Source of the DNA: Chloroflexota bacterium
Lineage (GTDB): Bacteria > Chloroflexota > UBA6077 > FW602-bin22
DNA length: 64,000 nucleotides
Assembly: GCA_016875715.1 (NCBI GenBank)
Contig: VGOZ01000001.1
Span: forward strand, 41,690-105,689
Reading direction: 5' to 3'
The position numbers and the translations under genes were made by a program. Positions 1 through 64,000 of the stretch are shown here, one piece after another. Position 1 is the stretch's first letter. Each line of letters starts with the position of its first letter. The notes under the pieces were generated by a model. That model did not search any database and was not told where the DNA came from. It saw nothing but the letters and a program-made list of their open reading frames with translations.

Positions 1-716
1 CTGAAGTTCATCCCGTTGATGCCTACTCCCGCAAGATTGGCCCCGGCAACGCTTGACTGATTGAAGTTGGCACCGCCCTGGAGCACGCCCGCTATCGTGG
101 CCTGGGACAGATTGGTCCCGACGAAGTTCGCGCCGGTCATACTCGCGCCCGTAGGCCGGATGCCCATCATGTTCGCGCGATTGAAGATCGTAGAGTTGAT
201 GTTCGCCCAGGCCAGATTGGCGGAGGATAGATCTGCGTTTTCGAGTGAGGCCAGGGCGAATCTCGCCCTGGTCATTTCCGCGCCGATGAGGCTCGCCTGA
301 GACAGGCGAGCCTGAACCAGAACCGCGCCCTCCAGCCTCGCTCGCCGCAGATTCGCACCCTCCAGGATCGCAAGGCGGAGATCGGCCCCACGAAGGTCCG
401 CGCCTTCCAGGGTCGCTCGGCTAAGGTCCACATTCACCAGTGATGTCTGTCGTAGATCAGCTCCGGCGAAATCCGTATCACGGAGGTTGATGCGGAAGTC
501 GACCCCGCGGCAGTTCGCCCCCGCCGCTGGCGCGCAGGCCACTATGGTGCCTCCCCAGAGAACCCTCTTCATCGGGATCAGCGTGTCCAGGGCGACCAGC
601 AGCGCCACGCCGGCCACCGCGATGACAACGATCGCGGTCGCCGCGGGCACGGCCGCGCCCGGCAGAATCCGACCCCACCGCGAGCTCAATGCGAGCGTCG
701 CGCCACCCAATGCCAT
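1..716 (-). CDS. pentapeptide-repeat protein with N-terminal membrane anchor (C-terminus runs off the window)
   Basis: My own minus-strand translation from the ATG at 716 reads MALGGATLALSSRWGRILPGAAVPAATAIVVIAVAGVALLVAL (TM helix). A long run of A(D/N)LxX pentapeptides follows (ADLRQTSLVNVDLSRATLEGADLRGADLRLAILEGANLRRARLEGAVL...). It is absent from the ORF track because there is no stop inside the window. Confidence 0.8.
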   Translation of the reverse strand, partial: MALGGATLALSSRWGRILPGAAVPAATAIVVIAVAGVALLVALDTLIPMKRVLWGGTIVACAPAAGANCRGVDFRINLRDTDFAGADLRQTSLVNVDLSRATLEGADLRGADLRLAILEGANLRRARLEGAVLVQARLSQASLIGAEMTRARFALASLENADLSSANLAWANINSTIFNRANMMGIRPTGASMTGANFVGTNLSQATIAGVLQGGANFNQSSVAGANLAGVGINGMNF

Positions 717-832
717 CGCCGTCCCTCCCCGCAGATGCCCATTCGTGTCCTACGCCCGGGACGTCGTGGCGACAACGGAAGCCGCTGGGCCAACACTCCT
801 AAGAAGGGCATCCTGGCGCCTCGCGTTTCTGG

Positions 833-2992
833 CTAACGTGCCGCCTGACTGGCGTATGTCAGGCCGAACCGGGTGGGTTTGGAGTCCGCGTCGACGCCAT
901 CCATCATGGCAATCCCCGCGTAGACCTCTGTCGCAGGATCCGGCAAACCATAATTGGTAAAGAAGAACCAGCGGTCGATGCCGCGAATTGCTTTGTTTGC
1001 CAGGAGCCAGTCGGTGAGATCGCGAATGAAGAAGTCGAGGCGATCGCTCGCAAGGGGAAACTGGACCGCGGGCTGTCCAGGGTAGCGTGGCTGGATAGGC
1101 AACATGCTGTTACGACAATCGTGTGTGATCGCACCGGTGACCGGGAGCCTGAAGCAATAGTCCTCGTAGCCCCAGATTACTCCCACTTCGGTGATCCAGA
1201 TTGGCGTGCTCGTTGCGCCCAGTACCGTGTTCACGTAAGAGCGGAAGTTGATGATGTTGGACTTCAATGGAGCCGTATCGGTCATCGCCTCGCCCACAGA
1301 CACGCCAGCGCCCGGATGCCAGACGAGGTTATAGAGATGAATCCCCCACGCCTCGGCCGGGGGATTACTCCCGTACTGGTCCAGGTAGGCACCGCGCACC
1401 GCTTCCAGATACTCCAGCCCCTTGGGGAGGCCCAAACATCCAACGCAGGTGGTCGCGTGATTGAACATGTTCCCAGGCACGAAGTTCGCGCTCGGATCGG
1501 CCGCGAGGATCACGTCCCGGTACCGTTTGTACTGCGTCGCGTACTGGCGCGCGTTCGCTTGCAGGTCCTTTGTCGAATCCCAATCCTGGCCCCCCACGTT
1601 CGGCTCGTTGCCGACGATCCACCAGGATCCGCGGCTCTCCTGGGCGAGATTTTGCAGGGTCAGGTCGTGCGACGACGGTAAGACGTGAGGTCCCGTCCGC
1701 AGTAGGTAGACCTGGCCCGGCACACTCGACAGACGTGGTTGGCCGTAGCGGAACCAGCCGCCGATACCGAGTCGATCCCAGGTCCGCTGATACGCGACGT
1801 CATCCCCCGCCCAGAAAGCGATGCCGAAGTGCAGATTGGGGCGCGGCGTGCGGGTGGGTGTCGGCGTACGGGTTGCGGTCTCCGTGGCGGTAGGCGATGG
1901 CGGGGAGGTCGCGCTGGGCGTCGGCGTCGCCGTATGAGTGAGAGTTTCCGTGGGCGTCGATGTCGGCGTCGCCGTCGTCGTGGTCGTCGTGGTCCAGGTC
2001 GAGGTTGGCGTATCTGTCGGCGCAGTCGTCGCTGTGAACGTCGCGGTCGAGTCGGGCGGCGGTGTCATGGTGATCGTCGGCGTTAGAGACTGCGTGGGGG
2101 TCGCCGTCCAGGTGGGCGACGGCATTGGTGTAGACGTCGGGATCGGCGTCCGTGTGACGGTCTCGGTGACGGTCGCGGTCGGGGTGGAGGTTGCCGTCGG
2201 GCTGGAAGTCTGCGTTGGGGTGAGTGTCGCGGTGGGGGACGATGTCGGGGAGACGGTCCTGGTCGGAGAGTGCGTTGCGGTCATCGTTCGCGTGAGTGTC
2301 GCGGTGGATGTCGCCCGCGGGGTGATCGTGGGCGGCAGGACGCGGGTTTGCGTGGCGGTCGGAGTCATCGTCGGAAGTCGCACCGCCACCAGCGCGAGGA
2401 CCGAGAAGTGGCTCGTCGTCGTGGTTGCGATGCCTCGCGCCTCGTCGACGATCGTCGGAAGCGTCTCCCAGGTCGTTCCATCCGAGGATCGCTGGATGGC
2501 GAGTTCGCTCGCTCGCGCGCCGACGCGTGCGAGGTCGGCGGAACTGAACGCGAGGTCGACCGTGACCGGCTGCGCCAGGCTCCGCTGGACTGTACCGCCG
2601 GCGTCCCGGACAACGATCTCCACCGCCAGCAGGCCGCCCACGCCCGGGCTATCGGGGGCACTGGCCGACCGCACGCTCACCTGCAGCGGCACAGCCTGGC
2701 CCTGACCATCTACGAGTGCGGCCGCCGGGACCTTGAGCGATGCGATGCCCCCCGAGGTCGTCACCGTTCCTCCGGATATCTCCACCTGAGCGATCACAGT
2801 CGGGACTGCTGGCGCGCTGATGCCCATCGCGTTGCCCGCCAACGGCACAAGCTGACGGAAGTCGACCGCAGCGGGTGGACGCTGGCGCGTGGTGGCTCCC
2901 GCGGCCTGACCGTGAAGAAGGGTTCCGGCGACGGCGAACGCGCAGGTCGCCCCCACAACGAGGCGTGCGATCCCGGCGGGCGGCCTACTCAT
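833..2992 (-). CDS. secreted glycoside hydrolase-like protein (clan GH-A TIM-barrel motifs) with N-terminal beta-sandwich region and a very long Pro/Thr linker
   Basis: 719-aa ORF with an N-terminal signal-like segment ([16 protein letters not shown]). A roughly 180-aa T/P/S-rich linker follows. The C-terminal domain has [10 protein letters not shown] (NEP acid/base-type motif) and PIWITEVGV (TE nucleophile-type motif), as in clan GH-A enzymes. Confidence 0.6.
1840..2380 (-). repeat. low-complexity Pro/Thr/Ser-rich linker coding region (degenerate ACx/CCx codon periodicity)
   Basis: The translation is [79 protein letters not shown]...[10 protein letters not shown]. On the plus strand it appears as gtcggcgtcgccgtcg-type imperfect repeats. 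Confidence 0.85.
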
Positions 2993-3007
2993 CGCCGTTC
3001 CGGCGCG

Positions 3008-3037
3008 ATCCTAGGTTGCTACCGGCGAGGCGGTCAA
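3008..3037 (-). promoter_or_regulatory. candidate sigma70-type promoter for the hydrolase gene
   Basis: The minus strand reads TTGACC (3037..3032), an 18-nt spacer, then TAGGAT (3013..3008), about 15 nt upstream of the ATG at 2992. It overlaps the 3' end of the epimerase gene. Confidence 0.3.
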
Positions 3038-4023
3038 TCGGCCGACCCCGGATTGCGCCGCCGGTAGAGAGCAAGCCTGTCCGGATCCGCCCGGAACCAC
3101 GCCGTGGTGAGCGCGAATCCCCGCTCGAACGAGGTCGCCGCACTCCATCCGAAATCGCGGCCAATGCGCCGGGCATCGCCCACCCAGGTGGTCGCATCCC
3201 ACGAGCGACCGGGCATGGTCGCCCACCGCGGTTCATCGGTAATGCCCAACTGGCCCCGCGCCACCTCGACTGCGTCGCGCAGGGTCGTGTGTCGACCGCT
3301 GGCGACGTTGTAGATCGCACCGGTCGGAGCGTCGCGCACCGCGCGCATGTAAGCATCGACCGCGTCCTCCACGTAGACGAAGTCGCGCGCGATGTCGGGG
3401 TTCACCAGGGGCGGCAGGCGACCCTCCAGCCCGCGAAGAATCAGGGCTGGGACCAGGCGATTCGGGTCCTCGTAGGGGCCGTAGATCGAATACAGGCGCA
3501 GCGTGACGATGCGCGTTGCCGTGCTCCGGGCCAGGGCCTGCGCGAGAAGGGTGGCGCCGCACTTCGTGGCCGCGTACACGCTCGTGGGTTCCAGCGGGTC
3601 GGCCTCGGAGGTCGGGCGATCCCGCCGTCCGTACTCGGAGGAACTTCCCGTGTTCACGAACGCCTCGACGCCGAGATCCGTGGCGGCACGCAGCAGATGG
3701 GCCGTCCCGACGACGTTTGTCCGAACGATGCGATCGAGATCTGTCTCCCACGAGTAGGCGCCGTGCGCGGCGAGATGGAAGATCCAGCGCGCTTGCGCGG
3801 CGCGCACCGCCAGTGCCACTGCCTTGCCATCGCCCAGATCGGCGACGTGGACCGCGCACCTCGACCAGACGTCGCCCAGGCGCCACGCGGTCTCCGGGGT
3901 GCGGAGGAGGAGGCTGACGGCGTGACCCTCGTCCAGAAGACGCCGCACGAGGTTGGCACCGACGAATCCCGCTCCACCCGAGACAAGGACGCGCTCCGAC
4001 ACTGAATCCCCCGATATGGCCAC
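3034..4023 (-). CDS. NAD-dependent nucleotide-sugar epimerase/dehydratase (SDR family)
   Basis: It has the Rossmann motif VLVSGGAGFVGANLVRRLL and the catalytic YAATKCGA (YxxxK). The in-frame GTG at 4002 (VSERVLVSGG) is a plausible alternative start. Confidence 0.85.
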   Translation of the reverse strand: MAISGDSVSERVLVSGGAGFVGANLVRRLLDEGHAVSLLLRTPETAWRLGDVWSRCAVHVADLGDGKAVALAVRAAQARWIFHLAAHGAYSWETDLDRIVRTNVVGTAHLLRAATDLGVEAFVNTGSSSEYGRRDRPTSEADPLEPTSVYAATKCGATLLAQALARSTATRIVTLRLYSIYGPYEDPNRLVPALILRGLEGRLPPLVNPDIARDFVYVEDAVDAYMRAVRDAPTGAIYNVASGRHTTLRDAVEVARGQLGITDEPRWATMPGRSWDATTWVGDARRIGRDFGWSAATSFERGFALTTAWFRADPDRLALYRRRNPGSAD

Positions 4024-4046
4024 CGGTCGCCCGATCGCCCCTCCCT

Positions 4047-4838
4047 ATGATTGTCGCGATGTCCGGCCGGCAGGTGCGTCGCATCGTGCTCGAGCAGTCC
4101 TTCCGCGCCCGGATCGGTCACATCGGCTCCGCGCTATCCATCGCCGATCTCCTCGCGGTCCTCTACGAGGACGTTCTCCGCGCGTCGGGGCCTCGCGATC
4201 CCGACCGCGATCGCTTCATCCTCTCCAAGGGTCACGCGGCGCTCGCCCTGTACGCGGTACTCCACCTCAGAGGATGGCTCAGTGCCGACGACCTGGCGAC
4301 CTTTGCGGGCGAGGACACCCTCCTGGGCGTCCACCCAGAACACGCGCTTCCCGGCGTGGACTTCTCGACCGGATCGCTGGGCCACGGCCTGTCGATCGGA
4401 GTCGGTGCCGCGCTCGGCGCGCGGATGCTCGGGGTTGCTCGCCGCGTCTTCGTGCTGCTCAGCGATGCCGAGTGCAACGAGGGATCGGTCTGGGAGGCGG
4501 CGATGTTCGCCGCGCACCACCGCCTGGGGGCACTCACCGCGATCGTCGACCTCAACGGGCAGCAGGCGCTCGACTACACGCGCGATGTTTTGGACCTGCA
4601 CCCGCTGGGCGATCGGTGGCGTGCCTTCGGCTGGAGTGTGCGCGAGATCGACGGTCACGATTCCCACCAGATTCACTCCGCTCTCACGGCTCAGGAGGCG
4701 CTGCCCACGGTGGTCATCGCCCGGACCGTGTTCGGACGAGGCGTGTCCTTCATGGAGTCACGCATCCCCTGGCACTATCTGCCGATGTCGGAGGAGCAGT
4801 ATCACCGGGCGCTGGCCGAACTCGCGGCACGGGAATGA
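4047..4838 (+). CDS. transketolase, N-terminal (ThDP pyrophosphate-binding) subunit
   Basis: 263 aa with GHIGSALSIADLL, SKGHAALALYAVL and GSLGHGLSIGVGAA, as in split transketolases. Confidence 0.85.
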   Translation: MIVAMSGRQVRRIVLEQSFRARIGHIGSALSIADLLAVLYEDVLRASGPRDPDRDRFILSKGHAALALYAVLHLRGWLSADDLATFAGEDTLLGVHPEHALPGVDFSTGSLGHGLSIGVGAALGARMLGVARRVFVLLSDAECNEGSVWEAAMFAAHHRLGALTAIVDLNGQQALDYTRDVLDLHPLGDRWRAFGWSVREIDGHDSHQIHSALTAQEALPTVVIARTVFGRGVSFMESRIPWHYLPMSEEQYHRALAELAARE

Positions 4839-5761
4839 GAGCGGCGTTCTTTCGCGCGCTCGCGGACCTGGCGGCCCGGGACGATCGTGTGGTGCTTCTG
4901 ACGGGTGACCTCGGCTTTATGGCGGCAGAGGGGTTTCGCGAGCGCTTTCCGGCGCGATTCTTCAACGTCGGTGTTGCCGAGCAGAACATGGTTGGTCTCG
5001 CCACCGGCCTGGCGGACGCGGGATTGATTCCGTTCTGCTACTCGATCGTCACCTTCGCGACGCTGCGACCGTACGAGTTCATACGGAACGGCCCCGTCCA
5101 CCACGGTCTGCCGGTGCGGATCGTCGGAATGGGCGGCGGTCTCGAGTATGGACTGGCGGGGCCGTCGCATCACGGTCTGGAGGACATCGCGATCATGCGG
5201 GCGCTCCCGGGAATGAGCGTGTTTGCGCCGGCGGATGCCGCCCAGGCGGAGACAGCCGTTGCGGCGACGGCAGCGGTTCCCGGTCCACTCTACCTGCGTC
5301 TGGGCAAAGACGACCGTACGATCGTTCCCGGGCTCGAGGGACGGTTCGCAATCGGGCGACTCCAGACGATCGCGCGCGGATCGGATGCGGCGATCCTGGC
5401 GATGGGCGGCATCGCGCCTGTTGCCGCCGACGTGGCGCGCGCACTGGGCCACCTGGGGGTGTCCGCGACCGTGGCCGTAGTTGCGTCGATCGTTCCGCCG
5501 CCACTCGACGACCTCGTCGCGGTTCTGCGCGATCATCCTCTGGTCGTGACCCTGGAGGCGCACGGACCGGTCGGCGGCCTCGGATCGTTGGTCGCGGAAG
5601 CCGCATCGACGATGGCGCGCCATGGTCGACTGGAGCGTTGCGCGGTTGGGCCGAGCGCGAACAGCACGACGGGCAGTCAGCGTTTCCTCGAGGCACGCGC
5701 GGGTCTCTCCATGGATCGCCTCGTCGCCCGCATCATCGCTGTGCAAGAGTCGGCCGCGTGA
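4835..5761 (+). CDS. transketolase, C-terminal (pyrimidine-binding) subunit
   Basis: The in-frame ATG at 4835 overlaps the upstream TGA (ATGA). The sequence MRAAFFRALADLAARDDRVVLLTGDLGF...FFNVGVAEQNMVGLATGLA is typical. The longer 3953 ORF start is rejected because its N-terminal part is an Arg/Pro-rich shadow of the upstream gene. Confidence 0.85.
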   Translation: MRAAFFRALADLAARDDRVVLLTGDLGFMAAEGFRERFPARFFNVGVAEQNMVGLATGLADAGLIPFCYSIVTFATLRPYEFIRNGPVHHGLPVRIVGMGGGLEYGLAGPSHHGLEDIAIMRALPGMSVFAPADAAQAETAVAATAAVPGPLYLRLGKDDRTIVPGLEGRFAIGRLQTIARGSDAAILAMGGIAPVAADVARALGHLGVSATVAVVASIVPPPLDDLVAVLRDHPLVVTLEAHGPVGGLGSLVAEAASTMARHGRLERCAVGPSANSTTGSQRFLEARAGLSMDRLVARIIAVQESAA

Positions 5762-6612
5762 CCGCTTCGCCGGTTCTCTCGATCGTCCTGCCCGTCTACA
5801 ACCAGGCAGACCACCTGGCGGCGATCGTCCAGGAGTACCGGCGGGAACTCGATCGTCTGCGGCGACCCTGCGAGTTGATTCTCGTGCCGAATGGGTGCCG
5901 CGATCGGTCAGTCGAGATCGCCCACAGATTGGCGGATGCACATGGCGACGTCCGCGTCGCCGAGGCTTCCCGACCGGGTTGGGGGCATGCCGTCCGTTGG
6001 GGCATCGCCGTGGCGCGGGGCGAGATCGTCGGGTATACGAATCTCGCGCGCACCTCCGCGGCCGATCTGACGCTGCTCGCGATCTACGCAACCGCCTACC
6101 CGGAGGTGGTCGTGAAGGCAAACCGTAAGATCCGCGAGGGGATGTCGCGACGACTCGGGGCCTTGCTCTACAACCTCGAGTGCCGGGCGCTCTTTGACCT
6201 TTCCTGCTGGGACATCAACGGTACGCCGAAGTTCTTTCCACGCCGTTTCGACCGCCTTCTGGCACTGCGACGCGACGACGACCTGCTCGATCTGGAGTTC
6301 GCCGTCACTTGCCGTACGGCTGGATATCCCCTCATCGAAGTGCCGATCTTCTCGACCCGTCGCCACGGGGGGCGTTCGACGACGCGACTCACCTCGGCCA
6401 TACGGCTCTATCTCGGTGCACTCGCGATGCGCTGTGGGCCCATCACCACGGGGACTGGCGCCATCCCGCACAGATCACGGGCGCGTGGTGGGACGGTGGG
6501 CGCGTCGATCGAACGCTGCTCGCAGCGCGGGCGCGCGGACCGTGGTGGGACCTGCTTGCGGGTCTCGGCGTTTCGCTGGTCGTGTCGCGGGAGTACGAAC
6601 ACCTCCTTCTGA
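5758..6612 (+). CDS. family 2 glycosyltransferase (polyprenyl-phosphate sugar synthase-like, Ppm1/ArnC/GtrB type)
   Basis: The GTG at 5758 overlaps the upstream TGA (GTGA). The GT-A N-terminus is LSIVLPVYNQADHLAAIVQEY...LILVPNGCRDRS. The convincing sequence ends near RLYLGALAMR (about 6440). The last roughly 55 codons look non-coding, so the C-terminus is uncertain. Confidence 0.75.
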   Translation: MTASPVLSIVLPVYNQADHLAAIVQEYRRELDRLRRPCELILVPNGCRDRSVEIAHRLADAHGDVRVAEASRPGWGHAVRWGIAVARGEIVGYTNLARTSAADLTLLAIYATAYPEVVVKANRKIREGMSRRLGALLYNLECRALFDLSCWDINGTPKFFPRRFDRLLALRRDDDLLDLEFAVTCRTAGYPLIEVPIFSTRRHGGRSTTRLTSAIRLYLGALAMRCGPITTGTGAIPHRSRARGGTVGASIERCSQRGRADRGGTCLRVSAFRWSCRGSTNTSF

Positions 6613-7562
6613 CCCTGGGGGGCGCCGCGTCCGTCGGACAGACCTATTTCCCACTCCCTCACCCGTCCGGGATCGCGCTCGCTCCGGACCGTCGATCTCT
6701 CTTCGTCGCCAGCACGCGCAACCCGAACCAGATCCTCCAGTTCGCGCCGCAGCCGAAGGCCGAAGCGCTGCCGACGGCGCTCGCGCCATCGCGCACCTGG
6801 TTCTATCCGGGCCATCTATACCTGCACGACCTCGCCTTCGTGGCCGGAGTCCTCCACGGCAACGCGGTCGGCCAGAACGCGGTCGTGCGATTCGATGCGG
6901 AGGGGAGCTACGAGCGGTGCTGGTGGCCCCTCAGTATCGAGTCGCTGGGCGAGGATTCGCGCTTCGCGCGCAACCACCTGCAACTGAATTCCATCGCCGC
7001 CGGGCCAGACCTCGTGCGCTCGTGCTTTTCGGCGTCCGCGGCCGTCCCCGGTACCCGCCGCCCCGGCCACCGGAACTTCGCAGTGGATGGCTGCGGCGTG
7101 GTATTCGACGGCGCCACGCGCGTCCCGCTGGTGCGCGGCCTCACGCGTCCCCACTCGGCTCGATTCCATCGTGGTGCCCTCTGGGTCGACAACAGCGGCT
7201 ATGGCGAACTGGTGCGCGTGGGAGACGGTTCGTCCGAAGTGATCGCGCGACTTCCGGGTTGGACGCGCGGCCTCGCTTTCGTCGAGGGCATAGCCTTCGT
7301 GGGGACCTCGCGGGTCCTGCCGCGATTCCGACAGTACGCTCCGGGCCTCGATCTCGCGCGAAGCCGGTGCGGACTGCATGCGGTCGAGATCGCGACTGGG
7401 AGGATCCTGGCCAGCATCGAATGGCCAGGGGGGAATCAGATCTTCGCGATCGAGATTGCTCCGGCAGACTGGCGGTTCCCGTTTCAGGGCGCGCGCGCCG
7501 TTATCACTGAGGCGCAGCGACGCTTTTTCTACACTCTCGCGGCCCTGGAGAGGCGAGTGTGA
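6309..7562 (+). CDS. TIGR03032-like conserved protein of unknown function
   Basis: Motifs GVSLVVSREYEHLLLTLGG, RPHSARFHRGALWVDNSGYGEL and LPGWTRGLAFVEGIAFVGTSRV match my recollection of the TIGR03032 family. Convincing coding starts only at about 6440-6470. There is no in-frame ATG/GTG/TTG between 6309 and 6582, so the start is unresolved. Confidence 0.55.
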   Translation: MPYGWISPHRSADLLDPSPRGAFDDATHLGHTALSRCTRDALWAHHHGDWRHPAQITGAWWDGGRVDRTLLAARARGPWWDLLAGLGVSLVVSREYEHLLLTLGGAASVGQTYFPLPHPSGIALAPDRRSLFVASTRNPNQILQFAPQPKAEALPTALAPSRTWFYPGHLYLHDLAFVAGVLHGNAVGQNAVVRFDAEGSYERCWWPLSIESLGEDSRFARNHLQLNSIAAGPDLVRSCFSASAAVPGTRRPGHRNFAVDGCGVVFDGATRVPLVRGLTRPHSARFHRGALWVDNSGYGELVRVGDGSSEVIARLPGWTRGLAFVEGIAFVGTSRVLPRFRQYAPGLDLARSRCGLHAVEIATGRILASIEWPGGNQIFAIEIAPADWRFPFQGARAVITEAQRRFFYTLAALERRV

Positions 7563-8482
7563 CGGAAGATTTTCGACTGTTGATGATCGGTGCGATGTAT
7601 GAGAACGGGGGGAATACGACCCACCGATTCCTCGATGGTCATCCCGATCTGGCAGTTTACCCATTTGAGTCACAACTGGGTACGCGACATGTCGGTGATC
7701 TTCTGGCTTCGATGTTTCCGCTCAAGTATCGATGGCCGGAGTTTCTCCTGGGCGCGAGCGCCCACGACGACTATCGCGCCATCATCGACGAGGAGTGCAA
7801 GGTCCGGGCACGCACACCTCAGGTGAGCAGGTTCCGCGATCGACCCTTCGTCTTCTCGGACGACGATCGACGGGATCGGTTTGTCGATCTCGTCGCCGGA
7901 GCGCCGCGCTCGCGGGGGAGAAATGTCGCGGCCTTCTTCCAGGCCACTTTCGACGTCTGGCGCGATCACCATGCCGAGACCGATCGCCCGATCTACGTGG
8001 GGTACAGTCCGATTGTCACGGTCGACTACGAGAAGATCCTTGGCGACCTGCCGGAAGCGCGCATTCTCCACGTGGTGCGCAATCCCTGGTCGGCGTACGC
8101 AGACACCTGTCGTCGGCCGGTTCCGCTCAGCCTTGCCGACTATATGCTCGGATGGACTACCTGCCAGCACGCCGCGCTGGTCGCGGCGGCCCGCCACCCG
8201 GCGCGCGTCCACGTGCTTCGGTTTGAGGATCTCGTGGCCGATCCGGCCGGTACCCTCACGAAGGTGCTCGCCACAGTGGGCGTGGCGGGTGCGCCGGCAC
8301 TTGCCTACCCGACCTGGAACGGGCACCGCCTCAACGAGGTGTACCCGTGGGGCACGATCCGCCATGCCACGGTGGAGGCGAATCGGTCGACCGCATTCGA
8401 GCTCTCTTCCGCGGTGCGGTCCGATGTGACGGCTCGAGCTGGATTGTTTCTGGACGCGCTGGATTACCGTTCATTCCTGTGA
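7559..8482 (+). CDS. sulfotransferase family protein
   Basis: The GTG at 7559 overlaps the upstream stop. It has a PAPS 5'-PSB-like N-terminus (LLMIGAMYENGGNTTHRFLDGHP), a 3'-PB-like ILHVVRNPWSAYAD, and the family-typical LRFEDLVADPAGTLTKVLATVGV. Confidence 0.7.
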   Translation: MTEDFRLLMIGAMYENGGNTTHRFLDGHPDLAVYPFESQLGTRHVGDLLASMFPLKYRWPEFLLGASAHDDYRAIIDEECKVRARTPQVSRFRDRPFVFSDDDRRDRFVDLVAGAPRSRGRNVAAFFQATFDVWRDHHAETDRPIYVGYSPIVTVDYEKILGDLPEARILHVVRNPWSAYADTCRRPVPLSLADYMLGWTTCQHAALVAAARHPARVHVLRFEDLVADPAGTLTKVLATVGVAGAPALAYPTWNGHRLNEVYPWGTIRHATVEANRSTAFELSSAVRSDVTARAGLFLDALDYRSFL

Positions 8483-9459
8483 TCGCTCGGGTCGTCGCCC
8501 CCCTCCTCGCCATCATTCTGCTGGTGCTCGTGGTGCGCCAGATCGACATCGACGAAGCCGTCGAGGTCATCACCAGGGCCGATTTGCGACTCCTCGCCGT
8601 AACCTGGCTGATCGTGGTTCTTAGCCAGGGCATGCGTGCGCTGCGCTGGCGCGTCATTCTCGAGGCGAGCGGGAGCACACCCGTCACGCCGGTCTTCTGG
8701 GCGAACCTTGCCGGCTACTGCGGAAACTACGTTCTGCCCGCACGCGCCGGGGAGGCGATCCGATCGGCGCTCGCGAGCCGTGCGCTGGCGCGCCCTCTGG
8801 GGTTCGTGCTCGCCACCGCGATGACGGAACGGATCATCGACGTTCCGGTACTCGTCCTCTCCGCCGCAGCGGCCGGTCTCCTCCTCGAAGCGATGCCGGC
8901 GGAAGTCGGCGGCGCGCTCGGCGCTATGGCGATCGCCGCGGTCGCGGGGGTGCTCGGCCTCACGATCGCGCCGCGCCTGCTCACCCTGGGGCGCCGCATC
9001 CTGGCTCGCGCGCCCCTCATCGCGCAGCACGCGATGCGCATCGATCCTCACCTGGAGCGGCTGAGCGAGGGCTTCACCGCACTGCACGATGGGCGCCGCC
9101 TGCTCGCGTTCGCCGGGTTCACCGCCGTTGTCTGGTCGATCGATATCCTTCTCGGGCAGGTCCTCGCCTGGGCGATGGGTTTCACCCTGAGCATTCCGCT
9201 CACCATCCTGCTCATCGCCAGTCTCGGTCTCTCGAGTGCGCTGCCCTCGACACCGGGCTACGTGGGCATCTATCAGTTCGTGGCCCTGATCGTCCTCGTG
9301 CCGTTCGGCCTCTCGGCGAGTCAGGCGGTCGCCTATGTGGTCCTGCTGCAGTTGCTCGCCTACGCGGTCGTGGTGCCCTTTGGGGTTGTGGGGATGTGGC
9401 GCCTTGGCGGAGGGTTCGTGACCGGGCGCAACCTCAGGGAGATCACAGCCAAGGACTGA
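8479..9459 (+). CDS. flippase-like / lysylphosphatidylglycerol-synthase-TM-type (UPF0104) integral membrane protein
   Basis: The GTG at 8479 overlaps the upstream TGA (GTGA). VIARVVAPLLAIILLVLVVRQIDIDEAVEVITRADLRLLAVTWLIVVLSQGMRALRWRVIL is the family-typical start. The protein is polytopic throughout. Confidence 0.65.
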   Translation: MIARVVAPLLAIILLVLVVRQIDIDEAVEVITRADLRLLAVTWLIVVLSQGMRALRWRVILEASGSTPVTPVFWANLAGYCGNYVLPARAGEAIRSALASRALARPLGFVLATAMTERIIDVPVLVLSAAAAGLLLEAMPAEVGGALGAMAIAAVAGVLGLTIAPRLLTLGRRILARAPLIAQHAMRIDPHLERLSEGFTALHDGRRLLAFAGFTAVVWSIDILLGQVLAWAMGFTLSIPLTILLIASLGLSSALPSTPGYVGIYQFVALIVLVPFGLSASQAVAYVVLLQLLAYAVVVPFGVVGMWRLGGGFVTGRNLREITAKD

Positions 9460-12233
9460 GCGGCACGAGTGATTCGAGGGCGAGGAGTTCCTGATCCTTG
9501 CCAGGCGGCCGCCACAGCAGGTTCAACTGTCCTCCCACGCGATGAAACCGTTCGACGACGACCGCATGCTCGCCTTCGGAGAGCCTGGTCAACGCGAGGA
9601 TCTCTTCCCGCCGTAGATCACGCGGCCGAGTCCAATCCGCGTACGCCGGCCAGACTTGCCGTCCGTCGATCAGAATGCGGGCGGGCTGGTCGCTCTGGAG
9701 TTCGAACTCGTGCAGGCCGCCGCGATTGATCCTTACGGTACCAAGCATGCGAATGAGGACGGGGCGCTCCGCGGGCGGCGGCACTCCCTCGCCGACGGAG
9801 TGGCCACCAAACATCGCGTCGAACTCCCTTGCCAGCAGTTGCTGACCATCGCCGCCGCGGTACTCGATGGTCACCCGAGGGGGACCGGGCCAGACGTTGG
9901 CTCGGCCATGCGGGAACGGATGGGAGCCGATTGCCGCGCTCCCGATAGACCACACGGTGGGGGCGGATGCCGCGGATGTGACGCGGGCTTCGGCGCGTAG
10001 CGGTACGGCTCGCGACGGCGCCGAGATATCCAGTGGCGACTGACCGGCGTCGAGCTTGTGGGCACCATCGCCAAGCCACAGGTCGACGGGGGCCGTGCTG
10101 ATGAGGACCAGTCGATCTGTCTCGGGTCGCCGATCCTCCGGCACGTACCACCCCTGCCACTGCAGGCGGGTGGGGAACTCCAGGTCCGACGGCCAGACCG
10201 CCGGCGGCTCGATCGCGGCCGCGCGCATCCCCCAGCGTCGTCCGTCCGCTCCATCCAGAGTGAGCTCCAGACCTCGGTGACGCGCCACATCCTCATCCGC
10301 CACCGAGAATACCGTCCACAGCAACGGGTTCTTGAACGTCGGGTCGTTCGTCACGAGTTCTGTCACCTGGATTTGCGGGAACGCCGCACGTGCCACCGGG
10401 AGCCACGCGCGCATGGAAGCGTTGAACGCAAAGGTGGTTCGGTGTGCGCTCGGCGTCAGTTCGATCATCTCCTGGGCCGGGCGATACATCGTGCGGGTCG
10501 GGTTCTTGCGCTCCATCTTCGAGCCGAGCGCCAGCGCCAGTCGGGCGCCCTAGGGACCAAGCATCACGATCAGGCGTTCTCCCTCCGGCAGAGCGGCGAC
10601 GTAGCGGGCGATAGCGCCCTGATAGGCATCCGGATCGCGGCGCGCATAGTCCACGTAGTAGAAACTCGCCTCCGCAACCGCGCTGGCGACGAGTCCGCCC
10701 GCCAGCGCGAACCCGTCGATGGCGGAGAGCCACCGGTTTCGCTGGTTCCAAATCTCCACAAAGCGGTCGAATCCGACACCAATCAGCACGGTCCCCGCTA
10801 ACACTCCGGGTTGTATGCGATGGGCCGGAGGTGGGTGATCGGAAAGAAGGGAGAGCGCCACGGTTGGCGCCCAGAACCGCAGTGCCGCCAGGCGATAACG
10901 CCAGTCAAGGAATCGGAGACTGACCAGCAAGAGCGCGCCGTAGAGGAGTGCGGCGGGAATCGTGGTGAAGAGACCGCGCTCCGGCAGGTCGTGGTGATCC
11001 GGCGCTCGGAATGACGTTGTACGCGAGGAAGGCGCGGTATGCGTGCTCCCAGAGAGGACGGAGCGCGTCGATCTCTCCCGAGCGCTGAAACAACCCGACT
11101 GCCGCGCCCAGCCACGAGTTGAGCCGTGCGTTGTAGGCGAACACCGCGGGCTCCCGCACCAGGGTGACGAGCAGGGGACCAAGGCCGATCGCCAGACCGA
11201 CCGCGAATTTGCAACTGCCAAACGCGAGCCAGCGGCCCCGGAGCCGGGAATCGAACGCTGCGAGCACTAGTACGAACGCGGCGAACGCGAAGGCCGGTCT
11301 GCCGGCTAGATACAGGTACATACCGAGGCTGAGAGCGACGCCGCCCAGCGCCAGCCAACGGGGTTCGCGGCCTCTGAAGCCTCGCGCGAAGCAGTAGGCG
11401 GTCAACAGCCAGACGAAAGACCCCTCGATGGTGATTTCTCCATGCCGGGAGAATGCAAGGTGCATCGCCAGTGTCGAGAGCACCAGCGCGGCGACGATTG
11501 CGGCACGGAATCCAAACAGCGCCCGCGCCACGAAGAAGACCATCGCGACCTGAACCATCCCGACGAGTGCGCTGGGCAGCCGGTGAACCGTCAGGCTCAG
11601 GCCAAGTGTCTCGAAGGCGATTCGGCGGGGATAGGCGCTCAGGAGGAGCATGCTGCCGATGTCCCCTGGGCGCATATCGAACAGGGCGAATCCGTTCTCC
11701 GGGTCAACCGTCGCGCGGCGCAGGGCGAGTTCGGGAGTTACGTACTCATCGATGTGCGATGCCTGGTGCGACTCCAGACCGTAGAGGCGGAGAGCCGCGG
11801 CCAGGATCAGCACTCCGCCGAGGAGCGCCCACTGGCTCCGGGAGAGGCGCGGTAGCGCCGGTCTGGACAGCCATGCTCCAACCCATAACGCAACCGAACC
11901 CAGCCAGATCGGGGCGAGAGCCCACGCGCGGATGTCTCTCACGGCGATCGCCAGTCCCACGGCGAAGAGGGTGACCGAGGCGAGGAGGGGGGCACGACGT
12001 GGCTCGGCCCTGGTCGATCCTGCCGTCCGCGCCAGAGACTCCTGATCCGCATCCCGCCGCGCCCGCATCGCCAGGGCAAAGGCCACGCAGGCCAGAAGCC
12101 AGCCGACGGCGAGCAGGACGCCCGGGCGGTTGCCCCCTTCCCATCCAGTCTCGAAGAGCCACTCGGCACCCAGGAGCGCGATGGTGATGGGCGCCGCGAC
12201 CATCGCTGCGACGCGAGAGAAACCCCGCGTCAC
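9443..12233 (-). pseudogene. disrupted tandem paralog of the 12230..15109 GT39-like/PA14-like membrane protein (one frameshift plus one in-frame TAG)
   Basis: Three ORF pieces (10905..12233, 10550..11221, 9443..10516) align in order with the 959-aa upstream protein.
- LRPLWEHAYRAFLAYNVIPS matches LQPILRHVEGALLGFNVLGS.
- APDHHDLPERGLF matches VDNHYLPDRGLLL.
- ASAVAEASFYYVDYARRD matches ASAVLDIAFYFFDYARRD.
- NVWPGPPRVTIEY matches SAWPGPPRVRVEW.
The frame changes near 11010. Pieces 2 and 3 are in the same frame, separated by the TAG at 10550-10552. Confidence 0.65.
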
Positions 12234-15109
12234 GGCCAGACAATCGGTCGGAGCGCGTGTGCCGGTACGAGACGGAATGGTTCAGTGCCTCGCCGCCACT
12301 GCAGGTGGATCTTTCCCCCGCTATCGAGCAAGCGCTCCACGCGGAGATCGTGATCCTCCGCGGTGAGAGTCACCCGTGCCCGTCTGGACTCCAAAGGCCC
12401 TCCTGGCGTCTCGAGGCGCTCCGCTCCCCGGGGCCAGATCTGGCGGCCGCCGATCGCCAGGCGGGTAGGTCCATCCGACACAATCTCGAACTCGTAGGGG
12501 CCGGCCACTGCTATGTGAAGCGTTGCCCGCCAGGCGACCCGGTACATGCCGGGGGCGGGACGACGGAGATTGAAGCGATGGTCGGCGATGTGGACGTCGA
12601 ACTCGTCGAGAACGACGGCTCTGGACGCGTCCTCAGCCCACTCAACCCGTACCCTTGGCGGACCCGGCCACGCGCTGATTGGCACGCTCCCGGGATCGTC
12701 GCCATCGCCGGAACCTCCTCGCTCGATCGAGATGGCGGTATCTGCTCCCGGGTGAGGAAGTACTGTTCGGGCCCAGAGCGGCTGCGGCCCTCGGGCCGAC
12801 CTCAGGACCGTCGATCCGGATCCAGGGTCGACCGTCGATCGCTGGGCACCAAGAGCGATCTCTAGCGGAGCGGGGCCGCGATACCGGAGGACGATTCTCT
12901 CCGCGCTATCCGTTGCGAGACGTGCCCAGCCACGCCACTCTACGCCTACGGGAAAGGTCAGTTCGGTGGGGATTTCCGCTCCCCGAACCACGGAGGCACC
13001 TGCTGCCACGACGTGGATCGCTCCATTCGCACCGTGCAGTCTGACCGACGGCCCCTCTATCCGAACGGCGTTGTCTGGTAGGATCACTGTCCAGCCAACC
13101 GCGTCGGGGTTGAACCGAGAGCGGAGCACCCCAATGCGTGATCCCGGGTAGGCCGCAGCAACCTCGTCCACCCAGGCCGCTCCCGCCTCGGGCAGCATGA
13201 TGGAGACGTCGCCGCGCCGTTCGAGCAGCGGAATCTGCTCTGCGAGCCGGCCGAGCGGCATACCCTGCACGCGCTCCTCGAGATCACTCGCCCACTGAAA
13301 CGGCTTTCCTTGGACGTCCAGTTCCATTCCATAGGCAGAGATCCCCGGAAATACCGCGAGGGTCGACCCGGCCGATCGTTCGAGAACGTAGCGTACGAGC
13401 GTGTCCTGGGCTGTATCGAAGTCGCGGCGCGCGTAGTCGAAGAAGTAGAAAGCGATATCCAGCACCGCCGATGCGACCAGTCCGGCGAACACGACCGCTG
13501 TGGTGCCGCGCGCGAACAGGATGCCGACTCGCTCAAACGCGCCGATGAGCCGATCGGCGCCGATACCCACGAGGACTGCCGCGGCGGGAAGAACGGGCAG
13601 CCCGCGATGAGTGATCGGTGTCGCGTCGGAGAGCATCATCAGGCTCGTGGCGCTTCCCCAGAACCAGAGACTCACGATGCCGAGGCGCCAGGCCAATACG
13701 TGGCGCAGCGCGAACGCAGCACCGGCAGCCAGGAACGCTGCCGGCACGAGGAGCAGGAGACCTCGGTCCGGAAGGTAGTGGTTATCGACGCTTCCAAGGA
13801 CGTTGAACCCGAGCAGAGCGCCCTCGACGTGTCGCAGTATCGGCTGGAGCGCGCCGATCTCCCCGGTCGCGCGATAGGCCTGGATCGCCGCCCCGAGCCA
13901 GCTGGTCTTCTCGGAGCGAAACAGGTAGAGCGAGGGGTCTCGGAGGTATGGCGCCAGCATGGGGCCCGCGCCGACCAGAAACCCGGCGACTAGCATTCCC
14001 GCGGCGCGGACTATCCACAGGCCCCGCGTCTCGGGGAGCACCACCAGCAGCACGATAGTCGCGGCCACGAAGGTGACTGCGGGCCGATACGCCCAGTAGA
14101 CGAAAAGGGTCAGACTGAGCACGGCCCCGGCTCCCAGGAAGTACCGCGGGTCCCGTCGCTCGGTACCCCGCACCAGGAGGTACGTCAGAATGCACCATGC
14201 GAGTGAAGCCTCAATGAGCCTCTGCCCGTTTCGCGAGAACTCCAGGTGCGCGGCGAGACCGGCGAGTGTCAGCGCGGCGATTCCTGCTACGCGCGCGTTC
14301 GCGATCGCTCGCCCTGTGAAGAAGACTGCCACGATCTCCGCAGTCCCGATCAGTGCGCTGGGCACGCGCAGCCAGGCCAGGTCGATCCCGCCCACAGCGA
14401 ACGCGATCGTGCTCAAGTACGTCGTCAAGGCCAGCTGAGAGAACAGACCTCTATCGGCCGCGAAGAGCGAGATACCTCTGGCCGTCAGGTATTGACCGGA
14501 CGTGATCTCGCGGCCCAGTTCCAGCGCGAACGGCATCATCGCCAATTCGTCGATGATGACCGGACGGGTGCCCAGGTCGATCAGGCGTAGGACCGCCGCG
14601 AGGAGTGCGAGCGCCGCTGCCGACAAGAGGATTGTCCCGGGCTGCGGTGCGGGCCGGAGTCGAACCGCGACAATCAGGCAGGCGAGCCCGCCCACCCAGG
14701 GAACGACCAGGTACGAAGCGCGCGGAGCCTGCCAGGCGAGAATCACCCCGACAGAGGCCAGGCCGATGGCCAGGGCCAGGAAGAGAGCCTGAACGGAGGT
14801 TGCCGGGGCCGCGGCAGGCGCCGGATGGCGCAGCCCCGGACAGGCGACCGCGAAGAGGACCAGCGCCCCAGCGTACAGGGCGGTCTCAGCGTACCCGACA
14901 TCTGGATAGGAGCCGCGAAAGATCGTTTCTGCGCAAAGTGGGGCTAGCGCCGCGCTCGCGCCGATCAGCGCGAGCGGACCTCTCCCTGTGAGTGGCCACC
15001 TCAACACCAGAGCTCCCGATCGGCCGTGGGGTTTACTGTCGCGCGGATCGTCGATCTCAGCCCAGGCTGGTGAGTGAATGAAACCGCAGGGTGCTGCCGC
15101 CCCACACAT
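12230..15109 (-). CDS. GT39/ArnT/PMT-like polytopic glycosyltransferase with C-terminal PA14-like beta-sandwich
   Basis: It is polytopic, with an acidic first-loop motif (RPVIIDELAMMPF). The C-terminal domain is MYRVAWRATLHIAVAGPYEFEIVSDGPTRLAIGGRQIWP...HDLRVERLLDSGGKIHLQWRR. The start is probably the GTG at 15007 or TTG at 15004, downstream of the upstream gene's stop. The stop overlaps the next gene's start (GTGA at 12230-12233). Confidence 0.6.
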   Translation of the reverse strand: MCGAAAPCGFIHSPAWAEIDDPRDSKPHGRSGALVLRWPLTGRGPLALIGASAALAPLCAETIFRGSYPDVGYAETALYAGALVLFAVACPGLRHPAPAAAPATSVQALFLALAIGLASVGVILAWQAPRASYLVVPWVGGLACLIVAVRLRPAPQPGTILLSAAALALLAAVLRLIDLGTRPVIIDELAMMPFALELGREITSGQYLTARGISLFAADRGLFSQLALTTYLSTIAFAVGGIDLAWLRVPSALIGTAEIVAVFFTGRAIANARVAGIAALTLAGLAAHLEFSRNGQRLIEASLAWCILTYLLVRGTERRDPRYFLGAGAVLSLTLFVYWAYRPAVTFVAATIVLLVVLPETRGLWIVRAAGMLVAGFLVGAGPMLAPYLRDPSLYLFRSEKTSWLGAAIQAYRATGEIGALQPILRHVEGALLGFNVLGSVDNHYLPDRGLLLLVPAAFLAAGAAFALRHVLAWRLGIVSLWFWGSATSLMMLSDATPITHRGLPVLPAAAVLVGIGADRLIGAFERVGILFARGTTAVVFAGLVASAVLDIAFYFFDYARRDFDTAQDTLVRYVLERSAGSTLAVFPGISAYGMELDVQGKPFQWASDLEERVQGMPLGRLAEQIPLLERRGDVSIMLPEAGAAWVDEVAAAYPGSRIGVLRSRFNPDAVGWTVILPDNAVRIEGPSVRLHGANGAIHVVAAGASVVRGAEIPTELTFPVGVEWRGWARLATDSAERIVLRYRGPAPLEIALGAQRSTVDPGSGSTVLRSARGPQPLWARTVLPHPGADTAISIERGGSGDGDDPGSVPISAWPGPPRVRVEWAEDASRAVVLDEFDVHIADHRFNLRRPAPGMYRVAWRATLHIAVAGPYEFEIVSDGPTRLAIGGRQIWPRGAERLETPGGPLESRRARVTLTAEDHDLRVERLLDSGGKIHLQWRRGTEPFRLVPAHALRPIVWP

Positions 15110-16043
15110 AGAGTCCGAGCGAGCCGACGGGAATGCCGCCAGGGACCTTCCACTCGGGAGTCGGCTGTGAGTTCACCCACAATTGAACTGCATCGTTCAC
15201 CACCTGGACCCGCACCTCGTGGATGTCACGCCCCCAGAATTCGAGTTCCGGGATGGGGTGATTCGGACCGATCAGACGTGACTGGCCATTCTGGGTCGTG
15301 ACGAGGCCGACAAAGGGACGATCCCGCTGGTAGCTGTCGGTGAAGAACTCCAGTTTGAGGTGATCGTTGGGGCCGCGATGCGAGAGCACAATACCCCAGA
15401 TCGGGGCAGCCGAACCGCGTCGCAGGAGGACCTCGACCCGGGTGACCATCGTGTACACAGGTGGCGCCCGATCGAGCAGGAGGAATCTGTCCGCGGGCAA
15501 CTGATGGACAGGATTTGGGCGGGGCGGACCGTCCACGATCCAGCCAGACTCGAGTTTGCGGAAAACCGCGGGGGTGACGGTGGGCGTCGGAAGAACGACC
15601 GTGGGAGTTGCCGGCGCGCGCGTCGGGAGGACCGGGACCGACGCCGCGGGCCGCACCGTGGGAATCGGCGTCGGCGTCGGCCGAAGCGCCGAAGTCGCGC
15701 CAACCGCGATTCCTCCTAGCGCCATTACTGCCAGGGCGACAGTTCCGGCAACCCGAACGGGTAAGGGAACGAGGGCGAGGAGAGGCGCGATGCGGACGAC
15801 GAGCGGGGCTGCCAGCAGTCCCACTCGGGCAACGAGCGGCCCTCCGAAGCCTGCCACCAGTGCGATGGCACCAGCAAGGGGTGATGGTTTCCGTGCGGGG
15901 GCATGCGCGGAATCATCGCCCGCTGCCTCGGCCGCGTCGGAGGCCCCGGTCCCGACGTCATCCAGGGAGAGGTCATCGAGATCGTCGTCATCCGGAACGT
16001 CCGGCAGATCGAGATCGAGATCGGGAACGTCGCGCGTGGCCAC
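15057..16043 (-). CDS. membrane-anchored protein: poly-acidic N-terminal tail, TM region, Pro/Thr linker, C-terminal beta-sandwich (ConA/LamG-like guess)
   Basis: The GTG start is 2 nt after the upstream stop. The N-terminus is DLDLDLPDVPDDDDLDDLSLDD. Hydrophobic segments are followed by PTPTPIPTVRPAASVPVLPTRAPATPTVVLPTPTVTP. The C-terminal roughly 165 aa are globular (IWGIVLSHRGPNDHLKLEFF...VQLWVNSQP). Confidence 0.5.
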   Translation of the reverse strand: MATRDVPDLDLDLPDVPDDDDLDDLSLDDVGTGASDAAEAAGDDSAHAPARKPSPLAGAIALVAGFGGPLVARVGLLAAPLVVRIAPLLALVPLPVRVAGTVALAVMALGGIAVGATSALRPTPTPIPTVRPAASVPVLPTRAPATPTVVLPTPTVTPAVFRKLESGWIVDGPPRPNPVHQLPADRFLLLDRAPPVYTMVTRVEVLLRRGSAAPIWGIVLSHRGPNDHLKLEFFTDSYQRDRPFVGLVTTQNGQSRLIGPNHPIPELEFWGRDIHEVRVQVVNDAVQLWVNSQPTPEWKVPGGIPVGSLGLYVWGGSTLRFHSLTSLG

Positions 16044-16045
16044 GC

Positions 16046-19000
16046 TCAGACCCCGCCAGGTATCTCGAGAACAACCACGTGATGGAGCGTCACATCGCCC
16101 ACCACGAGGCGATCGTTGCCGATCATTGCCAGACCCTGCGGCCGCTTCAAATCCTCAGAGGCGATGACCGCGCGGGAGGTGCCGTCGGACCCGATCACAT
16201 GGATTCTGCCGCTCTCGGGGTCGGTCACAAGGACCGTGCCCTGAGCTGACACGGCGACCTTGGCGCCGTGTAGGCTGCCGGATTTGGGGATCGCGATCTC
16301 GACGTCGGCCGAACCACCACTACCGAATCGGACCAGTTTCGAGGTTGCCGAATCCGAGACCCACACGTTTCCGAACGGGTCCGGTGACGCGCCAGTCGGC
16401 TCGACGATGTTCCCAGGGCCCGTCCCCCGCGAGCCGATGACGCCGAGTTGTTCGCCGCGCGGGCTGTACTTGACAATCCGACTCCCGCCCGTGTCCGCGA
16501 CGTAGACGTTGTCCTGGGCGTCGAGGGCCATGCCACGCGGGTGATAGAAGCGAGCGTCCGGCCCGCCGAACTGGGCAAGAATCGTCCCATTCGGGTCATA
16601 GCGCTTGATCCAGCCTGGGAGCGAGTCGAGGACGACCACGTTCCCCTCACTGTCGAGCGAGATCGCGAGAGGCTCCTGAAGGTTGGTTTCGTCGCCCCAC
16701 GCCAGGAGGAACTTTCCATCCGGCCCGAACTTCTGAATCCGATGATTGACCGTGTCGGCGACGTAGATGTTGCCCTCGCGATCGGCCGCCACGCCGCGAG
16801 GTTGATCGAACAAACCGCTCGCGGTGCCCGGTGCGCCAATGCGTACGAGGGTGTTCGCCGCGATCACCGGGACGTTGGTGGACGGGCCCGGCCGCGACGC
16901 GATCGGTTTCGAGAAAACACCGGTGACCGGCTGCGCGGGCTGCGGCGGCTCCGCGGGTGCAGGCCGCACGACCGGTGGCGGCACGACACGATCGGGGTAA
17001 CTGCCCAGTGGTGGAAACAGGTACTCCGTCGGAATGGGCTCGCGTCCTCGAGCAGGGGGTGTCCAAAAGACATTGACATAGGTGTGTCCGGTCCTGTCCA
17101 GGTAGCGCACACGAATGTCATGGAACCCGCGCGTCAGCACGAGGCCGCCTTCGCCGTAGTTGCCAATGTTCCTAGAGTTGTCGACGATGAGTTTTTCATC
17201 GATGTAGATCCATGACTCATCGATCGACGAAGCTCCAAATCGGTAGGCGCCATCGGCCGGGATGTAGAGCTTGCCCGTCCACTCGACGCTGTAGGGTCGC
17301 GGAAGCGGCAGAAGGTGGAAACGGTGCTGCAGCCCGGGATCGATCTGCTGGAGGCCTGGTTCCCCGGCCCATTCCGTACCGCGATAGTACTTGCCGAGCA
17401 AGCCGTTATTGGATACGGGCGCACGGAACAGGAACTCCCGGGGAATCGCCTGGAACCCGGTATCGGTCGGTGACCGCCACAGCAGCCTGATCTCGCCGTT
17501 CTTACCATCGGGCAGTTCGATCGACAACTGGTGATTGCCACGTGCCAGGATGGCACCCTTCTGACCGCCGCCACGGATCAGTTCCGTACCGTCGATCTTG
17601 AGCGATGCCGTGGCCGGCCCCTCTAACTTGAAGTCATAGAGTCCATACTCCGGCGCGGCCACGATCGAACTCCACTGCAGGACGTACGGCGACGGGGGGA
17701 ACTCGCCATCGACGAACTCGCCTAGGCCAACTGTCACCGTCCGGCGGAGCGGATCTCCACTCGCGACAGTACTCGCCCAGAGGCTGACGTCCGCGCCCTG
17801 CAAGCGCGACACGACCTCGGGCGGTACGAGGATCTCGTGCAGGACAATCGGACCCCCCGCGGGGTTCCGATGCTGCCTGAGAATCGCATCGGGGTACAGA
17901 CGGAGAACCGTCGCGACCTGGTTCGACGCTTCCGCGTTTACGAAGATCGTTGCGCCGGTGCCGTCTCGCAGCGGCAGTGATGTCGCCGGGTCGAAACGCG
18001 TGTTCGGAATCGACTTCGGCGCGATCAATCGGATGGATGGATGGTCCATGAGCGTCTGGTCGATGTACGGCTTGCCGATCGCTGCCCCGGAAGCGATCTG
18101 GCGGGCGATGATCGTCTCTGGCGTCGAGTGCGCCGCCCAGACGCCGGAGTCGCGTGCCTGTCGCACGAAGTAACGTTCCAGATTTTCAGGCCAGACTGCC
18201 ACGCACACGAGAACCACCGTGGCTCCGGCGATCACGGCCGTGTACCGTGGCGCCACGATCATCGCGCGGCCGGCGAGAACCAGCGGCACGCGCAGCCGCG
18301 CCTCGCCAAACAGATGTCTGAACTTCTCTACGAAAAGCGCCAGCGGCAGCGCCGCGAGCAAGGCTGAAGCGACCGAATTGTCGATCGTGCGATATCCCTG
18401 TGGCGCCTCGAAGGCAAGCGAGAGGATCCCTGCGAGCAGCATCACTGCCCACCAGATGAGTGGCGCGGCATACTCCGGCCGCCGGGCGCGCGCGAGCGCC
18501 ACGATGAAACCGAGGATTGCGAGCGCTGCGGTCGTGCTCTCGAGCATCGGACTACCCGGGAGGTTGTGGCGCCCATTCGCATCGCCGTGGACGTTGAACA
18601 TGAGGAGGTGCTTCCGTACGTTCTCGATCAGCGGCGCGTAGCTTCCGGCTTGCTCGATCTCCCGGAAGATCGTGACGTTCTCCGTACGTTCGTTGAAGAG
18701 TCGAGGATTCTGGTAGGCGAGCAACGCCAGGGGGCTCACCGCCAGCCACGTGAAGAGCGCGAAGATCACCGCGTTGACGTAGTGAGCCCGCAGCCAGGAG
18801 AGCCTGCCTGCGATCAGATGGTGGAGCCAGACAAGCGCGACGACCAGTGCGAACAGCCGCGCCGCGAAATAGAACTGCAGGCTCAACCCGAGAGCCAGGC
18901 CAGCGGCGGCGAACAGCGTCCGACGACCCGACTTCAACGCGTGCATCAGCAGACCGAGCGCGAGAGTGTTCAACGTCGTCGAGTAGATGCCCTGCATCGC

Positions 19001-19855
19001 GATCCGGCTGAAGGTGACGTGCCACGCCATCGTCGCCAGGATCGCCGCGGAGAGCAGGCCGTACGTCGCGCCGAACAGGGCACGACCGAGCAAGAAGATC
19101 GCGACGATCCCCAGCGATCCGAAGAGCGCGGGAACGAACCTCAGGACCGGCTCACCGGGGCCGAACAGGGCGACTAGCGGCGCGGAGAGGTACCAGGCCA
19201 TCGCCGGCAGCCCCTGCACCGGGCCAGCGCCTGCGACCGGTCGGTAGCTCGGCTCGCTCAGGATTCTCTGGATCTCGATGCCGGCGAACGCCTCGTCGGC
19301 CCACAGACCGAAGGGGATTTCGCCGAGGCGGAACATGCGCGCGCCGAGAGCCACCAGGAACAGGACGCCGACCGCGAGGGCGGCCCATCGGTTGCGCCAC
19401 AGCATCGCGCGCAGACTCGGTCGCGCGTCCAGGAAATAGGCTCCGGCCAGAGCCAGCGGCAGGCTTCCTGCGTAGAATGCCCAGGCGGTCGTGCCGCCGT
19501 TGGCCGATCCGAACAGACCCAGGCCGATGCTGTTGACGGCCAAGCCAGCAACGATGAAGGCTGCTCCGATGGAGAATGCCTTCCCGCTACCCGGACCGGG
19601 AAGTGCCATCGGAGCAATCGGCGGAGTTGTGGGATCGGCGTCGCGCAGTGCCCTGCCGAATACGATCCCGACGATGGCGAACAGCACGACCGCGTCGTAA
19701 AGGAATGTCCGCCCTTCCAGATACCCCTGGGCGACCAGAGCGACGGCGATCGCCACCACACTCCAGAAGAGGCCGACGATCGCCTTCCGATCGATGCGCG
19801 TGATCGGGCGGGCGCGCCGAGTACCGGCCATCGCCGTCTTCACGCTGTTACTCAT
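16046..19855 (-). CDS. 1269-aa GT39/ArnT-like polytopic glycosyltransferase fused to PA14-like + PA14 + six NHL repeats
   Basis: The N-terminal roughly 560 aa are polytopic with the acidic loop motif [13 protein letters not shown]. The rest consists of a degenerate PA14-like module, a clear PA14 domain and a C-terminal NHL propeller (see the sub-features). Confidence 0.7.
   Translation of the reverse strand: [1269 protein letters not shown]
16049..16816 (-). other. six-bladed NHL-repeat beta-propeller domain (C-terminus of the 1269-aa protein)
   Basis: There are six repeats of the NHL pattern, for example [61 protein letters not shown] and [16 protein letters not shown]. Confidence 0.8.
17056..17410 (-). 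other. PA14 carbohydrate-binding-type domain
   Basis: [31 protein letters not shown]...[40 protein letters not shown]...[25 protein letters not shown] is the PA14 signature. Confidence 0.8.
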
Positions 19856-19918
19856 CGCACGGGTCGCTGTCCGCTGTCAAATGTCGTACGGGAACTATCG
19901 GCGTTACACCGCATCACA

Positions 19919-22072
19919 TCAGTCTGCCGGAATGAGGCGGTCGGCGACCAGTCGAACAATGCGGCGCTCGGGGAAGGCCGCGCGCAACTTGGCCAGATCG
20001 ACCGATGGCGTGGCCCTGGCATAGATGACATCGTTATCCAGGAAGGGCGAATTGGCAGAGAAGACCATCCCGTAGTTCCACCACTGCTGGATCGAGCCAG
20101 GATCGACAAGCACGAGGGCGTCGCTGATACCCGAACGCTCGACAGCGCTCACCGGGCCTCGGTGGACATAATTGTAGCCATTCAGCGCTCCGATCCACGG
20201 CGGCAAGTAGAGCGCTGTCGCTCCGGCGACGAGTACGACGAGCATCGCGGGTGCGAGCACGCGACCCGGTGCAGATCCCGCCTGCGCGAGAACGTGCAGG
20301 CCGCGCCCGCTCAGGAGGAGCAGGGGGCCCATCGCCTCGAAGTAGAACCGCGGTCCGTACATCACGCCATCGGCCCACCAGAAGAAGTAGCCGACCATCA
20401 CGCAGGCCGCGCTCGCCAGCAGCAGGCGATCCCAGCGTGACGCCCGCCCGAGCGCGAACGGCACAAGCGCGAACATCAGGGTGAGGGCGCCCGGCCACCC
20501 GAACAGGTGGCGATTCATCTCCGCGACATTCCTGAGTGTGTTGAGTAGTCCGCCGAACGGCGTATGCCCGCCGAGTCCTCTGTCCGGACCGAAGCCCAGG
20601 CGATCGAAACTCCACCACAATTCCATGGTGTTGTGGAGCGGGCCGCCCGCCATCACGGTGTTGTATCCGAACCAGAGGCCCAGAAACGGCGCGGCGCCTG
20701 CCCCCAGAAGGGCAATCTGGCGCATCGACCGGCGCGGATCGTCGGCGAACCGATAGGCCAGATCGACGGCGAACGGTATGCCAAAAACGATCGCGGTCCA
20801 GGGCCGAATCAGAAGCGCAATGCCGAATGCCGCGCCAGCCACGAGCGATGCGCCGCGCGATTGCCCCTCGGAGTGGGCGTATCCGAGAAGGAAGAGCAGC
20901 AGGAAGGCGAGCCCCGCCGTATGCGCCATAAAGCTGCCGTTCAGACCGAGAGCGAACGGGGAAATTAGAAACAGACTGGCCGCGACGACGCCGGTCATCG
21001 GTCGATCGATCGCCGATCCCAGTCGGAAGAGGAGAAGACTCGCCATGCCAGCCAGAATCGGATTAACGACCCATGGAAACCCCGCCAGGACGCCGAGCGC
21101 GAGAATCATCGGGAATCCAGGCGGGTACTTGGCGAACCAGCGCGTCTCATCCATCACGATGAACTCGTGCCAGAAGGCTTCGGGCACCGGGGGGACCGGC
21201 GCCCACAGACGCCCTGCGGCGAACACCTTCGCCTGAAACAGGTACCCCACCGAATCCTGCACGTGGGGGATCCGTTCGAGCAGGAGGTCGGCGACGAGTA
21301 GGGCGCTGACTGTGGTGAGCGCGGCGATTGCTACCGCGGCGAGAAGTGCCCATCGGTCTGCCGGCGGACGGTCGCTCTCGCCGATGCGCGGGTCAGATCG
21401 TCGGGCGGTCTGCCAGAGATGACCGATCAACAGGAAGACCATCCCGACGACCAGCGCGATGAGGTAGGGGGAGAGAAGGTGACGCAGCAGATCCTTTACT
21501 GCGCTCAGCCACGGGCGCGCATACGGGCCGCCGCCGATCGGCCCTTGCCAGTGGCCCTCGTCGAGACGCCACAGGATGACATCCCGGTGTTCGGGCCGCA
21601 CCATGACGAGGACACCGCCGGCGCGCCCATCACTCCCCACAGCGATCGCGCCGGCGCGTCCGCGCGCGAGCGTTGCGTCTATTCGTGCGCCGTTGGGCAG
21701 ATCGGCCAGCGTGGTTCCGATGAACCCGGCGAGTGGAGTCGCCGCCACCCCATCCGGCGTTAGAAACCAGGCTCCGCCCGACGCCGCCCATCCGGATGTG
21801 CCATGGCGCGCGAAGTCGTGCTCGAAGAGGGGCGCGCCGCCCCCATCCTGGACGCGGATGTGACGCCAACCCTGCGTCGCATCGACGGTCTGGATCCCAC
21901 GTGCCAGGGCAAGGTACGGCTCCGGAAGCGTGCTATCCGCCAGGCGCGCTGCCGGTAACGTACCGTCCAGGTAGAGGCCGAGCCGCGGTTCCATGCGCGG
22001 CGGCCGCGCCACGGCGAACGCGGCGCCTTCGACGTGTGCCACCACGAATTCGCCTTCGAGCGCGATTGCCAC
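19919..22072 (-). CDS. GT39/ArnT-like polytopic membrane protein with roughly 180-aa N-terminal globular domain
   Basis: 717-aa ORF. The C-terminal roughly 530 aa are polytopic, with loop motif IPHVQDSVGYLFQAKVFAAGRLW. The N-terminal domain is soluble-looking. The start is uncertain (a GTG, with a TM-like in-frame stretch upstream). Confidence 0.6.
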   Translation of the reverse strand: MAIALEGEFVVAHVEGAAFAVARPPRMEPRLGLYLDGTLPAARLADSTLPEPYLALARGIQTVDATQGWRHIRVQDGGGAPLFEHDFARHGTSGWAASGGAWFLTPDGVAATPLAGFIGTTLADLPNGARIDATLARGRAGAIAVGSDGRAGGVLVMVRPEHRDVILWRLDEGHWQGPIGGGPYARPWLSAVKDLLRHLLSPYLIALVVGMVFLLIGHLWQTARRSDPRIGESDRPPADRWALLAAVAIAALTTVSALLVADLLLERIPHVQDSVGYLFQAKVFAAGRLWAPVPPVPEAFWHEFIVMDETRWFAKYPPGFPMILALGVLAGFPWVVNPILAGMASLLLFRLGSAIDRPMTGVVAASLFLISPFALGLNGSFMAHTAGLAFLLLFLLGYAHSEGQSRGASLVAGAAFGIALLIRPWTAIVFGIPFAVDLAYRFADDPRRSMRQIALLGAGAAPFLGLWFGYNTVMAGGPLHNTMELWWSFDRLGFGPDRGLGGHTPFGGLLNTLRNVAEMNRHLFGWPGALTLMFALVPFALGRASRWDRLLLASAACVMVGYFFWWADGVMYGPRFYFEAMGPLLLLSGRGLHVLAQAGSAPGRVLAPAMLVVLVAGATALYLPPWIGALNGYNYVHRGPVSAVERSGISDALVLVDPGSIQQWWNYGMVFSANSPFLDNDVIYARATPSVDLAKLRAAFPERRIVRLVADRLIPAD

Positions 22073-22152
22073 CCGCTGATCATCCCGGTAAGCCCAGACG
22101 AGAACGGCGACCAGCAGGAGATTGAGGACGACGACGCCGACGGAGGAGAGGG

Positions 22153-25100
22153 CTAGCGGACCGGGGCGAACCGCAGCACCCGGTTGTTCTGGCTGTCGGC
22201 GACAAGCACCTCCCCGTTAGGTGTCACAGCCAGGCCTGTCGGAAGTGCCATCGACGCCAGATCCCGACCGGGCTTGCCGAAAACAGCAGTCACCTGACCC
22301 GCGGGCGAGAATTTGATCACGCGCTGCCCCTCTGGATCGGTGACGTACACCGATCCATCGGCATCGAGAGCGACTCCAGGCTTGTTCACAACCGACTCAG
22401 ATTCCCAGCCAAGAACGAGCCACTGCGCGGCGTACGCGCCACGAGGATCCAGTTTCTGGACGCGCCGGTTCCACGTGTCCGCCACAACGATGCTCCCGGT
22501 TCGATCGACGGCGATGCCGACGGGTTCGGCGAGCAGACCCTCGCCCGCGCCGCGACCGCCATAAGCGCCCAGGAACTGACCGGTTGGCGAGAACCGCTGG
22601 ATTCGGTGATTACCCGTGTCTGTGACCAGCACCTGACCCTGGGGATCGACCGCAATTCCTCGCGGGCCGAAGAAGTCCCCCGGCGCTTCGTTGAGGGTCG
22701 GCACAAGGCGCGAGTTGCCCCATTTCGCCTTGTAGGCGCCGTCGGACGTGAAGACCTGCACCCGGTGGTTCCAGGTATCGGCAACGTAGATGTCGCCATT
22801 CAGGCCTGCCGCAATACCCCAGGGTTCCTTGAGCTGGCCATCCTGATTTCCCTCGCCGCCGAACGACATCAGGAATCGACCATCTTGGGCGTACTTCACG
22901 ATGCGATGGTTGAAGGTGTCCGCGACGAAGATCGAGCCATCGCGGCCAAGCGCGATGGCCTTGGGATCGGCCATCTGGTTATCGCCCGACCCGCGCGTTC
23001 CGCCCAATGCCGCGGTCGCGGACACCTGACGCGTCGCCCTCTCATAGGCCGTCTCGTCGATCAACTGCTGCGAGGCGAGCGGCGCGGCCCATGCGCCCGA
23101 GGCGAGGTCGCGCCGCACGAACATCACGAAATCGGTCGAGCCGAGCGGGTTCAGCGTCTCGCGGAACATGAAGTAGCGCCAGATCCGTGCCCGCGTTCGC
23201 GGATCCTGGAAAAAGCTCTGAATCGATCCAAGGTTGATGCTGCGATAGTCCTCCGGGAACCACCAGCGCAAGCGGTAGCGCTGGCTCGCGTAACGTGCCC
23301 CCAATTGCCGGCGCACCGCCTCGTCCCGGCTACCCTCGGTGCCGATGATCATGATCGGAGCATCCATCGCTGTGCCGGGGACCGTTCCCGCGCCGATGAA
23401 CACCCGCCCGGGGTAATCGCGCAGGTACCACTCGAACGGCCATGAGACCCCGCTGTCGTAGACGATCTTGACCTTCTCTCGCCCCTGGCCTGTGCGGAAG
23501 GCGACCCGGTCGACCTCGTCGAGCACCTGTCGCACGTCCGGCGACGTCTGGGTGTAGACCAGCATCTCGACCGGGACATCGCCGTTGTAGAAGTTCACCT
23601 GCCAGGCTGTCCGTACCGAGAGCGGCACCAACACGAGCAGAGTGCTCAGAGCCGCCGCTCTGAGCGCCAGCCCCACTCCGAGTCGCGATCCCAGGGTCAC
23701 GCTCACGGTCAGGAGTACGCAGCCTGTCGCGGTGATCGCCAGCCCCTGGAAAAGCCGCGTCACGACTCCAGGCGGCGCCTGTCCGGCGAGGATCGCCGAA
23801 AGGGCGGAGAGCGGCGATGGGTCGCTCGATAGATTGGCGACCCCGCTGATCAGTGCTGCCCCCGTGAGGAAGAGCGACAGGACATAGGTCCCGAGTCGCT
23901 GCCAGGCCGGCTCGCGCGCGGTGATTTCCTGGATCAGCCGGGCGATCGCGACAGCGGCCAGGAAGGCGAGCGGGATGGCCATGTGGATGACCATCCAGGG
24001 CATCTTCTCCGAGGCCCAGCCGTAGAGGAGCAGCGCGCCGAAGGCCCAGTAGACCAGCACTAGGTGAAAGCGACGGACGGGGGTCGGGGCCCCGACTCGA
24101 TGCTTGACCAGAATGTACGCCGCGCCCGCTAGCCCGAACAGGACCGCCACAAACTCATAGAGCGGCAACAGGATCAGGTAGTAGAACCAGGGTTGGTTGC
24201 CACGCGCGACGCCCTGCTGATCAATCCAGTACTTCAGCCCGCCGATCGCACCGCTGAAGAAGCCGCCCGGGTTAGAGAAGAACGTCGTATAGAGGGCGAC
24301 GAAGATTCCCCAGAAGATCACCGCGGCCATGACCCAGATCTGGGCATTCCATCGGGTGCCCACCAGAGCGCCCAGGAGCGCCAGCAGGACGAAGATCGCC
24401 GACAGGTAGGTATTTGCGCGCGCGGGATCGACCGCGGTATGGAGGAAGATGTACTCGAAGCCCCCGGCCGCCAGAGGCAGGCTCAGCGTTCCAATCAGCA
24501 CCGAGACCTGAGCGACTGGGCTCAGGGCGGGAACCGTGCCGCGCCGCGTAACGGATCGAACGATCAGCTGCCAGATGGCCGGCAGATCCTTCCATGAGAG
24601 CGCGATGAGCAAGAAGGCCAGGTAGAACAGTTGGAGATACGTGTCCTCCTTGGTGCAGAAGGCCAGAGACAGAGACGCCACCACCAACCAGAGGTCCGCG
24701 CGACGTTGGTGGGCGATATACCGGTAGATTCCCACCAGGAACAACAACTGGAAAACCGCCAGATAGATGTCGTGCCGCTGAAATCGCGAGTAGTAGATGA
24801 TCGAAGGGCCGAACGCGAGGAACGCCGCCGCGATGAACGCGGCCAGGCGGCCGATAAACTCGCGCGTCATCCAGGCGAGGCCCACCAGCGCGATGCCGAA
24901 AAGGCTGGTCCCCAGCCGCGCCACCGCATCGGTCGCGCCGAAGAGGAAATAGAGCAGCGCCCCGATCTCGAACAGGAACGGGCCGTGCATCATCGGGTCG
25001 TGGATGTATCCACGACCGTTGAAGAGGTAATACGAATAGAGCGCGTGGAGTGATTCGTCGTGGTGGAGCATCCGAGGGCCCAGATCCCAGAGCCGCAGAA

Positions 25101-25245
25101 TGGCCGCGGCGACGATCAGCAGTCCGTACCCGAACTTCTCACCGCTGAGCGGGATGATGCCGAAGAGCGGCCGCTCCAGGATGTGCGCCAGCGGATCCGT
25201 ACGCTCCGTCTGTTGCCCATCTGACGTTCCCGTGACGACCGCCAT
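22153..25245 (-). CDS. TIGR03663-type (GT-C-like, PMT-related) membrane protein fused to a C-terminal six-bladed NHL propeller
   Basis: The N-terminus LRLWDLGPRMLHHDESLHALYSYYLFNGRGYIHDPMMHGPFLF carries the DE dipeptide and HGP tripeptide described as invariant for TIGR03663. The body is polytopic. The C-terminal 273 aa are NHL repeats. A strong SD (GGGAGAGGTAGGGG) lies before the ATG at 25245. Confidence 0.7.
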   Translation of the reverse strand: MAVVTGTSDGQQTERTDPLAHILERPLFGIIPLSGEKFGYGLLIVAAAILRLWDLGPRMLHHDESLHALYSYYLFNGRGYIHDPMMHGPFLFEIGALLYFLFGATDAVARLGTSLFGIALVGLAWMTREFIGRLAAFIAAAFLAFGPSIIYYSRFQRHDIYLAVFQLLFLVGIYRYIAHQRRADLWLVVASLSLAFCTKEDTYLQLFYLAFLLIALSWKDLPAIWQLIVRSVTRRGTVPALSPVAQVSVLIGTLSLPLAAGGFEYIFLHTAVDPARANTYLSAIFVLLALLGALVGTRWNAQIWVMAAVIFWGIFVALYTTFFSNPGGFFSGAIGGLKYWIDQQGVARGNQPWFYYLILLPLYEFVAVLFGLAGAAYILVKHRVGAPTPVRRFHLVLVYWAFGALLLYGWASEKMPWMVIHMAIPLAFLAAVAIARLIQEITAREPAWQRLGTYVLSLFLTGAALISGVANLSSDPSPLSALSAILAGQAPPGVVTRLFQGLAITATGCVLLTVSVTLGSRLGVGLALRAAALSTLLVLVPLSVRTAWQVNFYNGDVPVEMLVYTQTSPDVRQVLDEVDRVAFRTGQGREKVKIVYDSGVSWPFEWYLRDYPGRVFIGAGTVPGTAMDAPIMIIGTEGSRDEAVRRQLGARYASQRYRLRWWFPEDYRSINLGSIQSFFQDPRTRARIWRYFMFRETLNPLGSTDFVMFVRRDLASGAWAAPLASQQLIDETAYERATRQVSATAALGGTRGSGDNQMADPKAIALGRDGSIFVADTFNHRIVKYAQDGRFLMSFGGEGNQDGQLKEPWGIAAGLNGDIYVADTWNHRVQVFTSDGAYKAKWGNSRLVPTLNEAPGDFFGPRGIAVDPQGQVLVTDTGNHRIQRFSPTGQFLGAYGGRGAGEGLLAEPVGIAVDRTGSIVVADTWNRRVQKLDPRGAYAAQWLVLGWESESVVNKPGVALDADGSVYVTDPEGQRVIKFSPAGQVTAVFGKPGRDLASMALPTGLAVTPNGEVLVADSQNNRVLRFAPVR
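22156..22974 (-). other. six-bladed NHL-repeat beta-propeller domain (C-terminus of the 1030-aa protein)
   Basis: Repeats include GSIFVADTFNHRIVKYAQDGRF, GDIYVADTWNHRVQVFTSDGAY, GQVLVTDTGNHRIQRFSPTGQF, GSIVVADTWNRRVQKLDPRGAY, GSVYVTDPEGQRVIKFSPAGQV and GEVLVADSQNNRVLRFAP. Confidence 0.85.
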
Positions 25246-25322
25246 CCCCTACCTCTCCCGTTGTTGCATCGGATTATGCGGCGCCGGAATGTCCAGAGCC
25301 GTACAGAGCTTGCGAGACTGTT

Positions 25323-27191
25323 TCACTGCGCGCGAACCCAGAGTTTCACGTCGGTCATGGCCGGTGCGACGGGCGTTTCCCGATAGCGTAACCACCGCCA
25401 GACCTGCTTTGCATTCTCGAACCGGAAGTTGCCCGTCAGCGAAAGCTGGTACTGCTGACCCGCATAACGCTGGTGTGGCTGCTGTTCCGTCGCCGGGAGC
25501 AGTCTGATGGCGGGCATCGCCGTCGGGACATCGATGCGGCTGGGATTCAGTGGCTTCAGATACCAGTCGACGACATCGCTCACATCGGGCCGGACGATGA
25601 AGCTCCGATCCTTCCGATTGATCGTGAGAACCTGGATCACCTGATGGGCATCGGCTGCGAGTACCCGAACATCTACCGACGTCTGTTGCGCGCGGGGTAG
25701 CTCCGCCAGATTCCCGACGACGCGGAAGGTGAGATTGGACGTGACGTGCACCTCGTTAGCGATGAGAACGACTGCAATGCCGATGAGAAGACTGGTCCAG
25801 GCGGCGCTCGTCGCAATCTGCCGGAAATAGAGGACTGCCAGCAGAACGAGGACGATGGGGAACGCGATCAGCGCACGTTCGGCAGACACGCGGAGTTCCT
25901 CGTCGGTCGTTCCCAGAAACCCCACGGTGCGGAACGCGGCGCCGACGTAGCGGATGGCCACCGGATCTTGCGACGTCACGTGGCCGATCGCAAGCGTGAA
26001 GAGGAAGTACGCCCAGCTTACGATCGCGACCCCGGCCAGCACCATTGCCCGGGAGTGGCGTGCCGCCTCCGCGATCAGGGCCGCAGCCGCGCGAGCGCCG
26101 AGAACCGTCAAGGGAACCACCGCCATCGCGGCGTGGTCAGGAGTGCCTCTCAGGATCGTGGCGACGATCGCGATGCCTGCCCAAACGAGAAGCATCACCG
26201 TGAGTTCATCAGCGCGGCTGGCGGTTGGGACGGCCCGCCCGCGGGCCATCATCGCCACGAACGCGAGCGCCGCCATCGCCGACATGAGCGCATAGCCCGC
26301 CAGGAGGAGTACCCCTAAACGCGGTGCATCCGCTGCCGGCGCGGTGGTGAGCGCAGTGGCCCAGTGGCCGAGCGGTTCGAAGACCCCACGGCCTAGCCCC
26401 GAGATGTCGGTGAAACCCCCGGTCGCCAGACCGAGCAGCGCACTCAGGCCCAGCAGAAGCGTTGGCGCGGGCACGGGTGACGCGGCGGGCCGTCCCTTCT
26501 CCCTGGCCGACGCCGAACGAGCGGAGATTGCCCAGACAATGGCGACCGCGGCCAGAGCGTGGAACACCCCGAAGCCACTCACCAACCCGACGGCGATCGC
26601 GAGCATAAGTAAGGTCCAGGACGTGCGCGGTTCGCGCGCCCGTGCCATCAATCCCGCAACGAGGAGCCCGGCGAGCGCCGCGATCCCGACGCCGCCCGCC
26701 TGCCGTGCCTGATCGACCAGGAGTGGCGCTACGGCCAGACCGAGCGCGGCCACCATAGCCGCCGTTCTGCCGATCATCGGCCGCATCGGAAGAACCGCGA
26801 GCGGAATCAGCGCGCCAAGGACGGCGGGGATGATGCGGACCACTGCGTCCGATCGCCCGCCAAGCTCCACCGCCAGACGAATCCCGAATTCCTGGAGAGA
26901 ACCGACTGTCGCGGGCATCACATCCATCGCGCTCAGTGCGATGCGAGCCTCCACAGGAGAGAGCGGTATCGCCGCGAGATCGAATAAGCGGAGCCCGAGC
27001 GACGCGATCAGGGCGAACGCGTACAGCAAGATCTCCAGCGTCAGGTCTTGCAGTGGAATCCGTCCGGTCTTGCTCGCGTTCGCGCCGATCTCGCCACCAG
27101 AGAGGTCGGGTAAGGACGTGATGTCCGCCGGAGTGGCGCCCCTGCGCGTGCGGGTTCCGCTGCGAACACGACGCTGTGGTGCACTGCTCAT
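25323..27191 (-). CDS. TIGR03663-like polytopic membrane protein lacking the DE/HGP motifs (possible non-catalytic paralog)
   Basis: The ATG at 27191 overlaps the upstream stop (ATGA). The N-terminus LRLFDLAAIPLSPVEARIALSAMDV aligns with LRLWDLGPRMLHHDESLHALYSYYL of the downstream gene. The C-terminus RYAGQQYQLSLTGNFRF...WRWLRYRETP aligns with RYASQRYRLRWWFPEDY...WRYFMFRETL. The longer 27461 start lies inside the upstream gene. Confidence 0.6.
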   Translation of the reverse strand: MSSAPQRRVRSGTRTRRGATPADITSLPDLSGGEIGANASKTGRIPLQDLTLEILLYAFALIASLGLRLFDLAAIPLSPVEARIALSAMDVMPATVGSLQEFGIRLAVELGGRSDAVVRIIPAVLGALIPLAVLPMRPMIGRTAAMVAALGLAVAPLLVDQARQAGGVGIAALAGLLVAGLMARAREPRTSWTLLMLAIAVGLVSGFGVFHALAAVAIVWAISARSASAREKGRPAASPVPAPTLLLGLSALLGLATGGFTDISGLGRGVFEPLGHWATALTTAPAADAPRLGVLLLAGYALMSAMAALAFVAMMARGRAVPTASRADELTVMLLVWAGIAIVATILRGTPDHAAMAVVPLTVLGARAAAALIAEAARHSRAMVLAGVAIVSWAYFLFTLAIGHVTSQDPVAIRYVGAAFRTVGFLGTTDEELRVSAERALIAFPIVLVLLAVLYFRQIATSAAWTSLLIGIAVVLIANEVHVTSNLTFRVVGNLAELPRAQQTSVDVRVLAADAHQVIQVLTINRKDRSFIVRPDVSDVVDWYLKPLNPSRIDVPTAMPAIRLLPATEQQPHQRYAGQQYQLSLTGNFRFENAKQVWRWLRYRETPVAPAMTDVKLWVRAQ

Positions 27192-29593
27192 GGTGCGCGT
27201 GTTCCGCGGAGCTTGTAGATCGTGACGTCGCCGGATCGGAACACCGGATCCATAAAGCGGGCGAACCGGTTGAGGTCCGCTCCCTGAGATGCATACACAT
27301 CCCGTTCGGTTCTGCCCACGAACACGTACTGGGCACCGTACTTCGCGAGAATCGCCAGGACCTCCTGATCGTTCGGCGAACGGTAGATCGCGTCGATATC
27401 CGGCTTCCGAGGTCCGGCGTAGGCGAAGGTGCCTCGCCACTGCTGCTCGTGGAACTCCCAACCGAGCAGAGTCGGCAGGCCGGTCATGCTTGCGACCCGG
27501 CCGAACTCCTGCCGGTATGAGCCGCCGCTCGCCTCCACGATGACGGGCTGCCCGCTGACGTTCGCGGAGAGCCAGGCGATCGCTTTCCCCTCATCCGGTC
27601 GGAACCTGTTCCAGAATGCGATTCCGTCGAGGTTGGGCGAGCGAGAGAAGTCATCGGTCTTGTCGAGCACGGCGCCTACCGGATAGAGGAGCGTGAGGGC
27701 GAACAGAGCGGCAACAAGCCCTGTTCCGGCGGCCACACCGATCCGCGAGGGGGTGGACGGGTGCGCGGCGCGCGCACGCTCGAGGAGGAGCGGTATTGCG
27801 AAACCGACGACGATCGCGAGGAACGCCCACGCCTGGTAGTACAGCTTGAACACAGTGTTCATCCGATTGTTGAACAGGTCCCGAATGAAGACGACCTCAC
27901 TGCCGAAGAGCAGGAGGAACGCGGTGAACGCGAGCAGGAACACAAAAGCTGCTTCGAGCGGGGCGATAGCGCCGACCGAGCTACCGGCGATTGAGGTGGC
28001 TTCGCGCGAGGCACGCGTCGGCGGTGGAGCCTCCACGTCCGTAGGTGGCCGGTTCCGGACGACTCGACTCGCGCACGCGCCCGCGGCCAGGCACAGCGGA
28101 AGGATGAGTGCGACCGCCGGTGCCTCCACCCAGATCGCGATCGCGCTCAGGGCCGCGGTCATGAGCCACACCGCGATCGAACGGGACCAGTCCTGGGAAG
28201 CGGTGCCTCGCCATGTCCGAACGAGATCGACGATGAGGAAGATCGCCGCGACGATGAGTACTGGCCCCCAGAACAGCAGGAAGTGGTGCAGTTGCGACTT
28301 GACGGTGACGACCCCGAGACCTGCCGCCTGCGACCGGAAGGTCAGGTAGAACGGGGCGTAGGTGAGAAGGGAAGCCACAAGCCCGATCGCACCGAACTCG
28401 ATCGCACGAGCGATTGGTGCCTCCGTCCGCGAGGATCGCAGGAGCGCCAGCGCGTATGCGCCGGAGACCACGAAGAGCACGGTGGGCAGATCCCAGGTAT
28501 TCAGGAATCCGAGCGCACCAACACCGATCGCGAGCGGCCCGAGGATCCACGGATCGCGCCAGAGCCGCGCCGCGTCCCGTCCGCGCGCCTCGTTGAGGAC
28601 CGCGAGCGCGAACGAGATGCCGAGCAGAACGAAGGGAAGCGAGAGGACGTGTGGGTGCATGTCTCCCAGAACGAAGCTGAAGAATGGGAACTCGGTGATC
28701 GTATAGTCGGACGCGCGCTCCTGCCCCGCGGGCGCGGGGGTGCCGATGACGCGTGTCGCCCGAAACCACCACCAGTTATCAGATGGGAAGAACCCGGGTG
28801 CCTGGTACCCCACGGGCATGTCCTTGATCGCGAAGAAGGCCCGGACGCCTTCCGGTAGCGCTCGGCGGGCGTTGAGGATCTCCAGCACCGGCTCGAGATT
28901 GCTGACGATCAGCAGGCAACCGCTGGTCAACAGTCCTCCACGCATCGCCTGTCGGTCCGAGGCTCCGCGGGCGAGCGCAAGAGCCGATCCGATCCCGTAG
29001 GCACCGACCGCGGAGAGCGCGAACAGAGTCGGCAGCATCAGATTGAAGGCGATCGACGCCGGTGTGGTGGTGGACATCGCGAGGATCGCCGTGAGCAGAT
29101 AGCCGAAGTAGTAATAGCTAATGGTGGAGCCGCTCAGCCACGGGTCGACCGGCGGGAAGGACTCACTGCGCAGGACGCCGTTGAGAAACAGCAGTTCCAT
29201 CGGTTTCTCGGTGGCCGTGATGTCCGGATCGAACGCCCGCACGATCACCCATAGCAGATATGCGCCGTGGAACAGAATCTCCCCACCGACGATCAGCGCC
29301 CTGCGCTCGCGGAGAAGTGTGCGCGCAACCGGCAGCGGAGAGCCCAGCAGAGTCCACGAGCCGATCGCGACGGCGATCAGGGTGCCAAGGATCGCACCCG
29401 TCCCATTCGTGAGCCACCCGAACGTACCACCCAGCCAGTACGGGTAGCCAAGCGCAATGAGGCCGACCGCCCGGGCGACGGTCCAACCGCGATCCGGCAG
29501 ACGTCGGAACACGCGGAAGGTGATAGGCATCGCCGCCAGAGCGAAGACCTGGAGCGCGAGCCACCACGCCACAACGTGAAGAATCTGGCTCAC
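27188..29593 (-). CDS. Chlor_Arch_YYY domain (TIGR03662 / DUF2298-type) integral membrane protein
   Basis: 801 aa and highly hydrophobic. It has EKPMELLFLNGVLRSESFPPVDPWLSGSTISYYYFGYLL, the YYYxG motif that names the family. The start overlaps the upstream stop (GTGA at 29590-29593). Confidence 0.75.
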   Translation of the reverse strand: MSQILHVVAWWLALQVFALAAMPITFRVFRRLPDRGWTVARAVGLIALGYPYWLGGTFGWLTNGTGAILGTLIAVAIGSWTLLGSPLPVARTLLRERRALIVGGEILFHGAYLLWVIVRAFDPDITATEKPMELLFLNGVLRSESFPPVDPWLSGSTISYYYFGYLLTAILAMSTTTPASIAFNLMLPTLFALSAVGAYGIGSALALARGASDRQAMRGGLLTSGCLLIVSNLEPVLEILNARRALPEGVRAFFAIKDMPVGYQAPGFFPSDNWWWFRATRVIGTPAPAGQERASDYTITEFPFFSFVLGDMHPHVLSLPFVLLGISFALAVLNEARGRDAARLWRDPWILGPLAIGVGALGFLNTWDLPTVLFVVSGAYALALLRSSRTEAPIARAIEFGAIGLVASLLTYAPFYLTFRSQAAGLGVVTVKSQLHHFLLFWGPVLIVAAIFLIVDLVRTWRGTASQDWSRSIAVWLMTAALSAIAIWVEAPAVALILPLCLAAGACASRVVRNRPPTDVEAPPPTRASREATSIAGSSVGAIAPLEAAFVFLLAFTAFLLLFGSEVVFIRDLFNNRMNTVFKLYYQAWAFLAIVVGFAIPLLLERARAAHPSTPSRIGVAAGTGLVAALFALTLLYPVGAVLDKTDDFSRSPNLDGIAFWNRFRPDEGKAIAWLSANVSGQPVIVEASGGSYRQEFGRVASMTGLPTLLGWEFHEQQWRGTFAYAGPRKPDIDAIYRSPNDQEVLAILAKYGAQYVFVGRTERDVYASQGADLNRFARFMDPVFRSGDVTIYKLRGTRAP

Positions 29594-32500
29594 GCACCGC
29601 TGCCGCGAACGCGGTAGATCTTTACACCATCCGCGTCATACACGATGTCGAGATCCGCCCCGGCCATCCGATCGAACTTTGCGAGCCCGCCCGGTGGATA
29701 GTACGCGCGCTCCAGATCGCCCATGTAGATATAGGCAACGTTGTACTTCCGAAGGAGACCTCGGGTCCGCGCGAGGTCCTCGTCGGAGTACAGTGCGCGG
29801 ACGTCGCGGACGCGCTCTTCGATCATGTGCCGAAAGCCCCATCTCTGCTGGGTCTGGTGCCAGTCCCATCCCAGGATCGTGGGCAGACCTGTATAGATCG
29901 AGATGCGCGACCCCCATCGGTAGAGCGGCACATTCGCCTCGGCGATGACCGGAGACCCGTCGACGTTATCCCAGATCCACTCGATGGCACGCAGGTCGCG
30001 CGACAGGCGCAATTCGGTTACCCGCACCGTTGTGGGGTGATCCTCACGATAGATCGCCGTCTCCATATACGCGGTGCCATCGAGCGTCGGCGGAATCGTC
30101 CGATCGAATCGCTCGGCAGCCTTCCCGGGCGTCGAGACAATGGGGTACGCCGCGGCCGCCACTACAAGAACGAGCAAGGTGATCCCCCAGGCGCGAAACG
30201 CACCCGCTCGGACCACGGCGAACAACCGCTCGCGCATCGCCACCGCCGCCACCGCCGCCGCGATCGACCACATGATCCAGACCTGCAGATAGAACTTGAA
30301 TACCGTGTTCATGCGGCCGACATCGCCATCGAGCGCGACGATCTCGACGGCTGTACTCAGAGCCAGGCCTGTCCCGAAGAGAAGCAGCAGGAACGCGCTC
30401 TCGTGGGTGCGCGGGCGCCGCAGCATTCGCCAGACGACCAGCGCTAGGAGCAAGAGGAGGATCGCGGCGAGAACGTAATCGAAGATGATTCCGGCCGCGA
30501 TGACCACGAGGGCAATCGCTGCGACAAGCATCAACCGATTGATGCCCCGGTCGTCCTCGCCCACGAGTCGTGCACGGAGCGCGAATAGATGAGGGAACCG
30601 GTCCCAGCGGCGCAGGATGCTCTCCATTGATCGCCATACCCCGCTCGCGCGGGACGCCTTCGCGACGTCAGCGACCACGAAGCTGACGAGCACGTAGAGG
30701 AAGAGGCCGTGAATCACGAGGTAGTGCACCGGTGATGACTGATCCGGAGTGGGCCGAACGCTCGAATAGAAGCTCACGAAAGTTGAGTGGAAGGGGAGAA
30801 GGAACAGGTAACTCAGGACGACGATCGCGCCAGCGCGGAGGACTGCCGCGCCGAACACGCGAGCGTTGCCCGGCGTGCGCAGGTACCACGGTCCCAACGT
30901 CGCCGCGCAGATGAGCCCCAGGTAGGTCGGGAAGTCCCAGGAGTTGATGGGCCAGAGCGCGCCGATGGCGAGCGCCGCGACGCCGATCGGGACCAGACGC
31001 GCCGGAACGGCCCGCACTCCGAAGTCCAGGGCCTGTCGTACGCTCTCGGCGCGCCAGATCGGGCGGGGTAACGCAAGGGGGAACGCGAAGTGCAGGCTCT
31101 GCCCGGGCATGGGCAGGCGCAGCGCGGGCAATCTGGTGGGCGCAGCCAGAATCGCATTGGCCGCCACTGCGATCGCCAGTACTGTGAAGGGAAGCGCGAT
31201 CGCGTGGGCGTGCAGGTCCGCATAGAGGAACGTGAAGTAGGGGAATTCGTTGATGGTGTTAGGAATGACACGGGTGCTTGGCCAGTACCAGTCCACGGGC
31301 ACGTCGTACGGTCTGCGCAGGACAATCCAGTTGAAGAGCCCGATCGCGATGAGTACGACGTAGTTGACGCCAGGTACCAGGCTGGCGTAACTCGTGCCGG
31401 CCATGCGGATCAGGCCGTCGAAGAGTTGGATCGCCCCGCCCAGATTACCCAGCGTCGTCGCGAGGGCTGCAGCGAAGACGCCTCCGCCGATGGCGTACTG
31501 CTCCGGGACAACACCCCCACGGCGGCCGAGCGTGTAAGCCACACCGTAGGCGCCCGACGCGGTCATCGCGTAGAGCATGGGTAGCGCGAGGTTATACGCC
31601 GTGGTGGGAATGATCCCCGTGACCTTGATCGTCTGGGCCACGATCAACTGCCCGTAGTAGTAGTAGTTCAGGATTCCGCCAGCGAACCACGGGTCGTACG
31701 GTGGGTAGGTGGCAGACTTCACCGCCGCCATCAAGTAGGCGACGTCCATCGGCTTCTCGCCGCCGTGCGCCAAGTGCCAGAGATCGGGGTTCAGAGCCCG
31801 AATCCAGACGAAAAAGAGGAAAGCAAACCAGAACAGCGCCTCGCCGATTCCCAGCGCCAGGCGTCGTTGGGAGGCGACCTCGAGCATCCGCGCTCGAACG
31901 CCACGGAAGAGTGCGGCAGCGAGGAGCGCGGTCAGGATCAGACCGAGGAGTGCCGTGGCGCGGACCGCCGGGACACCCGTGAGCACGACGCACATCCAGG
32001 CGATCCAAGTCATCAGAAGCAGCGCGATGGGCCGAGCGAAAAGCAGACCTGCGTCGGCCATATTCGGGAGCGCCGCTGTCGCGATCGGCGCGCCCACCAT
32101 CGCCAGCACGACTAGGAGGATGATCCAGACTGGCAGCGGGAAGGTGTTCGCCAGGTCGGTCCGATCGAACAACTCGCGGAAGGTGCCTCCAGCCCGGTGC
32201 ACGGCCGCGAGTTCCGGAGTCTGCAGGATCGACCGGTACACCGGTGTCCCGGGCACCACATCGCGGCGCGCCTCCGATAGCGCGGGGCGAAGCAGGTCGC
32301 GGATCTGCGCCTCGTTCAGAGGCGTGGTCTTTCTGAAGATCAGGATCTTGGGGTGGTCGTACACGCTGAAAGATTCGTCGGCGCGCCCGAGGTTCAGCGC
32401 GATGGGAGACTTGGTCCTCTGGAGGTCGCGATGGCGTTCCGGCTCGGGCAATCGCGGGTCGCCGAGAGTCTCATCGAAAAGCGTGACGCCGAGCAGCGAC

Positions 32501-34596
32501 GGGTAGGAGGAGAAGACCTCGACAAGCTCGAATCCAAGTCTCTCGGCGAAGAGCAGCTCGTAGTACCTGGAGGTGAGCGGGTAGCGCTGCGGTAGGCGTG
32601 GGATCGTGCCATAGAGTCGGTTCGAGAAGAAGAGGACGTAGTCGGTGCGCGCCAGCGTGGAGGCGATGTGCTGGAGCTTCCGCTCGTCGTCGGCCTCGTA
32701 GAGGTTGAGGGGTACCTGCCGATAGCCGAACCGCCCCATGTCCAGTTGCTGGCGCTGATCGGACAGCGAGCGCACCGCGACCGGGAACCCCTCCTCCCAG
32801 TGCTCGTTTGCCAGTGTCGAGCCCCGCGGCAAGTTATCGTAAATCCAGCGCGATGCCTGAACCGCGGTGTGTTCGCCGGCGTACACGGCCTGGTACGCCA
32901 CGCCGTAGAACGCGGTAATGCCCAGGACGACCGCGATGACCGCCATGGCTCCCTGGCGAGGCCGAGTCCAGGCCCGGCCTGCCTCATCGAATTCCAGTTC
33001 CCGCCGGGGGACCGGCCCGGGCGACGGTCCCCCGACCGCAATCGTCGGGTCGCGCGGCACAACGGCCGCGGGCACGGCCGCGACCTCCTCGATCGCAAGA
33101 TCCTCGAAGAGCGAAAGACCCTTCAGTTCGGCCCACCGCCTCGTCTCCTCGTCCACGATCGTGACGGGCGCGCGCTTCTCCTCCGCCAAGAGTCCGAAGA
33201 GACCGAGGCCTTTGACTTCGGCCCACCGCCTCGTCTCCTCGTCCAGGGTGACCGGGTCTCCCGGGAGCACCTCGCTCCGCGTCGTCCCCGCAGGTACGGC
33301 GATTGGGGCCGCGGGCGTCTCCTCCGCCGCGATCTCTCGCTCGACGTCGTCCCACGCCGTGTCCGCCTCGCCCACGGCTCGCGGCGTGCGCATTGTCGCC
33401 CACCGGTACAGACTCCAGAGAGCGAACGAGGCGGCCACCGCCAGAACCGGGGTGATCGGCAGCATGTAGCGCAGGAACTTGGCGTGGAAGCTCCCTGTGA
33501 TGAGGAAGTACGGAAGGATCAGGGAGAGCAGGAGGAGATCCGCGTTCGTGGGCTGGCGGATGGCTCGCCAGATCAGGAAAGCGAGTCCGGCGAACATCGC
33601 CAACCCGAGTCCCGGTCCGACGCCGAAGAACAGCAGATTCTCGAAGAAGTACCAGTACGCGGGACGATTGGCGTACTGGCGTGTGTACGGCACGTCGGCC
33701 GAGCCGCGCACCATCGCGTTCTGCTCGAAGATATTGGCGAGGAAGGTCTTCGAATCGATGATCGCGTACGGCTGGAAGATGACGAACGCGGCAAGCGCGA
33801 TCAGGGCCATAGCAATCGCGCGACTGGCCACTGGGCCGAGCGAGCGAGTGGCGCGACCGACCCAGGACCAGCCGGGCGCGACCTTGTCGTCGGCTCGGGC
33901 CATGCGGAGCGCCTGCGCCAGCAGGACCGGCGCGAGCACCGGCGACGCACTGATCTTCGTCGCGAGCGCCATTCCCGCGACGAAGGCCGACCCGATCGTA
34001 TGCCTCCGTTCGCCGGAATGCAGTCCGCGCGCGGCGAGGAGCACCGCGCCGGTGACCAGAAACGTCATTGGCGTGTCGGACGCGTAGAAGTGACTCAGTT
34101 GAATGTGTATGACCGAGAAGGCCACGAACGCCGCCGCCAGGAGGCCGACGCGACGGCCGTACAACTCGCGCCCCAGCAGGAATGTCAGAGCAACCGTGCC
34201 CAGATCGAACAGTCCTGAGAGCGCTCGCCCGACGAAACGAAGTCCGAACGTGTCTGCACTCAAGGAAAGCGAATCGGCGAGACGCAGGAGATCGGCGACT
34301 GCCGAGACGACCCAGTGGACGAATCGGAGGACATAGAAGATCAGCGACCCGTAGGCGAAGGAGCGCGGGTTGAGCGAGCTGTCCGGCTCAAGAAGGTGGC
34401 CCACGTCGATGGGGAAAGACAATCGGACGCCGTCGGTGACCATGAAGATGTGGCGCTCGTCGGGATGGAAGAGATGGCCTCCATCCCAGTTGAGATCGGA
34501 GAATCGAAGAATCGCGCCCACAATCAGGATCAACGGGAGCGCGAATGGTGCGAAACGGGTTATGGCCTCGCGACCCGAGCGAGCCCAGCGGGGCAT
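29590..34596 (-). CDS. roughly 1668-aa fusion: GT39/TIGR03663-like N-terminal half + linker with duplicated 30-aa module + Chlor_Arch_YYY domain
   Basis: The likely start is the ATG at 34596 (MPRWARSGREAITRF), preceded by TAGGAGGAA. The N-terminal half has LNWDGGHLFHPDERHIFMV. The C-terminal half has GGEKPMDVAYLMAAVKSATYPPYDPWFAGGILNYYYYGQLI. Its C-terminal tail (LPTILGWDWHQTQQRW...YIYMGDLER) is paralogous to the downstream gene (LPTLLGWEFHEQQWRG...YVFVGRTER). Confidence 0.7.
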   Translation of the reverse strand: MPRWARSGREAITRFAPFALPLILIVGAILRFSDLNWDGGHLFHPDERHIFMVTDGVRLSFPIDVGHLLEPDSSLNPRSFAYGSLIFYVLRFVHWVVSAVADLLRLADSLSLSADTFGLRFVGRALSGLFDLGTVALTFLLGRELYGRRVGLLAAAFVAFSVIHIQLSHFYASDTPMTFLVTGAVLLAARGLHSGERRHTIGSAFVAGMALATKISASPVLAPVLLAQALRMARADDKVAPGWSWVGRATRSLGPVASRAIAMALIALAAFVIFQPYAIIDSKTFLANIFEQNAMVRGSADVPYTRQYANRPAYWYFFENLLFFGVGPGLGLAMFAGLAFLIWRAIRQPTNADLLLLSLILPYFLITGSFHAKFLRYMLPITPVLAVAASFALWSLYRWATMRTPRAVGEADTAWDDVEREIAAEETPAAPIAVPAGTTRSEVLPGDPVTLDEETRRWAEVKGLGLFGLLAEEKRAPVTIVDEETRRWAELKGLSLFEDLAIEEVAAVPAAVVPRDPTIAVGGPSPGPVPRRELEFDEAGRAWTRPRQGAMAVIAVVLGITAFYGVAYQAVYAGEHTAVQASRWIYDNLPRGSTLANEHWEEGFPVAVRSLSDQRQQLDMGRFGYRQVPLNLYEADDERKLQHIASTLARTDYVLFFSNRLYGTIPRLPQRYPLTSRYYELLFAERLGFELVEVFSSYPSLLGVTLFDETLGDPRLPEPERHRDLQRTKSPIALNLGRADESFSVYDHPKILIFRKTTPLNEAQIRDLLRPALSEARRDVVPGTPVYRSILQTPELAAVHRAGGTFRELFDRTDLANTFPLPVWIILLVVLAMVGAPIATAALPNMADAGLLFARPIALLLMTWIAWMCVVLTGVPAVRATALLGLILTALLAAALFRGVRARMLEVASQRRLALGIGEALFWFAFLFFVWIRALNPDLWHLAHGGEKPMDVAYLMAAVKSATYPPYDPWFAGGILNYYYYGQLIVAQTIKVTGIIPTTAYNLALPMLYAMTASGAYGVAYTLGRRGGVVPEQYAIGGGVFAAALATTLGNLGGAIQLFDGLIRMAGTSYASLVPGVNYVVLIAIGLFNWIVLRRPYDVPVDWYWPSTRVIPNTINEFPYFTFLYADLHAHAIALPFTVLAIAVAANAILAAPTRLPALRLPMPGQSLHFAFPLALPRPIWRAESVRQALDFGVRAVPARLVPIGVAALAIGALWPINSWDFPTYLGLICAATLGPWYLRTPGNARVFGAAVLRAGAIVVLSYLFLLPFHSTFVSFYSSVRPTPDQSSPVHYLVIHGLFLYVLVSFVVADVAKASRASGVWRSMESILRRWDRFPHLFALRARLVGEDDRGINRLMLVAAIALVVIAAGIIFDYVLAAILLLLLALVVWRMLRRPRTHESAFLLLLFGTGLALSTAVEIVALDGDVGRMNTVFKFYLQVWIMWSIAAAVAAVAMRERLFAVVRAGAFRAWGITLLVLVVAAAAYPIVSTPGKAAERFDRTIPPTLDGTAYMETAIYREDHPTTVRVTELRLSRDLRAIEWIWDNVDGSPVIAEANVPLYRWGSRISIYTGLPTILGWDWHQTQQRWGFRHMIEERVRDVRALYSDEDLARTRGLLRKYNVAYIYMGDLERAYYPPGGLAKFDRMAGADLDIVYDADGVKIYRVRGSGA
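33127..33245 (-). repeat. exact 29-nt direct repeat 90 nt apart (in-frame duplication of a 30-aa module)
   Basis: ttcggcccaccgcctcgtctcctcgtcca occurs at 33127-33155 and at 33217-33245. It encodes (T/I)(L/V)DEETRRWAE(V/L)KGL(G/S)LF twice, 30 residues apart. Confidence 0.95.
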
Positions 34597-34691
34597 GCGC
34601 GAGCGGTTCCTCCTACAGGCGTCAGCGATGCTAGCACCTCGCCATAACGTCACAGAGTGCGCGCTGTCACGCGCGTGATACACTGGATGAG

Positions 34692-35063
34692 TTGGCGCGC
34701 CCGATCCGTATAGGCGCTGGTTCGGTCAGTGCGGTTGCCAGCCTCAACGAGTGCAGCACTGCGACAGCGATCTGGGGCAATCTGCCGATACGGGCGCGCG
34801 CGTCGACCTGGGGGGACGAGATCTACTTCGGTATCCCCGTGAATCACGCCGAGGATGGCGCGGTTGAGACCGTGAGCTTGGGGGACCTCGGGTACTGGCC
34901 GCCCGGTCACGCATTCTGCATCTTCTTCGGGCCGACACCGGCGAGTCGCGGCGACGAGATCCGCCCGGCCAGTCCGGTGAATGTTGTCGGGCGGCTTGAG
35001 GGCGATCCAAGCGTGTTTCGTTCGGTACCATCCGGCGCACAGGTATCCATCGAGCGCGCCTGA
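34692..35063 (+). CDS. cyclophilin-like fold protein (Cyclophil_like family)
   Basis: 123 aa with a TTG start. The pattern is LNECSTATAIWGNLP...WGDEIYFGIPV...VSLGDLGYWPPGHAFCIFFGPTPAS...PASPVNVVGRLEGD. Confidence 0.55.
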   Translation: MARPIRIGAGSVSAVASLNECSTATAIWGNLPIRARASTWGDEIYFGIPVNHAEDGAVETVSLGDLGYWPPGHAFCIFFGPTPASRGDEIRPASPVNVVGRLEGDPSVFRSVPSGAQVSIERA

Positions 35064-35074
35064 TCGGAGGGGTT

Positions 35075-35395
35075 GTGGCAGTCGACGGTCTGCGGTTCGA
35101 GCGACAGTATCGTACGTCCCATTCCGAGGGCTACCTGATTCTCGATGGCGAGGATCGGTTCGGTCGGATCGAACTGCACTTCACGGCCAGCGTCGTCTAC
35201 GGCACGTTGATTGCCGAGCGTGACCTGGCAGAAGACGAGATCCTCGACGTGATCGAACAGATCGACGACGAACTCGTGATGACGGCGGATGTCCCACGGG
35301 ATGACTTCATCGTCACGGTCTATCAAGGGCGCGACGCTGGTACGTACAGCGATGACTACTTCGATGACAGCGAGGAAGACGAGAGCGGGTCGTGA
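35075..35395 (+). CDS. small hypothetical protein with strongly acidic C-terminus
   Basis: 106 aa with protein-like composition. The stop overlaps the polyprenyl synthase start (GTGA at 35392-35395). I recognise no family. Confidence 0.45.
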   Translation: MAVDGLRFERQYRTSHSEGYLILDGEDRFGRIELHFTASVVYGTLIAERDLAEDEILDVIEQIDDELVMTADVPRDDFIVTVYQGRDAGTYSDDYFDDSEEDESGS

Positions 35396-36423
35396 CCCTT
35401 TCCGATCCCCTGAGCGCCGCGGCGACGCGGTTTGGTCCGGCGCTCGATCGTGAACTCCGCGAGGCGGTGCCGGACGAGTCGAGGGGAGCCATTTACCGTC
35501 TCGTTCGGTACCATCTCGGATGGGCGACGCAGAATGGCGTTGTGGCGCGCGCCGAGCCGGGAAAGCGCCTGCGCCCCTACCTTCTCCTTCTCGCGTGTGA
35601 GTCAGCGGGCGGCCGCGCGGACGGCGGCTTGCCCGCCGCGGCGGCGGTTGAACTGCTGCACAACTTCTCCCTGATCCACGACGACATCCAGGATCGCTCG
35701 CCCCAGCGGCGCCATCGCGCCACCGTCTGGAGCATCTGGGGCGAGGCTCAGGCGATCAACGCGGGCGACGTTCTTCACGCGATCGCGTCACGATCGTTCC
35801 TTCGCTGTGCGGAGCGCGGCGTATCACTCGGTGCTACCCATCGGGCGCTGGCCCTCTTCCACGAGAGTTGCTACCGCCTCGTGGAGGGGCAGTATCTCGA
35901 TCTGACGTTCGAGTCGCGCGTCGACGTGAGCCCGGCGGAGTATCTCGCGATGGTGGACGGCAAGACAGGCGCGCTCATCGCCGCCTGCGTGGAGATCGGC
36001 GCCGTCCTAGCCGGGCGGGATGGCGCGGCCTGGCGTGCCGTCGGCAGGGCGTTCGGTCGCGCCTTTCAGATCGTCGACGACGTCCTCGGGGTTTGGGGCG
36101 ACCCTGCGGTCCTCGGCAAGTCCGTCGACGACGACATTCGTTCCGCGAAGAAGTCGCTGCCAGTTCTTCTTGCTCGAGAGTCGCTCTCGGCGACCGATCG
36201 CACTTGCCTCGACACGCTCTACGGTGCAGATCGTCGGTCCGATGACGATGTGGAGACGATTCGGAGGATGCTCGACCAGTCCGGCGCGCGAGAACGGGCG
36301 TTGGACCACGCACGCGCTGCGGCGATGGAAGGAGAGGCGGCGCTCGCGGTGATACAGGAGCGTGGGGCGGCGGTCGCGCCGCTGACATCCTTGCTGCGCG
36401 TCCTTGTGGAACGACACCGTTAG
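35392..36423 (+). CDS. trans-polyprenyl diphosphate synthase (GGPP/long-chain type)
   Basis: It has the first Asp-rich motif LIHDDIQDRSPQRRHR and the second, FQIVDDVLGVWGD. Confidence 0.85.
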   Translation: MTLSDPLSAAATRFGPALDRELREAVPDESRGAIYRLVRYHLGWATQNGVVARAEPGKRLRPYLLLLACESAGGRADGGLPAAAAVELLHNFSLIHDDIQDRSPQRRHRATVWSIWGEAQAINAGDVLHAIASRSFLRCAERGVSLGATHRALALFHESCYRLVEGQYLDLTFESRVDVSPAEYLAMVDGKTGALIAACVEIGAVLAGRDGAAWRAVGRAFGRAFQIVDDVLGVWGDPAVLGKSVDDDIRSAKKSLPVLLARESLSATDRTCLDTLYGADRRSDDDVETIRRMLDQSGARERALDHARAAAMEGEAALAVIQERGAAVAPLTSLLRVLVERHR

Positions 36424-36530
36424 AGTCACGTGCGGCGTTCTCCGCGTGGAACCCGTTAGAAATCCATCGGTGTATCACGGTCGCGACGCGCGGCGAATCT
36501 AGAATGCGCCTGTTACGGTCAAGTTAGCGC

Positions 36531-37805
36531 ATGATGGATCGGCGGCAGCGGGCCCTGGTGGTTGGCCGCAATCTGCCATCGATCTGGCGTTTGCAGTCTG
36601 TGCTCCTCAGGGCGGGATTCTTTCCACGCGCGATGCAGATCGACGGTACCGACGACCCGGGCGACGAACCCACCAATCTCGTGCTCTTCGATGGCGATGT
36701 CCGTGGTGCTGAGGCGCTCCGCGTGCTGGGCCGCCTCACACCCGCGGACGGAGCCACAGACGTGCCCGCGATCTTCCTCGGCGGCGATCGGCCGGACTCC
36801 GCGACCGAGCGCTCGCTTCCGCTCGGGGCGGACGATTCCGCCATCCGTGGCGCGATCGCGGACCTCACGATGCAACGCCCCATCCCCAATCCGCGCAGTC
36901 TCGGATACGGCGGCGAGAGCGGCCTGGATCTGACGGCCGAAGACGCGGCGGTCCTTACCCCGCGCCGCCGGGAGGCCCGAGCGCCACTCGCGGCGCGCAC
37001 CCTCGTCGCCGCACTCACGATCGGTACGGTCATAGCTGCGTACTCCCTGGGCATCGCTCCCTGGTCGGCGGACGACAGATCGAACGACGCGGCGGCTCTC
37101 ACCACCGGCGCCGAACCGCCAGCCCCCACCCCAACCCCCGCGCCCACCAGACCCTCACCCGATCCCACCGCGGCTGTGCCACCCGTCGTCGAGGCAACGG
37201 CAACGGCACCTAGAACGCCGATGCTGTCGGCGCTCGCGGTGAGTGATGTGGAAACACCAACTCCGCGGCCGCCCACGAGGGTTGTGTCGCCAACGATGAC
37301 CGCTGTGCCGACAGCTCCGCCGCAGCGGTATGGTGCGATTGAGGGCCGTATCACCGATGCGTTGGGAGCCGCCGCCATTCCGGGCGCCCAGGTCCTGATC
37401 CTCGGCTCCGTGCGGATCGAGACCACAACCAGTGGCGACGGGCGCTACTACGTTTCCGATCTGCCGCCTGGTAGCTACCAAGTGACTGCTGTCGCGCCCG
37501 GGTACGTGCGTGCGGCCAATCGCACCGCGATCGTCGCCGCCGTCACCACGACCGACAATCTGGCCCTAGAACCGCTCGCGGGTCGTCAGCCTGGCGCGGC
37601 ACGCAGCGTGACCGACGCGCGCACGGGAAGACTCGTGCCGGTGTATAGCTACGAGGTCCGTCCCGGTGATATCCTCGCCGACATCGCCAGCCGTATCGGA
37701 GCCACGCCCGAAGAGATCCTGGCACTCAACCGGCTCGACCCGCCCGGTCGCCTTCCTGTGGGCCTCGTGTTGAACCTCCCGGCGTCGACCTTCGGCGAGA
37801 AGTAG
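36531..37805 (+). CDS. membrane protein: degenerate receiver-like N-domain, TM helix, Pro/Thr linker, carboxypeptidase-regulatory-like domain, C-terminal LysM
   Basis: - The N-terminus RALVVG...NLVLFDGDV...PAIFLGG resembles a CheY-like fold without the full acidic pocket.
- The TM helix is LVAALTIGTVIAAYSLGIA.
- The linker is PPAPTPTPAPTRPSPDP.
- IEGRITDALGAAAIPGAQVLILG...GRYYVSDLPPGSYQVTAVAPGY is the CarboxypepD_reg pattern.
- YEVRPGDILADIASRIGATPEEILALNRL is LysM. Confidence 0.6.
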   Translation: MMDRRQRALVVGRNLPSIWRLQSVLLRAGFFPRAMQIDGTDDPGDEPTNLVLFDGDVRGAEALRVLGRLTPADGATDVPAIFLGGDRPDSATERSLPLGADDSAIRGAIADLTMQRPIPNPRSLGYGGESGLDLTAEDAAVLTPRRREARAPLAARTLVAALTIGTVIAAYSLGIAPWSADDRSNDAAALTTGAEPPAPTPTPAPTRPSPDPTAAVPPVVEATATAPRTPMLSALAVSDVETPTPRPPTRVVSPTMTAVPTAPPQRYGAIEGRITDALGAAAIPGAQVLILGSVRIETTTSGDGRYYVSDLPPGSYQVTAVAPGYVRAANRTAIVAAVTTTDNLALEPLAGRQPGAARSVTDARTGRLVPVYSYEVRPGDILADIASRIGATPEEILALNRLDPPGRLPVGLVLNLPASTFGEK

Positions 37806-37815
37806 GGAACGATCG

Positions 37816-38994
37816 ATGAGTGAAGAAGCCGAAAGCCGGGTTCAGCCGATTGCCGGAACCACCGGATATGAGATCGAGATGGCCTCTGCCCTTCAGGCGG
37901 CGGACCTCGATCGGGACTGGTCGACCCGTCGCCTCGAGATCTACCGAGCGCTCGACGCAGCCGTCCAGCAGTCGGTGGCGAGCGTGCTGCAGGCCGCCGC
38001 CGAGACGCGTCAGGCGATGGAAGCGGAGGCGAAGCAAGTGCTGGATCGGCTTCGGCACGAGCGATCGCGTCTCATTGAGGACATCCGTGAATACCGTCGC
38101 CAGCGCGACGGTCTCTCCGCCGAGATCAGCGACGCGCGGCGCCGCGCCGAAGAGGAGGCATCTCGCATCAAGCGTGCCGCCGAGGCGGAGAAGACCGGGA
38201 TGTTGCGTGACGCGGAGAACCGGAAGGTCGAACTGACCGCTGAGATTCAGAGACTCGAGCAACAGCTCGCCGACGTATCCTCCGGCATCCAATCGCTCCT
38301 GCAAGAGCAGATCGGCCGGGTTCGGGCTGAGGTCAGCACGCCAGCCCGCCGTCCTCCCGAGCGCCCGGCTCGTGTGGTCGAGCAGATGCGCCCGCCCCCG
38401 AGCAGTCGGACACCGTCCAGCCCCGCACCCATCGAGGGCTCGGCGCGCGAACAGGAGCCGCAGCCGACCGTGCGCACTTCGGCGCCACCACCTCCTGCGG
38501 AGCCAGTCGTCCGCGCATATCGGTCGGCTGGAGATATCGCTGAGAGCGCCGACGATCGTCCGAGCGCCGGCGGTCACCGCGACCCCGCCGTCCCCGTCTC
38601 CGCACCGCCTACGGAATTGGCGCCTCCCAGAGTCGCGTCAACCCCCTCGGTCGTGAGGGAGGCGCCGGATCCTCCTCCGTCGACAATCTCCACCGCATCC
38701 GTCGCGCCGCCGACGCCAACCACGGCCGCCGGAGGTCCTGTGCGCATCGAGGTGGCGGTCGTTAACACGCCGAGCTTCGCTCGTGCTCTCGAGTTTCAGC
38801 GGGGGGTTCAGCGCACCGAAGGTGTGCGACAGGTGCAGGCGCTCCAGTTCGAGGGTGGCCGGCTGGTCCTCGCGGTGGAACACGATGCCGCACTGGATCT
38901 GGCCACGGCCGTGAGTCGACTCCCTGGCTTCGGCGTCGCCCTGGTTGGTCGCGATGCGAGCCGCCTGGAGTTCGCGTTCCCCGCAACAACCTGA
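37816..38994 (+). CDS. coiled-coil protein with Pro-rich middle and conserved-looking C-terminal domain (function unknown)
   Basis: 392 aa. Residues roughly 40-190 are heptad-rich and charged (RLRHERSRLIEDIREYRRQRDGLSAEISDARRRAEEEASRIKRAAEAEK...). A P/S/A-rich segment follows, then VRIEVAVVNTPSFARALEFQRGVQRTEGVRQVQALQFEGGRLVLAVEH. Confidence 0.5.
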   Translation: MSEEAESRVQPIAGTTGYEIEMASALQAADLDRDWSTRRLEIYRALDAAVQQSVASVLQAAAETRQAMEAEAKQVLDRLRHERSRLIEDIREYRRQRDGLSAEISDARRRAEEEASRIKRAAEAEKTGMLRDAENRKVELTAEIQRLEQQLADVSSGIQSLLQEQIGRVRAEVSTPARRPPERPARVVEQMRPPPSSRTPSSPAPIEGSAREQEPQPTVRTSAPPPPAEPVVRAYRSAGDIAESADDRPSAGGHRDPAVPVSAPPTELAPPRVASTPSVVREAPDPPPSTISTASVAPPTPTTAAGGPVRIEVAVVNTPSFARALEFQRGVQRTEGVRQVQALQFEGGRLVLAVEHDAALDLATAVSRLPGFGVALVGRDASRLEFAFPATT

Positions 38995-39008
38995 AGCGAC
39001 AGCCTCTT

Positions 39009-40190
39009 TCAGGCGGGCCCCGGGTCGCGCGCTGCGGTGAGAACGCGCGCGAAGACCTCGTTGCCGAGGAGTCGTCCGCGGTCTGTCAGCGCGACACGTG
39101 AAGCGGACCGCGCCACCAGTCCCTGCTCCACGAGAGAATTGAGCGGCTCGGCGAGGCGGCCAACCGCCGGGCCAAGGCGCTCGCGAAGCGCGCTCAGATC
39201 AATGCCCTCCCTCAGGCGGAGGCCAAGCATCGCAGTCTCGCCCAGTTCGAGATCAGCCGGGATCGTCTCGCGCTCCTCGACCGTCGCCTCACCATGTTCG
39301 ACCTGTGCGATCCAGGCCGCCGGGGCGCGTGTCGCGATCGTTCGGGCGCCGCCGAACCATGAGTGAGCGCCGGGACCGATACCGACGTACTCCTGGTTGC
39401 GCCAGTACCGCAGGTTGTGGCGGCACGCGAATCGCTCATCGCGCGCCCAGTTCGAGATCTCGTAGTGGACGTATCCCGCCTCCCCGAGCATTTCGGTGGC
39501 GAGCTCATATTGATCGGCCATCTCGTCCTCGGTCGCCGGAGCCAGGATGCCGCGACTGCGCTGCAGGTGGAAGATCGTTCCCGGTTCGATGGTCAGCGCG
39601 TACGCGGAGAGATGCTCTGGTGCGAGTTCGATGGCTCTGCGGAGCGTCTCCCGCCACGTCGCGAGCGATTGCCCGGGGAGACCGTAGATGAAATCCAGGT
39701 TGACGTTCTCGAATCCGGCGTGGCGCGCGAGTTCACGCGCGGCTAGGGCTTGCTCGACCGAGTGGATGCGCCCGATTCGCGCCAAAAGCGTCGCGTCAAA
39801 ACTCTGAATCCCGTAAGAGATGCGATTGACGCCGATCCGGCGGAGAGCAGCAAGGCGGGCGGCAGCCACAGTCCCGGGGTTCGCCTCCAGCGAGATCTCG
39901 GCATCATTGGCGACGGCCATGTGGCCGCGCGCCGCTTCGAGGATCGCCTGCACCTCGGTTGGGTCGAGCAGGCTGGGCGTGCCTCCGCCGAAGTTCACGG
40001 TCTCGGCTGCCAGATCGACCTCCGCCGCGCCGAGTCCGGCCGGTGCTCGTCGGATCTCCCGCACGGCAGCCCGGACGTATGGCCCGCGCAATCGGTCTAA
40101 CCCGGCAAAGGAGTTGAAATCGCAGTAGTGGCACTTGGCGGGGCAGAACGGCACATGAATGTACAGGCCGACGGATCGCCGCACCATCAC
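39009..40190 (-). CDS. hemW: radical SAM heme chaperone HemW (oxygen-independent coproporphyrinogen III oxidase-like)
   Basis: It has LYIHVPFCPAKCHYCDFNS (CxxxCxxC) and a HemN_C-like C-terminus. Three alternative starts (GTG 40190, ATG 40187, GTG 40184) lie directly behind a TATAGT hexamer. Confidence 0.85.
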   Translation of the reverse strand: MMVRRSVGLYIHVPFCPAKCHYCDFNSFAGLDRLRGPYVRAAVREIRRAPAGLGAAEVDLAAETVNFGGGTPSLLDPTEVQAILEAARGHMAVANDAEISLEANPGTVAAARLAALRRIGVNRISYGIQSFDATLLARIGRIHSVEQALAARELARHAGFENVNLDFIYGLPGQSLATWRETLRRAIELAPEHLSAYALTIEPGTIFHLQRSRGILAPATEDEMADQYELATEMLGEAGYVHYEISNWARDERFACRHNLRYWRNQEYVGIGPGAHSWFGGARTIATRAPAAWIAQVEHGEATVEERETIPADLELGETAMLGLRLREGIDLSALRERLGPAVGRLAEPLNSLVEQGLVARSASRVALTDRGRLLGNEVFARVLTAARDPGPA

Positions 40191-40191
40191 G

Positions 40192-40202
40192 ACTATACTT
40201 TT
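40192..40202. promoter_or_regulatory. ACTATACTTTT motif (copy 1): overlapping divergent -10 hexamers TATACT (+) / TATAGT (-) between hemW and prfB
   Basis: The identical 11-mer recurs at 61962-61972. The minus-strand TATAGT abuts the hemW start codons. The plus-strand TATACT lies 34 nt before the prfB GTG. Confidence 0.45.
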
Positions 40203-40233
40203 CGCGAGCTCAGAGTCCTTCGCGGGAGAGGTT

Positions 40234-41335
40234 GTGGACGATCTACGTGCGCGCCTGATCGAACTGCGCCAGCGGGTGCAGGGGCTTGAGGTGCGGCTTT
40301 GACCTCCCCGAAAAGACGAAACAACTCCACGCGCTAGAGCAGGAGTCGACCGCCGACGGCTTCTGGTCCGATGCCGCGGTAGCGTCCGCCCATATGCGGC
40401 GCCTGACGGAAGTGCGCGAGGTAGTCGACCTCTGGAACAGCCTGGGGCGCCGTATCGACGATGCCACCACGCTTCTCGAACTTGCCGCCGAGGAGAATGA
40501 CACGGCGATCGTCGACGAAATGAGCGCCGAGACGGATGCGCTGGAGCGCGAACTGGGCCGGCGGGAGTTCGATCTCCGGTTCAGCGGTCCGTACGATGGG
40601 AGATCGGCGATCCTGGCTATTTACGCTGGCGCGGGAGGCACCGAATCGCAGGACTGGGCCGAGATGCTCACGCGAATGTACGTCCGCTGGGCGGAACGGA
40701 ACGGCTTCGGGGCCGAGGTGCTCGACTCCTCCGCCGGCGAGGAAGCAGGATTGAAGAGTGTCTCGCTGGAGATTTCCGGGCGGAACGTCTACGGGAACCT
40801 GCGTTCGGAGCACGGTGTGCACCGCCTGGTGAGATTGTCGCCGTTCGACTCTGCCCACCGTCGTCATACGTCGTTCGCCAATGTCGAGGTGCTGCCCGAG
40901 GTGGAGGGCCTCAACGAGGTCGTCATCGCGCCCGACGATGTCCGGATGGATGTCTTTCGGTCTTCCGGGGCGGGCGGACAGAACGTCCAGAAGACGAGCA
41001 CCGCAGTGCGACTGACGCATATCCCCACGGGTATCGTGGTGACGTGCCAAAACGAGCGTTCCCAGATTCAGAATCGCGAGACCGCGATGAAGATCCTCAT
41101 GGCGCGGCTTACCGCCACCGAAGCCCAGAAACGAGAAGCGGAGCAGGCTGAGCTGCGCGGCGACCGCGTGGACGCCGGCTGGGGGAACCAGATCCGGTCA
41201 TACGTCCTCCACCCCTATCGGATGGTCAAGGACCATCGGACTGAAATGGAGACCAGCAATACCGACGCCGTGCTGGATGGTGACCTCACGACGTTCATCG
41301 ATGCCTACCTCGCCCAGCGGATCGGGAAGAACTGA
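40234..41335 (+). CDS. prfB: peptide chain release factor 2, expressed via programmed +1 frameshift (join 40234..40299, 40301..41335)
   Basis: Frame 0 (GTG 40234) reads MDDLRARLIELRQRVQGLEVRL and then the TGA at 40300. After a +1 shift it reads DLPEKTKQLHALEQESTADGFWSD. It has the RF2 SPF motif (RLSPFDS) and GGQ (SSGAGGQNVQK). Confidence 0.95.
40288..40303 (+). promoter_or_regulatory. RF2 autoregulatory +1 frameshift site
   Basis: GAGGTG (SD-like), then cgg, then CTT TGA C. The SD-like element sits exactly 3 nt upstream of CUU UGA C, as in the canonical prfB site. Confidence 0.9.
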
Positions 41336-41487
41336 CCCTTCGTCCAGAGGGCCTGGGCGCGTCGCCGGCGCAAGTACTCACCGTCCCGGTCGAGTTGGAG
41401 CATCGGAAGATCATCGCGAGACAGGGGCGTCCGCCGCTAGAGACGGATTCGAGTGGTGCCTGACGGTCCCTCGATCGCCGTCGGTGC

Positions 41488-42081
41488 CTACGACGCGGCG
41501 TCTTCCTTCGAGACGTCGACCGTGAGGGGCTCTTCCAGCACAGAGAAGCGGTTGCCGCCGATGTGATGGAGCGGGCGAAGATCTCGCTCCTTGAGCAGGT
41601 ACGTACTGTCGAAGGACTCCTTCGCCGCGCTCGCGTGAACGATCTCAGCGATAAAGATGGTATGGTCGCCGGGCGATACCGCCTCGGTCACCGCGCACTC
41701 CAGGTGCGCGATGCATTCCTCGATGAGCACGGGCCGCACGACGTGCGGCCCCTCTTCGTGAAGCCCCATCACCTTCAACTTGTTCTGGTCGCGTCCCGAG
41801 ACCGACCCGCAGTAAAGGACCTGGCGCATCAACTCCACCGTCGGGATGTTGAGGGCGAACTCGCTGGAGCGCCGAATCAGTTCGTGAGTCATGGTTCCCT
41901 GGTGAACGCTGAGACCGATCAGGATCGGCCGATAGCTGACCGGGGTGAGCCACGACCCGGCCATCACGTTCATGTCGCCGCGGTAGTAGGAGGTGACCAT
42001 GGTGACTGGACCGCAGGCCAGGAGGCGGTACGCGAGTTCGCGCGGGATCTCTCGTTTCGGCATGCGGAATCTATTATCCAT
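41488..42081 (-). CDS. flavin reductase-like (FMN-binding split-barrel) protein
   Basis: VTMVTSYYRGDMNVMAGSWLTPVSYRPILIGLSVHQGTMTHELIRRSSEFALNIP is typical of Flavin_Reduct domains. The second Met (42063) is a plausible start. Confidence 0.75.
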   Translation of the reverse strand: MDNRFRMPKREIPRELAYRLLACGPVTMVTSYYRGDMNVMAGSWLTPVSYRPILIGLSVHQGTMTHELIRRSSEFALNIPTVELMRQVLYCGSVSGRDQNKLKVMGLHEEGPHVVRPVLIEECIAHLECAVTEAVSPGDHTIFIAEIVHASAAKESFDSTYLLKERDLRPLHHIGGNRFSVLEEPLTVDVSKEDAAS

Positions 42082-42083
42082 CC

Positions 42084-42710
42084 GTGGTTGTCGTTGTGGA
42101 CTACGGCGCGGGAAACCTCCGCAGCGTCGTGCGGGCAGTGGAACGCGCTGGGGTTCAGCCGGTCGTCTCGCACGATCCTCGTGACCTCGATCGGGCCGAT
42201 GCGGTCATCCTTCCCGGCGTCGGGGCGGCGGCGGATACCATGGCACATCTCGGGGCCTACGGGTTGGTGGATCCGATCCGGGCGTACATTCGCGGCGGCC
42301 GCCCGTTCCTAGGGGTCTGCATGGGGCTCCAGGCCCTCCTCACAGGTAGTGAGGAGGGAGGGTGGCATCCCTGTCTCGATGTGATGGCCGGGCGTGTCGC
42401 GCGCTTCGGGGAAGATCTGATCGTGCCTCACATGGGTTGGAACTCCGTGCATCAGCAGCGGCCCCACCCGGTGTTCGAGGGGATCCCGAATCCGGCGTTC
42501 TTCTACTTCGTGCATTCCTACTACTGCCAGCCGAGCGACGTCACGATGATCGCCGCGACAACCCCGTACGGCGGCGACTTCGCGAGTGTGCTCGCGCACG
42601 ATAACGTCGTGGCAACGCAGTTTCACCCGGAGAAGTCCGGCGACGCGGGCCTCCGCTTGTATGAGAACTTCCTGATCTGGGCGGGCGTGCGGGAGCGGGC
42701 GGCCGCCTGA
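42084..42710 (+). CDS. hisH: imidazole glycerol phosphate synthase glutamine amidotransferase subunit HisH
   Basis: It has VVVVDYGAGNLRSVVRAVE, the catalytic GVCMGLQAL and QFHPEKS. No other his genes are adjacent. Confidence 0.85.
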   Translation: MVVVVDYGAGNLRSVVRAVERAGVQPVVSHDPRDLDRADAVILPGVGAAADTMAHLGAYGLVDPIRAYIRGGRPFLGVCMGLQALLTGSEEGGWHPCLDVMAGRVARFGEDLIVPHMGWNSVHQQRPHPVFEGIPNPAFFYFVHSYYCQPSDVTMIAATTPYGGDFASVLAHDNVVATQFHPEKSGDAGLRLYENFLIWAGVRERAAA

Positions 42711-42713
42711 CGG

Positions 42714-43244
42714 CTAAGCGCTTACAGGGTGCGGTGCCTTGCCGTTCGCCCGCGGACATGAATGATGCGAGCCTGGGGTGATTGGGGTATTGCAGAGTGG
42801 GCATCGTGGCCTCCCGGCGGAGACGACCGCCGTGATCTCCGTGCTGAGGCGGCGCATTTGCCCTCGCCCGGCGAGCATTTGGACGGTCGGTGGCCCGTCG
42901 GGATCCGATTCCTGATCGTGAGCGAGGAGCGACAGCGCATCGCGACTCTCGTCGTAGCCGAGTCCGAGGCGGCCGATTCTGAAGTCGACGGACGACCTGG
43001 CTGGAAAGTCGCCGGACTCGGCCGAGGGCGCCATCGCCTCGGACTGACCGACGCGACTGGCTCGAAGCTGCGCGAGGATCTCATCGATCGCCATCCCGAG
43101 CGCCTGAAGTTGCTCTTTCTCCAGCCATAGCGTCGCCGAGCCCTCGGAGGACATCGCGCGCAGGCGGAACGTTCGATTTCCGGGATCCCCGATAGCGTCT
43201 GCCTTGATCGCGTCCACCCTGCCCAGGTCCGACCTCTCCGTCAC
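42714..43244 (-). CDS. DUF3090-family protein
   Basis: The GTG at 43244 overlaps the upstream stop (GTGA). AIGDPGNRTFRLRAMSSEGSATLWLEKEQLQALG...FRIGRLGLGYDE...AGRPRCPLCNTPITPGSHHSCPRANG matches the DUF3090 pattern as I recall it. Confidence 0.65.
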   Translation of the reverse strand: MTERSDLGRVDAIKADAIGDPGNRTFRLRAMSSEGSATLWLEKEQLQALGMAIDEILAQLRASRVGQSEAMAPSAESGDFPARSSVDFRIGRLGLGYDESRDALSLLAHDQESDPDGPPTVQMLAGRGQMRRLSTEITAVVSAGRPRCPLCNTPITPGSHHSCPRANGKAPHPVSA

Positions 43245-43501
43245 GAGACCGCGTCTCCTGTCGACGTTCCGTCGCCGATGCGCAGGTATTCGCGGAGCAA
43301 CCCGTAGAGGCGCTGGCGCTGGGCCGGATCGATCGGCTGAATTCCGAGGTGGTTGATGATCCGGAAGGACTCGTCTCGCCACTCCTGCCAGCAATCGCGG
43401 CAGACACGGGCCAGAATCTCTCGCCCCAGTGCGCCGCCCAGTGGGGCACGGGCCAGCGCCTCAGCCGTACGCGCGCAGCGGGCGCACGTCACCGCGGCCA
43501 T
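43241..43501 (-). CDS. YggX-like Fe(2+)-trafficking / oxidative damage protection protein
   Basis: 86 aa from the internal ATG at 43501. The sequence MAAVTCARCARTAEALARAPLGGALGREILARVCRDCWQEWRDESFRIINHLGIQPIDPAQRQRL resembles the YggX pattern (C..C...P..G.LG..I......W.EW....INE..L...DP..R). Confidence 0.6.
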   Translation of the reverse strand: MAAVTCARCARTAEALARAPLGGALGREILARVCRDCWQEWRDESFRIINHLGIQPIDPAQRQRLYGLLREYLRIGDGTSTGDAVS

Positions 43502-43509
43502 CGTCAGGC

Positions 43510-43953
43510 TCAGTCTCCGGCGAGCCGAGTCGCGATGAGGCGCTCGACGCTCTCTCGCAGAGCCACAACGTCGTCGAGGCCACCGCGAATGATGTTTGCC
43601 GCCAGACGTGCCAACGCGGGATACGGGATCAACCGCCGTCGCCCCACCGTGAGGTCCCCGCCGGTCCGGTCGAGATCCGCGTAGGCCTCGGTTGCGGCAA
43701 GCTCCCCCGTCCACGCCCGCAGATTCCGGTACACCCGGTCCCGCGTGTCGCCGATTCCGGGGAGGAGCCTTCGCGACCACCAGTGGACGTAGTAGCCCGT
43801 GGCGGTTGCTTCGACGCTCAGGCCATCCCGCCCACCACCCATTTCGACCACGAGCGAAGCGACCTCGGCATCCTCCACCACCCGGGCCTCGGTAAGGAAG
43901 GGGCGCAGTTCATCGATCCGTGTACGATGCAGTCCGGCGATTCGGTAGACCAT
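43510..43953 (-). CDS. hypothetical protein
   Basis: 147-aa ORF with protein-like composition. It is co-directional with the two genes downstream and tightly spaced with them. I recognise no family. Confidence 0.45.
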   Translation of the reverse strand: MVYRIAGLHRTRIDELRPFLTEARVVEDAEVASLVVEMGGGRDGLSVEATATGYYVHWWSRRLLPGIGDTRDRVYRNLRAWTGELAATEAYADLDRTGGDLTVGRRRLIPYPALARLAANIIRGGLDDVVALRESVERLIATRLAGD

Positions 43954-44004
43954 GACGTCAGCGCTCCGGTTTTCGAGGAAGTTGGCCGACTATATACCCG
44001 CGCA

Positions 44005-44865
44005 ATGAGGTGGGGAGCGACGCTACTCGGGGTGCTGCTGCTTGGCTGCCAGGCAGCGGCCGACCTGTACGCGCCGACCGCGGTTTCCGGTCGGGGGCAA
44101 CCGATCGTGGTCGAATCGGCGAATCGTAGCCGGATCCTCACGGCCGTTGTGACGCCACGCCCGACGCTGACGCCCACGATTGCGCCAATCGCCCAGGTAA
44201 GTCCCAATCCGCCCTTATCGCAGTTCACGCCGCTAGTCCCGTTTCCGGGGCTCTTCCCAACCCTGACCCCGCGTTCCACCGGCTCTCCCACGCCGACGCT
44301 GACCATTCCAGGTACGCCGACTCCGCGCCCCGCGCCCACGCTGCCCACGGGTCCGCGGCTGTTGATCCCGACCGCCACACTCGAACCGCCTGCGACCTCG
44401 ACTCCCCGACCAACCGTCAATGTGGAGGTGCTAGAGGAGACGCGCGTGGCTTCCCTGAAGCCCAGCCCCACCCAGATCCCCATCGACGATCTGGAGCCGA
44501 ATGACACGCCGGCCCTCGCGACTGTCCTCGGTATCGACGAGGAGTTGAGAGGCGCGTTCATCTCGACGTTTGAGGACGTGGACGTCTTCGCGATCGAGGT
44601 TCGCGAGCCGACAGTGGACTTGATCGTCACCGTCAGCGGATCGGCTGCCTACAGCGTGACCATCACGAACCCACGCGGCGACAACGTGGGACGACAGCGC
44701 TTCGAAGGCACCACGGCGGTGCGATCGATCGCCTCGGTCGGGTCTGGCACGGGTACCTATCACGTCGCGGTGCGGAGCCTCGGGCGCAACCTCGCGCCGG
44801 GTCCATACACGATCGTCGCCACCCTCGCCCTGCCGCTGGCGACGCTCACACCGCCTGGCGGATAG
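44005..44865 (+). CDS. secreted/lipoprotein with Pro/Thr linker and C-terminal pre-peptidase C-terminal (PPC)-like domain
   Basis: The internal ATG at 44005 gives MRWGATLLGVLLLGCQAAADL (a lipobox-like LLGC). A linker follows (TPRPTLTPTIAPIA...TPTPRPAPTLPTGP). Then comes LEPNDTPALATVLGIDEELRGAFISTFEDVDVFAIEV (EPND...D.D.F pattern). Confidence 0.6.
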   Translation: MRWGATLLGVLLLGCQAAADLYAPTAVSGRGQPIVVESANRSRILTAVVTPRPTLTPTIAPIAQVSPNPPLSQFTPLVPFPGLFPTLTPRSTGSPTPTLTIPGTPTPRPAPTLPTGPRLLIPTATLEPPATSTPRPTVNVEVLEETRVASLKPSPTQIPIDDLEPNDTPALATVLGIDEELRGAFISTFEDVDVFAIEVREPTVDLIVTVSGSAAYSVTITNPRGDNVGRQRFEGTTAVRSIASVGSGTGTYHVAVRSLGRNLAPGPYTIVATLALPLATLTPPGG

Positions 44866-44919
44866 CGCCTGTTGGGCGGGATGAGTGTCCCGAAATCAGC
44901 CGCGCCGCGGTATCGCGTG

Positions 44920-44948
44920 TTGACACTCATCGGGCGTGGCGATACAGT
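44920..44948 (+). promoter_or_regulatory. candidate sigma70 promoter of the secE-nusG-rplKA cluster
   Basis: TTGACA (44920-44925), a 17-nt spacer, then TACAGT (44943-44948), about 38 nt upstream of the secE ORF start. Confidence 0.5.
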
Positions 44949-44985
44949 CATGTCACGCGGTGGGCCATGAGGCCGCCGCGGTTTT

Positions 44986-45303
44986 TTGAGTGTGACCGAA
45001 CTCGGGAGCCACGAATTGGCGACACGTACCCGCCGCCGCGAAGTGGAGACAGCGACGCCGTCGCCCCTGGCGCGCATCCCCGTTCTGCGCACGCTGGCGA
45101 AGGCGGCCGATCGCGAGAGTCGAATCCGCCGATTCTTTCGCGATATCCGGTCGGAACTGCGTAAGGTTACGTGGCCCACGCGCGATCAGGTCACGCACTT
45201 GACGATCGTCGTCTGCATCGCTTCTGGGATTGTCGGGGCACTCCTGGGCGGCATCGACTTCGCGTTCGGTCTGCTTTTCCGTTACTTGTTGGGGCGGGGG
45301 TAG
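44986..45303 (+). CDS. secE: preprotein translocase subunit SecE
   Basis: It has FFRDIRSELRKVTWPTRDQVTHLTIVVCIASGIVGALLGGIDFAFGLLFRYLL and lies immediately upstream of nusG. The exact start is uncertain. Confidence 0.85.
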   Translation: MSVTELGSHELATRTRRREVETATPSPLARIPVLRTLAKAADRESRIRRFFRDIRSELRKVTWPTRDQVTHLTIVVCIASGIVGALLGGIDFAFGLLFRYLLGRG

Positions 45304-45309
45304 TTAGCC

Positions 45310-45915
45310 ATGGCGTCATCATCGACCCGGGCGACCGCGGCGCAGGCGGTGGCCGCGCCGGTTGAACCCATCGTCATCCACTCGGGGGATCCGGATCGCC
45401 ACTGGTATGTCATCCACACGTACTCTGGCTACGAGAACAAGGTCAAGACGAACCTCGAGCACCGCATTCAGACGATGGATGTCGGCGACCGGATCTTCCA
45501 GGTCGTGATTCCGATGGAAGGGGAGGTCGAGGTCAAGGACGGCCAGCGGCGTACCGTGCAGCGCAAGGTGTTCCCGGGCTACGTCCTCGTCGATATGAAG
45601 CTGGATGACGAGTCGTGGTACGTGGTGCGCAATACGCCGGGCGTCACCGGGTTCGTCGGGTCCGGCACCCGACCCATACCGCTCGAAGAAGCGGAGGTCC
45701 GCAAGATCCTCAAGCAGATGACAGCCGAGGCGCCGCGGGTCAAGATCACCTACAGCAAGGATGAGAGCGTACGCATCATCGATGGTCCGTTTGCCGACTT
45801 CATTGGCGTGGTTAGCGACATCCTGCAGGACAAGGGTAAGGTCCGTGTGATGGTCTCGTTCTTCGGGCGTGAGACGCCGATCGAGCTCGACTTTCTACAG
45901 GTGGAGAAGCTCTAG
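45310..45915 (+). CDS. nusG: transcription termination/antitermination factor NusG
   Basis: It has [23 protein letters not shown] (NGN domain) and a C-terminal KOW ([40 protein letters not shown]). Confidence 0.95.
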
Positions 45916-45920
45916 CCCCT

Positions 45921-46343
45921 ATGGCCAAGAAGATTCGCGCGATCGTCACCCTCCAACTCATGGCCGGGAAGGCGACGCCCGCGCCGCCTGTCGGCCCCGC
46001 TCTGGGACAGCACGGTCTGAACCTGATGGCGTTCGTCAAGGAGTACAACGAACGTACCGCCGGTCAGGCCGGGTCGATCATACCCGCGCAGGTAACCGTC
46101 TTCGAGGATCGCTCCTTCACGTTCATCCTCAAGACTCCACCGGCGGCCGACCTTCTGCGCAAGGCTGCGGGGGTCGAGCGCGGCTCGGGCAAGCCCAATT
46201 CCGAGACTGTCGGTACGGTATCGCGAAGCGCATTGAGAGAGATTGCCGAGACCAAGATGCGCGATCTCAATGCGATCGATATCGAGGGCGCCGAGAAGAT
46301 GATCGCGGGGACCGCGCGGTCGATGGGCATCAAGATCGAGTAA
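45921..46343 (+). CDS. rplK: 50S ribosomal protein L11
   Basis: [43 protein letters not shown] is the canonical L11 N-terminus. Confidence 0.97.
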
Positions 46344-46413
46344 GCGAGGGCCTGGATCGGGCGGGAGAGGTGTGCAGAGCGCCTCGCAATGACCGCGATG
46401 GAGGGATCAGAAC

Positions 46414-47133
46414 GTGACACACGCGCGCGGCAAGAAGTATCTCGAGGCGGCCAAACTCGTCGACTCGACGCGACATTATGCGCCTGACGAAGCGATTGCG
46501 CTGGCGAAGAAGGGGTCATACACGTCGTTTGACGGTACGATCGAGGCACACCTGCGCATGGGAGTGGATCCGCGGCACGCCGATCAGCAGGTGCGCGGGG
46601 TAGCATCGCTTCCGAACGGGCTCGGCAAGAAGGTTCGCGTCCTCGTGTTCGCGCAGGGTGACTCCGTGCGTCAGGCTGAGGCAGCCGGGGCAGATCACGT
46701 GGGTGCGGACGATCTGATCAAGCAAATCGAGGGAGGGTTCCTCGACTTCGATATCGCGATCGCGACCCCGGACATGATGGGTCGTGTCGGCCGTCTCGGG
46801 AAGATCCTGGGTCGGCGTGGCCTGATGCCCAACCCGAAGTCGGGAACCGTCGTGCAGCCGCAGGACATCGCCCGTGCGGTCAACGAGGCGCGGAAGGGAC
46901 GAGTGGAATTCCGCCTGGACCGTACGGCGATCATGCACGTGCCGATTGGCAAGGCAAGCTTCGCGGATGGCGCTCTTCTGGAAAACCTCTCGGCCCTGGT
47001 GGATGCAGTGGTGAAAGCGCGCCCCAGCGGTGCGAAGGGCCAGTACATCCGCTCGATCGCGCTCTGCGCGACCATGGGCCCCGGCGTCAAGATGGACGTC
47101 AACGCGACGACGGCGCTGGCCACCGCGAGTTAG
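46414..47133 (+). CDS. rplA: 50S ribosomal protein L1
   Basis: It has [12 protein letters not shown]...[24 protein letters not shown]...[21 protein letters not shown]. Confidence 0.97.
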
Positions 47134-47140
47134 CCTTCCT

Positions 47141-47289
47141 TATACTTGAGTGAGATTCCGCCGAAGATAGCGGGTGCGCTCAAGCGAGCGCTCAATATCC
47201 CGCCGAGGTGGGGCCCGATCGACACCGCTTCCCGTGGGGGCGGCGTGGCGATTTTGCCCCGTCCTCGCCGGTAGGCAGGGGGGCAGGGA
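47141..47289 (+). promoter_or_regulatory. candidate rplJL promoter (-10 TATACT at 47141-47146) and L10-leader-type 5' UTR
   Basis: An AT-rich TATACT lies just after the rplA stop in GC-rich DNA. A roughly 140-nt untranslated stretch follows, with local stems such as GCGCTC-aagc-GAGCGC, in the position where ribosomal L10 leaders occur. I did not model the structure. Confidence 0.35.
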
Positions 47290-47814
47290 GTGCCGACACA
47301 CCGCAAAGCAGATCTCATCGGCGAAATCGCCGATCTGTTCGCGAAGTCTGAGGTGGCGATCCTCTCGGACTATCGCGGCATCTCGGTTGCTCAGGTGGGG
47401 CAGTTGCGCGCGACGCTCCGCCCGACTGGCGCTCGCTTCCGGGTTGTCAAGAACACCTTGACGCGGATCGCCGCGGCGCGGGCGGGACTCTCCGGGGTAG
47501 ATGAGATCCTGGCTGGGCCGACTGCGGTCACGTTCACGGGTGAGGATGTCGGCGCCTCGGCACGCGCCCTGCGCGACGCTCTTCGCACCATGCCCATGCT
47601 CGAACTGAAGGGTGCGATCGTGTCCGGCCGTCTCGTACCCGCCGAGGCGGCACGGCAATTGGCCGACCTGCCGGGCAAATCGACGCTTCAGGCCGAACTC
47701 GCGGGCGCGATTCAGGGCCCGCTGACCAAATTCGTGGGTGTTCTGAACGACGCGATCTCGAACCTCGTGTACGTGCTGGAGGCGCGTGCCGAGAAGGTGG
47801 AGTCCGCGGCGTGA
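47290..47814 (+). CDS. rplJ: 50S ribosomal protein L10
   Basis: It has [39 protein letters not shown]...RFRVVKNTL. Confidence 0.95.
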
Positions 47815-47851
47815 GTGTCACGATTCCGGGCGATTGAGAGGAGACGTAACA

Positions 47852-48244
47852 ATGGCAAGTGAGAAGGTTCAGGCGATTATCGACCAGTTGAACACGCTTA
47901 GCGTGCTCGAGATCTCGGAGCTCTCCAAGGCGTTGCAGGAGGCCTGGGGTGTCACTGCGGCGGCGCCGGTCGCGGTCGCGGCGGTCGCCGCAGCACCAGG
48001 TGCGGCCGCGGCTGCGCCGGTCGTCGAGGAGCAGACCGAGTTCACGGTGATCCTCAAGGAGATCGGTCCGAACAAGATCAACGTGATCAAGGTCGTGCGG
48101 GAACTCACCGCGCTCGGGCTGAAGGAAGCCAAGGACTTCGTCGAGGCCGCGCCGAAGAACGTCAAGGAAGGCGTGAACAAGGACGAGGCCGAGGCCACGA
48201 AGAAGAAGCTCGAGGAAGCGGGGGCAGTCGCCGAGATCAAGTGA
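47852..48244 (+). CDS. rplL: 50S ribosomal protein L7/L12
   Basis: The ATG at 47852 follows GAGAGGAGA. The sequence is [34 protein letters not shown], an Ala-rich hinge, then [24 protein letters not shown]. The longer ORF-track start is rejected. Confidence 0.97.
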
Positions 48245-48249
48245 TTCCG

Positions 48250-48282
48250 GTCGGGAACCCGGTAAGGCTCCGGGTTCCCGAC
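48250..48282. terminator. bidirectional stem-loop between convergent rplL and cdd
   Basis: GTCGGGAACCCGG - taaggct - CCGGGTTCCCGAC is a perfect 13-bp inverted repeat. It lies 6 nt after the rplL stop and 2 nt from the cdd stop. There is no U-tract. Confidence 0.6.
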
Positions 48283-48283
48283 G

Positions 48284-48706
48284 TCAGTCGCCCGACAGCA
48301 GCGACTCGGGGCCGAATGACTCCGGTAAGAGTTCGGCCAACGATACGGCCCTTCTTCGGCCATCAGTCGACGCCAGAAGGATCGTCAGATCGGGGGAGAA
48401 CTCCCGAATCACCTGGCGGCAGGCCCCACACGGTGATGTGAGTGTGGGGGCCGCCGTCACGACGGCCATCATCCTGAAGCGCCGGTGTCCGGCAGCGATC
48501 GCGGCGAAGATGGCAGTGCGCTCCGCGCAGATGGTGAGTCCGTACGATGCGTTCTCGACGTTGGCTCCGGTCACGATCGCCCCGTCCTGGAGGAGGAGCG
48601 CTGCCCCAACGAAAAAGTGGGAGTAGGGCGCATACGCACGCAGCCGTGCCTCGGCCGCGGCGTCTATCAGACGATCGAGCGCGTCCTCGGGCAGGCGACC
48701 GCTCAC
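48284..48706 (-). CDS. cdd: cytidine deaminase
   Basis: It has the zinc motifs CAERTAIFAAIAAG and PCGACRQVIREF. Confidence 0.9.
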   Translation of the reverse strand: MSGRLPEDALDRLIDAAAEARLRAYAPYSHFFVGAALLLQDGAIVTGANVENASYGLTICAERTAIFAAIAAGHRRFRMMAVVTAAPTLTSPCGACRQVIREFSPDLTILLASTDGRRRAVSLAELLPESFGPESLLSGD

Positions 48707-49986
48707 TCGCGTTCGGGCGAGGCTCCGGCTGCCTCGGCCGCTGTATGGCGAATGCGGATCTTGCGCACGCGGCGTCCGTCGATCTGGTCCACCCGCAGTT
48801 CGGCGCCGTTGATTTCGACGACGTCACCGTGAGCGAGGAGTCTCCCGAGTCGCTCCGACATCAGTCCACCGATGGTGTCGACATCCTCGCCGCGCAGAGC
48901 GAGGTGTAAGGCGTCGTTCACTTCATCGATCGACACCGAGGCGTCGACGAGTGTTTCATCGCTTCCGAGCTGAATGATCTTCATCTCCTCGTGGTCGAAC
49001 TCATCCTGGATCTCGCCCACGATCTCCTCGAGTAGATCCTCGATCGTCACGATCCCGGCGGTACCGCCGAATTCGTCGATCACGATGGCTATGTGCACGC
49101 GCTGGCGCCGCAAGTCGCGTAGAAGCTCGTCGGTCTTCTTGGTCTCCGGAACAAAGAGCGCCGGCCGGACCAGATCGCCGATCGGGCGCGACATCGCGTC
49201 CGGATCGAAGTGCTTGAGCAGATCCTTGGCGTACAGGATGCCCGCGATCTCATCGATCGAGGCCCGATACACCGGAAGACGAGAGTAACCGACGTCGGAG
49301 ATCACGCTGAGCGCGGCCGCGACGGTCGTCGACGCCGGAAGCGCCGTGACGTCGACCCGCGGAACCATCACCTCGCGGACCGACGTGCGATCCAGTTCGA
49401 TGATCGAATGGATCATCTCCTGCTCCTCCGGCTCGATTGCGCCGGCCGCGAGCGCAGCCGTGGCCTGCGTTTGCAGGTCATCCGCTGTCGGCGGCTGACG
49501 CGCTCCATCCTGGGGAACTCCGGCTCCGCGAAAGATGGGGCCGGTCATCATCGAGAGGACGACCGCCAGGGGACCGGTCACAACGTTGACGACTTGATAG
49601 AGCCTCGACGTCGTCGCGAGAGTACGCTCCGGGCTCGTTAGAGCGATCACACGGCCGAACGCCTGGGTGGCGACAAGCAAGAGGACCAAACCCGTCACCG
49701 CGGCGGCTTGCGAGACGGCGAAATCCACCCCCTCAATCGGCGCGCCAGACGCGCTCAACCCGGCGAAGACGGTGCCCACCGCCGCGAACGTCCGCGCGAT
49801 GTGGGAGGAGAAGAGATGACGGCCGGGATGCTCGATCAGGGCTGTCACGCGGCGCCGCTCGACCTCATCTTCTGCCCCGCGGGCGATTGCGGGACCGCGG
49901 CTCAGCGTGGTGAGCGCGGTCTCCATCGCGTACAGCGCGGCTCCCAAGGTGACGAGGAGGAGTGCCGCAACGGCTGCGATCATCAT
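48703..49986 (-). CDS. hemolysin-family / CNNM (DUF21)-CBS-CorC_HlyC membrane protein
   Basis: There are N-terminal TM helices and a CBS pair ([14 protein letters not shown]...YSRLPVY...GILYAKDLL). It also has [31 protein letters not shown] and a CorC_HlyC-like tail. Confidence 0.85.
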
Positions 49987-50020
49987 CCGCGCCGGCTTAT
50001 CGACGCGCTAGTCGGCGCGA

Positions 50021-50050
50021 CCAGGCGATGCGCGTTGCGCGATCGCCTGG
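50021..50050 (-). terminator. strong hairpin between ispE stop and the CNNM gene start (terminator/attenuator candidate)
   Basis: CCAGGCGATGCGC-gtt-GCGCGATCGCCTGG forms a 13-bp stem with one bulge. Confidence 0.35.
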
Positions 50051-50077
50051 CGGAACCTTGGTCGTGCGGATCCACCT

Positions 50078-50944
50078 TCACTCCGCGGTGACGAAGCCCT
50101 CCGTCGTCCGCGCGAGGAAAATCCTAGCCTCAGGGATCACCGCGGTCAACCGGCTGGCGATGGTCTGCGCCTCGGCGGCGTCGTCGAAACCCGTGAAGAG
50201 CGTGGGTCCCGCGCCACTCAGACGGGTCCAGCGCGCGCCCGCGCGAAGCAACGCCGCACGAAACGCAGGGAGTCCGGGGAACAATTCGTCTGCAATCGTC
50301 TCGAAGGCGTTCGGCGCGTCCTTCAGGGCGTCGGTCCGCCCGTGGGCGAGTTCGCGGGCGATCTCCTCGGTCTGCCGGCCAGACGTGTGAGCGCCGGTCG
50401 CGAGGAGGCCGTACGCGCGAGCGGTCTTGTGCGGAACGCGGTAGTGGGGCGTGACGCCAACCATCCAAAGGCTGGGAGTCTGTATGCGGTTCAGCGCGTC
50501 GCCGGTGCCACGGGCGAGCGCGGTACCGCCGCGCAGCAGAAACGGGACGTCGGCGCCGAGACCTCGCGCCAGGTCATCCAGGGCGCCTCGGTAAGCCCAG
50601 AGTCGCGCGAGCCCCCGGAGCGCGGCCGCGGCGTCGGCGCTCCCGCCGCCGAGGCCGGCGGCGACGGGGATCCGTTTCCGAACTTCGATCCGCGCAGCGG
50701 GCTCCGCCCCCGCTCGACTCGCCAGGGCATGCGCGGCGCGGACAACCAGATTGTCTGGACCATCCAGGGCTGCGTCGTCGATCTCCAGACTCAGGGTCTG
50801 GGCGCGGCCCATCGCGATCTCGTCCACGAGGTCGATCGTCTGAAAGACCGTCGCGATCTCGTGGTATCCGTCCGCGCGACGCCGCACGACCTCGAGCGTC
50901 AGATTGAGCTTGGCCTCGGCGCGCTCGCGGATGGTCTCGATCAC
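50078..50944 (-). CDS. ispE: 4-(cytidine 5'-diphospho)-2-C-methyl-D-erythritol kinase
   Basis: It has KLNLTLEVVRRRADGYHEIATVFQTIDL and the GHMP motif PVAAGLGGGSADAAAAL. The GTG at 50944 overlaps the rsmA stop (GTGA). Confidence 0.9.
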   Translation of the reverse strand: MIETIRERAEAKLNLTLEVVRRRADGYHEIATVFQTIDLVDEIAMGRAQTLSLEIDDAALDGPDNLVVRAAHALASRAGAEPAARIEVRKRIPVAAGLGGGSADAAAALRGLARLWAYRGALDDLARGLGADVPFLLRGGTALARGTGDALNRIQTPSLWMVGVTPHYRVPHKTARAYGLLATGAHTSGRQTEEIARELAHGRTDALKDAPNAFETIADELFPGLPAFRAALLRAGARWTRLSGAGPTLFTGFDDAAEAQTIASRLTAVIPEARIFLARTTEGFVTAE

Positions 50945-51864
50945 AGGGCTCCGCGGCTCGCAAGGACGCGCGCCAGCAAAGCCCACTCTGAAAGGGTGAC
51001 GGTCTGAGCCCGGCGTGTGGGATCGATGCCGACTTCGGCGAGCGCGTCGACCGCGCCGCCGGGCGGAAACCAGATTGCGCGGGCCAGCGCGTTGTGCAGT
51101 TGCTTGCGCGGCATGGCGAAGCCTGCCGCCACGGTTTTGAAGAACGGGTCGGGGGGGACGTCGACGCGCGGCGTGGGCAGCACGTCGATGGTCAGGATGG
51201 CGGAATCGACGTCGGGTCTCGGGTAGAACGCATCCGCGGGGACGATCCCGGCGATGCGCGGATCGCCGTAGTACTGCACGCTCACCGCCAGCATGCTGAG
51301 GTGAGGGGGCTGGCTGGCGATGCGCTCCGCGACCTCGCGCTGGACCATCACGGTAATGCGCTGTGGTGCTGGCCGCGCCTCGAGGAACCGACGCAGCAGG
51401 CTTGATGTCAGGTAATAGGGAATATTCGCGACGACGTGGTACGGCGGGGAAAGAAGTTCCGCGACCTCGATCTGCAGCGCGTCGCCCGAGACGATCTTGA
51501 CCCGGGCATCATCGCGGAAGCGATCGCGGAGTAGGCCGACCAAGCCGGTATCCAGTTCGATCGCGACGACGCCGGGGGCCGATCCGGCCAGCGCCTCCGT
51601 GAGGATGCCCAGGCCAGGACCGATTTCGAGGATCGGAATCGCGGGATCGACCCGGGCGGCCGCGAGAATCTGCTGCAGGACCTGCGTGTCGACGAGGAAG
51701 TTCTGCCCCAGTCGCCGATTGGGCGCCAATCCGTGGCGCCGCAGGAGCGACCGGACGTCGCCGGAGAGGCCGGCACCGCCCTCATCGGTTGCGCCGGCGC
51801 GGCGAGGTTCGGCCGGACGTCGCCTCGCCGCGCTCGTTCGAGGAGTCAAGGAGTGGCCGTGCAC
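50941..51864 (-). CDS. rsmA: 16S rRNA (adenine1518/1519-N6)-dimethyltransferase RsmA/KsgA
   Basis: It has LGQNFLVD, ILEIGPGLGILTE and VVANIPYYLTS. The ORF-track GTG start (51864) overlaps the SRP RNA 3' stem. The in-frame TTG at 51849 is a more likely start. Confidence 0.9.
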   Translation of the reverse strand: MHGHSLTPRTSAARRRPAEPRRAGATDEGGAGLSGDVRSLLRRHGLAPNRRLGQNFLVDTQVLQQILAAARVDPAIPILEIGPGLGILTEALAGSAPGVVAIELDTGLVGLLRDRFRDDARVKIVSGDALQIEVAELLSPPYHVVANIPYYLTSSLLRRFLEARPAPQRITVMVQREVAERIASQPPHLSMLAVSVQYYGDPRIAGIVPADAFYPRPDVDSAILTIDVLPTPRVDVPPDPFFKTVAAGFAMPRKQLHNALARAIWFPPGGAVDALAEVGIDPTRRAQTVTLSEWALLARVLASRGAL

Positions 51865-52125
51865 CTCCCGTCGATCGCGTCTCGCGGTGGCGTGCGCGGT
51901 AGCTCGCTCAGATTGGGTTGCCCCACGACACCCGGAAGAGACCGCTTACCGTTGCTTCCTTCCGAACCTGGCGGGGTTCACAGGCTTCCGCCGTGTGGGA
52001 CCCGATCCTCAACACTGCTTGCCGCACACGTACCTGGAGCGTTTGACCTCGGGGAGGAATTCAACCCCGCTATAGCGGATTTCACGGGTACAGGGTACCG
52101 CTAATCCCCGTCTAGCACGGCCGGA
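51855..52125 (-). ncRNA. ffs: signal recognition particle RNA, large Bacillus-type with Alu domain (ends +/- about 5 nt)
   Basis: - The minus strand reads CCGGCCGUGCUAGACGGGGAUUAGCGGUACCCUGUACCCGUGAAAUCCGCUAUAGCGGGG (Alu-domain consensus as in B. subtilis scRNA).
- It then reads ...AACCCCGCCAGGUUCGGAAGGAAGCAACGGUAAG (domain IV GGAA loop / AGCA motif).
- It ends ...GAUCGACGGGAGGUGCACGGCC. The 5' GGCCGUGC pairs with the 3' GCACGGCC. Confidence 0.88.
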
Positions 52126-52731
52126 TCAATGGTATGGGCGAGTCGCTCCGCCAAACAACGTTGCGGCCCGCTCGTACTCTTCCGGCGTGTTCAGATTCAC
52201 GAGAACGAGTGGATCATCGATCTCGACATCCAGGATGCAGCCGGCGTGGGCGCGCAACAGCGATTTCATCCCCTCGCGAGCCTCGCTCACCGCGGCGAGT
52301 TCGTTGAGCAGCGCACCGGCGAAGGCGGTGGGATGGCCGTGCGCGCCGTGGTAGACAGCCCGCGCGATCAAAGCATGTCGGGTGCTCCGAGAGGTGAGGA
52401 CCTGGCGGTGGATCGAAGGGTCGCGTGGTTGATCGACGCTGCTCACCAGGACTGCGGTCGCGGTCCGGTCGATCGCGCGTGCTGCCGTGGCGATGCTCGT
52501 CGCGCGCCCGTCGCGGTACCGATCGTTGAGGACGATCTGGACGGGATAGGGCTCGACAATCGGCCGCAGACGATCAGCATCCGCCCCGAGCACGACATAG
52601 AGGCGGTCCACGGCCGCAAGCAAGCTGCGCGTGCAGTCCTCGATCAGCGTCGTCCCGCGCCACGGTAGGAGCATCTTCGGTCGCCCCATCCGTGTGGACT
52701 CGCCAGCGGCCAGAAGGACGCCCGCCTCCAT
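52126..52731 (-). CDS. MobA/MocA-like nucleotidyltransferase (molybdenum cofactor cytidylyl/guanylyltransferase family)
   Basis: It has GVLLAAGESTRMGRPKMLLPW plus VSSVDQP. The stop abuts the SRP RNA 5' end. Confidence 0.75.
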   Translation of the reverse strand: MEAGVLLAAGESTRMGRPKMLLPWRGTTLIEDCTRSLLAAVDRLYVVLGADADRLRPIVEPYPVQIVLNDRYRDGRATSIATAARAIDRTATAVLVSSVDQPRDPSIHRQVLTSRSTRHALIARAVYHGAHGHPTAFAGALLNELAAVSEAREGMKSLLRAHAGCILDVEIDDPLVLVNLNTPEEYERAATLFGGATRPYH

Positions 52732-52737
52732 CCGCCG

Positions 52738-52747
52738 ATTCTAGAAT
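52738..52747. promoter_or_regulatory. perfect palindrome ATTCTAGAAT giving a TAGAAT -10 hexamer in both directions (divergent, apparently leaderless promoters)
   Basis: On the plus strand, TAGAAT (52742-52747) lies 8 nt before the GTG at 52756 (cca). On the minus strand, TAGAAT (52743..52738) lies 6 nt before the ATG at 52731. The whole intergenic region is 24 nt. Confidence 0.5.
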
Positions 52748-52755
52748 CGTCACCT

Positions 52756-54147
52756 GTGCGCCCCTCATCGGCGCCGGCCCGTGTCCTGGATCGGATCGGT
52801 TCGGCCTTTCGCGCCCGGCGCGTCCCGATCTATCTGGTCGGCGGTTCGGTGAGAGACGAGCTCCTCGACCGCGTTCACGAGGATCTGGATCTCACCACGC
52901 CAGCGGAGCCGCCGCACGTCCGCGAGATCCTGCGCGATGCCGCACCGCGTGCAATCTTCGACGTTGGCGAGCGATTTGGCACCATCGGCGCGATGTTCGA
53001 CGACGAGGACGGTCCGATGAAGGTGGAGGTGACGACCTACCGATCGGACAGCTACGTGTCGGGGTCACGGAAGCCGGGCGTGACCTTCGGGACTTCGTTG
53101 GTCGACGATCTAGCGCGACGCGACTTCTCCATCAATGCGATGGCCCGCGCCGTCGACGAGGACGAGATCATCGACCCGTTCGGCGGACAGATCGACCTCC
53201 GGGCGCGACGCGTGCGCGCAGTGGGTGAAGCTGCCTCTCGTTTCGCCGAGGATCCGCTAAGAATGCTCCGCGCCGTCCGCTTCGCGGCGCAACTTGGGTT
53301 CTCGATCGAGCGCGAAACAGCCGATGCGATCGTGGAGAGCGCGAGGACCCTGGCGACGATCTCCCGAGAGCGAGTCGTCGAGGAGATGCACCGTATCCTC
53401 CTCAGCGACGAGGTGGCCCGCGGCCTCGAGTTGCTCGTCGAGTTTGGCTTGATGGAGTGGATCATCCCCGAACTTCTGGCGCTGATCGAGACGACGGATG
53501 GCAACCGCACGAAGCATGTGTTCGCCCATACCGTGCGCGTAGTGGAGAACGCTCCGCCGGTCCTCGTCACCCGCTGGGCAGCCCTGCTGCACGATATTGG
53601 CAAGCCATCTACCCGAATTGTCGTCGACGGTGAGGTGCACTTTCCCGGCCATGAAGTCGTCGGCGAATCACTCGCCCGAGCGATCTTGCAGCGCCTTCGG
53701 CTTGAAGGCGATCTGAACGAGCGGATCGCCCGCCTCGTTGGACTCCACATGCGGGTGAACCAGTACTCAGACGAATGGACCGACGGCGCGATTCGACGGC
53801 TGATGCGGGAAGCGGGTGATGACTTCGGTACTCTGCTTGACCTCTCCGCAGCGGACGTCACCAGCGCCCGCACTCACCGCGTCGCTCGCGCGCGTGGCAG
53901 GGTTGCCGCGCTACGCCGGCGAGCGGGCGATCTCGTCGCGCGGGAAGCGATCAGCGATCTGCGCAGCCCTCTGGATGGAACCGAACTGATGGCGCTGTTC
54001 GGGCGATCGCCGGGGCCCTGGATTCGGCCCATCAAGGCGCACCTGCTGGATCTCGTCCTGGACGGAAGTCTCGCGACGTCGGACAAGGAGGCGGCGCGCG
54101 ACATCGCGCTCGCTTTCGTCGCAACGAGCCAGGAACGGGAGGCCTGA
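52756..54147 (+). CDS. cca: CCA tRNA nucleotidyltransferase (PolyA_pol family with HD domain)
   Basis: It has IYLVGGSVRDELLDR, DLDLTT, RDFSINAMA and the HD motif LLHDIGKP. Confidence 0.85.
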   Translation: MRPSSAPARVLDRIGSAFRARRVPIYLVGGSVRDELLDRVHEDLDLTTPAEPPHVREILRDAAPRAIFDVGERFGTIGAMFDDEDGPMKVEVTTYRSDSYVSGSRKPGVTFGTSLVDDLARRDFSINAMARAVDEDEIIDPFGGQIDLRARRVRAVGEAASRFAEDPLRMLRAVRFAAQLGFSIERETADAIVESARTLATISRERVVEEMHRILLSDEVARGLELLVEFGLMEWIIPELLALIETTDGNRTKHVFAHTVRVVENAPPVLVTRWAALLHDIGKPSTRIVVDGEVHFPGHEVVGESLARAILQRLRLEGDLNERIARLVGLHMRVNQYSDEWTDGAIRRLMREAGDDFGTLLDLSAADVTSARTHRVARARGRVAALRRRAGDLVAREAISDLRSPLDGTELMALFGRSPGPWIRPIKAHLLDLVLDGSLATSDKEAARDIALAFVATSQEREA

Positions 54148-55332
54148 ATGGCGCGCATCGAGATCGAAGGTGCGACGCGGGTGTTCCGGGGCGGCCGTGC
54201 CGTGGCGCTCAGCCAGGCCCGCACGTTCGAGGCCCTGGAGCAGGGAACCGGGGTTGGCGATGCGCATTCCCCTGCGGCCGTCGCTCCTGTCGCCGAGGTG
54301 CGGGCGCTCGATGGCATCGACCTCACGATTGAGGACGGCGAGACCGTTAGTGTCATCGGCCCCTCGGGATGTGGGAAGTCGACCCTCCTGAAGGTGATCG
54401 CCGGTCTCGAGTCGCTCGATGCGGGAACCGTGCGCTACGACGGCGTTGATATGACCGACGTCTCGCCGGGCGACCGAGGCATCGGTATGGTGTTTCAGAA
54501 CTACGCGCTCTATCCGCACATGGAGGCGCGTAAGAACCTCGCCTTCTTCTTCTGGGTGCGCAAGCGAGACATCGAGGTAAACGAACGCGTCCGCATCACC
54601 TCTGAGATCATGGGGCTCGGCTTCGAACAGTTGCTCGACCGCAAGCCAAAGACACTGTCGGGCGGGCAGCAGCAGCGCGTCGCGATCGCGCGGTGCATCG
54701 TGCGCGATCCACGTCTGTTCCTGTTCGACGAGCCGCTCTCGAACCTCGACGCGAAACTACGCTCGCGGACACGCATAGAGGTCAAGCGACTCCTGTCCCG
54801 ATTCCGGATCACGGCCGTCTACGTCACGCACGATCAGGTCGAGGCTCTCGCCCTGGCCGATCGTGTCGCGGTCATGCGCAGCGGACGGATCGAACAGATC
54901 GGTACCTACGCCGAGATTTATCACGGGCCGCGGAACGCCTTCGTGGCTGGCTTCGTCGGCGCGCTACCGGCTACGTTTCTCACCGGCGAGATCGCTGATG
55001 GCACTGTGCGGGTGGCCAGCTTCAAGATCCCCCTCTCCGACGCCGCCAGATTCACTGTTGGCCCTCGGCGGCGGGTGCTGGTTGGGATTCGTCCGGAGCA
55101 TCTCGGCACGGATCTCGAGGATGACTCCGCGCCTCGCGGTTTCGTAGAGGTCATCGAACCGCTGGTCTCCGAGCGGGCGCAACTGCTCCACGTGCGACTC
55201 CCAACCGACGAAGCGCTGGTGGCGCGGATCGATGGCGGAATCGCGGTCAATCGGGGCGATCGCGTTCCCCTCGCGATCCGTCCGGAACGGCTGATGCTGT
55301 TCGATCTGGAGACGGAGATGGCACTGACCTGA
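54148..55332 (+). CDS. ABC transporter ATP-binding protein, MalK/UgpC-like, with a roughly 35-aa N-terminal insertion
   Basis: It has Walker A GPSGCGKSTLLKVIAGLE, signature LSGGQQQRVAIARC and Walker B LFLFDEPLSNLD, with a TOBE-like C-terminus. There is no cognate permease on the same strand. Confidence 0.85.
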   Translation: MARIEIEGATRVFRGGRAVALSQARTFEALEQGTGVGDAHSPAAVAPVAEVRALDGIDLTIEDGETVSVIGPSGCGKSTLLKVIAGLESLDAGTVRYDGVDMTDVSPGDRGIGMVFQNYALYPHMEARKNLAFFFWVRKRDIEVNERVRITSEIMGLGFEQLLDRKPKTLSGGQQQRVAIARCIVRDPRLFLFDEPLSNLDAKLRSRTRIEVKRLLSRFRITAVYVTHDQVEALALADRVAVMRSGRIEQIGTYAEIYHGPRNAFVAGFVGALPATFLTGEIADGTVRVASFKIPLSDAARFTVGPRRRVLVGIRPEHLGTDLEDDSAPRGFVEVIEPLVSERAQLLHVRLPTDEALVARIDGGIAVNRGDRVPLAIRPERLMLFDLETEMALT

Positions 55333-56323
55333 CGCGCGCCTCGCTCTGCCACCCCTCGTAGATGTCGGCGAAGACATCGTCGATGGGCACGGGGTGCGAC
55401 TCGACGTCGACGATCGGTGCCGAGATCGCGAACGTGTCCAGCAGCGCCTGAATCGGCGTCCGCTGCGCGTCGTACTGGTACGTGTGAAACTCGCCGCGCG
55501 ACTCAACCAGGTGGGCAGCATCGATCGCTGGCGGTGTGGCAACCGGCGATTCGATGGTGATCCGTCGCTGGCTTCCGTGGGCGCGTCGGAGTTGCTGGAA
55601 GCTGCCATCGAACGCGATGCGTCCCCGGTTGATGAGAATCGCGCGCGCTGCCAGTTGCTCCAGGTCGCCCATGTCGTGACTCGTCACGAAGATCGTCGTG
55701 CCCTGCTCGCGATTGATCTGTTTGAGGAGCCGCAGGATCGAACGCTTGGCGAGGACGTCCAGTCCCAGCGTCGGCTCGTCGAGAAAGAGGATCTCCGGTT
55801 CGTGCAGCAGCGCGAGGCCGAGGTCGGCCCGCATGCGCTGCCCCAGGCTGAGTTCCCGCGCCAGGGTGTTCCAGGTCTCATCCAGACCGAGCGTTCGGCA
55901 AACGATGGGCAGCATCCGCCCATAGGTGTCCTGGCTGATGTTCCAGACAACCCGACGCCACTCGAAGGACGCCGAAATTGGCTGATCCCACCAGAGTTCC
56001 GTGCGCTGCCCGAAGACGACGCCGATCCTGCCGACGTACCTCGCGCGGTCACCAGTTGGGTTCACCCCGAGTGACCGGATGATTCCGCGATCGGGCACGA
56101 GAAGGCCGGTCAGTACCTTGATGAGCGTGCTCTTTCCCGCGCCGTTCGGTCCGGCACACGCCACGATCTCGGCGGCATCCACGCCGAAAGTGACACCGGC
56201 CAGCGCTTGGACGGTTTCTACCGGTGGCCGCAAGAGGGCGCGCAGCGTGCCGCGGATATCCTTGGCCGGCCGCCGCTGTCGGTACGTCTTGTGGACGTCG
56301 CTGACGCTAACGACGGTGCCCAA
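55247..56323 (-). CDS. ABC-2-type transporter ATP-binding protein
   Basis: It has GPNGAGKSTLIKVLTGL, LSLGQRMRADLGLALL and ILFLDEPTLGLD. The start is probably the TTG at 56323 (LGTVVSVSDVHKTY); the ORF-track start of 56440 lies inside the upstream gene. The 3' end overlaps the convergent gene by 86 nt. Confidence 0.8.
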   Translation of the reverse strand: MGTVVSVSDVHKTYRQRRPAKDIRGTLRALLRPPVETVQALAGVTFGVDAAEIVACAGPNGAGKSTLIKVLTGLLVPDRGIIRSLGVNPTGDRARYVGRIGVVFGQRTELWWDQPISASFEWRRVVWNISQDTYGRMLPIVCRTLGLDETWNTLARELSLGQRMRADLGLALLHEPEILFLDEPTLGLDVLAKRSILRLLKQINREQGTTIFVTSHDMGDLEQLAARAILINRGRIAFDGSFQQLRRAHGSQRRITIESPVATPPAIDAAHLVESRGEFHTYQYDAQRTPIQALLDTFAISAPIVDVESHPVPIDDVFADIYEGWQSEARVRSVPSPSPDRTASAVPDGSRGERDRPD

Positions 56324-57143
56324 AGTCGGTGTACCTCCACGAGCCCGTGCGCAGATAGTGACGCAGACCCAACCGCAGGCACAGTATCGCGATCCCGGCG
56401 AAGGCGACTGCGGCCAGCGGCGTCGCGACCAGCGCCTCAACGGACGGTTCCGACGCCGTGAGAACCCTCGCCGGCAGCCATCCGACGAAGCCTGCCGGCG
56501 CGACGGTGAGCAGGGCGACTGTGAGCGCGCCGCCTACGCGATCGAGAGGAAACCCTTTCAGTCCGGTCACCACATCGAAGGCGGCGCTGCTGACTTCCTC
56601 GGCTCCGCGCGGCGACCAGAAGGCGAGTGTTGCCCAGATAGTCGAGAAACTGACCGCGATCGCTGTCGCGGCCACGACGTGAACGCACAGCAGTGTCATC
56701 CAGAGCGGCGTGATCACAATACCGAGACCGCTCGCGGCAATGGAGAGGCCGATGATCCCGGTCAATACGCTGCCAGACCCACTCAGCGGCGCGAATCCCT
56801 CGGTGAGCAGGCACTGCCGCAGAGGTTGGGGCTGAAGCAGGCTGTGATCGAGCTGGCCGCGGCCGATGCGGCGGGAGAGAAACGCGACGTTGAACTGAAA
56901 GAAGCTGGCGACCACACCGTCCACTAGGACGCCGAAGGCGCCCAGGAACAGGATGCGCGAGGCGGGCCACTCTCCGATCGACTCGAACCGAGTCGCGAGG
57001 AGGACCACGCCGGCGACCGCTGAGCTCGCAATGATCCCGTCCGAAACGATGTACACAATCGCTCGCTCCGGGCTCCGCAGGACGAAGATGAGATCGAGGA
57101 AGAGATGCACGCGCCAGAGCGCGAGCACGCGGCGCAGGCTCAC
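56307..57143 (-). CDS. ABC-2 family transporter permease
   Basis: 278 aa with about 6 hydrophobic spans. It lies in an operon with the ABC-2 ATPase and a second permease. Confidence 0.65.
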   Translation of the reverse strand: MSLRRVLALWRVHLFLDLIFVLRSPERAIVYIVSDGIIASSAVAGVVLLATRFESIGEWPASRILFLGAFGVLVDGVVASFFQFNVAFLSRRIGRGQLDHSLLQPQPLRQCLLTEGFAPLSGSGSVLTGIIGLSIAASGLGIVITPLWMTLLCVHVVAATAIAVSFSTIWATLAFWSPRGAEEVSSAAFDVVTGLKGFPLDRVGGALTVALLTVAPAGFVGWLPARVLTASEPSVEALVATPLAAVAFAGIAILCLRLGLRHYLRTGSWRYTDFGHRR

Positions 57144-57144
57144 C

Positions 57145-57951
57145 TCATCCCCCCAGCGCGCTGAGGCGCGTCCGGGACCGTGCCCACGCCCACCCGGCGA
57201 TCAGCCATAGCGTGACCGCCCAGAACGTCTGCAGTGCCAGGGTCCCGATCGCCGCGCTGGTCCCGACGTAGAGCGTGAGCGGTGCGCTCGCGACGGAGGC
57301 GAAGGGCGACCACCGCAGCACGTCACCCAGTCCCCAGGGGAGCAGTGCGAGGGGAATCATCTGGCCCGAGAGCAGCACGGCGGTGGCACCGCGCAACTGC
57401 TCGATGACCCAGACGTTCGATCGGGTCCCGATGATGATCGATCCGAAGATGAACTCGATCGCCAATCCTACGGTGACAGCGAGCACGAGCGATAGGAGAA
57501 CGACCGGCAGCGGCGATCGGGGCGCCATGAGGTGCCCTGTCGCCGCACCGAGGCCGAGCGCGATCGGTCCGAAGGTCATGAATCGGAGCGACCATCGGCC
57601 GAACGCCTCGGCCGTGTAGGTTCCTACGAGGCCGACAGGCTGGAGTGTCCGGCCGACGATCGAGCCGTTCCAGATCGTATCGCGCAGTTCGGTCCGTGCG
57701 GCGAGGGGCTCGGCAAACACCTCCGCGAGGATCGTGTAGGTCGCTAGCGCCACGAAGGAGTAGGTCGCGACCTCGGCGCCGCCCTCGACCAGCGTTTGCC
57801 AGATCGCGATCAGGATGAAGACGCGCAGTCCGCTGAGGGCGAAGCCAAACCCGTAGAAGATCCCCCCTTCGGCGCGGCTCCGCGCAGCCAGGCGCATCGT
57901 GGCGAAGTACGCCCGCCGCGATGGCGCGTCGAGCGTCGGCCGGATCGACAC
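57145..57951 (-). CDS. ABC-2 family transporter permease
   Basis: 268 aa and polytopic. It lies 1 nt upstream of the next permease. Its GTG start lies 6 nt behind a TAGAAT hexamer. Confidence 0.65.
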   Translation of the reverse strand: MSIRPTLDAPSRRAYFATMRLAARSRAEGGIFYGFGFALSGLRVFILIAIWQTLVEGGAEVATYSFVALATYTILAEVFAEPLAARTELRDTIWNGSIVGRTLQPVGLVGTYTAEAFGRWSLRFMTFGPIALGLGAATGHLMAPRSPLPVVLLSLVLAVTVGLAIEFIFGSIIIGTRSNVWVIEQLRGATAVLLSGQMIPLALLPWGLGDVLRWSPFASVASAPLTLYVGTSAAIGTLALQTFWAVTLWLIAGWAWARSRTRLSALGG

Positions 57952-57984
57952 GGGCGCATTCTAGGAATCGCCTACGCTTCGTTC

Positions 57985-59025
57985 GTGCGCTCGGTGTGCC
58001 TCCTGGTGCTCGCCGCAGCGCTCCAGATTCTCACTGCCTACGGGCCACCTGCCCTGGTCGAGGAACCGTTCGGCAATGCGCCGATCACCGCCGCAACCAT
58101 CGCGGCCCTCGATCGCGCTCGCGCGCCATCCGTCCAGGCGCGCGCGGCCATCGCCTTCGACGTGACCACGCGCACCGTCGCCTATGCGAAGGAATCGGAT
58201 ACCCGTCTGCCCAACGCAAGCACGACGAAGATCGTTACCGCGCTGGTGGCGGTGGACTTGCTCGCTCCAGACGCTCGCTATCCGGTGACCGTGGCGGCGG
58301 AGGATCTTCCCGGACATTCGATCGCCGGGCTTCGTCGGGGCGATCGTCTCCTGGGACGGGACCTGCTGTACGGATTGCTGCTTCCGTCCGGCAATGACGC
58401 GGCGCTCACCATCGCAGATGGCGCGTCGGGCTCCGCAGCACGATTCGTCGGGCTGATGAACGAACGGGCCGCGGCGCTGGGGATGCGAAACACGCGATTC
58501 GCCAATCCGCACGGCTTCGACGCGCCGGATCACTTCAGCAGTGCGCGCGACCTCGCCATTGCTGCGGCGGCGTTACTGGCCGATCCGCGACTGGCTCCGA
58601 TCGTCCGTACGAAGCAGCACACCGCACTCGGAACGTGGCGATACGATTGGGCGAATCTCAATCAGCTCCTGACGACACGCGGCGACGTCACAGGAGTCAA
58701 GACGGGGACATCCGACCTGGCCGGGCCGTCGCTCGTGGCGAGCGCTCGTCGGGGCGATCGTGACGTGATCGTCGTGTTACTCGGATCCCCCGATCGCTAT
58801 GCCGAGGCGGGGCGTCTGCTCGATGCACTGTTCGAGCAATTCGCGATCGTGGATGGCCGCGCGCCGTCCTCACCCCTGGTGGCAAACCGTGGATCCTTGC
58901 GATCGCCACGCCTCGTCCCTGCGTGGCAGCGCCCGCTATGGTGGGTTGATCTGCGGGTTCCGGCGGCCCAGGGCGGTCCCGCGCTGATGCACGGCGCTGA
59001 GAGAATACGAGTGCCAGATGCCTGA
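57985..59025 (+). CDS. D-alanyl-D-alanine carboxypeptidase (serine peptidase S11, PBP5-type)
   Basis: The GTG at 57985 gives the signal-like MRSVCLLVLAAALQILTA. The motifs are SxxK (NASTTKIVTA), SxN (LPSGNDAA) and KTG (GVKTGTS). Confidence 0.85.
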   Translation: MRSVCLLVLAAALQILTAYGPPALVEEPFGNAPITAATIAALDRARAPSVQARAAIAFDVTTRTVAYAKESDTRLPNASTTKIVTALVAVDLLAPDARYPVTVAAEDLPGHSIAGLRRGDRLLGRDLLYGLLLPSGNDAALTIADGASGSAARFVGLMNERAAALGMRNTRFANPHGFDAPDHFSSARDLAIAAAALLADPRLAPIVRTKQHTALGTWRYDWANLNQLLTTRGDVTGVKTGTSDLAGPSLVASARRGDRDVIVVLLGSPDRYAEAGRLLDALFEQFAIVDGRAPSSPLVANRGSLRSPRLVPAWQRPLWWVDLRVPAAQGGPALMHGAERIRVPDA

Positions 59026-59842
59026 GGACTCGGATATCCGCTCGGGCGAGCGGCTTCAGAAGGTGCTCGCGCGCGCCGGTGTCGCGTCGCGCCGGCATGC
59101 GGAGACGCTCATTGTCGGCGGGCGGGTAACGGTCAACGATCGCATCGTCGCCGAACTTGGCACCCGCGTCCGACCCGAGGATTCGATCGCGGTCGATGGC
59201 CGCCCGGTCCAGCGCGAGGCGGAGCGCGTCTGGCTCGCGATGCACAAGCCGCCGATGGTCATCGCGACGGTTCGCGACCCACGGGGACGGACGACGGTGG
59301 TCGATCTTCTGCCGCCGGGCCTCCCTCCCCTGTACCCGGTCGGGCGCCTCGACTGGGACAGTGAAGGGTTGATTCTGCTGACGAACGATGGCGAACTCGC
59401 GCATCGCGTCATGCACCCTCGCTATGGGGTGCCGCGGGAATACCACGTGCTGTTGCGGTCCGCCCTCGATCCGTCGGATGTGACCAGTCTTGAGGCGGGA
59501 GTTCCATTGGACGATGGCCCGAGCGCGCCAGTCCTCGTGTATCCCCTGCGCACGACGGCCCATGGGCACTGGCTCTCTATCTCGATGCGCGAGGGCCGTA
59601 ATCGCCAGATCCGGCGGATGTTTGCCGCGCTGGGGCGTGAGGTGCTCCGGCTGGTGAGAGTGCGGCATGGCCCGATCGACCTGGACGACCTGCCGCCGGG
59701 CGCGACCAGGGGGCTGTCCCAGGCGGAGGTCACATTTCTCCTGCGCTCCACCGGGCTCAGGTCAGCCGCGACTACCGCTTCACCAAGCCGGCGTAACTCT
59801 GCAACAGTTTCTTCACGCCGATCCCGGGAAACGCGACCGTGA
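59018..59842 (+). CDS. rluB: pseudouridine synthase, RsuA/RluB family
   Basis: It has an S4 domain (ERLQKVLARAGVASRRHAETLIVGGRVTVN) and the catalytic GRLDWDSEGLILLTNDGELAHRV. The Arg/Ser-rich tail overlaps the pcrA 3' end. Confidence 0.85.
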   Translation: MPEDSDIRSGERLQKVLARAGVASRRHAETLIVGGRVTVNDRIVAELGTRVRPEDSIAVDGRPVQREAERVWLAMHKPPMVIATVRDPRGRTTVVDLLPPGLPPLYPVGRLDWDSEGLILLTNDGELAHRVMHPRYGVPREYHVLLRSALDPSDVTSLEAGVPLDDGPSAPVLVYPLRTTAHGHWLSISMREGRNRQIRRMFAALGREVLRLVRVRHGPIDLDDLPPGATRGLSQAEVTFLLRSTGLRSAATTASPSRRNSATVSSRRSRETRP

Positions 59843-61955
59843 TCTCCTCGTCGCCCTTCGCCAGCACGGCAGAGACAACGATACCCTCGCCGAACTTCGC
59901 GTGGTGGACGCGATCTCCCGGGCCGAAAGACGGCTCCTGAAGCGCGACGACATTCGCGGTACCGTCTGATTCGCGGACGTCGATCGCCGGTGCACGTCGG
60001 CTGACCGCGACCTCGCCCAGTCCCGGTCCGCGGGCCACCTGGCGTGGAATATCGAGCAGGAAGCGGGAGGGTGCATTGCGCATGGCGCTGCCGAACAGGG
60101 CCCGCCGCGCCGCATACACCAGGCTCAGCCGCTCCCTTGCCCGCGTGACGGCGACGTAGGCGAGGCGCCGCTCCTCCTCCATTTGTTCCTCGTTTTCGAA
60201 CGATCGGCTGTGCGGGGAGATGCCCTCCTCCATTCCGATCATGTAAACGACAGGAAACTCGAGCCCCTTCGCGGCGTGAAAGGTGATGAGCGAGACGGCG
60301 TCATTGGTCTCGTCCACTCCGTCGGTGTCGCTGACGAGCGCAGTCTCCTCCAGGAAGGCCGCCAGGCCGGCCTCGCCGTCCAGTCCGGCGTACTGGTTCG
60401 CGACCGTGCCGAGTTCCTGCACGTTCAGCCAGCGTTCCTCTCCCTCGGGCGTTCCGTCGCGGAGGTGTTTTTCGTAGCCAGATTCCTTAAGCAGCAGGTC
60501 GAGCAGGCGCGCGACATCGAGTTTCGATCGGGCGGCGCGCACGCGGTCGACGATGCCGGCGAACTCGACGAGCGACCTCTGGGCACGCGGCGTCAAGATG
60601 GCGCGCGACGAATCGAGGGTTGTGAGATTCTGGAGCAGTGCATAGCGGCCGATGCCCCGCTCGGCCGCAGCGCGCCCGATCTCGGTCACCGACTTGTCGC
60701 CGATCCCGCGCGGGGGAACGTTCAGGACCCGTTCGAGCGCCGCGTCGTCGGCCGGATTGTGCACCAGGCGGAGGTAACAGAGAACATCCTTGATCTCCTT
60801 GCGTTCGAAGAAGCGCACGCCGACGACGGTGTGCGGAATCCGATATCGAACCAGCGCCTTCTCGACCGCCCGGGACTGCGCGTTGGTGCGGTAGAGCACG
60901 GCGAAGTCGCGATAGGTACGGCCTTGCGTCACCTGGCGCTGGATGTCGTTGACGAGGAACGCGGCTTCCTGATCCTCGTCGTACGCTTCGAATATCCGCA
61001 GCGGCTCTCCTCGTCCGTTGTCCGTCCAGAGCCGCTTGGCCTTGCGCTGTGTGTTCGGTGCGATGATTGCCTGTGCCGCGTCGATGATGTTGCGGGTCGA
61101 GCGGTAGTTCTGCTCGAGCATGACGACCCCGGCGTCGGGGAAGTCCCGCTCGAAATCCAGAAGGTTGCGGTAATTGGCGCCGCGCCACGAATACACGCTC
61201 TGGTCCTCATCGCCGACGACGCAGAGGTTGCGATGTTTCCCCGAGAGGAGCCTTACGATGTCGTACTGTGCGGCATTCGTGTCCTGGAACTCGTCGACCA
61301 TGACGTGGTGGTAGCGCTCCTGGTAGTGCTCCAGCGTGGGCACCTGATCGTGAAACAGGCGAACCGTTTCGATCAGGATATCGTCGAAGTCCAGGGCATT
61401 TCTCCGCCGCAGCGCATCCTGGTAGCCTCGATACACGCGCACGACGATCTCGTCCCAGTACGATCCGACCGCACGCGCCGCCTGCTCAGGGCTCTTGAGC
61501 TCGGTCTTCAGGCGGGAGATGCTGCCCAGGATGCCGCGCGGCGGAAATCGGCGGTCGTCCAGATTGAGGTTCTTAAGCTCCTCACGGACGATCGCCATCT
61601 GATCGGTGTCGTCGTAGATCGTGAAGTTGGGGTTGACACCGATCGGTTCGCCGTCGCGCCGGAGAACGCGCGCACAGACAGCATGGAAGGTTCCCACGGT
61701 GAGTCCGCGAATCTCGCCATCGAGCAGCGCGCTGGTGCGCTCGACCATCTCGCGGGCCGCCTTGTTCGTGAATGTGACGGCGGCGATCTGAAACGGAGAG
61801 ACGCGGGCGCGCCGGATGAGATGGGCGATCCGATGGGTGATGACGCGGGTCTTGCCCGAACCAGGTCCGGCGACGATGAGAAGGGGACCGTCCACCCACT
61901 CGACCGCCCGCCGCTGCATGGCGTTCAGATCGACAGCCAGCGTCGAGGTCGTCAT
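59772..61955 (-). CDS. pcrA: ATP-dependent DNA helicase PcrA/UvrD
   Basis: It has AGPGSGKTRVITHRIAHLI (Walker A), VDEFQDTN, VGDEDQSVYSWRGA, TFHAAKGLEF and VAVTRARERL. Confidence 0.92.
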   Translation of the reverse strand: MTTSTLAVDLNAMQRRAVEWVDGPLLIVAGPGSGKTRVITHRIAHLIRRARVSPFQIAAVTFTNKAAREMVERTSALLDGEIRGLTVGTFHAVCARVLRRDGEPIGVNPNFTIYDDTDQMAIVREELKNLNLDDRRFPPRGILGSISRLKTELKSPEQAARAVGSYWDEIVVRVYRGYQDALRRRNALDFDDILIETVRLFHDQVPTLEHYQERYHHVMVDEFQDTNAAQYDIVRLLSGKHRNLCVVGDEDQSVYSWRGANYRNLLDFERDFPDAGVVMLEQNYRSTRNIIDAAQAIIAPNTQRKAKRLWTDNGRGEPLRIFEAYDEDQEAAFLVNDIQRQVTQGRTYRDFAVLYRTNAQSRAVEKALVRYRIPHTVVGVRFFERKEIKDVLCYLRLVHNPADDAALERVLNVPPRGIGDKSVTEIGRAAAERGIGRYALLQNLTTLDSSRAILTPRAQRSLVEFAGIVDRVRAARSKLDVARLLDLLLKESGYEKHLRDGTPEGEERWLNVQELGTVANQYAGLDGEAGLAAFLEETALVSDTDGVDETNDAVSLITFHAAKGLEFPVVYMIGMEEGISPHSRSFENEEQMEEERRLAYVAVTRARERLSLVYAARRALFGSAMRNAPSRFLLDIPRQVARGPGLGEVAVSRRAPAIDVRESDGTANVVALQEPSFGPGDRVHHAKFGEGIVVSAVLAKGDEEITVAFPGIGVKKLLQSYAGLVKR

Positions 61956-61961
61956 TCGCGA

Positions 61962-61972
61962 ACTATACTTTT
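61962..61972. promoter_or_regulatory. ACTATACTTTT motif (copy 2): overlapping divergent -10 hexamers between pcrA and the zinc-ribbon gene
   Basis: The minus-strand TATAGT (61967..61962) lies 6 nt before the pcrA ATG at 61955. The plus-strand TATACT (61964-61969) lies 20 nt before the GTG at 61990. Confidence 0.45.
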
Positions 61973-61989
61973 GGTCTCGAGGTGCTCTA

Positions 61990-62208
61990 GTGGAGCTGGC
62001 GAGCAGCGGGCTGCTGCTCTTGGTATTTATCGCGGGCGCCTACGCTGTCACGCGATTCCTTAACCAGCCGAGACTCTTGTGCACGCGCTGCGAGGGCACC
62101 GGGCTCGTGGACGAGAAATGGCCCGATCCGAAAAAAGAGGGTGGATGGCACCGTCTCGAGGGCAAGTGTCCAAAATGCCGCGGTAAGGGCAGGGTCTCCG
62201 GACGCTGA
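61990..62208 (+). CDS. small membrane-anchored zinc-ribbon protein
   Basis: The GTG at 61990 gives 72 aa. The TM helix is LASSGLLLLVFIAGAYAVTRFL, followed by CTRCEGTG...CPKCRGKG (two CxxC knuckles, DnaJ-CR-like). Confidence 0.45.
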   Translation: MELASSGLLLLVFIAGAYAVTRFLNQPRLLCTRCEGTGLVDEKWPDPKKEGGWHRLEGKCPKCRGKGRVSGR

Positions 62209-62879
62209 TCGACGAGATCGCGCGGCGTCTAAGGGTTCTGTACGGAATCGATGCTCCAGAGATCCCCACGCGCGACCCTGTCGATGCCCTCGTAGCGACA
62301 ATCCTGGCGCAGAGCACCAGCGACGTGAACTCCGGTCGGGCGATGCGGAGCCTCCGTGAGCGCTATCGAGACTGGAATGCCGTGGTACACGCACCGCGCG
62401 ACGAACTTGCACGCACGATCTGTCACGGAGGACTCGCGAATGTCAAAGCACGGCGCATCCAGGAGGCACTGAGCGCCCTCTTCGCGGCGCAGAGCACCGT
62501 GGGACGCGACGGCGGAGGTTTCGACGGGATGACCGGTGACCAGATCAACACCCTCCTCACCGCTCTGCCTGGTGTGGGTCCCAAGACCGCCGCATGCGTC
62601 CTGCTGTTCTCGCTCGGAATGCCGGCTGTCCCGGTGGATACGCACGTTCGGCGAGTCGGTATCCGCCTCGGCATTCTGCCGAAGGGGGCAACGTTCGCCC
62701 GCGCCCACGCCCTTCTGGCCGACCTCTGTGCGCCGACCGATGCATACGTTCTTCACGTGGGCCTGGTGCGGCACGGTCGAGCGACCTGCGTGGCGCGGCG
62801 CCCGCGCTGCGAAGCGTGCGCGCTCAACGACATCTGCGCGGATCGGTTGTCTTCTTCAGGAGGGTCCCGTGGCGATTGA
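62205..62879 (+). CDS. endonuclease III-like HhH-GPD base-excision DNA glycosylase with 4Fe-4S cluster loop
   Basis: It has HhH (LPGVGPKTAACVLLFSLGMPAVPVDTHVRRV) and CVARRPRCEACALNDIC (C-x6-C-x2-C-x5-C). Family-like sequence (LIDEIARRLRVLYGIDAPEIPTRDPVDALVATILAQSTSD) extends upstream of the first canonical start (GTG 62325). The start is therefore drawn at the in-frame CTG at 62205 and remains uncertain. Confidence 0.75.
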   Translation: MIDEIARRLRVLYGIDAPEIPTRDPVDALVATILAQSTSDVNSGRAMRSLRERYRDWNAVVHAPRDELARTICHGGLANVKARRIQEALSALFAAQSTVGRDGGGFDGMTGDQINTLLTALPGVGPKTAACVLLFSLGMPAVPVDTHVRRVGIRLGILPKGATFARAHALLADLCAPTDAYVLHVGLVRHGRATCVARRPRCEACALNDICADRLSSSGGSRGD

Positions 62880-64000
62880 TGGTCTGGCGGATAGGCTCGC
62901 CCGCGCGCGGACAGCTATGCGGTCCGCCGGTGTCGACGGCTGGCTACTCTACGATTTCCAGGGCAAGAACCCCATCTTCTGGCAGCTCCTCGGGATCACA
63001 CGGCATGCCACCCGGCGGGCGTACGTGCTGGTCGCGGCCAACGGCGAGGCGACCATCCTCTGCCACCGAATCGACGTCACGGCCCTGGCGCCGTTCGGTT
63101 TGCCTCTCCGCATCTATACCACCTGGCGCGAACTCAGCGATGCGCTCCCGGCGCTGCTCTCATCGTGTCGGCGTGTGGCGATGGACTACTCGCCAGGGTG
63201 TGTCCTCCCCGTGGTCTCGCGGGCAGATGCAGGGACCGTCGAGTGGGTTCGTTCTATGGGCATCGAGGTCGTCTCCTCGGCCGATCTCGTGCAGGCGGCG
63301 GTGGCGCGCTGGTCCACGGCGGATCTGGCCGACCATCGCCAGGCCGCGCGGGAACTGATGGCCTCGCTCGACGCGGCGCTCGCACACGTCGCGGCACATA
63401 TGGGCCGCGGACTCACCGAGGACCAGGTCGCGGCTTTCCTACGGGCGGAGTTTGGACGCCGAGGCCTTGTGACCGATGACGCGCCAATCGTGGCGGTGAA
63501 TGCGCACGCTGGCGACCCGCACTATGAACCTGGCGCCGCGCGCCCTACGCCGATCCGCCCCGGCGACTGGCTTCTCATCGATCTGTGGGCGCGGGTCGAT
63601 CGACCAGGAACGGTCTATGCCGACTCGACATGGGTGGCGACTGTCGGGCGTGAGCCGCGTCCCGTGGAGGGGCAGGTTTTCGATGTGGTACGGCGGGCCC
63701 GCGACGCAGCGGTCGATGCCGTGCGCGCGGCCGTTGGTTTCGCCCGGCCGATCGCAGGATGGGAGGTCGATCGTGCCGCGCGCGCGGTGATTGAGAATGC
63801 TGGCTACGGTGCTGCCTATACGCATCGCACCGGCCACTCCATCGGCCAGCAGGTCCACGGGCCAGGCGTGAATCTCGATGATTTCGAGACGCGCGATGTC
63901 CGTATTCTCACGCCCGGGGTGGCGGTCACGATCGAACCGGGGATCTACCTGCCCGAGTTTGGCGTGCGGTCCGAGATCAATCTCGTCGTCGGCGAGGGGA
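62869..64000 (+). CDS. M24-family Xaa-Pro aminopeptidase/dipeptidase (3' end beyond window)
   Basis: The GTG at 62869 follows AGGAGG. The sequence reads VAIDGLADRLARARTAMRSAGVDGWLLYDFQGKNP. Later it has HRTGHSIGQQVHGPGVNLDD and AVTIEPGIYLPEFGVRSEINLVV (M24 metal-ligand motifs). It is not in the ORF track because no stop lies in the window. Confidence 0.8.
   Translation, partial: MAIDGLADRLARARTAMRSAGVDGWLLYDFQGKNPIFWQLLGITRHATRRAYVLVAANGEATILCHRIDVTALAPFGLPLRIYTTWRELSDALPALLSSCRRVAMDYSPGCVLPVVSRADAGTVEWVRSMGIEVVSSADLVQAAVARWSTADLADHRQAARELMASLDAALAHVAAHMGRGLTEDQVAAFLRAEFGRRGLVTDDAPIVAVNAHAGDPHYEPGAARPTPIRPGDWLLIDLWARVDRPGTVYADSTWVATVGREPRPVEGQVFDVVRRARDAAVDAVRAAVGFARPIAGWEVDRAARAVIENAGYGAAYTHRTGHSIGQQVHGPGVNLDDFETRDVRILTPGVAVTIEPGIYLPEFGVRSEINLVVGEG

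Follow-up and report, generated by a model that had tools for sequence, protein, structure and literature searches.

A widespread six-gene cassette, most likely for making an unusual lipid-linked sugar, appears to be decaying in a Chloroflexota bacterium

Among the known systems closest to the operon analysed here are the Arn (Ara4N) pathway (ArnA/ArnC/ArnE-F/ArnT) and glycosylation systems of the three-component Gtr/Pgf type (GtrB/GtrA/GtrC; PgfS/PgfE/PgfM). Two-carbon branching has been proposed for oxidoreductase-preceded split-gene transketolases (TKs) of the miharamycin and amipurimycin pathways, which would put a hydroxyacetyl branch on a keto sugar and are uncharacterised in vitro; ThDP-dependent branching of CDP-4-keto sugars in O-antigens is carried out by YerE-type enzymes (PMC12247030). 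Sulfation of a dolichol-phosphate-bound hexose has been described for Agl7 of Haloferax volcanii (PMC3892788). UPF0104 proteins are predicted lipid flippases, with flipping demonstrated for MprF only and predicted for GpgF, and such flippase-like genes go with glycolipid head-group synthesis operons (PMC12713373). Our literature search found no paper naming DUF4915 or TIGR03032.

The window, a 64,000-nucleotide stretch of a Chloroflexota genome, contains an operon that, on sequence comparison, most likely represents one local form of a sugar-tailoring cassette of six genes that is widespread and undescribed (Table 1). Its core genes encode the N- and C-terminal subunits of a split TK-like enzyme (TK-N, TK-C), a GT2-like protein, a DUF4915/TIGR03032 propeller, a sulfotransferase-like protein and a short-chain oxidoreductase of the SDR type. 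Their order is kept, at 50-65% identity, across the 80 loci examined from about 12 phyla (the underlying pattern search gave 344 matches, of which 300 were confirmed), and this shared order means that the coupling of the genes exceeds chance; at L029, L047 and L054 the TK-N, TK-C and SDR genes shift as a unit. Among 61 relatives of the same class, about six carry the cassette. All six domain assignments of an earlier note on this DNA were borne out by Pfam and NCBIfam profile searches, and the four 4-nt start/stop overlaps it listed can be read directly from the letters (ATGA at 4835-4838; GTGA at 5758-5761, 7559-7562 and 8479-8482). Gene calls at distant loci show the TK-N/TK-C and GT2/DUF4915 overlaps again, and inside the operon promoter- and terminator-like sites did not exceed the level expected from shuffled sequence. 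The divergent upstream SDR that the note had described is indeed present and is the sixth core gene, inverted here; in most other phyla it lies on the same strand, after the sulfotransferase-like gene. Its best PDB matches are TunA (3vps), GalE-type and RmlB-type enzymes, and the family conserves GxxGxxG, SSEYG and YxxxK.

Table 1. Coordinates of the operon, its damaged junction and the neighbouring GT-C genes within the window
Feature	Position	Strand	Evidence
Extended SDR, NDP-sugar epimerase/dehydratase type	3034..4023	-	Epimerase 2.3e-46, GDP_Man_Dehyd 3.9e-42
Transketolase-like N-terminal subunit (ThDP/Mg-binding)	4047..4838	+	Transketolase_N 2.3e-38
Transketolase-like C-terminal subunit (pyrimidine-binding)	4835..5761	+	Transket_pyr 9.3e-35 and Transketolase_C
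GT2-like protein, ArnC/DPM1-like	5758..6612	+	Glycos_transf_2 7.1e-10
Remaining copy of 10-bp direct repeat CGCGATGCGC	6423..6432	+	Window aligned with L006 and L007
DUF4915/TIGR03032 beta-propeller gene	6423..7562 (6309 if TTG start)	+	DUF4915 4.1e-47
Sulfotransferase-fold protein	7559..8482	+	Sulfotransfer_3 3.8e-13, residues 124-242 only
Flippase-like membrane protein (MprF flippase domain, UPF0104/PplT)	8479..9459	+	LPG_synthase_TM 3.5e-39; TIGR00374 above cut-off
Proximal GT-C (PMT_2 and PA14-like), convergent on operon	9443..12233	-	PMT_2 3.8e-12, PA14
Second proximal GT-C, 959 aa, intact	12230..15109	-	PMT_2 5.5e-08

Like the Arn, Gtr and Pgf systems, the locus combines an SDR predicted to use a nucleotide sugar with an ArnC-like GT2, a candidate flippase and GT-C (PMT_2/ArnT-like) genes next door. 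Unlike them, its GT2 lacks both a DXD motif and transmembrane helices, an MprF-type UPF0104 domain, missing from most loci, is the flippase candidate in place of GtrA or ArnE/F, and its TK-like pair, DUF4915 propeller and sulfotransferase fold are without counterpart there; the cassette in turn has no aminotransferase, formyltransferase or deformylase. Judged by their alignments, three cassette enzymes are without textbook catalytic motifs. The TK-like pair has as its best PDB relative the split TK of Carboxydothermus hydrogenoformans (6YAK for TK-N, E 4.9e-63; 6YAJ for TK-C, E 5.2e-51), with which it shares the two-gene architecture, the ThDP/Mg ligands, the activating Glu and the donor-side His residues. 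Equivalents of His26/66/100/261 and the Asp/Asn Mg ligands are kept in TK-N across 33 sequences, and its cofactor motif reads SDAE...N where GDG...N is expected (SDAE for GDGE against the C. hydrogenoformans enzyme). TK-C retains the equivalents of Glu411 and His473; unlike its characterised relative, the whole cassette clade replaces those of Ser385, His461, Asp469 and Arg520 (ADLSKST to GDLGFMA, ATHAG to GxGGG, GEDG to GxAG, RLGRSG to RLGKDD), so that the residues predicted to bind sugar phosphate and to recognise the D-threo configuration are gone. The pair may be likened to the miharamycin and amipurimycin TKs, as a two-subunit TK-family ThDP enzyme that has lost the canonical sugar-phosphate site and is joined with an oxidoreductase in a sugar-modifying cluster, although those belong to Streptomyces antibiotic clusters and the cassette to an envelope glycan locus spread over a dozen phyla. 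YerE, by contrast, is of the decarboxylase rather than the TK superfamily.

The GT2 profile aligned with ArnC (9hwj) over positions 2-208 of 221 (E 1.1e-12), its sole end-to-end PDB match, and ArnC was the only NCBIfam model matched by all 33 family members (PgfS 27/33, AglJ 20/33, DolP-hexose transferase 12/33), with scores far under every curated cut-off. The family thus sits nearest to the polyprenyl-phosphate GT2s, as had been claimed. An invariant Y-T-N-[SL]-A-R-T occupies the position of ArnC's DAD, the DXD metal-site motif being absent from the family, and no hydrophobic segment or transmembrane helix was found; with these losses and the low scores, polyprenyl-phosphate glycosyl transfer by this protein is not assured. 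The DUF4915 family has about 90 invariant columns across phyla, and its AF2 model (pLDDT 86) retrieved only generic propeller matches in Foldseek (TM about 0.5).

The most likely role of the cassette is synthesis of an unusual lipid-linked sugar with which the cell envelope is decorated. We give about an even chance to the more specific reading that it is a sugar-tailoring unit giving a lipid-linked, two-carbon-modified donor for adjacent GT-C enzymes, a donor that the earlier note had also envisaged and that stays plausible, its sulfation being the doubtful part. In the order we infer, oxidation of a nucleotide sugar by the SDR would give a keto sugar, to which the split TK-like ThDP enzyme, having kept its cofactor and ketol-donor residues and lost its sugar-phosphate pocket, would attach a two-carbon (hydroxyacetyl/glycolaldehyde) unit. 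The ArnC/DPM1-like GT2, working at the cytoplasmic face, would then join the sugar to polyprenyl phosphate, and the DUF4915 propeller and sulfotransferase-fold protein may tailor it further, with sulfation conceivable only where PAPS exists. In this lineage, the added MprF-type flippase-like protein would carry the lipid-linked product outward, and the adjacent PMT_2/PA14 GT-C enzymes would place it on acceptors in the envelope.

The system of this genome appears to be in decay: the DUF4915 gene has lost its start, a frameshift interrupts the proximal GT-C gene, and sulfate activation genes were not found. The earlier note had overlooked that the copy is damaged. Alignment of the window with two public contigs (L006 and L007) shows that 48 bp lying between two copies of CGCGATGCGC have been deleted at the GT2/DUF4915 junction; by BLASTN the identity is 99.9% across 17.5 kb to both sides of it, with 6423-6432 used by both pieces. 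The junction previously called unresolved is a deletion in this assembly, not ambiguous biology. It took out the GT2 stop codon, which falls 38 nt into the deleted stretch, together with the DUF4915 GTG start and first codons. In L006 and L007 an intact GTGA overlap stands here, all five operon junctions are 4-nt overlaps, and the native products are 232 aa (GT2) and 385 aa (DUF4915, MSVADSRDALW...).

We regard it as a serious possibility, somewhat short of an even chance, that the cassette is an inactive remnant in this organism, whatever its role elsewhere; this concerns the window only and is compatible with the donor reading for the cassette in general. Beyond the loss of the start from the sole DUF4915 copy in the genome, the GT2 runs past the deletion out of frame to 6612 and gains a 61-residue tail, and the co-travelling proximal GT-C is a pseudogene, with a frameshift near 11000 (TBLASTN joins frames -3 and -1 at 11000) and an in-frame stop. 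That gene is in pieces in the gene calls for L006 and L007 as well, and is intact in two Chloroflexota relatives (945 aa in L011, 953 aa in L037). A PAPS-dependent step would be without its donor: neither APS kinase, ATP sulfurylase nor CysD/H was found in this genome, and the sulfate assimilation cluster of a same-genus genome is cleanly missing here, its flanks contiguous on contig C8. Against this, the remaining genes, five or six in number, are intact and match L006 and L007, which have the whole junction, at 99.9% identity; the deletion might also be a minority variant or have arisen in assembly. A longer DUF4915 product could still start at TTG 6309, the sole in-frame canonical start left, which lies within the GT2 gene with GGAG 12 nt upstream, and an intact second PMT_2 gene is next in line.

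A further reading, which we consider unlikely, is that the cassette yields a final product rather than a GT-C donor, either a soluble glycosylated metabolite or a modified membrane glycolipid of the kind that GpgSDF/HexSDF make together with a UPF0104 flippase. The flippase-like protein, with several hydrophobic segments, resembles GpgF and HexF in exceeding the PF03706 and TIGR00374 cut-offs, and genes of that kind come last in operons building modified membrane lipids and accompany glycolipid head-group operons (PMC12713373). Unlike MprF, GpgF and HexF, it would act here on a polyprenyl-phosphate sugar and not on a phospholipid. Its gene, with eight paralogues in this genome, adjoins only about 8 of the 80 loci, none being linked in about 90%; it is a lineage-specific seventh gene outside the conserved cassette, and its rarity speaks against the donor reading, the earlier note's version included. 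The cassette enzymes are all soluble, the GT2 included, the closest sulfotransferase structures are the natural-product enzymes CurM and OLS ST, split TKs with ketone acceptors have so far been proposed only in antibiotic clusters, and about half of the loci have no adjoining polytopic protein. Pointing the other way are the full-length similarity of the GT2 to ArnC, its AglJ, PgfS and DolP-hexose transferase matches, and the neighbourhood of the cassette. Of the cassette flanks, 34% have a GT-C-type polytopic protein no more than 1.5 kb away, vs 10-19% further out (phylogeny being ignored in these percentages); these neighbours belong to more than one family, and 17 of 37 match GT-C Pfam families, with PMT_2, YfhO, PMT and TMEM260_N enriched directly beside the cassette. 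In the Chloroflexota relatives L011 and L037, cassette, flippase-like gene and proximal PMT_2/PA14 GT-C genes are collinear, and the second proximal GT-C is syntenic (82% and 44% identity, respectively). In Melainabacteria the cassette has Wzm/Wzt-type ABC transporter, GT4 and GT2 genes for neighbours, a sign of a glycan locus, and no recurrent PKS, NRPS or resistance genes were found around cassette loci.

GT-C-type membrane proteins of one kind or another directly adjoin the cassette in many phyla, but the link with the TIGR03662/TIGR03663 array in particular, as the earlier note had it, fails. That literal version, a sulfated (PAPS-dependent) or branched polyprenyl-linked sugar made specifically for this array, is largely refuted by distribution, and we hold it to be very improbable. 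The array is real (9443-34683, minus strand; PMT_2, TIGR03663 and DUF2298/TIGR03662, with a polyprenyl synthase at its head) and adjoins the cassette here, and the two lie about 20 kb apart on one contig in G036 and G037, of the same genus and family. Yet it is near-universal in the class independently of the cassette, with DUF2298 in 58 of 61 relatives vs about six with the cassette; G078 and G081 carry the two on separate contigs, and outside Chloroflexota no TIGR03662/3 neighbours occur save a weak YYY match in L080. As for sulfate, the sulfotransferase fold itself is well supported (AF2 pLDDT 88; the best 50 Foldseek PDB matches all sulfotransferases, with CurM ST, OLS ST and TPST1/2 among the matches), and the chemistry, once called unusual, has an archaeal precedent in Agl7 (PMC3892788), with which it would share the addition of sulfate to a polyprenyl-phosphate-linked sugar that has yet to be flipped. 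Unlike Agl7, the protein here lacks the catalytic Lys/Arg, its atypical 5'-phosphosulfate (5'-PSB) loop reading YENGGNTT (family invariants A-M-Y-E-N-G-G-N and R-N-P-W-S-A), and it resides in a genome without PAPS synthesis; for both reasons the proposed sulfation by the cassette is doubtful. APS kinase was likewise not found in cassette-bearing genomes of at least 94% completeness, and occurs in two of the six cassette genomes of the class vs 27 of 61 class genomes overall.

That the split TK is an ordinary central-metabolism transketolase, in the operon by chance, is scarcely credible despite its strong similarity to the biochemically active 6YAK/6YAJ enzyme, given the clade-wide loss of the phosphate-binding and Asp469 equivalents and the fixation of the TK genes inside the cassette across phyla. 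Nor is the pair the organism's only (housekeeping) transketolase, an outcome the earlier note had named as telling against its reading: elsewhere the genome encodes both another split TK and one full-length TK (467 bits).

The layout described in the earlier note was read directly at window positions 3960-9540, where its four 4-nt start/stop overlaps are all present: ATGA at 4835-4838 and GTGA at 5758-5761, 7559-7562 and 8479-8482. Pfam and NCBIfam searches upheld every product assignment that had been made from the sequence alone, including that of the divergent gene as an extended SDR. A domain search likewise confirmed that the minus-strand genes at 9443-34683, the neighbouring array, encode GT-C-type proteins (PMT_2, TIGR03663/Agl23 and DUF2298/TIGR03662). 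No promoter- or terminator-like site inside the operon rose above the expectation from shuffled sequences. The divergent starts of the SDR gene and of TK-N, the first transketolase (TK) gene, lie just 23 nt apart (4024-4046), or 44 nt with the start as called in the near-identical public contig L006, so that, unless transcription is leaderless, both promoters must lie inside coding sequence.

Operon genes and the divergent SDR gene, in window coordinates
Product family	Position	Strand	Assigned by
Transketolase_N (TK-N)	4047-4838	+	Pfam/NCBIfam
Transket_pyr + Transketolase_C (TK-C)	4835-5761	+	Pfam/NCBIfam
Glycos_transf_2 (GT2)	from 5758	+	Pfam/NCBIfam
DUF4915 / TIGR03032	ends 7562	+	Pfam/NCBIfam
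Sulfotransfer_3 (ST)	7559-8482	+	Pfam/NCBIfam
LPG_synthase_TM / TIGR00374 (flippase-like)	8479-9459	+	Pfam/NCBIfam
Divergent extended SDR	3034-4023	-	Pfam/NCBIfam

The remaining junction, between the GT2 and DUF4915 genes, had been left open in the earlier note and can now be explained by a 48-bp deletion in the window. Homologues of the DUF4915 frame retrieved by a homologue search are stand-alone proteins of 385-410 aa, and a 100%-identical product starts with MSVADSRDALW, which the window cannot encode. In the public contigs L006 and L007, which come from Logan assemblies of the runs SRR7053297 and SRR7052762, a 232-aa GT2 gene and a 385-aa DUF4915 gene share an intact GTGA overlap, and 5/5 operon junctions are 4-nt overlaps. 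Alignment with both contigs revealed that the window lacks 48 bp located between two copies of CGCGATGCGC; elsewhere it is 99.9% identical to L006 over 17.5 kb. Through the deletion, GT2 loses its stop and DUF4915 its start: the deleted form of GT2 reads on, out of frame, up to 6612, and TTG 6309 is the sole canonical in-frame start remaining for DUF4915, a single-copy gene in this genome. Either a true variant or an assembly error could underlie the 48-bp difference, although a loss between 10-bp repeats seems more in keeping with biology than with a k-mer artefact. A GT2-DUF4915 fusion and a programmed frameshift were also considered, and are ruled out because homologues stand alone and relatives have the plain GTGA overlap.

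When genomes were scanned, one for each species, 300 relatives were confirmed, of which we examined the best 80 loci, comparing gene order by TBLASTN with the window proteins and taking phyla from record titles. Across these best 80 of 300 loci, the order TK-N, TK-C, GT2, DUF4915, ST, SDR is kept at ~50-65% identity. By record title, the carriers span about 12 phyla: Chloroflexota, Cyanobacteriota including Melainabacteria, Acidobacteriota, Actinomycetota (Solirubrobacterales), Planctomycetota, Binatota, Dormibacterota, Armatimonadota, Gemmatimonadota, Desulfobacterota and others. Such identity and fixed order over this range place the cassette product under strong selection. The GT2-DUF4915-ST trio is found at 80/80 loci, while TK-N, TK-C and SDR shift together as a unit at L029, L047 and L054 and are absent from the neighbourhood at about eight Melainabacteria loci. 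Four loci (L017, L031, L050 and L089) display the circularly permuted order ST-SDR-TK-N-TK-C-GT2-DUF4915, as would be expected of a tandem duplicate trimmed at differing points. A flippase-like gene follows the cassette at only ~8/80 loci; from this distribution and the conserved order, the window version is a core cassette with an inverted SDR and an appended flippase-like gene. Full-length DUF4915 occurs in ~6/61 genomes of the window's class, a patchiness which suggests that the cassette is an accessory, horizontally moving module. No other recurrent flanking families were found at the loci beyond lineage-level synteny in Melainabacteria (ABC transporter, GT4, GT2). At five Solirubrobacterales loci (L055, L059, L064, L065 and L073), a second GT2, ~40% identical to that of the cassette, lies on the opposite strand directly after SDR.

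From gene content, conservation, motif states and neighbourhoods, all of which are observed, we infer each chemical step of a pathway leading from SDR via the TK-like pair, GT2, DUF4915/ST and the flippase-like protein to GT-C enzymes. This is our best reading of the cassette, and we give it an even chance of being correct. SDR would form a keto sugar nucleotide, to which the TK-like enzyme would attach a C2 ketol unit; GT2 would then place the sugar on polyprenyl phosphate and DUF4915 and the ST-fold protein would tailor it. In this lineage, the flippase-like protein would export the product, and the neighbouring GT-C enzymes would be its consumers. So read, the cassette would resemble three-component polyprenyl-phosphate glycosylation (PrenP-GT2, flippase and GT-C), with new tailoring enzymes.

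The neighbourhoods bear both on this pathway and on an alternative in which the cassette makes an end product, either a glycolipid or a metabolite, which we consider improbable. The cassette, flippase-like gene and proximal PMT_2/PA14 genes are collinear in the Chloroflexota relatives L011 (89% identity) and L037 (53-68% identity). Across phyla, a polytopic ORF of 400 aa or longer lies no more than 1.5 kb from the cassette at 34 loci, and such ORFs occur in 34% of flanks within the first 1.5 kb vs 10-19% farther away, the loci being uncorrected for kinship. These neighbours match the GT-C families PMT_2 (12/37), YfhO (3/37) and PMT (2/37), that of L010 is a TMEM260_N protein, and only 1/37 is a recognisable transporter. 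The GT2, flippase-like and GT-C genes are all linked in the window, L011 and L037, with the flippase-like gene mostly absent across phyla, and the heterogeneity of the neighbours weakens the GT-C adjacency statistics. This pattern fits a conserved donor-making module with lineage-specific transferases. One conserved cognate GT-C partner was also considered and is ruled out, as BLAST clustering splits the neighbours into many unrelated groups. We also observed that the GT-C array is headed, after a cyclophilin-like gene, by a trans-polyprenyl diphosphate synthase gene (35392-36423; PF00348, 4.6e-62), which could be the source of a dedicated lipid carrier.

The earlier note had tied the operon to the adjacent TIGR03662/3 array and had raised PAPS-type sulfation or a two-carbon transfer as possible modifications of the lipid-linked donor; taken literally, as a sulfated or branched sugar made specifically for that array, this now appears very unlikely. 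DUF2298/YYY pairs are found in 58/61 class relatives regardless of the cassette, and the expected synteny of operon and array fails in two related genomes, G078 and G081, which carry the cassette and the DUF2298 pairs on different contigs. A looser link, to neighbouring GT-C enzymes in general, holds up. A literature search on the Agl23-type and DUF2298 array proteins brought up mainly papers on plant AGL23. As for sulfation, the AF2 model of ST (pLDDT 88) retrieves sulfotransferases as all of its top 50 Foldseek PDB matches (TM up to 0.60), and the protein scores 50.7 bits against a Sulfotransfer_3 cut-off of 27. An invariant R-N-P-W-S-A...D-T segment aligns with the RHPY segment of CurM/OLS ST and may represent the 3'-phosphate-binding motif (R-x7-S type). 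A sulfated polyprenyl-linked sugar also has an archaeal precedent in Agl7 (PMC3892788). Across phyla, 24/35 cassette genomes have a strong APS kinase match.

The canonical 5'-phosphosulfate loop is P-K/R-S-G-T-T, with a catalytic Lys/Arg. In the cassette, the ST strand-loop-helix reads LLMIG-AMYENGGNTT-HRF, in which A-M-Y-E-N-G-G-N is invariant in 31 sequences and the loop holds neither Lys nor Arg. Searches of the window's own genome (94% complete) returned no PF01583 or PF01747 match (APS kinase, ATP sulfurylase) and no CysC/D/H/G or SiR homologue. A same-genus genome (G001/G036) has an 8-kb cysC-cysN-cysD-cysG-cysH-sir cluster (L100 9570-17565), and the flanks of this cluster are contiguous in the window's genome (C8 27427-27489): the cluster is cleanly absent, which, with no other sulfate-activation genes found in this MAG, implies that the organism depends on reduced sulfur. 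Within the class, APS kinase occurs in 2/6 cassette genomes vs 27/61 overall, and two related genomes (G037 and G081, both 96% complete) have the cassette and no APS kinase. Taken together, the loop without Lys/Arg and the genomes without PAPS supply make PAPS-dependent sulfation doubtful, and as a universal role of ST we rate it at roughly one in three. The cassette thereby exemplifies a sulfotransferase fold without the catalytic base partner.

Both TK-like subunits pass their Pfam cut-offs, and among solved structures the active C. hydrogenoformans split TK comes closest to them. It is nonetheless barely conceivable that the pair is the organism's housekeeping, pentose-phosphate transketolase, the case named in the earlier note as one that would refute its reading, because the genome has other TKs (on contig C22 an open frame of 709 aa, 467 bits, and on contig C89 another split TK) and the substrate residues of the pair are replaced. 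In the alignment, the cofactor motif is SDAE...D.NGQQ (vs GDG...N) with Asp and Asn retained, and 32-33 sequences share the AEQN Glu, GHIG, KGH, HPE, WHY and PSHH. The ThDP/Mg ligands, activating Glu and donor-side His (equivalents of E. coli His26, 66, 100, 261 and 473, in TktA numbering) are retained throughout the cassette clade. The equivalents of Ser385, His461, Asp469 and Arg520, which form the sugar-phosphate pocket and recognise D-threo substrates, are replaced in every cassette sequence, the clade having GDLGFMA for ADLSKST, GxGGG for ATHAG, GxAG for GEDG and RLGKDD for RLGRSG. The full-length TK of the same genome retains the Ser385/His461/Asp469/Arg520-type motifs. Judged from sequence, this points to a ketol-transferring enzyme with a second substrate other than a sugar phosphate. 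The second split TK (C89 2156-2941, L002) also deviates, with AGYAG for ATHAG and GKTG for GEDG, and may be another specialised TK-family enzyme. A literature search on clusters of split transketolase, sulfotransferase and glycosyltransferase found nothing relevant; split-gene TKs acting after an oxidoreductase have so far only been proposed to perform hydroxyacetyl branching of a keto sugar in miharamycin/amipurimycin biosynthesis (2025 review, PMC12247030). The cassettes supply a natural set of TK-family enzymes with a remodelled acceptor site, which makes them interesting for biocatalytic C-C bond formation, a field in which TKs that accept ketones have so far just been proposed.

Concerning GT2, the earlier view of a polyprenyl-phosphate-type enzyme stands as to ancestry; the protein has no DXD metal site and scores below the curated cut-offs. 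The family profile matches ArnC (9hwj) end to end, over positions 2-208 of 221 (E 1.1e-12), and GtrB and DPMS partially; the likeness to ArnC continues through the region of the juxtamembrane helices and the R-x-x-G-x-S motif at the C-terminus. Of the NCBIfam models, that of ArnC alone is matched by 33/33 GT2 members, with PgfS, AglJ and DolP-hexose transferase models matched by many; the best E-value is 1.9e-11, and scores of ~25 bits are far under the curated ArnC/PgfS/AglJ cut-offs of 500-529. No TM helix was found in GT2, and Y-T-N-[SL]-A-R-T is invariant at the DXD position (D-A-D in ArnC, D-S-D in 3bcv). ArnC-type likeness combined with a replaced DXD therefore indicates polyprenyl-phosphate GT2 ancestry without the metal site, and the cassette thus exemplifies a DXD-less GT2.

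DUF4915 scores 161.4 bits against the Pfam (PF16261) cut-off of 35, and 103.6 bits against the stricter TIGR03032 equivalog cut-off of 251.5, and is thus a family member of a distinct subfamily. Its AF2 model (pLDDT 86) shows a beta-propeller, and ~90 columns are invariant in the family; a fold search returned generic propellers only (YVTN, YWTD/LRP, NHL and lactonase-like; TM ~0.5) and no functional lead. A literature search found no published mention of DUF4915 or TIGR03032, for which the cassette provides a testable context. SDR carries SSEYG and YxxxK besides a Rossmann motif; among sub-types, TunA, GalE, RmlB and MoeE5 score alike and SSEYG fits none cleanly.

In its most far-reaching form, which we think unlikely, the pathway would use three non-textbook enzymes to make, in a new way, a polyprenyl-phosphate sugar that is two-carbon-branched or chain-extended. 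The TK-family enzyme would here use a nucleotide- or lipid-linked keto sugar rather than a sugar phosphate, the DXD-less GT2 would probably be metal-independent, and the ST-fold enzyme and DUF4915 propeller would perform a PAPS-independent reaction; if true, this would be the first function for DUF4915. The labels "transketolase" and "sulfotransferase" at cassette loci are probably wrong in detail, and should be read with caution.

In the window's own genome, three signs of decay coincide: the junction deletion, a broken proximal GT-C and the absence of sulfate activation genes. In the proximal GT-C gene (9443-12233, minus strand), the frame shifts near 11000 and there is also an in-frame stop; L011 (945 aa) and L037 (953 aa) have the gene unbroken, and L006 and L007, assembled independently, show the same break. 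The junction deletion is confined to the window's assembly. It is possible, at somewhat short of an even chance, that the system is non-functional in this genome. The flippase-like protein passes the cut-offs of PF03706 (135.5 bits vs 33.4) and TIGR00374 (65.7 vs 43.2) and has multiple hydrophobic segments; UPF0104/PplT proteins are predicted lipid flippases, with activity demonstrated for MprF alone. The genome encodes eight UPF0104 paralogues, an unusual expansion paralleling that of its GT-C proteins, and two tandem LPG_synthase_TM (UPF0104) genes lie at C1 32734-34670, ~7 kb before the window begins.

Follow-up and report, generated by a model that had tools for sequence, protein, structure and literature searches.

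Genes A and B, which adjoin each other on the minus strand, probably encode integral-membrane glycosyltransferase-type proteins of the GT-C fold in a cell-envelope glycosylation locus of Chloroflexota. Most likely they help to assemble a glycan or glycoprotein of the envelope on the extracytoplasmic side, with polyprenyl-phosphate sugars as donors, by the mechanism proposed below. All coordinates are positions in the window, a stretch of 64,000 nt from a Chloroflexota bacterium (GCA_016875715.1, contig VGOZ01000001.1), for which homology, architecture, fold class, conservation and synteny were computed. Predicted structures indicate that the YYY domain (DUF2298) is a GT-C-fold, enzyme-like module akin to DPY19, AftA and AglB. 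A would thus be a tandem of two GT-C modules and not a glycosyltransferase with an accessory domain.

The window itself is of little consequence, and A and B are ordinary members of a widespread family and architecture already in the databases and found in hundreds of Chloroflexota genomes. The fusion seen in A, abundant in this phylum and labelled in databases, is already known. What is new is the predicted GT-C fold of the YYY module, the status of its fused and stand-alone forms as old paralogues, and the conserved order of A, B and the two following genes, C and D. With the fold assignment, a "domain of unknown function" would become a candidate for a new family of GT-C glycosyltransferases.

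Gene organization and family membership

Gene A (29590..34596, minus strand) starts with ATG, has AGGAGG upstream and encodes 1668 aa, in which an N-terminal GT-C module (N-module) is fused to a DUF2298/YYY module of predicted GT-C fold. Gene B (27188..29593, minus strand) starts with GTG and encodes a stand-alone YYY (DUF2298) protein of 801 aa, also of predicted GT-C fold. Their adjacency, pointed out in the preliminary description, is as close as an overlap of the A stop with the B start in the sequence GTGA (29590..29593, minus strand), and a 4-base overlap is also present in two other loci (L001 and L084). The B stop in turn overlaps the start of gene C in ATGA (27188..27191, minus strand), likewise found in L084.

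Residues 824-1668 of A are collinear with residues 10-800 of B (BLASTP, 28% identity, E=7e-62). The collinearity described earlier is therefore real, but its length is about 845 aa and not 900 aa. Against TIGR03662, whose curated whole-protein cut-off is 300.25 bits, A scores 539.2 bits (residues 823-1664, model positions 7-727) and B 576.2 bits (residues 3-795, model positions 1-726). Against PF10060 (DUF2298, gathering threshold 27.8 bits) they score 378.9 and 388.5 bits, respectively. The C-terminal half of A and the whole of B are thus full-length members of both families above curated cut-offs. The Pfam matches in A are PMT_2, GT22 and DUF2298.

Distribution, architectures and paralogy

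A scan of species-representative genomes found at least 593 loci, almost all in Chloroflexota, of which 80 were kept. The two-module gene is an uninterrupted ORF in all 80, several of them on complete chromosomes, as well as in relatives that are 88% and 59% identical. Among the best 120 protein matches to A, 116 have the same architecture, an N-module with a single YYY module (N-Y), which is the commonest, and three have a second YYY module (N-Y-Y). The idea that the long ORF of A arose when an error in sequencing or assembly fused two genes is rejected by this conservation and has next to no probability; no evidence for such an error was found, and the ORF stands as one gene, as first described.

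The proposal that the two module types belong together is borne out by these fusions, by an unfused N-module gene in one locus (L009) and by the Agl23-like GT-C gene that follows the stand-alone YYY gene wherever the downstream flank is available. The fusion is not new or unnoticed, as had been thought, since it occurs in at least 593 loci and carries the NCBI and JGI labels 'DUF2298 domain-containing', 'YYY domain-containing' and 'glycosyltransferase family 39 protein'. B is of the single-domain class of TIGR03662. The two-copy class with TPR, too, has the N-module of A as its 'additional N-terminal region', but A combines this module with a single YYY copy and lacks TPR. P0056 and P0081 are N-Y-Y proteins with TPR. 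To our knowledge, the TIGR03662 family note does not spell out the N-Y architecture. In the literature searched, no paper describes tandem GT-C fusions or proteins in which two or three GT-C modules follow one another (N-Y, N-Y-Y), and such proteins are worth recording.

Fused and stand-alone YYY modules fall into two separate clusters (88 vs 18), and this clean split identifies them as old paralogues, both of them under selection. An origin of B by recent tandem duplication was rejected on the same grounds. Dehalococcoidia loci with the fusion gene have no stand-alone YYY gene inside 10-kb flanks, so a complex of A with B cannot be obligatory.

The N-terminal module of A

Residues 1-425 of A (33322..34596, minus strand) form a polytopic GT-C transmembrane domain according to Pfam, AF2 and Foldseek. 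Scanned alone, the N-module matches PMT_2 at 38.6 bits, GT22 at 34.7 bits and PMT (PF02366) at 25.3 bits, all above their cut-offs (22.7 bits for PMT), although PMT is absent from the matches of the whole protein at E≤0.01. These scores are about equal, which makes it a generic GT-C type A module and not a specific member of GT39, and the 'GT39-like' label given before is too specific. MIR and PMT_4TMC, which eukaryotic PMTs carry in the large luminal loop and at the C-terminus, respectively, have no match in A in a Pfam scan even at E≤10. The AF2 model of residues 1-820 has a pLDDT of 83.3, mostly above 90 over residues 1-425, and Foldseek returned 26 PDB matches at E≤0.001, all of them GT-C enzymes: STT3 (5.7e-9), AglB, ArnT, Pmt4, ALG9/12, Emb and PglB. 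The module thus resembles PMT/GT39, ArnT/GT83 and GT22 enzymes in passing, when scanned alone, the Pfam thresholds of PMT_2, PMT and Glyco_transf_22 and, in its predicted fold, ArnT, Pmt4 and ALG9/12.

The motif HPDER (residues 44-48; 34453..34467, minus strand) lies in the first loop after TM1 and contains a candidate catalytic Asp-Glu, a pair that PMTs also have in loop 1. H44, P45, D46, E47 and R48 are invariant across 57 fusion proteins, and in the model the motif opens a helix (45-56) that comes after the transmembrane helix 3-32. A polytopic module containing HPDER had been described as about 480 aa long; the motif is in place, but the module continues to about residue 815 and includes an extracytoplasmic alpha/beta domain of its own. 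Residues 426-545 (32962..33321, minus strand) are a low-confidence insert, probably cytoplasmic, with a pLDDT below 50 over 428-528. It holds two repeats of about 30 aa (DEETRRWAE[VL]KGL), visible in the protein only, as a tandem-repeat scan of the DNA found nothing, and the N-module of most relatives is about 130 residues shorter. Residues 546-815 (32152..32961, minus strand) comprise the last transmembrane helix of the module (545-573 in the AF2 model) and the external domain, mixed strands and helices at 577-780 of high pLDDT. Residues invariant there in the 57 sequences include E598, W600, Y633, D636, K640, R660, D740, E741, D747 and H748. This conserved C-terminal external domain distinguishes the N-module from PMT, ArnT and GT22 enzymes.

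Conserved residues and fold of the YYY module

The fused YYY module occupies residues 816-1668 of A (29593..32151, minus strand), as delimited by TIGR03662 and by collinearity with B. Two of the shared motifs noted previously are found as stated. The first is EKPM(D/E), which is EKPMD in a conserved acidic loop of A (residues 947-951; 31744..31758, minus strand), with E947, K948, P949 and M950 invariant in 57 sequences, and EKPME in B (residues 129-133; 29195..29209, minus strand), with E129, P131 and M132 invariant across 71 sequences. The second is YYYxG (NYYYYGQ at A978, SYYYFGY at B160), of which Y160, Y161 and G164 of B are invariant across the same 71. The tail motif Y(I/V)(Y/F)(M/V)G..ER holds as well (YIYMGDLER at A1622, YVFVGRTER at B756). 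The longer LPT(I/L)LGW(D/E)(W/F)H(Q/E)QQW was correct in the part LPT..LGW..H (LPTILGWDWH at A1571, LPTLLGWEFH at B706), but its H(Q/E)QQW end is one residue off between the two proteins (HQTQQRW in A, HEQQWRG in B). Invariant across 71 YYY proteins are E129, D150, E301, D311, H313, H315, N365, D368, R577, N579 and K583 of B, and the matching positions in A are likewise invariant. The fused module retains all family-invariant polar residues in the 57-sequence alignment (E947, D968, N1002, N1051, E1117, D1127, H1129, H1131, N1218, D1221, R1428, N1430 and H1580).

The AF2 model of B (pLDDT 91.2, pTM 0.93) has seven PDB matches at E≤0.001 in Foldseek, and all are GT-C enzymes. The best are DPY19 (5.7e-7), AftA (4.7e-6) and AglB (1.4e-5), with AftD and Pmt1 lower in the list; TM-scores are modest (0.3-0.59 over this model and that of the N-module) and rmsd values large, so that the comparison supports the fold class and no specific family. 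Searches of A, B and a 71-sequence YYY profile against the sequences of solved structures gave chance matches only, and the link to GT-C enzymes is therefore one of fold and not of sequence. In a profile-profile comparison the N-module and the YYY module were related with a probability of 2.9%, and the two halves of A are thus not detectable duplicates of each other.

The YYY tail, predicted before to be a soluble domain, is modelled as a folded extracytoplasmic alpha/beta 'dome' at residues 646-801 of B (27191..27658, minus strand), which contains the GWEFH and YVFVGRTER motifs. Its counterpart in AglB is the globular domain at the C-terminus (3vu0), matched with a Foldseek probability of 1.00 and a TM-score of 0.53 relative to the target. 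When helices of the B model are alternated from this outside domain, 16 transmembrane helices result, with every Arg/Lys-rich loop inside and every invariant polar residue outside. The N-terminus of B would then be outside, which is consistent with the way the YYY module of A continues from the external domain of its N-module. By helix parity and the positive-inside rule, the conserved acidic loops of both A modules would lie on the outer side of the membrane, in agreement with the original expectation that the YYY and DE loops share one face. D46/E47 and E129/E947 are invariant and each stands at the start of a loop helix, presumably external; in B this is the first juxtamembrane helix (130-142) in a long external loop that comes after the transmembrane helix 98-121. 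By its loop position, E129/E947 is a candidate catalytic base.

According to these models, the modules of A and B resemble DPY19 (7zli), AftA (8if8) and AglB/STT3 (7e9s, 7oci) in the polytopic fold, in a long first loop, presumably external, that contains juxtamembrane helices and a conserved carboxylate, and in the alpha/beta external domain past the last transmembrane helix (PMC10154233). They differ in having no detectable sequence similarity to these enzymes and TM-scores of only 0.3-0.5. Furthermore, the YYY module seems to carry three additional helices at its N-terminus, which would put this terminus outside.

The similarity to AglB raises the alternative that the YYY module diverged from oligosaccharyltransferases of the STT3/AglB type and transfers a preassembled glycan en bloc from polyprenyl-diphosphate to surface proteins. 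AglB is among its best fold matches and its C-terminal domain matches the AglB globular domain, the TIGR03662 family also occurs in Archaea according to its family note, and a Pro/Thr-rich external linker occurs in a syntenic neighbour. However, the STT3 profiles of Pfam and NCBIfam have no match in A or B, neither protein contains WWD or WW[DE]xG, so that the WWDYG motif is absent and the likeness stays at the level of the fold, and there is no DxD after the first transmembrane helices. The matches to DPY19 and AftA are at least as good as that to AglB, and many GT-C enzymes share the core of the dome (PMC10154233). We therefore regard this alternative as quite improbable.

The view of the preliminary description, that the N-module is the sole enzyme, with a YYY module that has no catalytic function and serves as a scaffold or binds substrate, its soluble tail presenting the acceptor, also seems improbable. 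A search of the literature on DUF2298, PF10060, TIGR03662 and 'YYY domain' returned incidental mentions only, with no characterized member and no enzymatic data for DUF2298, and such a partner role would agree with the recurrence of the fusion and of the gene adjacency and with a tail that is predicted to be a folded external domain. On the other hand, a scaffold role poorly explains a GT-C fold of about 16 transmembrane helices, and equally poorly the roughly 20 invariant polar residues that cluster on its outer side, among them the loop Glu, DxHxH and RMNTVFK. Stand-alone YYY proteins are also numerous, all 120 of those listed among 3619 matches to B being single-domain, and some proteins have two YYY modules. 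The model, with its glycosyltransferase fold, speaks against YYY as a mere partner or binding domain and for a second enzyme-like module in A.

Agl23-like neighbours

Two further GT-C-like genes follow directly, C after B and D after C, and this is kept in relatives. The complete order A-B-C-D was found in 13 loci (L001, L004, L005, L007, L009, L037, L038, L046, L053, L058, L073, L080 and L084). TIGR03663, the family of Agl23, is known to co-occur with TIGR03662, and the loci examined here reproduce the association. Gene C (25323..27191, minus strand) encodes a divergent Agl23/PMT_2-like polytopic protein of 622 aa, which scores 25.6 bits with PMT_2 (cut-off 26.1) and 28.8 bits with TIGR03663, far below the cut-off of 126.25; its first loop has Val-Glu where the paralogues have Asp-Glu. 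Gene D (22153..25245, minus strand) encodes 1030 aa, with an Agl23-family (TIGR03663) GT-C-like membrane domain at 298.6 bits, DE at residue 63, HGP at residue 87 and NHL repeats forming a C-terminal beta-propeller. C and D are related at E=1.8e-6 (BLASTP). The N-module of A is no member of the Agl23 family, having no match to TIGR03663 at E≤0.01.

The Agl23 of Haloarcula hispanica has been put forward as a putative hexose-P-dolichol flippase; after purification it translocated M5GN2-PP-Dol in liposomes, and it rescued a yeast rft1 deletion (PMC11182771). D differs from it in the extra NHL propeller. The main text of the Agl24 paper contains nothing on Agl23. In another conceivable division of labour, sugars linked to polyprenyl phosphate would be moved across the membrane by the PMT_2/Agl23-like modules (the N-module, C and D) and transferred by the YYY modules, A being a fused translocator and transferase and B with C or D the unfused form. 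The clear membership of D in the Agl23 family agrees with it, as does the pairing of YYY with a PMT_2/Agl23-like module both by fusion and by conserved adjacency. However, the N-module lacks a TIGR03663 match, its invariant EL1 Asp-Glu and conserved external domain are features of a transferase, its best fold matches are all transferases, and the flippase role of Agl23 is based on one protein with a heterologous substrate. Such a couple is unlikely on this evidence, and there is an equally small chance that DUF2298/YYY is an unrecognized GT-C glycosyltransferase family in obligate pairing with a flipping PMT_2/Agl23-type module in Chloroflexota and Archaea, fused in A and unfused in B with C/D. 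The repeated pairing of YYY with Agl23-type proteins bears in any case on how polyprenyl-phosphate sugars get to the outer side of the membrane.

Proposed mechanism

In the mechanism that we favour, both modules of A would be glycosyltransferases; we infer here the topology, catalytic residues, donor type, acceptor and physical complex. A would be a single chain in which two GT-C modules, unrelated to each other, stand in tandem. The first, PMT/ArnT/STT3-like, would use the candidate catalytic Asp-Glu of HPDER in its first external loop, and its own alpha/beta domain would run straight into the YYY/DUF2298 module. The latter would have about 16 transmembrane helices, both termini outside and, in a long external loop, the candidate catalytic Glu of EKPM[D/E]. 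On its outer face, invariant residues of DxHxH, NxWD and RMNTVFK (Asp, His, Asn and Arg) would form a ring, and its C-terminal 'dome' would be AglB-like. GT-C enzymes are known to have an EL1 carboxylate base and a conserved luminal dome common to OST, Emb and AftD (PMC10154233). B is an anciently diverged YYY paralogue that keeps identical invariant residues, and the GTGA and ATGA overlaps suggest that it lies on one transcript with A and with the Agl23-like GT-C genes C and D.

Each module would work on the outer side of the membrane, where it would draw a sugar from a donor linked to polyprenyl phosphate. All modules would serve the same acceptor, which may be a polysaccharide of the wall or a protein at the surface. 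The fusion in A and the tight co-translation of B, C and D may hold successive steps together, as in EmbA-EmbB and Pmt1-Pmt2. In EmbA-EmbB and in the Pmt1-Pmt2 heterodimer, two co-encoded GT-C proteins belong to one pathway or complex, as do the paired GT-C enzymes PgfM1/PgfM2 of Streptococcus mutans (PMC12041528). All three pairs are separate polypeptides of one family, whereas A would join two unrelated GT-C modules covalently. It counts against the proposed mechanism that Agl23, the one characterized relative in a partner family, is reported to be a lipid-linked-sugar flippase and not a transferase (PMC11182771). The failure to find a GT2-type synthase in the window, a sequence-level link to solved GT-C proteins or a characterized DUF2298 member, the modest TM-scores and, for the A-B complex, the Dehalococcoidia loci count against it as well.

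The wider cluster

The same-strand cluster continues with six genes (9443..22072, minus strand), four of which are PMT_2/GT-C-like, some with PA14 and NHL domains. A syntenic neighbour, a LysM protein (36531..37805), carries a Pro/Thr-rich external linker, which is a candidate acceptor. A scan of the 30 other ORFs in the window revealed no polyprenyl-phosphate-sugar synthase of the GT2 type. A scan of 21500-35500 returned no promoters, and terminator-like sites were fewer than in shuffled sequence, which makes it uninformative on operon limits; an Rfam scan found nothing in or near the genes. A literature search on Chloroflexota envelopes returned nothing specific to genes A to D. The conserved A-B-C-D module offers a testable way into this poorly known cell-envelope glycobiology. 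Upstream of A, a polyprenyl diphosphate synthase gene (35392..36423, plus strand; PF00348 at 4.6e-62) is divergently transcribed and syntenic in L001 and L084, and its product is a possible supplier of the lipid carrier.

Gene organization and family assignment

A minus-strand run of genes of about 25 kb encloses the interval. Gene A (29590..34596, minus strand, 1668 aa) has an ATG start with AGGAGG upstream, and its stop overlaps the GTG start of gene B (27188..29593, minus strand, 801 aa) in GTGA. The first residues of B align with position 1 of the TIGR03662 model and with the N-terminal Met of homologues. The stop of B overlaps in turn the ATG of gene C (25323..27191, minus strand, 622 aa) in ATGA, and gene D (22153..25245, minus strand, 1030 aa) follows 77 nt after C.

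Pfam and NCBIfam profiles assign residues 823-1664 of A and 3-795 of B to DUF2298/TIGR03662 (the YYY module), with TIGR03662 scores far exceeding the curated cut-off for both and with membership of PF10060. The N-terminal part of A (the N-module) matches PMT_2 (residues 123-228) and Glyco_transf_22 (85-396). Neither module of A falls specifically within GT39, STT3 or Agl23. In BLASTP, A 824-1668 and B 10-800 are collinear with 28% identity (E=7e-62), as the preliminary description had proposed for the C-terminal part of A. All of the motifs it listed were found, the tail motif being one residue out of register. Profile scores, A/B alignment and motifs thus confirm, far beyond chance, a YYY module that occurs both alone and fused behind a PMT_2/GT22-like module. 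A 516-aa ORF lies antisense to A (32668-34218, plus strand) and is probably a by-product of 65% G+C opposite a conserved gene.

Modelled structure and predicted topology of the modules

An AlphaFold2 model of A 1-820 (57 homologues, pLDDT 83.3, pTM 0.81) shows that the N-module does not end near residue 480, as had been supposed, but extends beyond it. It opens with a polytopic domain that reaches to about residue 425. Next come a low-confidence insert particular to this lineage (428-528), one further transmembrane helix (545-573) and a well-predicted alpha/beta domain with many invariant residues (577-780), immediately behind which the YYY module starts at about residue 820. In most of the distant relatives the N-module span is about 130 residues shorter. 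The insert, probably cytoplasmic, carries two tandem copies of a peptide of about 30 aa, PVT..DEETRRWAE[VL]KGL.LF (residues 445-505, window 33082-33264); no repeat is detectable there at the DNA level.

The model of B (71 sequences, pLDDT 91.2, pTM 0.93) is of high confidence. All seven of its PDB matches at E<=0.001 are GT-C glycosyltransferases, namely the C-mannosyltransferase DPY19, the arabinosyltransferase AftA and the archaeal oligosaccharyltransferase AglB, whose C-terminal globular domain is matched by the last 155 residues of B (probability 1.00). The N-module model matches STT3, AglB, ArnT, Pmt4, ALG9/12, Emb and PglB. GT-C fold membership is seen by structure comparison only; sequence methods did not show it for either module, and the two modules of A have no detectable relationship to each other. 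Judged by the fold matches of these models, A is two different GT-C modules in tandem and B a single GT-C protein. This picture agrees with the published anatomy of the superfamily, in which one transmembrane module is conserved and another variable, the first long external loop carries the catalytic carboxylate, and OST, Emb and AftD share the core of the C-terminal 'luminal dome' (PMC10154233). It is rather improbable that the YYY module is a diverged oligosaccharyltransferase, since STT3 profiles do not match and WWDYG is absent.

Counting the model helices backwards from the external C-terminal domain, B would have 16 transmembrane helices and its N-terminus outside. This topology places all Arg/Lys-rich loops inside (residues 29-36, 84-97, 339-347, 514-545 and 610-613), while all family-invariant polar residues of the YYY module, namely E129, D150, N184, N232, E301, D311, H313, H315, N365, D368, E566, D572, R577, N579 and K583, lie outside. 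With its N-terminus outside, the YYY module of A could be joined directly to the end of the N-module's external domain, exactly as the fusion requires. The HPDER motif of the N-module would be on the same face as the invariant YYY residues, because it lies in the first loop after a TM1 inferred to start inside. The YYY module of A keeps the same invariant positions as B, and to judge from these residues both copies look functional. We consider unlikely a reading along the lines of the preliminary description, in which the N-module alone is catalytic and the YYY domain is its non-catalytic partner.

The best-supported reading, which we think reasonably probable, is that A and B are glycosyltransferases that would take sugars from polyprenyl-phosphate carriers outside the cytoplasm. 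They would work one after the other on a glycan or glycoprotein of the envelope, the fusion in A and translational coupling holding these steps together. A literature search found no paper on DUF2298 function or on tandem GT-C fusions.

Distribution of the fusion

A protein search with A returned 521 proteins at E<=1e-10. The best 120 all combine PMT_2 and DUF2298 (1200-2660 aa) and are named 'DUF2298 domain-containing', 'YYY domain-containing' or 'glycosyltransferase family 39 protein' at source. Scanning one genome per species gave at least 593 fusion loci, the best 80 of which are almost all from Chloroflexota (Dehalococcoidia, SAR202, Anaerolineae, Thermoflexia, Caldilineales, Chloroflexia and Thermomicrobiales among the taxa). 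With HMMs built for each module, an uninterrupted N-module-YYY ORF was found in all of these 80 loci, six of them with a second YYY module (N-Y-Y, about 2400 aa). This excludes a sequencing artefact as the origin of the long ORF of A, and the chance that misassembly created it is negligible. The fusion is not unrecorded, as had been thought, given the number of loci and the existing database names; the architecture, correctly described from the start, is ordinary, widespread and already catalogued. Its interest is at the family level rather than at this locus, and lies in the GT-C fold of DUF2298, in polypeptides that carry several GT-C modules and in the conservation of the A-B-C-D module.

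Two matches to A, P0056 and P0081 (2625 and 2662 aa), are N-Y-Y proteins with TPR domains. The TIGR03662 family note describes a two-copy + TPR class with an 'additional N-terminal region', which is therefore this GT-C module. At E<=1e-30 the N-module by itself counts 1333 representatives; some are unfused, and locus L009 holds a clear example. Single N-Y-Y polypeptides of 2300-2660 aa occur in L009, L021, L024, L037, L038 and L058 and as P0037, P0056 and P0081. They consist of three consecutive GT-C-type modules, some with C-terminal TPR repeats, and an additional stand-alone YYY gene comes next in four of the five N-Y-Y loci with downstream sequence.

Origin of the stand-alone copy and conserved gene order

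When 106 YYY modules were clustered, all 18 stand-alone copies separated from all 88 fused ones. B is therefore an old paralogue, and a recent duplication of the YYY module of A is ruled out. The stand-alone gene directly follows the fusion in 15 of the 80 loci and lies 3 kb downstream in L022; no Dehalococcoidia locus among the 80 has one within the 10-kb flanks, the fusion gene being unaccompanied there. Where it follows directly and the contig continues, one or two genes with C or D as best window match come next. Where the order is complete in relatives, A and B are followed first by a gene for a protein of some 600 aa and then by a D-like gene (about 1050 aa) that combines NHL repeats with a membrane domain of the Agl23 family. 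D itself clearly belongs to TIGR03663 and has both the DE and the HGP motif. Agl23 has been reported to have flippase activity (PMC11182771), which would suit a translocator-transferase couple, an alternative to successive transferases that we regard as unlikely.

C is conserved behind B in relatives. From the conserved A-B-C-D content, the operon pairs a PMT_2/Agl23-type module with a YYY module twice, fused in A and as separate overlapping frames in B-C. C has diverged from its Agl23-like paralogue D. In the first external loop of C, Val-Glu (SPVEAR) takes the place of the Asp-Glu found in A, D and the further cluster genes F, H and I; on this residue change, C may serve as a partner with altered catalysis or with none.

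Genomic neighbourhood

Genes A-D and six downstream genes make up a cluster of ten, about 25 kb long, in which GT-C proteins predominate. The six same-strand genes after D (9443-22072, minus strand) include four that are PMT_2/GT-C-like, some with PA14 and NHL beta-propeller domains; one GT-C-like gene matches the LA_3751/LA_3752 family. Gene H (12230..15109, minus strand) overlaps I by 4 bases. A 717-aa polytopic protein (19919-22072, minus strand) matches the LA_3751/LA_3752 putative glycosyltransferases only weakly; its gene is kept after D in L001, L004, L005 and L007. A 328-aa protein (15057-16043, minus strand) has no family assignment.

The divergent upstream genes encode a cyclophilin-like protein, a polyprenyl diphosphate synthase and a membrane protein whose linker is rich in Pro and Thr; synteny of all three extends to the relatives with 88% and 59% identity. 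The membrane protein (36531-37805, plus strand) combines a cytoplasmic N-terminal region and a single transmembrane helix with a long Pro/Thr/Ala-rich linker, a CarboxypepD_reg Ig-like domain and LysM. In L001 and L084, too, its gene adjoins the cluster. The linker resembles the type of substrate O-glycosylated by PMT-type enzymes. At the other end of the cluster, two genes run towards it (7559-9459, plus strand), one of the sulfotransferase family and one for a membrane protein of the LPG_synthase_TM family; they possibly add further envelope-modifying functions. A full-length bacterial large-type SRP RNA (Rfam RF01854, 165.6 bits) is present at 51857-52120 (minus strand).
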